Source: Anolis carolinensis
Lineage: Eukaryota
Reading direction: 5' to 3'
DNA: 64,000 nt
NCBI RefSeq assembly: GCF_035594765.1
Contig: NC_085846.1
Span: forward strand, 117,601,190-117,665,189
In this document: positions 1 to 64,000 of the stretch, one piece after another
Layout: each line of letters begins with the position of its first letter
Position numbering within the stretch: the first letter of the stretch is position 1
The notes under the pieces: model-generated
The model's input: the letters and a program-made list of their open reading frames with translations, nothing else
Database searches by the model: none
Told to the model about the DNA's origin: nothing
Translations under genes and position numbers: made by a program

Positions 1-13935: not shown

Positions 13936-14650
13936 AGGCCCCGGATCCCCCCGAGAGGCCTACTCCGGCCATGGCTCCATCCCCTCCATCACCTCAGGCT
14001 CCCTCCATAGGATTATCCTTATTTCTCCTCCGCCTCCTTCCTCCTACCATGAGGCCTCTCCCTCCGGCTCCTCGTCGGAGAGGATAGGCTGTCTCCCTCC
14101 GCGCGGCCTCCTCCTTCCTGCCTTCCTTCCTCCCTTCTCTCTCTCTCTCTCAGCCTCTCTCGCCGGCCCGCTGATTCCTTTTCTCTCCCCCTCACAGCAA
14201 CCCCGAACTACATTTCCCGGCAGGCGGTTCATCCATTTCCGGTTTTTTTTCCTTCTGACGCAAACGGAAGTGCCGGCTTGAAGGGAGAAACGAAAGCTGG
14301 AGTCTTTACAAAAAGGAGAGGCGGGGCTCTTTCCCTCCCCAATCGCTCTGTCTCCAAGGCAACGGGGCGGACCAATGGGAGAAGGCGGTGGGCGGGGCTA
14401 AAGGGAAAGCAGGAAGGGAAGTGGGCGGGGCAGGCGAGGCAAGGAGTTTTTAAAAAAAGGAGAGGCGGGGCTCTTTCCCTCCCCAATCGCTCTGTCTCCA
14501 AGGCAACGGGGCGGACCAATGGGAGAAGGCGGTGGGCGGGGCTAAAGGGAAAGCAGGAAGGGAAGTGGGCGGGGCAGGCGAGGCAAGGCAGGTGAGTTCA
14601 GGGGGACGCGGGAGCCGCTCAGGTGAGTTCTTTTAACCCCGCCCAGGCCT
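13930..14650. promoter_or_regulatory. CpG-island promoter, probably bidirectional
   Basis: CpG-rich. ZNF143/THAP11-type ACTACATTTCCC at 14207-14218, ETS/GABP cores (TTCCGG, CGGAAGT), TGACG half-CRE, GC boxes, CCAAT boxes. Plus-strand donors CAG|GTGAGT after 14591 and 14622; minus-strand donor ATG|GTAGGA at 14048. Confidence 0.8.
14311..14588. repeat. Tandem duplication (period 144 bp) of a promoter module
   Basis: 14311-14444 is identical to 14455-14588 by eye. Confidence 0.9.
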
Positions 14651-14817
14651 CCCTCCTGCTTGGGTTCACCTGTCGGGCTGCCAGCCTCCACTCTTTCCTC
14701 TTTATCTTAGGCTTCACCTCCAGGCCTTCTCCATTCTGGATTACCTCAGGCATGGTGCCAATTTGGGCCTTCCCTCCAGGTGTTTTGGACTCCAACTCCC
14801 ACCATTCCTAACAGCCG

Positions 14818-16021
14818 GTTCCAAACCTGCAAATGTGAGTAGATCAATAGGTACCGCTCCGGTGATAAGGTAATGGCATTCCATGCAGTCATGCCAGCCA
14901 CATGATCTTGGAGGTGTCTACAGACAACGCCAGCTCTTTGGCTTAGAAATGGATATGAGCACAAAGTCCCACAGTCGGACACAACTGGACAATGTCAGGG
15001 GAAAACCTTTATCTTTTACCGCCTTCAACTCTCTCCCCCCCACTTCTTCTGGATTTTATCCCTTTCAGTTCTCCCCTCTTCTAGTGTTTACCTGTTGAAC
15101 TGTCACCTCAACTCAGGGGTCTTCAAACTTTTTAAGTGGAGGGCCGATTCACAGTCCCTCAAACTGTTGGGGGGCCGGACTAGGATGAAATAGTCCAAAA
15201 TTAGGATTGTTGTTGTTGTGTGCCTTCAAGTCATTTCAGACATAGGTAAGCAAAGAAGCCTCCAAAGACCATCGAGATGGTCTCATAAGACCATAGATAA
15301 GGAAAGGGACCCTCAAAGACCATCTAGATGGTTTCATAAGACCATAGATAAGGAAAGGGGCTTCCAAAGGCCATCTAGACAATCTCATAAAACCATAGGT
15401 AAGGAAAGAGACCCTCAAAGGCCATCTAGACCATCTTATAGGACCATAGGTAAGGAAAGGGACCTCCAAAAGCCATCTAGATGGCTTCATAAGGTTGTAG
15501 CTAAGCAAAGAGACCTTCAAAGACCATCTAGGCGATCTCATAAGGCTATAAGTAAGCAAAGAGACCTCCAAAGACCAGGTAAAGTTTAGGACAGGGGCCA
15601 GGTAAATGACCTTGGAGGGCCGCATCCGGCCCCCGGGCCTTAGTTTGGGGACCCCTGCCTCAACTCTTTCCTCTTTTTTGGGCCTTACCTGTTTAACTGT
15701 CACATTAAGCTCACCCCTCTTTCGGCCTGTATTTGCCAGACTGTCTGATCTTATTCTGGGCTTGACTTGTTGGATTGTCACCTTTTATGCCTTACATCTT
15801 CTGAGCTTTACCTGTTGGACTCACCTTCAACTCTTCTTCTTCTTCTGGCCTTTACTTCCTGTCTTTACCTGTTGGCTTTTCACCCTCTTCTCTTTCCTCT
15901 TTTTCTGGGATTTACTTTGCTGGTTTGTCACCTTCAGGTCTGCTCTCCTCTTCTGGGCTATACCTGTTGGGCTATCACAGGCATGGGCCAATTTGGACCC
16001 TCCCTCCAGGTGTTTTGGACT
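14818..16021 (+). repeat. Local segmental duplication, copy 1 (copy 2 at ~21510-22713, offset 6692)
   Basis: Near-identical sequence; identical ORF translations at 14883/21575, 15218/21910 and 15236/21928. Confidence 0.95.
15114..15657. mobile_element. Non-autonomous hAT element with internal ~51-bp tandem repeats
   Basis: CAGGGGTC...GACCCCTG termini, perfect 8-bp TSD CCTCAACT, about seven internal units (aaggaaagggaccctcaaagaccatctaga...). Confidence 0.85.
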
Positions 16022-16371
16022 CCAACTCCCACTATTCCTAACAGCCGGTAGGCTGTTAGGAATGGTGGGAGTTGGAGTCCAAAACACCTGGAGGGAAGGC
16101 CCAAGTTGGCACCATGCCTGCTCTACCTGTTGGGAATTTATTTTTGTTTTATTATTTATTCATATTTGATATATACAAATACATATATTTATTTATTTAC
16201 TACATTTACATCCCGCCCTTCTCACCCCGAAGGGGACTCACAGCGGCTCACAGATAATATGTACATATAATATATTATTAGCATAGCACAACATTAGCAT
16301 TATATTTTACCATATTGTACTATACCGCCATACTCTAATATTATTACTAATATTACCTGTAATATATAATA

Positions 16372-16827
16372 CTAGCTGTGCCCGGCCACGCGTTGCTGTG
16401 GCAAAGTGGTGGTGGTATTGGTTGAAAATTGTTGTGTAATTTTTATTTGACGTTATTTGCAATTTTTTTTATTAATTTTATTGTAAGTTATATTTTTATT
16501 TATTATATTTTATTATTTTCTTGTATTATTTTTAGTTATTTTCTGTTATTATAGTATTTTATTGTATTAATTTTTAGTGTTTATTATTATTTTTTATTGG
16601 GTTGCTAGGAGACCAAGTTGGAGGAGCTTAGCCTTCTAACTGGCAGCAATTGGATAAAAGCAATTATTCCTCTCCCTCTAATTAGGACTTTATTTTTCTT
16701 TTCTTTTTGTTGTATCAACCTAGAGGCGTGGATGATGGGTTGTTTTGTCAAATTTCGAGGTTGGGGGGCCTGTAGTTTTGTTGTTTTGTGGGTCGCCGTG
16801 ATGCCATCACTCTTTTATATATATAGA
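16372..16827 (-). mobile_element. Non-autonomous Helitron
   Basis: Minus strand starts TCTATATA and ends GCCACAGCAACGCGTGGCcgggcacagCTAG (subterminal hairpin + CTAG). Inserted between A and T, no TSD. Confidence 0.8.
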
Positions 16828-16998
16828 TGTAATTAATATTATTATGTTGTAATATTACTATTAGTATTATATTGTATTAAATTATAATGTTACTATCAAT
16901 ATTATATGTATATAAAATATATTAACTATTATTTATTATTGTACTGTGTACTATATCATATATTATATACAATAATATATGTACATATATAATAACTA

Positions 16999-17321
16999 CA
17001 GTAGAGTCTCACTTATCCAACATAAACGGGCCAGCAGAACGTTGGATAAGCGAATATGTTGGATAATAAGGAGAGATTAAGGAGACACCTATTAAACATC
17101 AAATTAAGTCATGATTTTACAAATTAAGTACCAAAACATCATGTTACACAACAAATTTGACAGAAAAAGTAGTTCAATATGCAGTAATGCTATGTAGTAA
17201 TTACTGTATTTACGAATTTAGCACCAAAATATCACGATATATTGAAAACATTGACTACAAAAATGCGTTGGATAATCCAGAACGTTGGATAAGCGAGTGT
17301 TGGATAAGTGAGACTCTACTG
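16999..17321. mobile_element. Tc1/mariner-type MITE, copy 1
   Basis: TIR CAGTAGAGTCTCACTTATCCAA, TA target duplication. Confidence 0.85.
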
Positions 17322-17451
17322 TACATATATTTATTTATTTACTACATTTATATCCCGCCCTTCTCACCCCGAAGGGGACTCAGAGCGGCTTACAAATAAT
17401 ATGTACATACAATATATTATTAGCATAGCACAATATTAACATTATATATTA

Positions 17452-17773
17452 CAGTAGAGTCTCACTTATCCAAGCTAAATGGGACGGCAGAAGCTTGGAT
17501 AAGCGAATATCTTGGATAATAAGGAGGGATTAAGGAAAAGTTAATTAAACATCAAATTAGGTTATGATTTTACAAATTAAGTGCCAAAACATCATGTTAT
17601 ACAACAAATATGACAGAAAAGTAGTTCAATACGCAGTAATGTTATGTTGTAATTACTGTATTTATGAATTTAGCACCAAAATATCATGATATATTGAAAA
17701 CATTAACTACAAAAATGGCTTGGATTATCCAGAAGCTTGGATAAGCAAGGCTTGGATAAGTGAGACTCTACTG
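17452..17773. mobile_element. Tc1/mariner-type MITE, copy 2
   Basis: Same TIRs and TA flanks. Confidence 0.85.
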
Positions 17774-17913
17774 TACTATATTGTACTATACCACTATACT
17801 GTGATATTATTAATGATGTTAGATATTATGATGTAATATATAATATATAATTAATATTATTATAGTGTTTTATTATTAGTTTTATATAGTATTACATCAT
17901 AATATTATCAATA

Positions 17914-18221
17914 CAGTAGAGTCTCGCTTATCCAACGTAAACGGGCTGGCAGAATGTTGGATAAGTGAATATGTTGGATAATAAGGAGAGATTAAGAAAA
18001 AGCCTATTAAACATCAAAATAGGTTATGATTTTACAAATTAAGCACCAAAACATCATGTTATACAACAAATTTGACAGAAAAAGTAGTTCATTGCGCATT
18101 AATGCTATGTAGTAATTACTGTATTTACGAATTTAGCACCAAAGTATCATGATATATTGAAAACATTGACTACAAAAATGCGTTGGATAATCCAGAACGT
18201 TTGATAAGTGAGACTCTACTG
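17914..18221. mobile_element. Tc1/mariner-type MITE, copy 3
   Basis: Same TIRs and TA flanks. Confidence 0.85.
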
Positions 18222-18247
18222 TACAAATACATATATTTATTTATTTA

Positions 18248-19107
18248 CTGTGTTGCCGAAGGCTTTCATGGCTGGGATCACAGGGTTGTTGTATGTCTTT
18301 TGGGCTGTGTGGCCATGTTCCAGATGTATTCTTTTTCATTGTATTTTTAATAAAATTTCATATACCATAAGAGAAAATGAAAAAAATTTAGTATACATCG
18401 AAAGTGGGAGAACAATAATTTTGTTATAGTAAAGTAGGAAAAATGAGAGAAAAGAGAAAAATAAGGCAAAATAATGGTGGGAAAAATTTTAAAAAATTCT
18501 GAATAAAAGAAAGATATTTTGAAAAAAAATATCTTTTTTTTTTCCAAAATGTTCCAGAAGTATTCTCTCCTGACGTTTCGCCCACATCTATGGCAGGCAT
18601 CCTCAGAGGTTGTGAGGCATGGAGAGACTAGGCAAGGAAGGTAAATATATATCTGTGGAGAGTCTATCATATCAGACTACACAGAGTAGCCGTTGAAATC
18701 CACAAGCAAGTGGACAATTTCAACAGAAAGGAGGAAACCATGAAAATGAACAAAATCTGGCTACCAGTATTAAAAAACTCAAAAATCAGAACAGTAGATG
18801 GGAAGCAACACTGAGGGCAGAGGAGCCCCAGGGACAGCTAATGACTCTGAACAAAGGATGCCCCCCAGCCTAGAGACAAACCTTTCCAATGCTAATTAGG
18901 GTGATTAACTGCAACATTAACTGACTTCCAACTGACAAAGGACTCTTGTCACACCCTGGACTCTCCACAGATATATATTTACCTTCCTTGCCTAGTCTCT
19001 CCATGCCTCACAACCTCTGAGGATGCCTGCCATAGATGTGGGTGAAACGTCAGGAGAGAATACTTCTGGAACATGGCCACACAGCCCGAAAGACTTAAAA
19101 CAACCCT
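18248..19107 (+). mobile_element. Truncated Penelope-like element with inverted pseudo-LTR arrangement and minimal hammerhead motif
   Basis: 18665-18780 encodes a GIY-YIG-type C-terminus (RLHR..VEIHKQVDNFNRKEETMKMNKIWLPVLK). 18551-18664 is the reverse complement of 18959-19072 (1 mismatch). CTGAGGA-stem-GAAACGTC at 19017-19051. Inverted arm interrupted by an AT-rich stretch at ~18324-18550. Confidence 0.75.
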
Positions 19108-19334
19108 ATTTATTTACTACATTTATATCCCGCCCTTCTCACCCCGGAGGGGACTCAGAGCGGCTTACAGGTAATATATACATACAAAATATTATTAGCA
19201 TAGCACAATATTTGCATTATATATTACTATATTGTACTATACCACCATACTGTAATATTATTAGTGATATTAGATGTAATATATAATATATAATTAATAT
19301 TATTATGGTGTTTTATTATTAGTATTATATAGTA

Positions 19335-19874
19335 CTAGCTGTGCCCGGCCACGCATTGCTGTGGCGTTGTCTGGTGGTGTTGGTGAGAAATTGTTGAGGT
19401 AGTGGTGGTATTGAATGTCTGTTGTATGGTTGTCTTTATGTTTAGTATGCACACTGAAGTGGATTATATGGCAGTGTGGAGTCAAGATAATCCAGTTCAA
19501 AGCAGATAATCTAAGATTATAAATGGGTTATATAGCTGTGTAGAAGGGCCTTGAGTCTACACTGCCATATAATCCAGTTAAAATCTGATAATCTGTGGAA
19601 GAGGCCTAAGTGAGGCTTAACTGTGCCTGTCCCCTGGGCTGAGGAGGTTGCTAGGAGACCAAGTGGGCAGAGCTTAGCCTTCAAACTGGCAGCAATTGGA
19701 TAAAAACTATTATTCCTCTCCCTGTAATTAGGACTTTATTTTTTCTTTTCTTTTTGTTGTATCAACCTAGAGCCGTGAATGATGGGTTGTGTTGTCAAAT
19801 TTTGAGGTTGGCGGGCCTGTAGTTTTGTTGTTTTGTCCGCTGCCCTGATGCCATCACTCTTTTATATATATAGA
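19335..19874 (-). mobile_element. Non-autonomous Helitron, same family as 16372-16827
   Basis: Same 5' TCTATATATATAAAAGAGTGATGGCATC and 3' hairpin + CTAG ends. Confidence 0.75.
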
Positions 19875-20078
19875 AGATTACATCATAATATTATTATCAA
19901 TATATGTATATACATTATGTCCATTGATCATATAATATGTTGTAAACCTGTTTGGGTTCCCTAGGGGAGGAAGGCGGTATATAAATGATGTAAATAAATA
20001 AATAAATATTAATTATTATTTATTATTGTATATTGTATTGTATATTATATACAATATGTATATATACATATAAAATAA

Positions 20079-20408
20079 CTAGCTTGGGGACCTGGCAGTG
20101 CCCGGGTTTATAGATGAAGGCATTGTTTATTTTGGGATGTTAGGTGATATCACCGAAGTTTGGTCCAGATCCGTCATCGGCTGGGTTCAGGGCTCTCTGG
20201 ATAAGGATGAACTACAATTCCCAGATTCCCAGGGAAATCATCCCCAAACCCTGACAGTACTCCCAGTTGGCCATGTTGGGTCTGTGTGCCATGTTTGGTC
20301 CAGATCTGACATCAGCTGGGTTCTGTGCTTTCTGGATGCAGGTGAACAGTTCCATCTTGTCTCCTATGCCATTAGTTGGGGGCCCCTCCCCCACTAACAT
20401 GCTATGCT

Positions 20409-20456
<48 letters not shown>

Positions 20457-21430
20457 TACAATATAATATACAATAATATAGAATGATATAATATATCGTA
20501 TATACATATAATATTGATAATATTATAATGTAATACAATTAATACTAATACAATATAATAATAGTAATTATATATTATGTATTACATGTAATGTTACTAA
20601 TAATATTACAGTATAGTGGTATAGTTCAATAAAGTAATATATAATGCTAATATTGTGCTATGCTAATAATATAATAAACTGTATGTACATATCATTTGTA
20701 AGCCACTCTGAGTCCCCTTCGGGGTGAGAAGGGCAGGATATAAATGTAGTAAATAAATAAATAAACTACAACTCCCAAAACCAGGGTCCATTCCCTTTAA
20801 CCCCTGCAGTATGTTCAGTTGGTCATGGGACTTCTCTCTGTGCCAAGTTTGGCCCCATTCCATTGTTGGTGGAAGCCACAGTATCAGTGAAGGTACTGAA
20901 TGTCCCATTATCCGTGGCAAGTTTGGTCCAGATCCATCGTTGGTTAGGTGAACAGTGCTCTCTGGATGTAGGTCAAGTACAACTCTTGTGAATCATAGTG
21001 AATTCTCCCCCAAATCTCTTGTTCAGTTGCTGATCAATTCCTCTGATAATGGTGTTCCGTAGGAAAGGGTAGGAAAGTGTTAAGGGAGAGACAGTGGGCG
21101 GGGTCATGCAAATCAAGGAACCCTGGGATGTCCATTCTGGAGGAAAAACAGAACATCTAGGATGAAATTGTCCCCACAGGAAAGCCTTCATTTGAGTGAG
21201 TGGCAGTAGTATTATAATTAATATATTAGTATTATTATATTACAATATTATTATATATTGTATTATTAGTTTTATATTGTACTAGCTTGGGTACCCGGGT
21301 TGTTTGAAAAAGGCATTGTTTGTTTTGGGGTGTTAGATAATATCATTTAGTTAATTAATAACACTATTAGGGGGGGGACAGTCTTTGATTTTGTTTTTTA
21401 CGAATGCCCCCATTAGAAAATACATAATGA
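20079..21430 (-). mobile_element. Fragments of a second Helitron-like family, interrupted by an AT-rich L2-tailed element and (TA)n
   Basis: Two related ...cccaagCTAG-T 3' ends (20079, 21282) with GC-rich subterminal sequence; 5' ends not resolved. Confidence 0.4.
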
Positions 21431-21431
21431 T

Positions 21432-21712
21432 GACCAAAAGGTCGGCAGTTCAAATCCAGGGAGCGGAGTGAGCTCCTGCTGTTAGCCCCAGCTTCTGCCA
21501 ACCTAGCAGTTCGAAAACATGCAAATGTGAGTAGATCAATAGGTACCGCTCCGGTGGTAAGGTAATGGCATTCCATGCAGTCATGCCAGCCACATGATCT
21601 TGGAGGTGTCTACAGACAACGCCAGCTCTTTGGCTTAGAAATGGATATGAGCACAAAGTCCCACAGTCGGACACAACTGGACAATGTCAGGGGAAAACCT
21701 TTATCTTTTACC
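21432..21712 (+). mobile_element. Sauria-type SINE (5'-truncated); further-truncated duplicate at ~14818-15020
   Basis: Colinear with the full copy at 50570-50892; accttt-type tail. Confidence 0.8.
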
Positions 21713-22713
21713 GCCTTCAACTCTCTCCCCCCCACTTCTTCTGGATTTTATCCCTTTCAGTTCTCCCCTCTTCTAGTGTTTACCTGTTGAACTGTCACCT
21801 CAACTCAGGGGTCTTCAAACTTTTTAAGTGGAGGGCCGATTCACAGTCCCTCAAACTGTTGGGGGGCCGGACTATGATGAAATAGTCCAAAATTAGGATT
21901 GTTGTTGTTGTGTGCCTTCAAGTCATTTCAGACATAGGTAAGCAAAGAAGCCTCCAAAGACCATCGAGATGGTCTCATAAGACCATAGATAAGGAAAGGG
22001 ACCCTCAAAGACCATCTAGATGGTTTCATAAGACCATAGATAAGGAAAGGGGCTTCCAAAGGCCATCTAGACAATCTCATAAAACCATAGGTAAGGAAAG
22101 AGACCCTCAAAGGCCATCTAGACCATCTTATAGGACCATAGGTAAGGAAAGGGACCTCCAAAAGCCATCTAGATGGCTTCATAAGGTTGTAGCTAAGCAA
22201 AGAGACCTTCAAAGACCATCTAGGCGATCTCATAAGGCTATAAGTAAGCAAAGAGACCTCCAAAGACCAGGTAAAGTTTAGGACAGGGGCCAGGTAAATG
22301 ACCTTGGAGGGCCGCATCCGGCCCCCGGGCCTTAGTTTGGGGACCCCTGCCTCAACTCTTTCCTCTTTTTTGGGCCTTACCTGTTTAACTGTCACATTAA
22401 GCTCACCCCTCTTTCGGCCTGTATTTGCCAGACTGTCTGATCTTATTCTGGGCTTGACTTGTTGGATTGTCACCTTTTATGCCTTACATCTTCTGAGCTT
22501 TACCTGTTGGACTCACCTTCAACTCTTCTTCTTCTTCTGGCCTTTACTTCCTGTCTTTACCTGTTGGCTTTTCACCCTTTACTCTTTCCTCTTTTTCTGG
22601 GATTTACTTTGCTGGTTTGTCACCTTCAGGTCTGCTCTCATCTTCTGGGCTATACCTGTTGGGCTATCACAGGCATGGGCCAATTTGGACCCTCCCTCCA
22701 GGTGTTTTGGACT
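21510..22713 (+). repeat. Local segmental duplication, copy 2 (likely donor)
   Basis: Matches 14818-16021; here the SINE is longer and the terminal MITE retains its TSD. Confidence 0.95.
21806..22349. mobile_element. Non-autonomous hAT element (duplicate of 15114-15657)
   Basis: Same TIRs and same CCTCAACT TSD, so duplicated with its flanks rather than transposed independently. Confidence 0.85.
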
Positions 22714-22807
22714 TCAACTCCCAGAATTCCTAACAGTCTACTGGCTGTTAGGAATTCTGGGAGTTGAAGTCCAAAACACCTGGAGGGCCCAAGTTTGACC
22801 ATACCCG
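22670..22807. mobile_element. Palindromic hAT-type MITE
   Basis: CAGGCATGG...CCATACCCG arms; 8-bp TSD ggctatca/ggctatct. Confidence 0.8.
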
Positions 22808-22995
22808 GGCTATCTCCTTCAAGTTTCCTTTTCATTTCTACAGTGTATAAACCCAGAGAGAAAGCTCTCTCATTATTCTTCTCGTTTCTTTGGCTCATTC
22901 AATGAGTTAATTAGTACATACTTCATTTAATGGCTTTAGTTAATTGCATATGATTCGAGATTCACCTTCATGTTTGTTGAAATGTTTTTTTCCAG

Positions 22996-23091
22996 ATGGA
23001 ACCCAATGCTCACCTGGTGGATTATCTGGCAATGCTATATATGTTTCAAGCCATCGGCAATGCCTGGATTTCAAAGGGGAATCACGTGAAG
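22996..23091 (+). other. Candidate 96-nt exon of a transcript from the 14.5 kb promoter
   Basis: Strong acceptor gttttttttccag-like tract|ATGG and donor GAAG|gtaaga in unique sequence; two of three frames open; no homology recognised. Confidence 0.4.
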
Positions 23092-23299
23092 GTAAGATTT
23101 AAAACCCTTAGTGGAACATTAAAACATTTGCCATTTAGAAAGCCTTCACATTTTGCCCATTCCAAATAAATTCTTGGGAAAAAACCTAAGTAATTCATCT
23201 TTGCATTGGGTGCAGCTACACTGTAGAATTAATGCAGTTTGATGCCTGTTTAACTGCCTTGGCTCAATGTTATAGAATCCTGGATGTTGCATTATATAT

Positions 23300-24450
23300 T
23301 TATTTATTTATCGATCATGTCAGAAGTGAATTGAGAATACAGTTATAATTTATAGAAAAAAAACACGAAGTTAAAACTTTGGCATGATACTAAATGTCCT
23401 TTGAATAGTAGCTGGCGACTTGGACTGCCTCTGGAGTTGCTATAAGAAGGTCCTCCATTGCGTATGTGTAAGGGCTCAGGCTGTATTGTAATAGTAGTTT
23501 GTGGTTTGCTCTTCTCCACACTCGCATGTCATGGACTCCACTTTGTGGCCCCATTTCCTCTGCAAGTTGGCTCTGCATCTCGTGGTTTCAGAGCGCAGTT
23601 TTTTCAGCGGCTTCCAAGTCACCCCGTCTTCTGTGTGCCTAGGAGGGAGTGTCTTATCCGATCTGAACTACTGATTGAGATTCCGGATTTTGACTTGCCA
23701 CTTTTGGACTCTTGCTTGCTGAGGTGTTCCTGCGAGATTGCTGTAGATCTTAGGAGGCTATTTCTTGATTTAAGACGTCAGCATGCAGGCTGATATCTGA
23801 ACCGGGAATGTGCCAGAGATGTCACTGCCTTGGTCCTTTCATTGTTGGCTGCTACTTCCCGACAGAAGTCAGGTGGTGCAATACTGGCTAATTTCTCCAG
23901 CAGTGTAGGGCGTAGACAACCTGTGATAATGTGGCATGTCTCATTAAGAGCCACATCCACTGTTTTAATGTGGTGAGATGTCTTCCACACTGGGCATGCG
24001 TATTCAGCAGCAGAGTAGCCAAGCGCAAAGGCAGATGTCTTCACTGTGTCTGGTTGTGATCCCCAGGTTCTATCAGCTTTTGTACAATATTATTTCTAGC
24101 ACCTACTTTTTACTTGATAGTCAGGCAATGCTTCTTATAAGTCAGAGCATGGTCCAGAGTGACACCCAGATATTTTGTTGTGCTGCAATGTTCCAGTGGT
24201 ATTCCTTCCCAGGGAATCCTCAGAACTCGAGATGCATTTTAGATGTATTAGGGATCAGTTGGTTTTCCCTGTAGTAAACAGTAAGAGCACCTGAAGCTCC
24301 AGAGAGCTTCTGTTCAATCATTTCAAAGCTGCCTGCTTGAGCAGTGATGGCACGATTGTCAGCATAGATGAAAATCTCTGTCCTTTCTGGCAGTGGCTGG
24401 TAATTTGTGTAGATGTTAAATATTGATAGAGCAAGCAGGCTCCTCTGATA
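23300..24450 (-). mobile_element. Degenerate Vingi-type LINE fragment (RT C-terminal half to 3' end)
   Basis: ORFs 24220-24495(-) (FIYADN, decayed YADD) and 23778-24044(-) (SAAEYACPVW..DVALNETC.IITGCLRPT); (TAAA)n tail at ~23300. Confidence 0.8.
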
Positions 24451-24959
24451 TAATAATATAATTATATAAATACGAATAATGAACAGTCTTCGCAACCTTC
24501 TGATTTGTACACCTCAATGGTTTAAACAGAATAAACAGGGATAAAAAGAGATTTTGGTGCAAGATACTCATTTAGTAATAATAATACAGTAATAATAATA
24601 ATAATAAATTTTATTTATTACCCATCTCTCTCATTTGCCTTGAAATGAACCATAATAATAATAACTATATAAGGTCTATGTGCAAGGTTCTCAGAATAAT
24701 GGAATTAAGTAATTTATATGTTTTTAATTCTTGTATAATGTATTTTATTGATTATTGTTAATGGTTTTAAATATGTTGTTGATTCGTATTGATTTGTTTG
24801 GCACTGAATTTTGCCCGGTGTTGTAAGCTGCCTTGAGTCCCCTCAGGTGAGAAAGGTGGGGTAAAATTGTAAATAAATAAATAAACTCCAACATTTTCCT
24901 AGAGTGCCCACCTGTGTGGACACTTTGGCTTTCCTTTTCTGTTGATTGAATGTACACAG

Positions 24960-25458
24960 CGTTTGTGCGCATGCTCAATCCTGGCGAGCTGCACGCATGC
25001 GCGGTAATCATGGCGGCAAGTCGTCCTGTCGGAGATAGCGGAGGTTCTTTGTGTGTGCGGTTGTGCAATCTTGGCGAGTTGCACGCATGCGCGTAATTCA
25101 TTGTGGCAAGTCCTGTCGGAGATGGGCCGTTGTGCGCATGCTCGTTCCGATGATTCTGGCGCAGGCTTCCAGTAGGTCGGACTTGGTGGTGCTTTGTGTG
25201 GGCGGTTGTGCGCATGCTCATTCCGATGATTCTGGCGCAGGCGCAGGGAAGCCCCGTGAGCCCGCGCCGCCCCCCCTCCCCGCGCCAGCAAAGGACATCC
25301 TTCGCCGAGTGATGAAGCGAGCCTCCATTGCTCCCGCCTCGCCTTCCGCGCATGCGCGCGCCTCGCCTGAGGGGAAAATGGCGGGCCTTGAGGCGGCCAT
25401 GGAGAGGCCAGGCCCGCCCTGAGGGGAACGAGCGCGGCGACGAGCGACGGCTCCCCTC
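24960..25458 (+). promoter_or_regulatory. CpG-island promoter/5' UTR of the KANSL1-family gene
   Basis: CpG-rich; repeated NRF1-like GCGCATGC motifs, perfect GCGCATGCGC at ~25348, YY1-like AAAATGGCGG at 25375-25384. Confidence 0.75.
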
Positions 25459-25862
25459 ATGGCCTCCCTCCCGGCTGCTTCCCCGCCCTCCCCTCCGCCG
25501 CCTCCGCCTGAGGAGAAGGCCGAGGCCCGGCAGGCCGCGCTGTGGGGCCGAGCGCGGAGCCTGTGCCGCCGCTTGCGGGCGCTGCAGGCCCGGCAAGTGG
25601 AGCGGCACGTCCGGCAGCAGCTGGCCGGCCTGGCGGCGGCGCCTTCTTCCGTCTCTCCCGCCACTTTGGGCCCGGAGCTCCGCCGCTTGGCCTCCTCAGC
25701 CACCGCCCGCCTCCGCGCCGCCCAGCTCGGCTGCGACTCCGACGCCACCGCCTCCTCGGCCTCCTCCTCGGTGTCCTCCTCCTCTTCCTCCTGCTGCTCC
25801 TCCTCGTCGTCGTCGGACAGCGAGGACCCCGAGGCGCCCCCGCCGACGCCCCCAGACCCCCG
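25459..25862 (+). CDS. KANSL1-like coding exon 1 (coiled-coil region)
   Basis: [41 protein letters not shown]; donor CG|gtaagc. Start codon inferred from the in-frame stop at 25420. Confidence 0.85.
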
Positions 25863-26531
25863 GTAAGCCCCGAAAGCAGGCCTCAGAGCGGTTCTCCCTT
25901 CCTCCTTTTCCTCCTCCTCGTGTTCTTCTCCTCCTCCTTTACCTCACCTTCCTCTTCTCTCTCTCCTTCTGTTTCTCCCTTCCCTGTTGTTTTTCTTCTC
26001 CTTCTTCCTCCCCTCCTTCCTTTCCTCTCGTTCCTCTCATCCTCCTTTTCCCTTCTCCTCATGCACTTCCCCCCTTTTCCTCTTCTTCAGCTCATCCTTT
26101 TATTTATTTATTTATTACAACATTTATATCCCGCCCTTCTCACCCAAGAGAGGACTCAGGGCGGCTTACACACACATAAAAACTGTACAGTACCTTTTCT
26201 CCTCTTCCTCTCCTTTTCTCTTTCTTCTTCGTGTTCTTTCTCTCTCCTTTTGTGTCTCTTTTCTTCTTCCTCTCCCTTAACCTGTTCTCCATCTCTTCCT
26301 TCCCCTAGTGTTTTTTATTCTTCCTTCTCTTCCCCTCTTCCTTTCTCCCCTCTTTTTTCTCATGTCTTCTTCCTCCCCCGCCCAGTTCTTTTCTTCCTCC
26401 TTTTCCTCCTCATCTTCTCTTTCCTTCTCTTCTTGTTCTACTATTCTTCCTTTTCATTTTCTCCGTTCCTTCCTTTTTTCTCCTCTTCTTCTCCTCTTTC
26501 CCCCTTCTTCCTCACCCCTTTACTTTACCTT

Positions 26532-26579
<48 letters not shown>

Positions 26580-29500
26580 CTGTTTCTCTTCTCCCTGTTG
26601 TTTTTTATCCTCATTCTCCCCCTTCCTTTCCTCCTCTTCTTCCTATCTCTCCCCCTCCATGTTTTCTTTCTCCTCCTTTTCCTCTTCTTTCCTCCTTCTC
26701 TTCCTCCTCCTTTCCCTTTTCTACTATTCTTCCATTTCATTTTCTCCTTCCCCTCCTTCTCTTCATGATCTTTTTCTCCTTTATCTCACCTCCGTCTTCT
26801 CTTATTTCTTTCCCCCTCTGTTGTTGTTCTCCTTCTCTTTCTCCTCCTTTATTCTCTTCTACATCTCATCCTCCTTTTCCCTTCCTCTTTGTGTTCTTTC
26901 CTTTTCTCTTCTTCCCCCTCCTCCTTTTTTCCTTCCTCTTCCTCATGTTCTTTCTCTCTTCCCTTTCCTCTCATTTCTTCTTCCTATCCCCATCCCTGTT
27001 CTCCTTCTCCATTTCCTCTTCTTCTCTCCTCCTTCTCTTCCTCTTCCTCCTCATGTTTTTCTATTCCTACTTTCCCACCTCTTCCCCTCCTCTTTTCATC
27101 TTCTTCCTTTTCTTTTCCCCTTCCTCCTCCTCCTCTTCTTTCCCCTCCTCTTGTTCTTTCTCTCCTTTTCCTCTCCTCTCTATTTTTTCTTCTTCTCCCA
27201 GAATTTTGTTTGCCTCCTTCTCTTTTTGCTTTTTCTCTTCTTCTTCCCTCTCCTCATGTTCTTTCACTCCTTCTTCTCCTTCTCATTCCCCTTTTTCTCT
27301 TTTCTTTCTTGAACTTCTTCCCCTCCTACTCTTTCTTTTCCACTTCTTCTTCCCCCTTCCTCCTTTTCTTCCTCTTTTTCTTCTTCTTTCACCCATCCTC
27401 TTTCTTTTTCCTTCTCATCCTCTTCCTTTTCCTCTTCTCATCTTCTCTCCCACTTCTTTCTCTCCCCTTGTTATTGTTGTCCTCCTTCTTCACCCTTTCT
27501 TCTTCTTCCCCCTCCTCTTCCTTCCCCTTGTCTTCCTTTCTTCATCCTCCTTTATCCTCCTCCTCCTCTTTCTTCTTCATCCTATCCTATTCCTTTCTTT
27601 TTTTTACTTTTTCAGTTTCTCTCCTTTTTTCCTCTCCTCTTTGTCCTCTTTATCTCTCTACCATTCTTTCTTTTATTTTATTTACTTCATTTCTATTCTA
27701 TCTTGCTCTTCTTCCCTCTAGGGACTCAGTAAGGCTAATAAAAACATAACACTGCACAATGCAATTTAAAAGCAAGGCAAACACATATTACTATAGACAT
27801 TGTTTAAAAACCAATAAAATATTTGTTTCATGGATACGAAAGGTAAAATAATAATTACATTAATAAGTAAATATCCTTCCCACAAATCCCATCCACAGCT
27901 TCCCCAGCAACGTGCCCCTCCTTCTCCCCCAAATGCCTGATTGCAAAGATGTGTCTTAACCTGCTTGCAAAGGGGGAGGGAGTTCCAAAGTCCAAGTGGA
28001 GCAACCACCAAAAAGGCCCTCTCTCCCTCTTTCCCACGAAATATGCCTGAGAAGGTGGTGGGACAGAGAGAAGGGCCTTCCTAGAGGATCATAGATTTTA
28101 AGACGCTTCTCATCTTTCCTCTCCTTTTCTTTTTCTTTTTCTCCTCCTCCTCCTCCTCTTTTTTTGGTATATGCTGAGGTTTTGTTGGCGCACACCCAGG
28201 AATACCAAAATCTGTAGGTGCTTATAGGTGCTTAGAATCGTAGAGTTTGAAGAGAACACAAAGGCCAGCCAGTCCAACCCAACTGTATAATGCTGTAATA
28301 ATAATAATAATAATAATTTTATTCTTGTATCCCGCCCCATCTCCCCGTAGGGACTCGGGGCGGCTCACATGGGGCCTTGCCCAACATCACAATATAAAAA
28401 CAAATCAAAACACATAAATTTACAACAATAAATCAACAATATCAGTAAAACCATCATAAAAACAATATTGCAGGAAAAAGCGTTAAAAACAGATATAAAA
28501 CACAAGTCTAGGCCAAAGGGCGAATGTGTCAAAGTAAGTAAGAAGTTAACTTTGCATTCTGAAATCTAGCATTTGCATAAATGCAAGGCAGAGGGATTGG
28601 TTTTGTCTATATAAGTCTTCAAATCATCTAGGGTTCGTAGGATTTTCTTAGGCAATGGATATGTGTCATTTTCCTCCCCTGAAACACAGCTTATATTCCC
28701 TGTCCAAGTACTAAATGACAAAACCCACTATTGTGCCTTTCAACTTGAAAGCTCTTGGAATGGGTAAGAAATCCGAAACAGAAAAAAAGAGAGCAGCCTG
28801 AGCGCCAGGGAGGTGTAGTGGTTTGTGCATTGGATTAGACACCTGTGGGCCACGCAGCCCTCCAAGGTCATTTACTTGCACCCGCCCTAAATTTTAGACG
28901 TGGGTTGCTCTGAGTCTGAAACTATTTGAAGGCCCACAACAACAATCCTCATTAACATGACTCTCATCAGTCAAAAATCAGGCCCACTCTTCCCATTGAA
29001 ATACTGGTAAGCTATGTTGGTTTAAATCGTTCTTCATTTTAAACACTGTCTTGTTCTTTCATGTTTTTTACACTACAAATAAGATATGTGCAGTGTTAAT
29101 AGGAATTTGTTTTTTTTTTCAAATGGTAGTCTCTTCCCTCCCCCAACAGATTTGAGGAACCATGAACTGGCCCTCGGCTTAAAACGTTTGAGGACCCCTG
29201 CACTAGGTGACCTTGGGCATGTCACATCCTCTCAGTCTCAGAGAAAGACAGAGGCAAGCCCCTCTGAACCAATCTTGTCAAGAAAACCCTATTGTACTTT
29301 AGGCTTAGGTTTGCAGTAAGCCAGAAACAATTTGAAGGCACGCAATACAACAGAGCAGCCTGGCTAAGAACAGCAGGATGAGATTATAAAACCATAGTGA
29401 CCATTGAGGGGCAGGAAATGAACATTTTTGTTTGCCATTTTCTGTTAACATTATTGGTTTTGAAAGGCGAAACCAGCATTAGCACAGCATTAGTTTCAAG

Positions 29501-32500
29501 TTATACCGTGTTCAAGAATTGTTTTAACAATGCTTTGTTGAATGACCCAGAATCAGACTTGCAACGTCAGCATGCCTAAGTAAGGATTTTTCATTATTAA
29601 AAATTTCCTTAAGAGTTTATAGGGATTGAGGAGGGCCTTTTGTGGCTGGCATAAGTGATCTGAGAATCAGTGCTTTCTGTGACCAGAGGGTTTTTTATGG
29701 GGTACTATTTGTCTTTGATGGTGGGTGATTTATGGCGTCCTGTGTTTGGAGATAGTGGTGTTATGGGTTGGGCTTCCCTTCATGTGTCATTGAGTGTATG
29801 AGCTTTAAGGGCACATCTTTTGCAGCATATATTTTTCTGCTATGTGTTTTCCTGAGGATTACTAGCTTTCCTTCTGTGAAAAATATATGTATGCATTGGT
29901 GTTGTGTTTGTGGGCTGATACATGATTTTGCATTTATGAGCCACAAATCTGTGTTAAGGACCTCTGCTCTAAAGAATCTGTGACCTCCTTGATGAGGGAA
30001 TTCCTTTATATTGACCAAACAACTGAACAGACTTTGAAATACACCAGTATTAGGCAACTGGAGTCAAGGAGTCAGATGATGGCTAGTATAAAAAGGATGC
30101 ATATTGGGGAAAGCTACCTTTTTGGTTTAAGGAGGACAAATCCACTAGAACTTCAGATTAAAACCAACAGCCTGGGTTAATTCAATGTAAAGCAAGAGAA
30201 ATCAATGTGTCTATATTTTAATGCACAACCTGGTAGTGTCATTTTGTACCAGTTGAACTTTCAAAACATTTTTTATGGACAGCACAATGTAAGAGAGTGT
30301 TCTAATAATCAAGTGGGCGGTAACCAGAACATCCAGAAAAAGACATAGCTAGTTAAGCAGCTATGTGCTAAGTTGGGTTGAAAGTGGGGTGAGCCAAGAG
30401 CCCTTAACTTAGAAAGAGCTCTTTGTTGTCATTTCAGCCTTTGATTCACTCCCTGATTGTATAAATATATAAAGTTCTGAAATGAGTGTAAAGGGTATTA
30501 AGGTAAATAAACTTTTAAGTCAAAGCCCCACAAAATTAATATTTGTGTACCAGCAGGTGCACTGGAGAAATGCATCCAGAGTAATTTCCTATGCTGGATT
30601 TGAAGATGAGTCTCTCCATTCCACACGCTACTTTATTTCTGTTTGAACCCAAAGAACATCTAATTATAAATATAGTACTAGCCCCATAGCGATGAGACCA
30701 GCATCTGCAATGTTATTTATCCGTACTTGACAAAATATGTCCATCTAGTCATCACAGGGACAGAAAGTGAGGTGAAATCCTCTGAGCAGGGGCACAGACA
30801 GCGAAACAAACACCATAGGAGTGTTAACCCTTCTCTATGCTATCCAAAGGTTATCTAGCTAGCTAGCTGGAGTTACATTTAAAATGTATCTGTTACAACT
30901 TACAAATAAATTCAACTTAAGAACAAACCTTCAGAACTTATCTTGTTTGTAATTTGGGTACTGCCTGTATACAGAGGGAAGAGGAAAACCAATAAACTGT
31001 GCCTGAAGATTGAATGGAAAATAGCATTCCCAGAGCTTTGGAAAAGAAGACAGACTTCATTTGTTCCTAGCTTTAAGGTTCTGTCTTTGCATACAGTAAG
31101 ATAGTTTCCTAGAATGTAAATGCTGTCAAAGGGGCTGAGTGAGAGACATAAAATCCAAGGCATGTAACCTGCTAAGAACATCAATCTTCCCATTATTAAA
31201 AAAATCCAGTGATCCCCTAAAATCATTAATTCTCGCAGTATCTAATGCAGTCTTTTATTCAGTGTAAACAACCTCCCTCTACCTTATAGGACCAGCTCCA
31301 CGTAAGGCCAGAAAATAAATCAAATGTCATATTCCAAACCCAGCATTGAAATGATAAAACTCCTGATTTCCTTGGGTCCATAGCTTCAACCCATGCTGAC
31401 AATGGAAAAGGAGAAAAGTACTTAATATAGAAACTAAGCCTGTCTTTTTTTTTTTACTAGTTTGCTTTTGGCTTGCATTCTGCAAGTCCCCTTTACTAGC
31501 AAAAAGGAAACTGGTAAGAACAATAACTAAAAGCGAATACTCTTTGTGGTTTTTATTGACACTGGCCTAAATCCAGTGTTTAAAAGTATTACATAGACCA
31601 ACTGAACGGACAAGAAAATCAACAGTTATGTAAACTTTACTGATTCAATGGTTTTACTTTAGTTGTGACTAAACATGGTGTGCGCACTACAGGAAATCTT
31701 TTAGTTTTTTTCATAACTTCTCATTAACAATTTCAAGCCAGTGCTCAGAATATTGACAGACATCCAAAATAAACATCACTCCCCTAAACAAAGAAAACAT
31801 TTCCGCTGCTACAGATTTTAACACTTTCCTCTGCAAACCTTTGCTTTTTGTTCAACTTGTAGAAGGACACATTTCTACCAGGCAAAAATTTACAGGATTC
31901 TCATTCAGTGTAATGTCATTGAGTCTTGGGATAAAAGTTTAGATTTAGACAAAGGGCAAAACAGGATGCACTGTCTTACATTTTTTCAAAAGAGAAAATG
32001 AGAAGCAAAAAGACTTTGGTTTTACTAGGCGCGGCCAGAATAGAAACACTGAGAACTTGGAAAGCATTATAAGCTGTCAAAGGTTGACCTGCAAAAATAA
32101 TCTAGCATGAGGGGAAATTAATATTTTTTTTTTACAGTATGACTTTTGTATCCACGGAACTGATATATGTGGTTTCACTTATCCACCGTTTCACTTATTC
32201 ACTTAAGGCCTCCTGCATTCTCTTCTCAGTCCACTGTCCCATCGAAAGTAACATGGTTCACTTGGTTCACTCATACCGCTTTTCTCACCCTTTGAGGGGG
32301 ACTCAAAACGGTTCACAACATAGTAAATGGCAAAGATTCAATGCCTCACACCCATATAAAAGAACATTACAAGTCTAAAAGCAATCGTATATAACCACAC
32401 AAAGTCTGGGATATTATGCATTATGGTTTCCATCCTTTTCACATATGATAGATAATAATCCAGACCAGACACTCAGGTGGTCTTGCCAAGAAAACCCTGT

Positions 32501-35500
32501 GTATGTTTGCCTTAGAAGTACCACAAAACAGAAAGAACTTGGAGGCACAGAACACAACAGCATCTTCTTTAAAGAGATATCATTCTGGTCCTGATAGCCT
32601 GGTTAACAAGATCTCAAAATATTTACATCTGCCTTCAGTTTGGCAAATTGCCAGTTATCTCACTTTTTATCCCACAACATTGTCCTCTGGGACTGTCTCA
32701 AGTGAGGCTATGCACTTAAGGCACTGGCTATCTTCTTGCAAGCCCTTGTATAAAACAAGATTTGGTTGACATGGATGAAGTGTCACATACTTCTGTGTTT
32801 GCTGCTGTAAAAATGAAGAACTAGAGAGATCAAAATGACAATATTTGCTGCAGTGCGTTGTCAGGATGGACAAAGCACACACAGCCTTGACCCCCTATCA
32901 ATTTTTCTTATTGTGAAAGGATAAATGAGCATTCCTAAGAACATCTAGAAGTTGACACCCGCCTTTCAAAGAGGCTACAGAGCCCACCCTTGACTTCTGG
33001 ACATCAAAGCATTTTTCAAAAACAGAAATAGACTGCCTACAATCCTGTGTTTGTTTTCCATCCTTGTTCTAACGCAATGAAGCTAATGGTTGCAGGCTCT
33101 GTTTGATGGAGATTGGGAACTAAAGATTGCTCTTCCATCCTGAAAGAAATCAAGCTTCACCACTGAGTAGCAAAGACATGTGCGCACAAGAGTCAGCAGC
33201 ACTGCAGGGGCTATCAGGGAGCAAACAAATGGTTTCATTCTAAAAAGATTAGTCTGCATTGTTAGAGCAAGACTGCAAAACTAGAATCAACTTTTCAGGC
33301 TTGACCACTATTTGGTTGTTACCACTCTGATATTTCCACAATTATAACTTGTCTTAAATTGAAACATTACCAGGTTAACACATTGCAGATGAACATGCCA
33401 GACTTGTAGATGTGGGGGGAGGGGGGGGGGGAGGTGGTTTTATAATCTAATTTCATTTTTTTGAATTTAACAGGACACCAGAAAGGCAAATTACTGACTC
33501 ACACGCATTTTAATAGCACTGCAGCATTTCCAATTCACAGAGTAAATGGATAGTGCAATCAGATTGTTCTAATCTTTCCAGAGAGGCTTAATTTGCTCAG
33601 CTGATTTTGAGTCTCGCACAAACTCTACCCCTGATAGAAATGAAGGTCCTTTCACAAGATGAAAAAGCCATAGATGGCATTTATTTGTCCTCAATACACG
33701 CTTGGGAGACAGCATTTTTCAAGGCAGCAACATAAATGAAATTTCATAATCTGCCTCAATATTAAATGTTGCTTTCTAAAGCTGAGGAACTAAATAACTT
33801 AAGTTTGACTCTTTGCAAAAAGCTTTAAAGGATTCTCTTTCACTCTACATGAAACACTTCATGCACGATAGCATTCTATCTACATAGCTATATTTCTCTT
33901 GTGGACTCCTCAGATTTTTAGTACTGTGGAGCCCTAGAGATCGCTGAAAAGAGAATTCTGCACACCTCGCTGAACATGAGATGCTGCCATAACAGTTAGT
34001 TCTATCAAAGTGTTGTAATTGTATAGTGTGAAAAAGACCTATGAAAATGAGAACTACCACCAATTGCGTTTGAAATACAGACAATCCCCAAGTTGCAGAT
34101 AAGAGAAACAAGCACTGATGATAATGCTCTAGTGGAGACCTCTTTCCCCCAACTCTGTCAGGAGTGAACTTCCCTTCCAGGGGGTAGATTTCCCTCGCTT
34201 CTTCTTGTCTCAGCCCTGGGATCCTTTGCATGTTGGATGCTTGCAACTCGGGGACTGCCTGTAGTTCTTTAATTGTCTATCCTGAGTTTGTACGTTTCAG
34301 GTGTGTCATTTAATAGTGTGTAGATCTGAGTCCTAGTTTCAGATCTCAGATTTAATGTTAAGAGGAAGACAAAACTAAATTGTGACAATTCTGCTGCGTA
34401 TCCTGAAATGGTTAAATATTTTCAGTTGACAACGATAGTAGTGTAGAAACTTCCCTCTGACTCCCCCTCTTCAGGCTGGGGATTTATGTGTCTTGCCAGC
34501 TCTTGCTGAACTGCAGCCTCCCAGCATTTACTGCCACCAGTTGAGTGTCCTAGGCCTGATGGATGTAGGAGTCTAACAATATTTATTTATTTATTTATTT
34601 AGAGCATTTATATTCCGCCCTTCTCACCCCGAAGGGGACTCAGGGGGGATCACATTACACATATAGGCAAACATTCAATGCCTTTTAACATAGAACAAAG
34701 ACAAGACAAACATAGGCTCCGAGCGGGCCTCGAACCCATTCCCTCCTGGTCAGAGTGATTCGTTGCCGTGATTCATTGCAGCTGCTCTCCAGCCTGCGCC
34801 ACAGCCCGAGCTGGAAAGCCACCCAATTCCCACCTCAGATGTAGCTCAGTAGTGTCTGATCCAGAGCGATTCTAGAATTTCAGATCAGAGTTTTTCTTCA
34901 CTTTCCCTAGAAATGTCAAGAGATAGTGAACCTGGGAACTAATGCTTCCAACAGGTGTTCTGCCACTGAACTGTGAGCTTTACCTAAAGACCTTAGCTTA
35001 ATTTAGAAAGCGTTTTCAGAAAATTGTATTAATAAGGATTCTGTTTCTCTTTTGGGGTTTTTGAAATAAATGTTTTTTTCTTCTGTTGTAAAGAAAAGTG
35101 GGAATATTTGTTTCAGTGGCAGTGAACCCAATTCAGAACGTTCTGTTCCAAATGGGTTTGCTACTATAAATCCCCTAGGTTCTAAGGCAGGGGGACAGGC
35201 CAGTTATCATTCATATGTTTTCCTGTTTTTCATCAGAACAACAGAAAAAGAGCTCAGAGGTCTTCAGGAATTGAGAACATGATGGGGATTTGTTGCCTTG
35301 TGGAAATGTTTTGGGACAGAGTGAGTAAGGGTCAAGCTGGCAAAAGGGCAAATGTGGTAGAAAGAGCAAGGGACTTCATAATGGCTGAAAGTAGTGCATC
35401 TGGAGGAGTGTTTTATCCAGGCGAGGATCAAACAGGATATGAGAACAGGGCCAGCAAGGTCATGGAGGGCTATGTGGGAGCTGGTTTTAGGTCCAGGAGC

Positions 35501-38500
35501 AGAAATAAAGCCCTTGGGAAATCACAGCAGGAAGTGGAGTGATCCAAGCAATAGCCACAGATGCCTTTGGCGGTAGGAGTTCTGATCCTGAGATAAGTGA
35601 ACATTAGCACAGTCACAGAAGTTTCCAGTCCCCTCCTTTCCCTGTGAGCCACAAAGACCACTCTTGGGAATCCACGAATAATGATGAAGTGCTAAAATTA
35701 CAGAGTGGAGGAGGGATAGGAAACTTTCTTTTTGTGAATGTCCTTATGGTGACTTCACTTGTGCTTAGGGAAGGAGATATACATTAAATTAATAAGAAGG
35801 GGCTATCCAGCTTATTTCCTCATTTCCTGTGGTGAACCCACAAACAGAGCAGGAAAGTAGTAAGCTGTCTTCTACTGTATATATCAGTTGTTACTTGGAA
35901 ACATATTTCCTTTGATACGTTTGGAAGTAGTAAATGGCCTTTGTCAGCTCCCTAAATTATGTCTGATTTGCTTTTTAAAGCCTTACCAATGGATGGATAA
36001 GTCTGCAGTATATTGCTGTGCAGTCCTGGGTTTAATTGTCTCATAGCCTACAAGGTCTTGTCCATGATACTTAAATGTTTTTGTTTTACTTTTCTTCAAG
36101 AAGGAGGTGGCACTTTGATTCTTAAAAGACTGGATTTTAAAAGGCACGATCTTTCTTGCTAGAAACACATGAATTGGGACATGGCATGGGGAAATGAAAT
36201 TTATTGCTTTTAGTAGGCATTTGCTATATACTTGTCACTTATGTATGTCTTATAATTAGAACTATGCAAAGAGATTGAAGTGTGAGAAAGTGTTGCTAAC
36301 AACATGCAAACGCTTCCTTTTCAGGCGACGGCTAGCCGAGCACCAGTGGGCCGTGGAGAGAGCGGCCATCATCTGCCGATGGACCTGGCTGCAGGCTCAG
36401 GTGACGGACCTGGAGTATCGCATAAGGCAGCAGACCGACGTTTACAAGCAACTTCGTGCCAACAAGGTCAGGCAGTTTCAGACTTTTCAGGAGATTTATT
36501 TTAACTTCCTCTTTTAGCGTCACTAGATCACTATTTAGATAATACACCAAATGTCATCCAAGAGGGTTACAGCTGTGCACTATAGGTCTGGATTATCGTG
36601 GAAATTTCGGACTAGATTAACAATAGAATAAGGATATATACTAATGAAAAATCTGAGGCTGATAATTTGTGGTTTGACTTTGTAGCCAGTTGCTATTTTT
36701 AGCAATATGAAAATGTTCCCCTTTGAGCTAGGTGGGCCTTTGTTGGGATTTCAGAGTGTTTAATTTGTTAATGACCACAGTTCTTAAAAGAAATAAATCA
36801 GATTCTTTGAATTATATGGTCTGGATTCTAACACTGAGATTGTAATGATGGCCTACTTTTAAGAGTGTATCTTGTCTTACAAATCTGTTACGTTGTTCCT
36901 GAGTTGTTCCACATTGTTTTTCTTTCACACCCAGAATATACTTTGCTTTCTTTTTTTGGTCTCCACTCTTTAACAGAAGTTTTCAGATTTGATTTCTTCC
37001 TTAGACATCCTTTAATGGTGATATTTGCTGCTGAGTTGTCCTTGTGGTTGAAACGCTACAGAGTTACTTCTTTGCTTGAGGGGAACTAGTTCATCTTAAA
37101 TGCTGATAAGAATATCAGGCCTATTAACCACATGTACATTTAATCCAGTGAATTGATTGTGTGGGAAGATGCAATCAAACTGCATGATTTTCTTTGGTAC
37201 TCAGATGACACATCCTGAATTTAACATGTTCTCACATTGCGGCACCTGATAGAAACAGTTGTCTGTGTGATATTCACCTGGTGTCCTTTGAGTTGATGTT
37301 GATGGTTTAACTTAAGCTTTTAATTTTAAAAAGTTTAGTTGGTAGTGCATATAGTCCTTAAACTTTGTTTCATTTCAGTTTTCATACAAAACGAAACAAA
37401 ACCAGCAATTTTCTAGAAAAATACAAAAGTTTACTCACTTACGAACTGGCATGAAAATGTTTGGAATCTGAGTTGGATCAAAATTGGTTCACAAAAATGC
37501 AGTCTGGAGCAAAATACACAGAAACCTGAATTGTGTGTTTGAAAGATGTCCAAAGTACTGTATATATTCGAGTATAAGCCTAGTTTTTCAGCCCTTTTTT
37601 AAGACTGAAAAACAACCTCCTCGGCTTATACTTGGGTGAGGATTCTGGTGGGCTTATATTCAGATCGGCTTATACTCAAGTATATGTGGTATATTTATTA
37701 TTTTTCTCTATTATTATTGGTATTGTTACATTTATTTTACTCTATTAATTTTTATTATTACATTATTTTACTCTGTTGTCACATTTACATTTTACTCTAT
37801 TTTTATTATTAATACATTTATTATTTTACTGCATTTGTTGTTATTATTATTACATGTATTATTTCACTCTATTATTATTAAAAGGATACATAAGCACATT
37901 TCCATTGAAGAAGATGAAAATAATGATTTAATCAGAGTTGAACAATCATATCTTAAATTACAGTTTGATGTAAAGATTCAAAAACATTTAAACTACTGAA
38001 GCCTTAATTTTATTAGTATCTCGTCTTATACTGGAGTCAATGTTTTCCCAGCTTTTTTGTGGTAAAATTAGGTGCCTCGGCTTATATTCGGGTCGGCTTA
38101 TACTCGAGTATATATGGTAGTTGACATCTCAGGTCCAGAGCCTTACTGCGTTCTTAGCTTTGCTTAGTTAGATAACACAGCAAGTTTAATGACTTTCATG
38201 ATAAAGTATGTGGATTTGGTTAGGTTGATAAGCAGGTGGTATAGATAAGACTTCACAGAAGAGTCCCAAAATCTTCCTCTTACATCATTCTCTGCTACAG
38301 CCGTATAACCCAGAATATCAAGGCAGATAATCCACAATATCTGCTTTGAACTGAATTATCTGAGTCCATACTGTCATATAATTTAGTTCAATGTGAAATT
38401 CATACAGCTGTGTGAAAGGGGTCTTAGTTTGCGGATTGAGGAGTTTAATTCTAAATGTAGACAGTTTGTATTTGTGTGTGTATATCCTCAGCTTCTAGGA

Positions 38501-41500
38501 AACAGGTTGGAGAGGCAAGGATTTTGCACAGAGGCCTTTGTTTTAAATGCAAGACTGTGTTTCAGCTTGCATTATCCAAATTGCCATTCTTGAAATGCTT
38601 AGCAGATTGCATTATTGAACATTATTCAATTAATCTCCTATTTCTTTGGAGTTATTTAGTTCTCTTATTTGGAATGCTTGATACATGTATGGTGTGCACA
38701 CTTTGACACTGTCTTGTAGTATCAGAAATGACATTATGAGATGGTGCTGGGTTTAGTGTTGTAAAGGAGAGAATACTTCTGGAACATGGCCACACAGCCC
38801 GAAAGACATACAACTACCCTGTTGTAAATTTCTTTGGGTTAGTGTCCAGATCTTTGCCAGTCTGAATTCTTAGATTCATTTTTTATTTTTGCCAGAGTTT
38901 CTCTGTGTCTGGTTCTTTGTGCATATGAATATTTTTCTTCTTCGTGGTGCTTCTGTGGAAATCGCACATATGGGATTTCCTACTGCGCCTGCGCAGCATT
39001 TCGGAACCTTCTGGAAGCTCTAAGTGAAACTTTTCGGCGCGAGCCCCGCCCACTCTCCCCAGTAGAGTATATAAGGCCCTGTGGGCGGGGCTAGGCAGTT
39101 CCTTTTTTCCGCCGTTCAGTCAGCATCTAAGGAACCTCTAGCTCTGTGTGATTTATTGATTGACTTTTTGGACTTGACTCGGACCGGTTTTATCGCTACG
39201 TGACACCTCTCTCAACCCTAACAACTCGGAAAGGACTTGACTTTGGCATTTGGACAACCCTAGGCAGGCTAGTGACGATGGCTTCGTTTTTTAAGAAATG
39301 TGGGGCGTGTGGAGGCAAGCTTCCTGAGGCCGATGGCCATTCGAAATGCCTCCTCTGTCTGGGGGAGAGTCATAATTCCCAAGCCTGCCAAGTATGCCGG
39401 GGGTTTACCCCTCAGGCCAGGAAAAATCGCGAGTCTAGGTTAAAAGCGCTCCTTTACGAGCAGGCCCTGGCCCCAGTAGCTCCGACGGCGGCTGTCGAAG
39501 CTGAGATGACTATTCCCGCAGCTGAGGGGAGGGATTCCCCTTCCACAGTGGGCCCCTCACCGCTGCAAGCGCCTCAAAATGGCGCGGAGGAAGAACCCCC
39601 AATCTCCTCAGGTCTTGGAACTTCTCAAAAAGCGGTTCCCAGGGCGAAAGAGGGCCGTAAGAAGGCAAAAAAGACTAAGCATATAGGAAGCGCTCCTCTG
39701 CAGAGGCCCCGGCCCCAGCTTGCCTCACAAACCCCAGATAACGCTGAAAACTTACCGGATGGGTCCCCCGGATTGCAGGGCCCCCCTCCTTTGACTCCGG
39801 TGGAACCGTTGGCGTCGCGAGCGCTTTCTCCTCCGAGAATTATCCCTGCTCAGCCGGTACCTAGGGTGCCGAGCGTACAGCAGGAGGCGCTGAGGGGGAG
39901 GAGGAGAGAGAGGAGAAGAGACAGGAGATCAAGTTACACTTCCAGCTCACAAAGCTCCTCTCCCTCTCCCAAGAGGCCCAGAGGGGCTCGTTCAAGCCGC
40001 CACCGCCGTCATTCCTCCTCCCTGAGCCCGAGGAACTCAAGATCTCCCCTGCAACGGGGCTCTCCATACCCATACGGGCCAAGCTATTTTCCTCCGGACC
40101 CACGCTTCCCATTTATGTTCTATGGCCATGGCCTTCCTCCTTACCCCCTCCCACCTCCTGGATTCGAGGGATTCTACCCTCTCGATTCCTACGGCCGCCA
40201 GCTAACGCCGGGTTCAGGGGGAAGCCACGCCCATGCAGCCTCACCGCTGGGCGCGCTGATGGAGCCACGCCCACATAGCGAAGCCTTGAATTTGGGGCGG
40301 GCTCCTGAAGGCCCAGACTCCTCCCTCTTGGCAAAGCGCCCAGCCTCAGGCGCAGCGCTGGGAACGGGGCCTCCTTTCGCAGCCAACAGCATTCCAATGG
40401 CGCAAGTGGCTTCCCAGCCGGAGCAAGCGTCTACTTCAAAACTAGCTCACGGAATCGGATCCCTGGATCCCGACCAGGCAGTTCAACTTGGAAATGAGGC
40501 TGGGAAGACTCAAGAAGGCCCAATCTCGGAGGTTGACCCTCATGAGGATGTCGATCCTCCTTCAGCTGAGGACATTAGGAGTTTCACTGCCTTACTGATA
40601 AGACTCTCCAGGGCTCTAAATCTTCCCACTCCAAAGCCCTCCAAAATTGTGGAAGACCCAGTATTTCCTTCTTCAAAGCAACAGGCCCCAGCTACTACAT
40701 CATTACCTTATCTCCCATACTTGGTAGAGTTAGTAAAAAATGAAGGAGTCCCACCAGCCTCATTGCCTGCAACCCCAAGGAGGGCAGAGTTTCTCTATAA
40801 GGTTGATCTCTCCGGAGTCTCATGGCTGGCAAAGCAGCCTAAGCTGAATTCGAGGGTGGTGAACGTGACCCAGCCTAAGGCAGTACAAAGATCCCAACCA
40901 ACCCCCCCAGATAAAGAAGGGAGGAAATTGGATAGTTTCGGGAAGAAATTCTACACCTCAGCCTGCCTGTTCGCCCGCATTGCCCACTATGGGGCTTACA
41001 TGGGGGCATATCAGTCGTACCTCTGGGACAAAATTGCCCCCTACATTGACTTGCTCCCTCACGGGGATCAGGCCCTAGCGAGGGCATTTCGTCAGGAGGC
41101 CGTCCTCTTATCGGATCTCCAAAAGGAGCTGGCAAAGAATACAGCCGATGCGTCCGGCAAACTTCTGGCGGGAGCAATCTCTCTGAGACGCCATGCCTGG
41201 CTGCGGGCAGCTAACCTGTCGCCGTCAGCAAAGTCCGTCATTGAAGATCTCCCTCTAGATGAGGCGGGTTTGTTCAACCCTGAAACTGACGCCGAGATTA
41301 AAGATACTCACGAGGTCACCCAAGCAGCCCACAAATATGGCGTTCAACCATCTTACTACTATTATCAGAGACGTCGTTGGGGGCAATACTACCGCTCCAG
41401 AAGGGCTAGCCCTCCATCCTCTAGAGGAAAGCAAAAGCTTCCTTTTCGTCCCCAGGGACTTAGGAGGTCATCATTCCCCTATAGGTCTCAAGCACGGGGG

Positions 41501-44500
41501 GGAGGCAAGCCAGGTGAGAAGCAAAGACGCCGGTTTTAGCGAGTCCTTTGACTTGCCATCCCCTCCAAGTTCGGACCCCCTTGTTGAAGGTTGGCCTTCT
41601 CATAGTTCTGTTAAAGTTGAGTTTTCTGGTCACTCGTCGACCTCAACGCTGCACCCTTCTGGGGTAGAGGACGGACGTTTCCTATTCAGGAATAGGTTGG
41701 CCCCATACCTAGAGGCATGGAAAGGGATAACATCAGATGCATGGGTTCTAGACATCGTAAAGAATGGCTACGCCATTGAGTTTTTTTCCCACCCCCACAC
41801 CGGAACCCCTCGCCCAACGGCACCTTCTGAATGCCTCCGGGAGGAAGTAGCTACCCTACTAAGGAAAGGGGCGATTTCTAAAACGCCTCGTGGTAGAGTC
41901 AGGAGATGCTTCTTTTCGAGGTACTTTCTAGTCCGCAAAAAAGGTGGCGGTATGCGCCCCATCCTTGACCTAAGGGCCGTCAACCGTCACATTAGGGCCC
42001 GCAGGTTTAGGATGGTGACACTAGCTTCCATCCTCCCCTTTCTCCACAAGGGCATGTGGTTTGCTACGGTTGATTTGCGTGATGCCTATTTCCACGTGGC
42101 GATACGGCACTCGCACCGAAGGTTTTTGAGTTTTATGGTTGGTGACACCTGTTTTTCTTTTAACGTACTTCCTTTCGGCCTCTCCACAGCGCCAAGAGTA
42201 TTTACTAAATGCATGGCCGTGGTAGCTGCGTACCTTAGACAGAATGGCGTTATAGTTTTTCCTTATATAGATGATTGGCTTCTGGTCAGCCACTCTAGGT
42301 CTCACCTTGAATCTGATATTTCATTTACCCTCTCCCTCCTGCAGAGGCTTGGACTTGTAGTAAACGAAGAAAAGTCCCAACTTACTCCGACGCAAAAGAT
42401 CCAGTTTATTGGGGCTACTTTGGACTCTGTGGTCGCGAAGGCCTATCTGCCGGAAGATCGTTTTCGCACCATTCGTGCGGCAGTTACAGGACTCTGCGTA
42501 AAGAAACGCACTACAGCTTGGGGTATCCAGTCCATCCTTGGCCACATGGCCTCTACTACGTCGCTTGTAGACCTAGCGAGGCTCAGGATGCGCCCGCTTC
42601 AGATATGGTTCTTAGGAGCATTCAACCCGCTCCTCGACAGTCAACACATGCGTCTGACCCCTCCGGCCGGCATCGTCAACTCGTTGACATGGTGGACAAG
42701 GAGGCGCAACCTGCTGGCGGGCCTCCCCTTCCAACCATCAGAACCTACTCACGAGCTCACGACAGATGCGTCCCAGTATGGCTGGGGAGCGCACCTCGAT
42801 GGCCTCACCGTCAATGGGAAATGGTCCAATCATCACCGCTCCCTGCACATCAACATTCTCGAACTACTGGCCGTAGAAAAGGCACTCCGCGCATTCGTTC
42901 AGAGTCTCAAAGGAAAGACACTGAGGATAGTAACAGACAACACCACAGTCAAGTACTATATAAACAAACAGGGCGGGACACATTCGAAGGCCCTGTTGGC
43001 CCTCTCCTTGAGAATATGGGACTGGTGCGTGCGCAGACGGATGCGGATCCAAGCTGTCCATCTTCCAGGGAAGGACAATGTGCTAGCGGACGCATTGAGC
43101 AGGTCACCTTCATCCAGCCACGAGTGGCAACTGAACCACAGAGAGTTTCGACTCCTGGCTCGTCGCTGGGGTTGGCCAACGATAGATCTTTTTGCGTCGC
43201 CTCAGAACAGCCACTGCCCCGCCTTCTGCGCTCGCCTACGGCCCCATGCGAGCCCGGGATGCCTGGGGGACGCGTTCCGCTTCTCATGGTCGGGGGACCT
43301 GCTCTACGCGTTCCCACCCCTTCCGTTGGTAGGCAAAGTGGTCACCAAACTGATCGCGGACAACTCAGATTGCATTCTTGTGGCCCCTTGGTGGCCCCGT
43401 CAGACGTGGTTCGCCCCCCTTTGGCAGGCTGCCAGAGGGGAATATCTCCAGCTCAAACCCTCACCAGATCTCTTGACGCTCCACAACGGCAGAGTCAACC
43501 ATCCGGACATAGAGACTCTGCGACTCACAGGGTGGAGGATCAGGCCCCACAAGCCCTCTCTTCCCCAGTGAGGGCGATTCTTCAGGCGGCTCAGAAATCC
43601 TCAACAAAGAAGGCTTATAAGTATAAGTGGGATAGGTTTAGGAAGTTTGTTGAACCCCAGGGACTGGATCCCATCTCGGCCCCTACGCCGGTGATTCTGG
43701 ACTTCCTTGTGCACCTCTCAAAAGAAGGCCTCTCCCTTGCTTCTTTGAAATGTTACGTAGCCGCCTTATCATGGTATAGGAAAGGGCCCTTGGGTCATTC
43801 TTGCTTCCAGGACCCCCTAGTGAAGCTCTTCCTAAAGGGGTTTCAGAACTTGCATCCTCCAGCAACACCACCACCACCTGCTTGGAGCCTGGAGCTGGTG
43901 CTCTCCCAACTTTCAAAGCCTCCTTTCGAGCCATTGGCCTCCTGCGATATCTGCCATCTCTCCTGGAAGGTAGCCTTCCTTGTAGCCATCACATCTGCGA
44001 GGCGGGCCAGTGAACTGTGCGCCCTCAGGGCTGATCCGCCATACTTACGTTTCCACGCCGACAAAGTGGTGTTGAGGACGGACGTCACATTTCTACCTAA
44101 GGTCGTTTCGAGATTCCACATGTGTCAGGACATTTCATTACCAGCCTTTTTTCAGAACCCCTCTTCAGCACTGGAGGTGGCGCTGCACTCCTTGGACGTC
44201 AGGAGGGCACTGGCGTTTTATATTCAAAGGACATCGGAATTTAGAAAGTCACCTCGTCTTTTTCTCAAGTATCGGCCGGATGCACTGGGCACCCCCGTCT
44301 CTTCCCAGCGCTTAGCCTCCTGGATAGTTTCGACGATTCGTCTAGCGTACAGACTTGCGGGCCAAGAACCTCCGCAAAGGGTGACGGCGCATTCCACAAG
44401 AGCCGTAGCGGCATCCCAAGCCTTTCTCAAAGGGATCCCCCTTGAGGATATTTGTAAGGCGGCGACGTGGTCATCATCATTCACCTTCGCCTCACACTAC

Positions 44501-47500
44501 AAACTTGACATCATGGCTAAGAAGGACGCGGCGTTTGGGAGAGCAGTTCTCTTCTCGTGCGTGGCATGACCCGCCACCTCCGGTGAGTAGCTTGTTAATC
44601 TCCCATATGTGCGATTTCCACAGAAGCACCACGAAGAAGAAAATGTAGTTGCTTACCTGTAACTGTGTTTCTTCGAGTGGTGTTCTGTGGAATTCGCACA
44701 ACCCGCCCATCCTCCCCGCTGATTTCATGCCACTGGGCTATAGCTGCTTCCTGGCGGCGGGGAACTGCCTAGCCCCGCCCACAGGGCCTTATATACTCTA
44801 CTGGGGAGAGTGGGCGGGGCTCGCGCCGAAAAGTTTCACTTAGAGCTTCCAGAAGGTTCCGAAATGCTGCGCAGGCGCAGTAGGAAATCCCATATGTGCG
44901 AATTCCACAGAACACCACTCGAAGAAACACAGTTACAGGTAAGCAACTACATTTTCTTCTCGTTCCTCAGGGCCCTGTTGTCTTGGGAGATCTCCAGCAC
45001 GGAGGTGTGATGAAACAGCCAGGTCCATTAGGCTCTGTCAGAAAGAATAAAGTCCTGTCCTCCTCCTCCTCTTGCCTCCCAAAGGTGCCTCCTGGAGACC
45101 GCCAGTGTAACCCGTCTCCTTGCATCCCTTCCTACCTCCTGCAGAATGCAGAGAAACAGGTCAGTGTCTGGAGAAAGCAGGCTCCTCTACACAAATGGGG
45201 GCAGTATTGATCCAGAAAAAACTTAGCAGAGTGTTGCCTCTTGTTCTTAAAACCACATTGCCTTGGACTAGGTCTTGAAAAAAATGTGCACTTGATTACT
45301 GGGTGATTTGAAATTCATTTATTTTATAATTTATAATGGAGATTTCTAGTGCTTAGAATGGTACTGGCTTCTACATATCCTAGGTTCTAAACTCCCCCCC
45401 CCCCCCCCACACACACACACAGACATACACCCAGGCTTAGATAAATGGGAGGGGTAGATCTATTAGCTGCTGAGCGCATGAGTTTGTAAAAAGTCTTGCT
45501 ACATGCTGTGTCAATAAATAGCTGACTTTCATTCTACTTGGCCTGCCTGCTGTTATTTCTTTGGTTAAAAAAAATAAAATCTTTGCTTTTATTTTATGTT
45601 AGATAACTGATTTGTAATATAATCTAGTTGGATGGTTCTGTAATACAGCATGTGGAGTGTAAGATACTTGACTGATTCTGCCCTTGGGCTTTTCTGATAT
45701 ATATAATTTGTGTAATTTCATTGTTTAGCCCACCCGAGTTTCCCACTACATGCAGCATTTTATCTATCTACCTCCCTCCCGGGTTTTACAATTTCTACAC
45801 CTTGCACTTTGGCCCACCTCGCCTTTGTTTAAAACTTTGTACTGTTTTTATACTTTCTTTTATTATGCCATTGTTACTATGTTTTGTTTTACTTTGTTAT
45901 TGTATAAGTATTTTATTGGATGTTGTCCTGTGTCTTGTATGTATTTTATGTTGTTTTATTGCAATTGTTTGGGCTTGGCCCCGTGTTAGCTGCCCTGAGT
46001 CCCTTTGGGGAGATGGAGGCAGGATACAAAAATAAAGTTGTTGTTCTTGTTGTTATTATTATTATTATTATTATTGCCAGAAACATGATATAGATCTCTC
46101 TTAAGACAAGCAATTGACAGAATTCAAGCTTGCAGGGCTTCTCTTGTAGACCAGGTGCATTCTGGTAGCACAAATACACATTGTGTTCAAGAATTACGGC
46201 CTCAGTTGTGTGTGCTGAATGCCAGGCCTTTACAGAACCCACACTCGTTATTCACTCTAGTTCAGCTTAGGCTTCCTTCATTCCAGCAGTACTGCTTACA
46301 GATTTGCTTCCCTCATGTCAGTCTATCATAAAAGGACTGGAGAGCTCCCAGTAGATTCTGAATTATCTTTTTTCTCTGATTATTAGTTGTCTTCTGTCAT
46401 AAATGAGGTCTGGATAAACTAACTTATTTCCCCCTTTGAATTCTTTCCTCTTTGTTAATTCTACCATTCAAAGCTTCCTTCTCAGTCCTTTTTGTAATAA
46501 TCTCATCATTCTTAACACTGTGTCATTGAGTGAACCGAGGTTGAAACGTAGGAAGTGTCTGAAGTCATTTGAATTTTGGGGCTAAACCGGGATTTTTAAA
46601 TCAAAGTGAAAAACTACCTTCAAACCTTCCACTGCCCCTCCATACCGACTTTCTAGAGCGAGGTGAATCTTTCTCATTTCTTTACATGGGGTTCTTAATC
46701 CTTTGCTTCATTTCTTCTGAGTTGTCTCTTGTTCATCCCTAATTTTCCCATGCACTCACTTTATTTCTCTTGTACTACCAGAGATTGTGCCTGGTGGCTG
46801 CCCAGGTCATGGTGATGTGTGAACTAGCAGCTGAGAATGTTGTCTTAATGTTTTTTCCTACCTATCCACTCACAAGTTCACAGTTCTTTCAGAAAACCTC
46901 TCTCCCAATCATCCTCCTACAATTTGCACAGAGAAATCAGCACTTTTTGTGCTTGATGGCACCTTTTTATTTTTAAATAATAAATGAATGTGGTTGTTAT
47001 ATTGGAAGTCTTCCTTAGCTTGAGGAAAGTGGCTTTTATTTGTTGTTTGAGGTGATAGGTCTAATAGGGCAAGTGCTAATTCCTTTTTGTAGGTCATGGC
47101 TAAACTTATTAGTCCTGGTATTTGAACAGCTGGGAATGAGGCACTTGCTCTTGATCAGAGCGAGGAGCTGTAGGAGGCTAGAAAGACTGCATTAGCCCCA
47201 GGGAGGCCTTGTAGGGCTGCAGCCCCACACCATCCTATGCAGAAGAAGTCTGTTTTTTTTTTACCACAATTTGTTCTCCAGATAACCTTTTTGGTCCAGA
47301 AGAGTTTTGTCTTTTTTTACAACAGGGCTGTATTGGTTATTATCTTCTCAACTTGAAAAGTCCCAGTTAAGGGCAACATGTGATAAAAATGTTCCCCACA
47401 CTTTGTGGAGGATATTTTGGGTGCAAAAAAATTAAATACTTTTTGACTCCATGGAGATGCATGTGTCCTACGGCTATGGCTAAGCCTTGCTCGCATCACC

Positions 47501-50500
47501 ATGACCTGGGCAGCTATCAGACACAATATCTGGAAATACAAGAGAAGTGAAGAGAGTGCATGGGGAAAATTGCTCTGGAGAACTTTCTGTACTGAAGTTT
47601 ATACAGCACTTGACTACATTTCAGAGAAAATTATCCTGCGATCTTAACTTCAATCCTTGTGGACCTGTGTAACGAACGTTAGGCTTTAATATATTCAGCC
47701 TGTCATTTGAGGGTCTTTTGCATTTTGAACTTCAGTCTCTGAATTATCCTTTTTTTGTCCAATTGAACATACTGCATTTACAGTTTAAATCAGAGATAGG
47801 TTTCCTACTGCCTTTCAGATTTTATTTCAGTGGAAAATCCTGAGAACCATAGCTGATAGTGAAGAATGCTGGTAGCTGCAGTCTGACTGCCTCTGAAAGG
47901 CTATGTGATTCCTATTTGGATGTATCCAGCTTCTACTCAAGCTTTTATGTACAGTTTTTAAATTGCTGTGGGTCCTGATGTTGCAGTTTCGGCTTATTGT
48001 TTTGTGAAAGAGGATAGAGTACAATTTCCCAGGTGATGCCATAAAAGTGGCCTGTGTTCCCTTGGAGGCATGATGCTCTGGCTTCTGGACTATCTCCAGA
48101 TTTTTTTCTCTGACCCCTGGTCTATTCAGGAATGTCTACATGGTTATAACCCAGTCCTGTGCATATCTGTTTTGAAGAAAGCCCCCTTGGCTCATTCGAG
48201 TCAACTTTTGCTTCCTTCTCTCAAAAAACAGCTTTTGAACCGTCCCTGGTTGCCTTATTCAGGGCTGGACCATGCATGGGTGCATCAAAAGCCTAAAGGC
48301 AGAGAAACATGTGGTACTGAATTTACAGTTTTTTGGTATAATACATGCTGAGGTCTATGGATTTTCCCTCCTTCCATCTGTGAATGTTCAAACATCTTCC
48401 CTACAAGGAGACCTACTTTCTTCAATGTCACTAAAGGCTCAGCTTCCTTTGCCATCTTCAAGTATAAAGATAAAAAATCTCATCTTAAGACTCTGTTGAC
48501 AATGGTGTTTTATAGATGAATTGCCTGGCAGCCTTTGTTTTCGTGTTTATAGTTCAATGTGGCAGAAATAGTTGGTGTGTGTGTTTTGGGAATTGCTTTG
48601 CCACATCTTGAGTGGCTGTTAAAATGCTATATGCTTTGTGTTACCTTTGTCATGCAATAGAATGTCAGAATACCATTGTTAGGGTCAGTTTCTTAATCCA
48701 GGGGCATTGTGGTCATTATGAAGAGGAAGAAATTGCTGAGTACACTATTTTCTTTCGTAGACACATCCAATTGTATCTTAATTTGGGTTTCTTTGGTGTG
48801 ATCACAGATCTTTTGAGAGAAAATGAATGGAAAAGGCCAGGAGATGGCTCTGGATTATCCCTGCTGAGATGGCAAGCTCCTTGGCGCTTTGTTAATTTGC
48901 TGTTTGTGTGTTCTTTCCTTCTTCCTGTCTGCTTCCAGTCTGCCAAGCAAGTTTTCTGATTCCTTTTGTCACAGGCCTTCCTTGAGTCTGAGATTGTGTT
49001 TTTCTCTTTCAGAATTCTCGCCTTGCGCAGTCTTTCAGAAACCTTGTGTGTCAAAACCCCACCTGTGCCCCCATCAATGGGTCTCCAGAGCCCCCCAAAG
49101 CCTGCACGTCACCCCATCAAGTCAACGGAATCAGTAACTGGTTAGTCCTCCTTTTCTTACAGGTTGATAATTGTGATGTTTGGGAATTTGTCTTGCTGGG
49201 TCAATGTTAATGTCCTATATTGGATTTAATGGAAAGAGACAACAATGTAAAGGGGGTTCTTTTGGGGGAAGATCTCTCCAATTTGTGTTACTGTAATTGT
49301 ACATATTTTCAGGCTGAAGTTATGATCCATAGTTTTGTGAAGCTTCTTGTGAGAAATGGGATACATTTAGATTGTTAGTAGAGGGGTTGTAACCTAACCT
49401 TGGTCACAATTCATATTTGTTTGCGTGGAAAACAAGCACATTCTATGTTTCTTAGGTACAATTCTGGAGTTAAAATGTGAGATAACCTCAGTTTGAAGGT
49501 CACTCACATTCTGGAGGGACAAGGATAGGGGATACAAATGTTTACTGAAAACATATATTTAAAGGAAATATTGGCTGAGTTTAGCATTTGTGTCCAACAC
49601 AATGGGATAACTTTTAATTCTGCTCAGACTCTAAATCTAGTCTGGTGGGATTGGCAAGTGCTGACACAGCTGTATAATTTTTAGGGTTTGTCAGTTTTAC
49701 TGCTTTGTAACAGATGTAGAAGATACTCTTTCTCTTGGACTTTGAGGAAGGCACTTGACTGTAAGAAGTGTACATTATTAGGTACAGGCTGAACTGTATG
49801 AAAACTTGGCTTCAATCAGAATTTCTTTTTTTCTGAATTACCTTCTGATCCCCATCTTCTCTTCTGCAGAAATAGCAGCAAGAAATGTGGCTGTTCTCAA
49901 TAAATCCTCATGAGAGCCATTTCAATGCAAGGTCCAGAGTTTACATGCAAAGGATAGCTTGTTTTGGCTCTTTGTGAAAGGGAACCTTGCTGTTCTTAAA
50001 AATAATAACTTTTTATCAGTGGAAGGATGGTGATTATCTGTTTTTGTGCTGGACGTGGTTCAAAGTTCAGACTTCTTGCCTGTTGGGCATATAAAGAATA
50101 CATTACATTTCATTACTGTTTCTGCAGCTTTGTTAGACATTTCTTTTTTACATTGTTCAAGTTACGGATCCTTGAATGCTTTATAGAAATGCTTGTCCCT
50201 TGCTTCTTGTTTTTCTGCTTGTACATTTCTGAAGATTTGAGGATTGTAAAGGAGCATTCTTGTGCTGATGTGACAGTGGCTATTGCAAACACATTTCATG
50301 TACTGTAGATCTGAAGTACGACAAGGGGGGGAAGCTAAGAAAATTCCTTTTCTACTGTGTCAGCACTGATTTTTAATGTGTGTATAGAACTTAGGAACCT
50401 TTAATACAGTGTGTTTTTTAAAACTGTGCAGGTGGGATTCCTCCTGTGTGGCTGGTATGTGTGGGAAGTAAAGGATGCTTTGTGGTCTGATCCACTTTTC

Positions 50501-53500
50501 AGTTTTCTTTTTATTTTAATAGAGTAAAGAAGGCTTTATTAAAATAAAAAGAAAACTGAAAAGGCTTGTGGAACCCCGGTGGCGAAGTGCATTAAAGCAC
50601 TGAGCTGGAGACCAAAAGGTCCCAGGTTCAATCCCCAGGAGCGGCGTGAGTGGCCGCTGTTAGCTCCAGCTCCTGCCAACCTAGCAGTTCGAAAACATGC
50701 CAATGTGAATAGATCAGTAGGTACCGCTCTGGCGAGAAGGTAACGGCGCCCATGCAGTCATGCTGGCCACATGACCTTGGAGGTGTCTACGGACAACACC
50801 GGCTCTTCGGCTTAGAAATGGAGATGAGCACCAACCCCCAGAGTTAGACATGACTGGACTTAATGTCAGGGGAAAACCTTTACCTTTACCTTAAAGAAGT
50901 CTTGCTTCTTCCAAACATTGTGTTCTTGGATACAAAGCATCTAGTTTATACTTTTTTCCCCAAGGGAATAATAAAATAATAATAAAACTTTATACCTTGC
51001 CCCATCTCCCAACAAGTGACTGGGAGCGGCTTAGAATCATAAAAACATAGTAGATGACATAAAACAAAATAATATATCAAATTTTAAAACAATCTCAAAA
51101 TTAACAAAATACAACTGATGCATCAGTAAGCAATTATTAAAACAATGTGAACAACATTTAGGAAAACGCTCAATATGTGTTGTGTGTGTTATGAGCAGAT
51201 GCTTCCTGATTGAGAGCTATTCCACATGAAATGAATGGGACTATTTTGTCCATCAATTTGCTTTTGGTGTATTTATTGTTATTCCAAGACATGGGCATAC
51301 TTTTCTGTTGGTGGTCGCAATGCTCATTTTTAGCTTGTTAATGCAATTAGTGTGGCCCATTGGGTGGGCATTGAGTCGGGACATTTGTATTTAGACAGGC
51401 TTTTAAAGGAGGTTTTTACAGGGGATGCTGTGGTTTTAGCTTTGAATGCATTTTTAATCAGTTTTCAGGATTTTAACTGTTAATTTTAATGAATACCATT
51501 GATGTTTAATTATAGTTTAATGTACGTATATTTTTGTGTTTTAAATTGCATTAAAATTATTTTATTGTAAGCCGCTTTGAGTCTCCTTTGTGGAGAGAAA
51601 AAGTGGGGTATAAATAAACATATTAATAATCATGATAGCTCCCACCTCAGATCTAGAAGATACCAGAATTATTTCTAGAGACAGGACATTGTCTTTTGTG
51701 GTTGCTTATTCATGTTTTTACCCCAGTGACTGAATGGGAGGATGTGTGGCACTGCAGAGGCTCCATTTCTGTGCCTGTGTTGGCTTTTCCTATCTGGGGG
51801 ACTGTTTATCCAGGCAGGAAATGGGCTGTGTTGCATTGTGTGCGACCCTGCTTGGTGGTAGGGAGTAGCCTCTTGGAATGTGTGCTGCTGCGTCAGCCTC
51901 TTCCTCCTGCATCCATCCTGGTGGGATGCGCTGTGGCCGGCTGTTGGTCTCCTGGCAACAGGAGCAGGATGACTCCATCCGGGGCCACAAATTATGCTTT
52001 ACATTGCATAAAGCACGTTTCTGCTTGCTGCCAGGTTTTGCAGTACAATGGCCCGGGAAGCAAATAAACATTTGCAGTGTTTTGCCTGTCATCTCAAGCA
52101 TTTGGATTTGAAAAGGTTCAGTGTTGATGAAAGAAATTCTGATCCCTGCTTGGGTTGCGATCTTTGCCAATCAGCTCAAGGGTGTGCATCGGCAGAACAG
52201 TGCCTTTAGCCCTTAAAATGCTTAGCTCTGTTTGTCTCAGTTTAAAATCAAACAAAAGCAAATCCAAGTTGGCCTTAGCTGAATTGTTAGGTTTGGCATA
52301 ATTTAGGCAATGTTAAGCTTCCTTAAATGACATTGGGCCAGTTCTGCCTTTTCTTGCTTGCACTGATCTATCTGCAGCATATTGTAAAGATAAGAGGAGC
52401 ACACTGTGACTGCCTGGAGAAGGCAATATAAACAGCAACAGAAGTGTTGGATTCAGATGTAACAAACACATGCATCTCAACATAATCATGATTCATCAGT
52501 GGGATGTCAGTAATCCTGATTGACACCCCACTGGTTTCAGTGGATCTGCTCCAAATGGGACTGAGCCTGACTCACCCTACTAACCTTTCTCTCCACTCTC
52601 CTCCTGAGTATTTTAATCCTCTCTGTTCCCATTGGTAACGTGCATCATGGTGGGAGGCCCGTGCTGGCAGTGTGTGAGAGTTCTTGCAGATGTCCCTGCA
52701 GCGGAGCAGCTGAAACATGGTGAACAGGGTTGGGATGAGGGTGCACTGTCCACAGCATCATGGACATAGCTGTGTTTTTGATACCATGACTGGGAATGTT
52801 GGTAATCCATGGCCAGGCTGTGAATAGGATCTCATATGAAAAGGCCTTCTCCTTCTTCCCTTCTGTTCCTCAGTGACTCTTGAGGAAGCCCAGAAGATGA
52901 ACTTCTATGTCTTTCTGGGAAGGAAATCTGGCTGTGGGCTTATCCTCTCCCCTCCAACCTCCACCCCATGTTTGGCTGTACAGGACACCTGTGATGCTGG
53001 GGTCTAATGTATAGGCAAACTCCCGTTCAGGAAAAAAAAAACCAAAGTGACTGTTGTGTGGTTTCCGGGCTGTATGGTCATGTTCTAGCAGCATTTTCTC
53101 CTGACGTTTCGCCTGCATCTGTTTCCCATCTTCCAGGACAGGAAGGTAGAGGTCTGGGGTTGGCATTGGCTTGGAGAAGATTCCATCGTGGTACTTTTCA
53201 GCATTTCTTCCCTAAAGTGCATTAGATTGAACTCCAGAGTTTTCTCCTGCTAATGAGAAGCCTCCTTAGCCCACTCAAGATGTTTTCCAACTTACTCAGT
53301 GATTTCTGAAGGACACGAGTAATCCTAGTTCAAAAATCCTTTATAATATATTCTTATAGATAATAGTTTGCAAGCCTTTTTAAAACGACGTACCAGAATC
53401 CGCGCCCCTGTATTTTCCGCATTTCTGATTCTGAAGATGTACAGGAGCATTGCAGAATGAAACGTCTTCCAGCTCCTGTACACAAGGTTTTAGAAACAGC

Positions 53501-56500
53501 AGTGGCTAGTTTTTTCCTTCCTCACTCAGTTCTTTGTCCACAAGATGTGCGTCTGAGTGTGAAGAGGACATGGGAAGAAGGTTGTTGTTTTGCTGAATGT
53601 TTTCCTAGCCTTTTGTGTCCTCAAAAGCTCCCTTTAAAAGGTCAAACAGCCTTATTGTAAGATAGTTAGTGGCTTGCATGTTGGGCCTTTGCCTTTTCTG
53701 CCGAAGCTGCCCCTGATGTACTATGAGTTTTTTCCTGGCAATAAACAGCTGTGATGGGCAACCATCAACATTGCTACAACTCAGTTTATTGTAAATTAGC
53801 TTAATGAATGGGTACCGTACCTTACCAATGAGATTGGGCAGTTTCAGGTTCAACACCTCAATTTTTCCTCTCCAGACATTCCTTCATTTGTCTATATGTG
53901 TAATCTAAATGCTGGGCTTTGCACAGGGGACATGCTGAAATGAAGGTTAATATAAAGAAAAAACGGAAAATACTCTGAATGTTGTATAAACTAGTGCCAT
54001 TTACTGAATGTTTTTAGCCATTTGGATCCAGACTTGGTCACACTTAAGATATGTACTGTATGTCTTATTTTATGTTTGACTGTGTGGACCCAATAACGTT
54101 CATTCCAGTAAAAATCATAGTTCAACTATTCCGTGTTAGAATGTTGTTATTTTTTTCAAAATGAAATCCCTGTTTAAATGGTTTTGTTGGATGGGGGAAT
54201 CCTTTGAGATTTCTACAGTATGTTAAAGTGTTACGGTTTATTTTATTGGCTTCAGTCTAAATGTGTTTGCTAGTTCTAGCTAAAGTGGGCCCATAGAATA
54301 ACATGCTGAATTGTATATGAAAAGTTAGGTAAATCCCATTACTTCAAAGGTTTTAGACTTTTGTGTACAGAATATATGTCCGGTAAAGCATGTAAAATCA
54401 CATTGTTGTAAATGTAGGGCACTGGGACATTGGGTGACACCAATACCTACAGTCAAGCTATTTCTCTGAAGGATTTATGTTGCCGGTTCAGGGCTTTCTT
54501 TTTTCCTTGAACTGCAATAGCAAAGTCGATGTGATGAAATGGTAGTTACAACACTCCTAGTCAAAACAAGTTTTCCCCAGCTTTGATTTGAGGTAGTATA
54601 GTAAATATCAGAATTTTATATAAATTGGGGGTTGGAGTTCTATGGCTTGAGGTTTCCAGTCCAATCTTTGGAATCCCTACTGGTTCTTCAAAGCTGCAAA
54701 CATCTTTAAAAAATCTAAATATGTTGCTGGGGAAAAATAGTTTCAACTGAAAGACACAATTAACAAATATTAAATAAATTATGCCATCTCAGGGACCATT
54801 CTGACCAGCAGTTCTGCCCATCACCCAGAAGGGCCACTGAGATGACAATATTCCAGCCACCAAAATGGCCTGGCCTTGCCCTTTTAACTGCTTCTCTTTA
54901 CCCCAGTGAAACTGTTCAGGGACTAGGTAGTCAACTGTAACAAATTGAGAACCCAACTGCCCCAAAAATGTGTGCTCTGATATAATCTGTCACAATGCTG
55001 CAATGTTGAATACCTTTTCCAGAAGCAGGATTAATGTGTGGACTCTTTTTGGCTTCAGTTTCAACACAGGTCCCTCCCTCAGTCCCCAGGATGGTGTGAG
55101 CCCTGGCCACATTCTCAAGAAGCCGAAGCCCCCAAGCAACCGCCTGCCTACCCCTCCCGCGACCCTCGACCCCAGCTGCGTGGCTGCCAGGATCCGTCCC
55201 ATTTGCAGATACAGGAAGCGCAGGCTGGTGAGAGTCAGTGCTGTCTCCCACCTGAGCAGAAAGGTAGGCCTGAAGTCTTACTTTTGCAGCCTTCGCTAGA
55301 AAAAGAGTTTGTAATGTTAATCTTAACAATGAGGAGTGACTTAAACAAGCCCTATGAGAAGGGGCTGAAAGAGTTGGGCATGTTTAGCCTGCAGAAGAGA
55401 AAGCTGAGAAGGAGACATGATGTGGGCCATGGATCAAGATATGAGGGGAAGAAAGTCATAGTGAGGAGGGAGCAAGCTTTTTTTCTGCTGCCCTGGAGAC
55501 TAGGATGCAATGGAACAACGGCTTCAAACTACAGGAAAAGAAATTTCACCTGAACACAATTAAGAACTTCCTCACTGTGAGAGCTGTTCAGCAGTGGAAC
55601 TCTCTCTCTGCCCTGGAGTGTGGAGGAGGCTCCTTCTTTGGAGGCTTTGAAACAGAGATGGATGCAGATTTACACACTAATAGAAATAACTGTTTTCCTT
55701 TGTATGAGTAGACATCTCCTGCCCCTCTAATTATAATTCCTTCAAAGGTCATGAACGCGCCTTCCTTCACTTCATTTCTACCCTCAGTGCAACCCAGCAA
55801 GGTAGTTTAGCCTGAGGGGTGCAAACTTACCAAATATTTTTTTTATGAGTGAACAGATTTGAACTTGGGGGTCTTCCTAGATTTTTTTTTGCTCTTCTAG
55901 CACTGACAAATGCTCTTCCCATATTGTCAGAACAGAGAGCCAAAGAAATGGGGGATACAGCACTACCACAAAATCTTGGAATGCGGGTAATTAGTTGACA
56001 TTTACTGTCTTCCCGATGCTTCCTGTTTCATGTCCACTGAGTATGCTCAGTACTACTTTTTTTTAAATACAGACCCGTTCTGTTATTTTTCTTTTCTTTT
56101 CTTTTTTGAGGAATGGAGTGACCCCTTTGTACCCAATTTCAGGTGCATAGAAATACAGGATTTCTCCAGTTGTAGCTATTGATAATTCTCCTCTGGGGAC
56201 ATTTTAGAATAGGTGATCCTTAGGAATCTAGATATTACCATTTCAGGTTATATCTTTTTATTTCCATCCATCCTACTTCCTCGTCTGCCATTCCATTCTG
56301 TTTCTTTTTTCCCCCTGGCAGAGTTGTTGTGTTCAGTTAACATTCTGTGCCCCTGGCTTCTTATGGGGTTGTTTCAGAGAAATTCTGTGGGGATGGGAGA
56401 GCATTCTAAATATTGTAGTCTCATTTGCAACCTGATTCTGTGGTGCTTTTCGCTTTCATATGGTGGTTACTTATTGAATATACTTCCATACACACATATT

Positions 56501-59500
56501 GGAGCCCCCAGTGGCGCAGTGGGTTAAACCCTTGTGCTGGCAGGACTGCTGACCAAAAGGTTGGCGGTTCGCATCCGGGGAGTGGGGTGGGCTCCTGTCT
56601 GTCAGCTGTAGCTCCTCATGTGGGGAGATGAGAGAGGCCTCCCACAAGGATGGTAAAACAACAAACATCCGGGCGTCCCCTGCGCAATGCCTTCGCAGAC
56701 AGCCAATTTTCTCAAACCAGAAGCGACTTGCAGTTTCTCAAATCGCTCCTGACATGAAAAAAATACAAACACATTAAAATTTGTAAATAATACATCTTTA
56801 TTTAAGTTCTTTAAGACGTCAGCCATTCAAAATTGAATGTCTACAGATAAAATTTAATAATGCCAAGATACCAGACAGAAAACACTGGAAGAGAAGTGTC
56901 AGTTTTGACTGCATGTCCTACTCGAGCTGCTGCAGTTGACATTTTGACTATGAGAACGGCTTCTTCGGAATATTTGATGCTCCCTGCCATATGAAGAAGT
57001 AGAGATTTTCACCCATCCTGCTGGTGCATTTCCTTCTGGAAGGACTCATTGACTGAAGGTTTTGGCCTCTCTCTTGTTCCAGCCGCCGAAGCCTCTCAGC
57101 CTGAAATGCGGTTGCGAAGAGCCCAAGTCCTGCATCTTGTGTGGCTGCAAGGCCCCGATCCAGACTGTGGACCCAGAAACAATGTCCTTAAAAGAGCGGG
57201 TCGCCCTCCTGGATTCTGGCTTCCACCCCATCCTCTCATTTTCTCATGGTAAGCAAGATAAGAAGAGCAATGAGCAAGAAAGACTATTTAGCCCAGGCAT
57301 GGGCAAACTTCAGTCTCCCTCCAGGTGCTTTGGACTTCAATTCCCTCAATTCCAAACAGCCTACCGCCTGTTAGGAATCGTAATAGTTGAAGTCCAAAAT
57401 ACCTGGAGGGAGGACCGAAGTTTGCCCGTGCCTGATTTAGCCTTTCATTCATTCTACTTGTAGGAGCCAGTATTCCTCTCATAGTAGGCTTTTCCTCCTT
57501 GTTGGTGTTGTTAAGTTGTTAAACTGACCTTGTGATTTCAATGTCATCTTTTTCTTGAATTGTATTTTAACTTTTGCATTAATAAGGGCTTTTTTAAAGC
57601 TGCACTTCATTTAAATTTCTTGCAAGATGGCAGGATATGAATTAAATATGTCAATAAAGGACTGCTTTTCTGTGCCATTTTTGTAGAGGATTGCCTTTCT
57701 GTCATGTAGGAGATAGTTGTTTCATTTCCCTTTGCTGTTTCTTCACGGCATCTCTAAAAATGCCTAGCTTCCCTTTGAGAGCAGATAAGACCTCTGTGTT
57801 TGCTGGCACAATGAGCATTGGTTTCATCAAGGAGCACCGATACCAAGAAAAATAGCAGTGGAGTGGGAAACGTGGCATATAAATGTGAATAGTAAATAAA
57901 ACTGTGCATATGGCTTTGCAGTGGACCTCAAAGCGATTTCCTCTGTCTTTCTCTTACCAGGCAGCCCTCTTCACTTACACTTTGAAGCCTTGCTGAGAGA
58001 GGGCCACCAGCTAAGCCATAAAATCAAGGCTCTAAAGGCTCCCAACTGTGGGTTGAAGGACCTAACCAACAACATTTGTTCATCGTCTCTCTCCACATCT
58101 GGTAAGCTTTGTGCATATGAGAAGTACCTTTTGCCCAAGCACGGGCCAAAGTTGGCCCGTGCCTGCTTTTCCTTCTGGACAAAGCCCATATGACAAATGG
58201 GTTCCACCTGAGTTCCTCATCTCTTACTTCGTTGCCAGGTTCTCTTCTGAAAGGGCCTGGCGGTCGCAGCTGGTTTGCCACTGGCTTGCCTCAGGCCCAC
58301 AGGTCTGCTTCTCTCCATCATGCGTCGCCTCTGTCCCTGGAAGGCGTTCCCAGCCCATCCTCCAACCAAGTGGCCGGCAATTCTGTGGCTGCTGGCAGCT
58401 CGGCCTTGGTGAGTTGGAACACATCCTCATCCTGGTCACACAGCTGCAAAGAGGAGGAAGTAATAACTGAACATTGCCAAGGGACCTTCCTTAGTCTCTC
58501 CCCTTTTTGCATTGTGCATAATCAGTTCTGCAAAGTGTGCTATTATTTTAACCTTGCATCGTCTCCAAACTAAGATATCTTTCTCTTTCGAGCTTATTCC
58601 CCTGTGGAACGTCAGCGTTGGCCTTGAAGTAGGCTCTCAATAATCTGATTACTGCAATAACAAAACTGCATGGAGCATTTCTGTATATCTTCTTCCTTCT
58701 AATTAAAAACATAAAGGGAGACCCAAAGGTTGAATAGAAATGTGCCACATATACAGAAGATCTGTTATCTTTTTCATCTTTAATCTCTCTTTCGGGTGGA
58801 GTATTCTTTCTCAGTTTCTTCTCTTGGGTCTTCTCCCTTATAAATTCTCCCACACACGTTTTTCTTTGTCCTCTTGTGTTCTTGAGAAAGTAAGTGAGAT
58901 CACAGATACACGGTACTATCCAATAACTGATTAAAAAGTCTGCATCATAGGCTTATAGTTGGGCATGTCCTGCTGATATGTCCTTGGTCATCAGTCTCAA
59001 GTACATTGCTTTATAATTACATGAGCCCAGAAAAGGTTCTAATTTTGTCCCCAATCCCATGTTCTCATGGCTCTTTCCCTGCTGCCATTCTGTAGCACCA
59101 AATGCTTAATGTTTATTTGTCAAGGCTTGATATTCTTTCTTCCCTCTGATACACTTAAGAAGGTGGTTAACATACAATTGCACAAAGCAAGAACAAGAAA
59201 TCAATGCAACAGGGTAATGAATCTAAGACTCTTGTCCTGTAAGACTAATTTTGTGCAGAACAAAAGTGTTTATAGTCGAGGATACCTTCACAGACACATC
59301 ACTCCTGGTCTACAGTACTATATTGCCCCCATGTGGAAGTGTGCTGATGCGGGGATTATTGGCTTCCATTGTTGAGAATTTATTTGCTGGCAAGTCGGAT
59401 TGAGCGATATCAGGGTGGCAGTTTTGAGCTGTTGATAACACGTTAGGAAGAGTCGTGATTTCACAGTGCTGTCTTTCTGATGTGGTTTCAGCAGCCTGCA

Positions 59501-62500
59501 AAAAAGAAAAAGGTGGAATGTTCTTATGACATCAACAATATCGTGATCCCCATGTCAATGGCTGCTGCGACACGGGTGGAGAAGCTGCAGTATAAGGAGA
59601 TTTTGACGCCACGGTGGGTTCCCTTGGAAGCTGCTGACTCTGTGGGTTGACCGAGCAGCTCTGTCTTGCCTCTCTGCACTGGAGCATTGTCATTCAATGA
59701 GGAAAGGCTGGTAGTGTTTCCACCCAGAAATTCCAGTGTCAAGGGGTTGTGTGCCACACCAAAAGGCACACTGTTTGTCAGTGAGGCAAAAGTAGTGCAG
59801 AATAGTGTTGTGCTTTTGTATGGAATTGCTGTTCATTTTGTGTAGTTTCGTTTTGTCTCATTTTCATATTTGTTCCCACTAACGAAAATGGGGCAGCAAT
59901 ACAAACAGAATTTTTGTTTAGCTTACGAAAAAACGAAAATTTTCAGACCATTGGCTGCAATGGGAGGGCTTCCAAGGCTCACCCCCCCCCCCCCCCCCAA
60001 ACTCGGTTTTTGGGCTAGAGGGGTGAAAATTGCCACACATTTTGACTCCTTTTAGCCCACGAACTTTTAAACGTTTGGGTCTTTCCCAGAGTACTATTGT
60101 TATTAATATTATTATTATTAATACCCTTTGGGACACATCAGATGTCATGGGGAAGCAGCCCTCTCTCTGACTCAGCTTAGGGTGTAACTGTTATTAATAT
60201 TAATTTTAATATTATTAAGACCCATTAGTACACATCAGATGTAATGGGGAGCAGTCCTCTCCCAGACCCAGCTTAGGGTCACAGAATAACTATCATTATT
60301 TATATTAATATTGTTATTAACACCCATTGGTACACATCAGCTGTAATGGGAAAGCAGCCCTCTGTCAGTACCTGCTTATTGTTAGGGGTCCAAAACGAAA
60401 GGAAAATGAAAGCAAGCGTGATGACTGTGCGGTTTTCATTTCCGTGTCTCCTCTCGTTTCCTATGAAAATGTCCTCATTCATTTTGTGTAGACGAAGGGT
60501 CGAAACGATAGCACAAAGGAAACAAAGGGAAAAACATGTGCACATCTCTAGTGCAGAACTCAAAGGGGAGCCCGGCTGATGTTCCTTTTGTTGTGCCATG
60601 TCAGCATGTGCCTTTGCTGCAGGTTGTCAGCCTCTGGCTCAAAAAAATAGCACTTTGAGTAGCACTGGTTTAATAGTTTAAAATCACTCACAGGTATAAT
60701 TTGTATAAAGCCGGCATGTTAGGAATTGTGGAAGTCCAAAACACCTGGACGGAGGGCCAAAGTTTGTCTATGTCCGGTATAAAGATTTGTTTGGTCCCAA
60801 AAGCATTAGTTAACAATTTGAGCTTTTACTTAGTGCTGGGGTGACAGAAATGACGGTGCCAGTTGGGCCTCTTAAGGAGGGGGGGGGATGGTCAGGAACT
60901 GGGATGCAACAGCAGAGAAGGCACAAAAAATGCCATTTTAAGATCTGCTTTGGCCTTTAGGAATCGAGCCTTGGCAGAATGTTGTATTGTGCCTGTAGAG
61001 GTCATGAGGAGGAAGTGAGAAAGGTGCTTGTTTTGCAGAAGTATTTTCAGGATTGAATCTAACCTGGGTTGGGTTTTTTTTTTTAACATCAGCTGGAGAA
61101 TGGTGAATCTTGAAGAGCTGAAGTCATCAGAGGAAGTAGATTCAGAGGTAAGAAGAAAAAAACCCTTAGACCTCTGTCAGTTTGCCTGTTTTTTTGTTGA
61201 AAAGGATTGCTGGGGATCAGATTGAGGAAGGCTTTAATGTACGTGCATAGAGCACCCATCTTTGGCTCTAGAAGAGACTGTAAAAGCCAGATAACAAAGA
61301 GATATATGTGCCTTTATTTTTTTCCTATTCTGAACTGCAGCAAGGGCTTGAGTCATACCAGGGTGTGGAAGAGTCAAAACATCCTTATTTTGTCAAAAAT
61401 GTTCTCTTTGTCCTTCTATTACCGAAGGACTTTTATGTGCATAGTATGTTATGTGATGGTAGGTAGCTATGTTCCAAAGATTTGGTGTCTTATTCACCAC
61501 TAAGCTGTTTTTTCAGTGTTTTTACTTATATTTGTGGATCTGACAAATCAAGTCTTTTAACACTCCTCAATTATTTCTTTATTGCACAAGTGATCCTGTA
61601 ATGCAAAAAAAATCATGTGCTAGTTATTCACCCACATTTCAACAACAAAGTATCTTGCTGGGAATCATGTTGGCTTTCTTGAGCACACAAAGATAACTCT
61701 TTATTTTTCCTTAGGTGGAAGATACTTCTGATGAAGCGTATCTGAACCGTCATCATAAATTTGAGGAATTGGAACGGGTTCGTTGGGATTCCTGGGCAGG
61801 AAGCCTTTCCCACAGGCGGGCAAACAGGTATCTTTTCAGGGATCTATCTGGTTTGTGGAAATAATATTCTTACCAGCTTCCATTGTATCTGTTATTTTGG
61901 AGGAAAATATCAGTAAAGATAAGTCACGGCTTTCACTGATCCCCAGTGGATTCTGAGTTTACTTGAGCTCTGCAGGCCAGGATCTGAACTAAACACAGGA
62001 TTATTCCCAATGAGGTCTGACCAAAGCAGAATAGAGTGGGACTCTTAGCACTGAAGCTTTATCACCAATCCACAACAAGGCAAATTTTTCAAAGTTCAAT
62101 TCTTGTTAGAAATAGCAACCTTCTCAAGCCTCCACTAGTTATTTGTTATGTATATAATTGCTTACTGTATTGTATTTGTGTGTATTCGTTTGCAGTTTTC
62201 TTTAGTGTCTTTGTTTTTGGAGGGGCTGCAGATCATGTGAATAGGTCTGGGTTTGTTCAATGGTCTGACTCCATTTTAGAAAGACAGAAGTCATGTAGAG
62301 AAGTGTGTTTGCATTAGATTTTTAGAGAAAGTAGAAGCCATTTGTTTGCATCAGAAGCAGTGAGAACAGTTATACAGTTTAGACTTCAGTAAGATATATA
62401 CTTAAGGGCTCAATTGGACTATGGACTATTGATTCTAATGAAGATGCCCACAGAGAAACTACTCAAAATCCTATTGTAACTGGATTCATAAGCAAGTGCC

Positions 62501-63496
62501 TGTATGCTATATACATGAAGTTTTGTGAGTAAACCAACTCCGTTACTTTAAAGAAGACTCTTATTTTGTCTCTTGAGAGCATGATTTAAAGACAAATATA
62601 TTTTAAGGGAGAGTAGATGTCTTTGAGCAATTAAAAAGGAACACTCCTAAAACTCTACTGAATATATATTTTCGTGCACTGGCATATCTTTGCCCCTAAC
62701 AGTTCAAAGAGCTATTTAGGACATCAGTTTAACAGCCAAGAAACCTAATTGCCTTTCATGAATGCTGGTGAATGCCATTTTCCCAAAAGGGTTATGACTC
62801 TTAATAGGTCATGCTTTTTGCCAAGGGGTTATGGCATCATTTGTCAAAAGGCTGCAACTTCTAGCAAGGTCATTCCTTTCCAACTATCATAAAATCTCCA
62901 AAAGGTTCTTGAGACTTTCATTTTTTAAAAAAATTCTCACAGGAACAGAAAGTGAAGCAAAACAAACAGCACAGGGGTGTTCACCCTTCCCTATGCTATT
63001 TCAAGCCAAATATATGTTTGGGTGGATTTACATTTAAAAATGCAACTGTTCCTGCAAATTCAACTTAAGAACAAACCTATAAAACCTATTTTGTTTGAAA
63101 TTTGGGGACTGTCTGAACATATAATTGTTCTACTCTTTTTTATGGCTTGCTTCTGACCTTTGATTTTATTTCATTGTTGCCTTTGGTATTTTTCATAGAC
63201 TCCCTTGCCATTTTTGGATGTGTTCTGCATTGGTGACCTTTCTCTTCTCTGTGCCACGTTTGTATTTCAGGAGCACCAGCCGGTCAGACGGGCGGTGGAT
63301 TCCGCAGCCGGGCTCCCCGGATGCCTCATCCTATAACCTGAACCACGTCCCATGCGCCAGCTCTCCCTCTGGGTCCCTCAGCCCTGAGCTTTGTGGAGCT
63401 CTGAGTCCCCTCCTGCTCAAGGGTCGGAGCCGAGGAAGCCTTTCTTTCAGTGAAGACGCCACTCTCTCCATCTTTGATGTGGATGACAGTATCCAG
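25459..63496 (+). CDS. KANSL1-like: KAT8 regulatory NSL complex subunit 1 family protein (KANSL1-like), 12 coding exons, 687 codons, 3' end beyond window: join(25459-25862,36325-36466,44971-45159,49013-49140,55059-55263,57083-57248,57961-58101,58239-58408,59492-59613,61093-61147,61715-61827,63271-63496)
   Basis: All junctions GT-AG with compatible phases and no stops. Motifs [113 protein letters not shown] are family hallmarks. Exact orthology not determined. Confidence 0.92.
25890..27715 (+). repeat. ~1.8 kb polypyrimidine (C/T) low-complexity tract with (CT)n, interrupted by a short L2 tail at ~26100-26190
   Basis: Almost purine-free on the + strand. Confidence 0.9.
27715..28105 (-). mobile_element. 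Degenerate L2 LINE 3' fragment
   Basis: Minus-strand ..RAF.VVAP..LWNSLP-like remnants, similar to 8638-9258. Confidence 0.55.
28845..29200. mobile_element. Partial hAT-type non-autonomous element related to 15114-15657
   Basis: Shares ccctccaaggtcattta..., aacaacaatcct and a ...gaggacccctg terminus. Confidence 0.5.
34581..34810 (-). mobile_element. tRNA-headed SINE with L2-type tail
   Basis: Minus strand: ggctgtggcgcaggctgg (A box), ggttcgaggcc (B box), L2-like stem-loop and (TAAA)n tail. Confidence 0.65.
36325..36466 (+). CDS. KANSL1-like coding exon 2
   Basis: [47 protein letters not shown]; ttttcag| ... |gtcagg. Confidence 0.95.
37558..38117. mobile_element. Tc1/mariner-superfamily MITE
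   Basis: Imperfect TIRs ctgtatatattcgagtataagcc / ggcttatactcgagtatatatgg, TA flanks, AT-rich core. Confidence 0.75.
38933..39102 (+). repeat. DIRS left inverted terminal repeat (contains TATATAA, GC boxes, NRF1-like TGCGCCTGCGCA)
   Basis: 38962-39102 is the exact reverse complement of 44761-44901. Confidence 0.93.
39278..41539 (+). CDS. DIRS ORF1 gag-like protein (N-terminal Cys/His zinc finger, Pro/Arg/Ser-rich middle, LAP2alpha-like C-terminal region)
   Basis: First ATG at 39278; [17 protein letters not shown]...CQVC; [13 protein letters not shown] and RRHAWLR..IEDLP...GLF typical of vertebrate DIRS gag. Confidence 0.88.
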   Translation: MASFFKKCGACGGKLPEADGHSKCLLCLGESHNSQACQVCRGFTPQARKNRESRLKALLYEQALAPVAPTAAVEAEMTIPAAEGRDSPSTVGPSPLQAPQNGAEEEPPISSGLGTSQKAVPRAKEGRKKAKKTKHIGSAPLQRPRPQLASQTPDNAENLPDGSPGLQGPPPLTPVEPLASRALSPPRIIPAQPVPRVPSVQQEALRGRRRERRRDRRSSYTSSSQSSSPSPKRPRGARSSRHRRHSSSLSPRNSRSPLQRGSPYPYGPSYFPPDPRFPFMFYGHGLPPYPLPPPGFEGFYPLDSYGRQLTPGSGGSHAHAASPLGALMEPRPHSEALNLGRAPEGPDSSLLAKRPASGAALGTGPPFAANSIPMAQVASQPEQASTSKLAHGIGSLDPDQAVQLGNEAGKTQEGPISEVDPHEDVDPPSAEDIRSFTALLIRLSRALNLPTPKPSKIVEDPVFPSSKQQAPATTSLPYLPYLVELVKNEGVPPASLPATPRRAEFLYKVDLSGVSWLAKQPKLNSRVVNVTQPKAVQRSQPTPPDKEGRKLDSFGKKFYTSACLFARIAHYGAYMGAYQSYLWDKIAPYIDLLPHGDQALARAFRQEAVLLSDLQKELAKNTADASGKLLAGAISLRRHAWLRAANLSPSAKSVIEDLPLDEAGLFNPETDAEIKDTHEVTQAAHKYGVQPSYYYYQRRRWGQYYRSRRASPPSSRGKQKLPFRPQGLRRSSFPYRSQARGGGKPGEKQRRRF
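41259..43571 (+). CDS. DIRS ORF2: reverse transcriptase, RNase H and adenine methyltransferase-like domain
   Basis: [34 protein letters not shown]; RNase [25 protein letters not shown]; MT-like IDLFAS and YAFPP. Confidence 0.95.
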   Translation: MRRVCSTLKLTPRLKILTRSPKQPTNMAFNHLTTIIRDVVGGNTTAPEGLALHPLEESKSFLFVPRDLGGHHSPIGLKHGGEASQVRSKDAGFSESFDLPSPPSSDPLVEGWPSHSSVKVEFSGHSSTSTLHPSGVEDGRFLFRNRLAPYLEAWKGITSDAWVLDIVKNGYAIEFFSHPHTGTPRPTAPSECLREEVATLLRKGAISKTPRGRVRRCFFSRYFLVRKKGGGMRPILDLRAVNRHIRARRFRMVTLASILPFLHKGMWFATVDLRDAYFHVAIRHSHRRFLSFMVGDTCFSFNVLPFGLSTAPRVFTKCMAVVAAYLRQNGVIVFPYIDDWLLVSHSRSHLESDISFTLSLLQRLGLVVNEEKSQLTPTQKIQFIGATLDSVVAKAYLPEDRFRTIRAAVTGLCVKKRTTAWGIQSILGHMASTTSLVDLARLRMRPLQIWFLGAFNPLLDSQHMRLTPPAGIVNSLTWWTRRRNLLAGLPFQPSEPTHELTTDASQYGWGAHLDGLTVNGKWSNHHRSLHINILELLAVEKALRAFVQSLKGKTLRIVTDNTTVKYYINKQGGTHSKALLALSLRIWDWCVRRRMRIQAVHLPGKDNVLADALSRSPSSSHEWQLNHREFRLLARRWGWPTIDLFASPQNSHCPAFCARLRPHASPGCLGDAFRFSWSGDLLYAFPPLPLVGKVVTKLIADNSDCILVAPWWPRQTWFAPLWQAARGEYLQLKPSPDLLTLHNGRVNHPDIETLRLTGWRIRPHKPSLPQ
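42518..44569 (+). CDS. DIRS ORF3: tyrosine recombinase (overlaps ORF2 by ~1 kb; true start uncertain)
   Basis: TSARRASEL (catalytic R), AHSTR (HxxR), W....TF..HY (catalytic Y); first in-frame ATG at 42605. Confidence 0.93.
   Translation: MGYPVHPWPHGLYYVACRPSEAQDAPASDMVLRSIQPAPRQSTHASDPSGRHRQLVDMVDKEAQPAGGPPLPTIRTYSRAHDRCVPVWLGSAPRWPHRQWEMVQSSPLPAHQHSRTTGRRKGTPRIRSESQRKDTEDSNRQHHSQVLYKQTGRDTFEGPVGPLLENMGLVRAQTDADPSCPSSREGQCASGRIEQVTFIQPRVATEPQRVSTPGSSLGLANDRSFCVASEQPLPRLLRSPTAPCEPGMPGGRVPLLMVGGPALRVPTPSVGRQSGHQTDRGQLRLHSCGPLVAPSDVVRPPLAGCQRGISPAQTLTRSLDAPQRQSQPSGHRDSATHRVEDQAPQALSSPVRAILQAAQKSSTKKAYKYKWDRFRKFVEPQGLDPISAPTPVILDFLVHLSKEGLSLASLKCYVAALSWYRKGPLGHSCFQDPLVKLFLKGFQNLHPPATPPPPAWSLELVLSQLSKPPFEPLASCDICHLSWKVAFLVAITSARRASELCALRADPPYLRFHADKVVLRTDVTFLPKVVSRFHMCQDISLPAFFQNPSSALEVALHSLDVRRALAFYIQRTSEFRKSPRLFLKYRPDALGTPVSSQRLASWIVSTIRLAYRLAGQEPPQRVTAHSTRAVAASQAFLKGIPLEDICKAATWSSSFTFASHYKLDIMAKKDAAFGRAVLFSCVA
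44601..44700 (+). repeat. DIRS internal complementary region (ICR)
   Basis: 44601-44643 complements the element's left end (38933-38975); 44640-44700 complements the right end (44895-44955). Confidence 0.92.
44761..44960 (-). repeat. DIRS right inverted terminal repeat plus right extension
   Basis: Reverse complement of the left ITR, followed by an extension matched only by the ICR. Confidence 0.93.
44971..45159 (+). CDS. KANSL1-like coding exon 3
   Basis: GPVVLGD...[11 protein letters not shown]; cctcag| ... CAG|gtcagt; phase 0/0. Confidence 0.88.
46741..47571 (+). repeat. Long-range imperfect inverted repeat (arms 46741-46819 and 47492-47571)
   Basis: Arms of about 80 nt are complementary with few mismatches; ~670 nt spacer. 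Confidence 0.85.
49013..49140 (+). CDS. KANSL1-like coding exon 4
   Basis: [12 protein letters not shown]...HQVNGISN; tttctctttcag| ... TG|gttagt; phase 0/2 is required to join the neighbouring exons. Confidence 0.8.
50570..50892 (+). mobile_element. Full-length Sauria-type SINE
   Basis: tRNA-like head (ggtggcgaagtg.., ggttcaatccc), conserved body, (ACCTTT)n tail. Confidence 0.85.
53047..53125 (-). mobile_element. Penelope-like pseudo-LTR remnant (another at ~38766-38820, +)
   Basis: Similar to 18285-18323/18551-18590 (ttctcctgacgtttcgcc). Confidence 0.5.
55059..55263 (+). CDS. KANSL1-like coding exon 5 (WIN-like WDR5-binding motif)
   Basis: [22 protein letters not shown]; ttcag| ... AAG|gtaggc. 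Confidence 0.92.
55340..55665 (+). mobile_element. CR1 LINE ORF2 3' fragment
   Basis: [21 protein letters not shown] and [28 protein letters not shown], frameshifted. Confidence 0.8.
56501..56763 (+). mobile_element. tRNA-derived SINE (head similar to Sauria SINE, different body; Vingi-like 3' end)
   Basis: A box gtggcgcagtgg, B box ggttcgcatcc, ends ctgacatgaaaaaaa. Confidence 0.75.
57083..57248 (+). CDS. KANSL1-like coding exon 6
   Basis: [11 protein letters not shown]...[18 protein letters not shown]; ttccag| ... G|gtaagc. Confidence 0.92.
57294..57434. mobile_element. Palindromic hAT-type MITE
   Basis: CAGGCATGGGCAAACTT...AAGTTTGCCCGTGCCTG with perfect TSD ATTTAGCC. Confidence 0.88.
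57961..58101 (+). CDS. KANSL1-like coding exon 7
   Basis: [13 protein letters not shown]...; ttaccag| ... G|gtaagc; phase 1/1. Confidence 0.88.
58136..58165. mobile_element. 30-bp MITE remnant (two TIRs only)
   Basis: caagcacgggccaaagttggcccgtgcctg with flanks cttttgcc/cttttcct. Confidence 0.6.
58239..58408 (+). CDS. KANSL1-like coding exon 8
   Basis: Open frame, gccag| ... TTG|gtgagt; phase 1/0 fits neighbours; low sequence conservation. Confidence 0.78.
59492..59613 (+). CDS. KANSL1-like coding exon 9 (start of PEHE region; NAGNAG acceptor)
   Basis: [30 protein letters not shown]; acceptor CAGCAG (alternative start 59495). Confidence 0.95.
60090..60365. repeat. Three diverged ~100-115 bp tandem units inside a probable old DNA-transposon remnant (~59830-60550)
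   Basis: Recurring ttattaa..acccattggtacacatcagatgtaatgggga..gcagccctct. Confidence 0.6.
61093..61147 (+). CDS. KANSL1-like coding exon 10 (PEHE)
   Basis: [18 protein letters not shown]; catcag| ... GAG|gtaaga. Confidence 0.9.
61715..61827 (+). CDS. KANSL1-like coding exon 11 (PEHE)
   Basis: [24 protein letters not shown]; ccttag| ... AG|gtatct. Confidence 0.94.
63271..63496 (+). CDS. KANSL1-like coding exon 12
   Basis: [23 protein letters not shown]; tttcag| ... CAG|gtgagg. Confidence 0.9.
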
Positions 63497-63514
63497 GTGA
63501 GGATTTTGGACAAA

Positions 63515-63710
63515 CAAGCATGGGTTAAAGTCCCTCCCAAGTGTTTTGAACTTCAATTTCCACCATTCCTCACAGCCTCAGGCCCTTTCCTTTTCCCCCT
63601 CAGCCGCTTAAGCGGCTGAGGGGGAAAAGGAAAGGGCCTGAGGCTGTGAGGAATGGTGGGAATCGAAGTCCAAAATACTCAGAGGGAGGGCCCAAGTTGG
63701 TCCATGCCTG
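63515..63710. mobile_element. Palindromic hAT-type MITE 18 nt downstream of a splice donor
   Basis: Near-perfect ~195-bp hairpin centred on cagccgcttaagcggctg; same terminal family as 57294-57434. Confidence 0.8.
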
Positions 63711-64000
63711 ATGTAAAGCCTTGTGTGCCCCTGACATGACTCTTCTGTCAGGATGAGCCAGGGGTCAGGATGCGTGTGGGTGGGTTTCTTCAAAACCATT
63801 GATCAACAGCTCTGAACCAGCACCCTGATGAATTGGTGACCTTCTGCCCTCACCAATTCCTCTCCAATATCAGACTCAAAGACATCTGCAGTCTGAAGTT
63901 ATAACACTTATTTAATATTTACAAAGATATTTACATTGCAGCAAAGTCCATCGCTAGAAGCCTGCATTTTCCCTTTGCCTCTCGGCTTGGCACTGCTCAC

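Follow-up and report, generated by a model that had tools for sequence, protein, structure and literature searches.

A probable recent and conservative insertion of a coding-intact DIRS1-like retrotransposon next to a splice acceptor of a putative KANSL1-family gene in Anolis carolinensis

Results

In this work, we have analysed a window of 64,000 nucleotides from Anolis carolinensis (contig NC_085846.1, positions 117,601,190 to 117,665,189), and our results strongly suggest that positions 38933-44960 of this stretch are a full-length, coding-intact DIRS1-like tyrosine-recombinase retrotransposon, lying in the orientation of the host gene and recently and conservatively inserted in an intron of a putative KANSL1-family gene. 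A preliminary description of the same DNA had presented the element as an intact DIRS, and its anatomy bears this out (features are on the + strand unless stated otherwise). Inverted terminal repeats (ITRs) of 152 nt are present, the left one at 38951-39102, with a TATA-like tatataa and GC boxes pointing inward, and the right one at 44761-44912 on the - strand. The two arms are complementary at 151 of the 152 positions, the sole mismatch being at 38961, and the inner 141 nt of the left repeat (38962-39102) are identical to the opposite arm, as that description had held. Upstream of the left ITR there is a terminus (38933-38950) matched by the internal complementary region (ICR) only, and beyond the right one a right extension (44913-44960). 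In the ICR (44601-44700, 100 nt), the complements of the two outer termini adjoin each other. Its positions 44601-44643 match the left end 38933-38975 in reverse complement without a mismatch (43/43), and its positions 44635-44700 do so for the right end 44895-44960 (66/66). Both parts overlap at 44635-44643 on the circular junction, which is the 9-mer TTTTCTTCT. This 9-mer occurs once in the ICR and at both ends of the element, at 38933-38941 and, within the right extension, at 44952-44960; the left copy is common to the target and to the circle junction, and the crossover would have taken place somewhere inside it. The added length is 6,019 bp, with 0 bp duplicated and 0 bp lost. Target-site duplication thus appears to be absent, with the junction motif at both ends, and a break in the contigs of other animals at 44952 (see below) is what a single-copy empty site predicts.

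The three open reading frames that had been reported are all open. ORF1 (39278-41539, open from 39200) codes for a gag-like protein of 753 aa from its ATG, with 0 Pfam families matched. ORF2 (41259-43571) carries the Ty3/gypsy-related reverse transcriptase, with YIDD, and the RNase H found in DIRS elements (Pfam RVT_1, 80.4 bits against a cut-off of 29.6, 2e-22; RT_RNaseH, 31.8 bits against 24.8, 1.6e-7). Its C-terminal part is a candidate methyltransferase-like domain, whose match to PCIF1_WW (adenosine-methyltransferase-related; 21.6 bits, 1.8e-4) is below the cut-off of 31.1; the motifs DLFA and FPP were noticed by eye in this ORF. A word search of a protein database with ORF2 yielded no pol protein close to identity, the nearest ones (Pogona, Anolis sagrei) being 51-58% identical, a search that is uninformative on copy number in this genome. 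ORF3 (42518-44569, with Met codons at 42605 and 42821) overlaps ORF2 by 1,054 nt and codes in its last ~340 aa for a Cre-like tyrosine recombinase, which stands in place of a DDE integrase. Here the Pfam families Phage_integrase and SAM-like N domain match in the right order, both below their cut-offs. The recombinase has 214 homologues, the closest (87%) from Anolis carolinensis, and its relatives bear the names 'Tyr recombinase domain-containing' or 'Core-binding domain-containing'. Residues R155, K188, H285-x-x-R288, W311 and Y321 are invariant in 16 aligned sequences. In a PDB search the single sequence gave no match, and the family profile alone reached Cre, matching the Cre/Tre recombinase across both domains (E 2e-7). 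Two candidates were discarded: the protein P0121 ('IP6K3 isoform X1') as a host-DIRS chimera arisen by exon capture, since over its whole length it is DIRS ORF3, and a gag-YR readthrough fusion, both being in the same frame, since in this copy 24 stops lie in between.

The element had also been described as young, and three features agree with this: the ICR matches the termini at 100%, no ORF is interrupted, and the CpG o/e is 0.68 in the element vs 0.31 and 0.16 in the flanks. From this identity, the intact ORFs and the undecayed CpG content we consider the insertion recent. The identity of the ITRs was not used as a clock; their single difference is also copied in the ICR, and hence is structural. 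The suggestion that the family is active fits the finding that one other sequencing run, X1, from an individual with an empty site at this place, contains pieces of the DIRS body with 0-1 differences at about its own single-copy depth. The left terminus was not found in a metagenome scan.

Is the insertion fixed? We compared the stretch around the right junction with Logan contigs of other sequencing runs, four of which were aligned. In three of these, X1, X3 and X17, each from a different study, the DNA contigs follow the window rightwards from exactly 44952, a position that is not among the repeat places skipped by the alignment tool. Upstream of it they carry unlike letters (139 in X1, 27 in X3 and 140 in X17) that disagree with the DIRS end. 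The evidence for the empty site is this exact break point; that the upstream contig letters are the left flank is inferred rather than read. The reconstructed host target has the order GAATAT-TTTTCTTCT-CGTTCC, and the empty site proposed in the preliminary description is thereby upheld, as the contigs of three other individuals leave the window sequence precisely where it predicts. Since these contigs are without the element at this place, the insertion would be, as had been supposed, polymorphic, or else private to the assembled animal; contigs show presence, so heterozygous carriers are possible.

An assembler could have placed a DIRS copy in this intron so that no animal has it there. The junctions are known from the assembled sequence; none of the runs listed contains the junction words (at most 0.79 of the words of the junction stretch are present in any of them), and none of the four aligned runs (0/4), among the contigs listed, has a contig bridging 44951/44952. 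Against this, the insert is exactly one complete element with the ends that its own ICR predicts, and the 9 nt of the circle junction link it to the flanks without the gain or loss of a single base. A mis-join would not mimic the product of conservative recombination between two unique flanks that in other animals lie next to each other, and we therefore regard an assembly artefact as very improbable. Even less probable, in our judgement, is that an older, once-common insertion was precisely excised elsewhere, by the recombinase or through the repeats, between the 9-nt copies, the empty site being the derived state. Tyrosine recombinases can in principle reverse an integration between two hybrid sites, and the empty site in the contigs is exact. 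But the features that mark the element as a recent arrival (100% identity of ICR and termini, intact ORFs, undecayed CpG) speak against such a history, excision is outside the published DIRS cycle (PMC7192593, PMC3266345), and DIRS insertions of low frequency are the norm in the green anole (PMC7561263). A recent insertion is thus retained, and it is most simply another of the Dirs insertions known to be polymorphic in the green anole, in whose populations 6,873 of them have been counted, at a mean frequency of 0.15 and under purifying selection (PMC7561263).

By their likeness to the human KANSL1 and KANSL1L proteins, the host exons would belong to the KANSL1 / KANSL1L family; single exons gave no match in Pfam, PDB or the protein Atlas. 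The upstream exon (36325-36466), of the coiled-coil region, ends in the donor AAG/gt at 36466/36467. The exon that follows the element (44971-45159) is covered by a contig of run X19, a run recognised as RNA by its spliced contig. In it, the end of the upstream exon at 36466 (...GCCAACAAG, seen as a loose end ...CGTGCCAACA(AG)) is joined to 44971, and 45159 to 49013 (GT..AG). Continuing over the downstream exon (49013-49140), the RNA contig has a further loose end behind 49140. The exon thus has the 189 nt, phase 0/0 and neighbours that had been assigned to it; for the neighbours themselves, the junctions at 36466 and 49013 stood, and the upstream start and the downstream end were corrected to 36325 and 49140. 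A pre-mRNA contig of X19 has the A allele of a linked G/A difference at 45294, the same as the individuals with the empty site, and the X19 RNA contig is most likely from an insertion-free haplotype.

The element lies, as claimed, beside the acceptor of this exon: its right end is at 44960, and the last 10 nt of the intron, cgttcctcag (44961-44970), are unchanged in the DNA contigs of X1, X3 and X17, which match from 44952. The distinct sequence of the element ends 19 bases before the exon, and the right copy of TTTTCTTCT ends 10 nt before it. A position inside the polypyrimidine tract had been proposed. The element does adjoin the tract, but it does not break it: the target and the circle junction share nine nucleotides, and thus the whole tract, which makes up the final 19 nt of the intron, is unchanged. 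To call the insertion 'inside the tract' is bookkeeping; in sequence terms, the element has the branch-point region on one side and the tract on the other. In the empty allele, the native branch-point region would be 38923-38932, with adenosines at 38923, 38925, 38928, 38929 and 38931. In the reconstructed site, the only adenosines from -55 to -20 are those at -29 to -21, and some 6.04 kb now separate these candidates from the acceptor, so the claim that the branch-point region had been pushed 6 kb away is sustained. The right extension brings branch-point candidates of its own, A44935 (-36, CAGTTAC) and A44942 (-29), overlapped by a strong donor-like motif CAG/GTAAGC that would be cut at 44938/44939, and further donor- and acceptor-like sites occur in sense within the element, donor-like ones among them at 44582/44583 and 41513/41514.

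Discussion

From the anatomy of the element and the model published for DIRS, we propose that a circular DNA copy entered the chromosome by recombination, catalysed by the Cre-like tyrosine recombinase that the element encodes. In this model, the circle junction recombines with an identical short genomic sequence and no target-site duplication is made (PMC3266345, PMC7192593). The circle junction, as recorded in the ICR, would have read ...CAACTACA-TTTTCTTCT-TCGTGG..., and the host site would have had the same nine bases (...GAATAT-TTTTCTTCT-CGTTCC...). The exchange would have been conservative, with all 6,019 bp gained and the nine bases now flanking the element on both sides.

In Cre-type enzymes, strand exchange spans 6-8 bp, and the recombinase of the element is Cre-like by its profile match to Cre/Tre. 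The nine shared bases could be no chance, the recombinase having chosen a site for its likeness to the element's own junction and left end; DIRS integration would in that case need or prefer a Cre-like identity of 6-9 bp. In the window, 14 of the 3,945 TTT sites in the host part (0.35%) share at least 6 extra bases with the circle junction, and the identity spans 9 nt where the published model needs 3 bp (PMC3266345). This is, however, a single event, selected after the fact. Moreover, the left junction of another copy, GGCCAA/TTTCTTCTTCG in an RNA contig, has a different base before the T run. We consider a selected site unlikely. It is similarly doubtful that, for the recombinase of a eukaryotic retroelement, the insertion and its empty site amount to an attP x attB pair resolved to the base, with DIRS integration obeying Cre-like rules. 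If true, this would imply a strand-exchange region of 6-9 bp and a preference for pseudo-sites like the element's own junction, and the choice of DIRS targets would be predictable. Conservative recombination of the circle at a short identical sequence is the reading on which we proceed, and the case bears on how much identity a DIRS recombinase needs. It is among the few DIRS integrations in which the product, the circle junction (via the ICR) and the empty target are all readable to the base.

Previous work has characterized related elements. XtDIRS2 and XtDIRS3 from Xenopus tropicalis (Piednoel et al. 2011, PMC3266345) are likewise ~6 kb long, with three ORFs, a long overlap of pol and YR, ITRs with left and right extensions and no target-site duplication. 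Their adjoining ICRs are 43-61 and 41-65 nt, compared with 43 and 66 nt in the anole element, and a T-run (TTT/AAA) circular junction is common to them all; unlike in these elements, the identity between junction and target in the anole is 9 nt, not 3. DIRS-1 from Dictyostelium discoideum (Malicki et al. 2020, PMC7192593) has the same architecture as the anole element, and experiments showed that its ICR is essential for retrotransposition; DIRS-1 clusters in centromeric heterochromatin, whereas the anole copy is in the intron of a euchromatic gene, beside an exon. The anole recombinase also resembles the Cre/loxP and phage integrase (attP x attB) systems, both in its core-binding domain and in its Cre-like catalytic residues (R, K, HxxR, W, Y); these systems likewise insert conservatively and leave a short identical core at both junctions. 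In contrast to them, its substrate would be the reverse-transcribed circle of a retroelement and its target specificity loose. In the green anole, the same phenomenon was described by genome-wide short-read statistics (Bourgeois et al. 2020, PMC7561263), whereas the present analysis describes a single insertion base by base, together with the empty site and the position with respect to a splice acceptor. Elements of this type have been published before, and so have their activity and polymorphism in this species. The insertion is accordingly no new kind of biology, but a well-documented and ordinary case of DIRS elements that are still active.

What are the consequences for the host gene? Every candidate native adenosine has been moved 6 kb upstream, so carriers would either recruit U2 to adenosines of the DIRS right extension, the best substitutes probably being those at -36 (CAGTTAC) and -29, or mis-splice. 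We lean slightly towards the prediction that most transcripts of carriers retain exon 44971-45159 by using a branch point within the DIRS element. Substantial skipping of the exon or use of pseudo-exons is predicted with a probability a little short of even, in view of the strong donor-like CAG/GTAAGC that lies over the candidate branch points and of the further splice-like sites in sense. The locus is thus a natural experiment, in which a 6-kb element in sense parts the branch point of a constitutive exon from an intact pyrimidine tract and AG. In place of the native branch point the element supplies adenosines of its own, and a consensus donor overlaps them. The KANSL1 family comprises chromatin regulators that are dosage-sensitive in humans, and for this reason a splicing defect could cost fitness. 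Such a cost would agree with the report that DIRS insertions in the anole are under purifying selection (PMC7561263).

Structure and integration of the DIRS element

Our results confirm as a whole the preliminary description of an intact DIRS element beside a host splice acceptor, and its structural and population parts are supported. A complete DIRS1-like element occupies 38933-44960 on the plus strand, with inverted repeats, an internal complementary region (ICR) and three open ORFs. The inverted repeats (38951-39102 and 44761-44912) are 152 nt long; their inner 141 nt are identical between the two arms, as had been stated, and their one mismatch lies at 38961, where the left arm has A and the right arm T. 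The same difference is mirrored in the two ICR halves, and is thus built in rather than a post-insertion mutation. The ICR (44601-44700) is composed of the complements of both element ends: in reverse complement, 44601-44643 matches the left end 38933-38975 at every base (43/43), and 44635-44700 likewise matches the right end 44895-44960 (66/66). These halves share a nine-base overlap, so that each end of the element carries a copy of TTTTCTTCT (38933-38941 on the left, 44952-44960 on the right) and the ICR has its complement once. The Xenopus DIRS elements in the table of Piednoel et al. (PMC3266345) have ICR sizes close to these 43 + 66 nt and a T-run junction closely like that of the anole element. 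All the testable defining features of the DIRS1-like group are present, and the element is one more example of this well-known kind.

ORF1 (plus strand, ATG 39278 to 41539) codes for a gag-like protein of 753 aa that matched no Pfam family. ORF2 (41259-43571, plus strand) carries the RVT_1 (2e-22) and RT_RNaseH (1.6e-7) domains, both above the Pfam cut-offs, and a methyltransferase-related match that is sub-threshold only. ORF3 (42518-44569, plus strand) overlaps ORF2 by 1,054 nt, and its last ~340 residues form a tyrosine recombinase. In Pfam alone this recombinase stays below threshold, and a PDB search with the single sequence found nothing. It has 214 homologues, the closest from Anolis carolinensis (87% identity), in keeping with the species label green anole, and then from A. 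sagrei (70%), and several carry the source names Tyr-recombinase or core-binding-domain protein. R155, K188, H285-x-x-R288, W311 and Y321 are invariant in an alignment of 16 sequences, and the family profile matches the Cre/Tre recombinase across both domains (E 2e-7). The gag ORF1 and the recombinase ORF3 lie in the same reading frame (frame 2, 39200-44569) with 24 stop codons between them, which rules out a readthrough fusion in this copy. Along its whole length, the Anolis carolinensis database protein XP_008107944.1 (P0121), which bears the name 'inositol hexakisphosphate kinase 3 isoform X1', is a product of DIRS ORF3/recombinase, and its gene model is therefore misnamed. Its start Met corresponds to position 42821, and its identity with ORF3 is 87% in the recombinase part and ~47% in the pol-overlapping part.

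The population evidence comes from Logan contigs, which demonstrate presence and not absence, compared over 43900-49800 (the right junction and two exons). Three DNA runs, each from a different study (X1, X3 and X17), have exon-covering contigs that match the window rightwards from exactly 44952, where the right TTTTCTTCT begins and which is not among the places skipped as repeats; past this point the contigs continue with 139, 27 and 140 letters, respectively, that disagree with the DIRS end. As the empty allele reads GAATAT-TTTTCTTCT-CGTTCC, its match to the filled allele must end at 44952, and from this exact break point we take all three animals (3/3) to carry the empty allele. The share of junction-stretch words present, at most 0.79 in every run listed, agrees with this reading and does not prove it. 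The suggestion that the insertion may be polymorphic is supported, the insertion being polymorphic or private to the assembled animal. Position 45294 differs from the window in all four runs (the three DNA runs and the RNA run X19), and 46223, 46311 and 46449 differ in all three DNA runs; the assembled haplotype is thus distinct, and these four intron positions could mark the insertion allele by linkage.

The insertion added 6,019 bp, with zero bases lost or duplicated and nine bases common to junction and target. In the published model (PMC3266345, PMC7192593), a circular copy recombines through its junction with a genomic sequence identical over 3 bp, and no target site is duplicated; the anole insertion fits and extends this model. 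In an X19 contig, the left junction of another DIRS copy reads GGCCAA/TTTCTTCTTCG (window place 44642), which indicates that the flank meets the element at the T run and that CTTCT is part of the left end. Only 14 of 3,945 TTT sites (0.35%; host part of the window, TTT as core) share at least six extra bases with the junction, a rarity that is suggestive but concerns a single event picked after the fact; that the recombinase truly prefers longer junction-target identity seems to us unlikely.

Age and activity of the element

The element had been described as very young, and this holds: across 100 nt the ICR agrees fully (100%) with the termini, the three ORFs are open, the CpG o/e is 0.68 (vs 0.31 and 0.16 in the flanks) and the insertion is absent from the contigs of three other animals. 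X1, whose contig has the empty site, also holds pieces of DIRS body (43974-44131, 44110-44239 and 44241-44369, each with 0-1 differences) at about the depth of its single-copy DNA, so either at least one near-identical copy lies elsewhere or X1 is a heterozygote. DIRS termini are far commoner than DIRS body. For the green anole, the literature counts 42 DIRS families with 775 sequences (PMC3266345) as well as 6,873 polymorphic Dirs insertions, which are under purifying selection and have a mean frequency of 0.15 (PMC7561263), and the signs of youth together with the near-identical pieces all fit this published picture. X19 contigs with loose ends at 44642, 44648 and 44678 join ICR-like DIRS sequence of other copies or subfamilies to unrelated sequence; DIRS-related RNA is thus present in this sample, and it is not the exact sequence of the 38933-44960 copy.

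Consequences for splicing of the host exon

The host exon downstream (44971-45159, plus strand) has 189 nt, 63 codons and phase 0/0, is preceded by cgttcctcag and was not created by the DIRS element. X19 is shown to be RNA by a spliced 3,056-nt contig across this exon, which upstream of 44971 reads ...CGACGTTTACAAGCAACTTCGTGCCAACA(AG), the end of exon 36325-36466, and downstream joins 45159 to 49013 with GT..AG ends. This shows the exon structure 36466 / 44971-45159 / 49013-49140 to be real, and the size, phase and neighbours proposed for the exon are correct. At 45294 the X19 pre-mRNA contig differs from the reference allele, so the RNA in which the exon is seen in use most likely derives from an insertion-free haplotype.

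The element had been placed inside the polypyrimidine tract. It does adjoin the tract; the tract itself is unchanged, the element lying between it and the branch-point region. Indeed, the filled allele keeps the final 19 nt of the intron as they were, and with them an intact AG and pyrimidine tract (84% pyrimidine). Between -55 and -20 (counted back from the exon), the empty allele has adenosines at -21, -23, -24, -27 and -29 alone (window 38923-38931), among which the native branch point must lie. These now stand ~6.04 kb upstream, in agreement with the 6-kb displacement proposed before. The right extension of the DIRS element offers two adenosines with U at -2 as candidate branch points, -36 (CAGTTAC) and -29 (AGGTAAG), and we are only slightly inclined to think that carriers would still include exon 44971-45159 via such a DIRS-borne branch point. 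Both candidates overlap a consensus donor-like site, CAG/GTAAGC (44936-44944, cut 44938/44939), the best of the element (simple matrix 11.2 vs 6.0-8.6 for the gene's own donors). Since its complement GCTTACCTG lies in the ICR (44651-44659), every faithful family copy must carry this site. The element further contains donor-like sites with cuts at 41513/41514 and 44582/44583, together with a number of sense acceptor-like sites, and no sense AATAAA was found in it. That carriers would instead skip the exon to a substantial degree, with an in-frame loss of 63 aa, or use a pseudo-exon is accordingly almost as likely, and a splicing consequence of the insertion is, from the sequence, plausible. What makes this case valuable is that one DIRS integration is reconstructed at base level and that a branch point has been replaced naturally.

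By their resemblance to the human proteins, the host exons presumably belong to a KANSL1 or KANSL1L relative; single-exon searches of Pfam, PDB and the protein Atlas gave no match. Upstream of the CpG-island first exon of the host gene sit two direct copies of ~1.4 kb (~14700-16100 and ~21400-22800). They are 99-100% identical and lie 6,692 nt apart, and the interval between them contains no long ORF; in appearance they are either the LTRs of a young non-autonomous LTR element or the product of a recent tandem duplication. At 6000-14000 and 26000-28000 there are long low-complexity tracts rich in C and T, where the GC skew falls as low as -0.76, the latter directly following the GC-rich first exon region (25459-25866).
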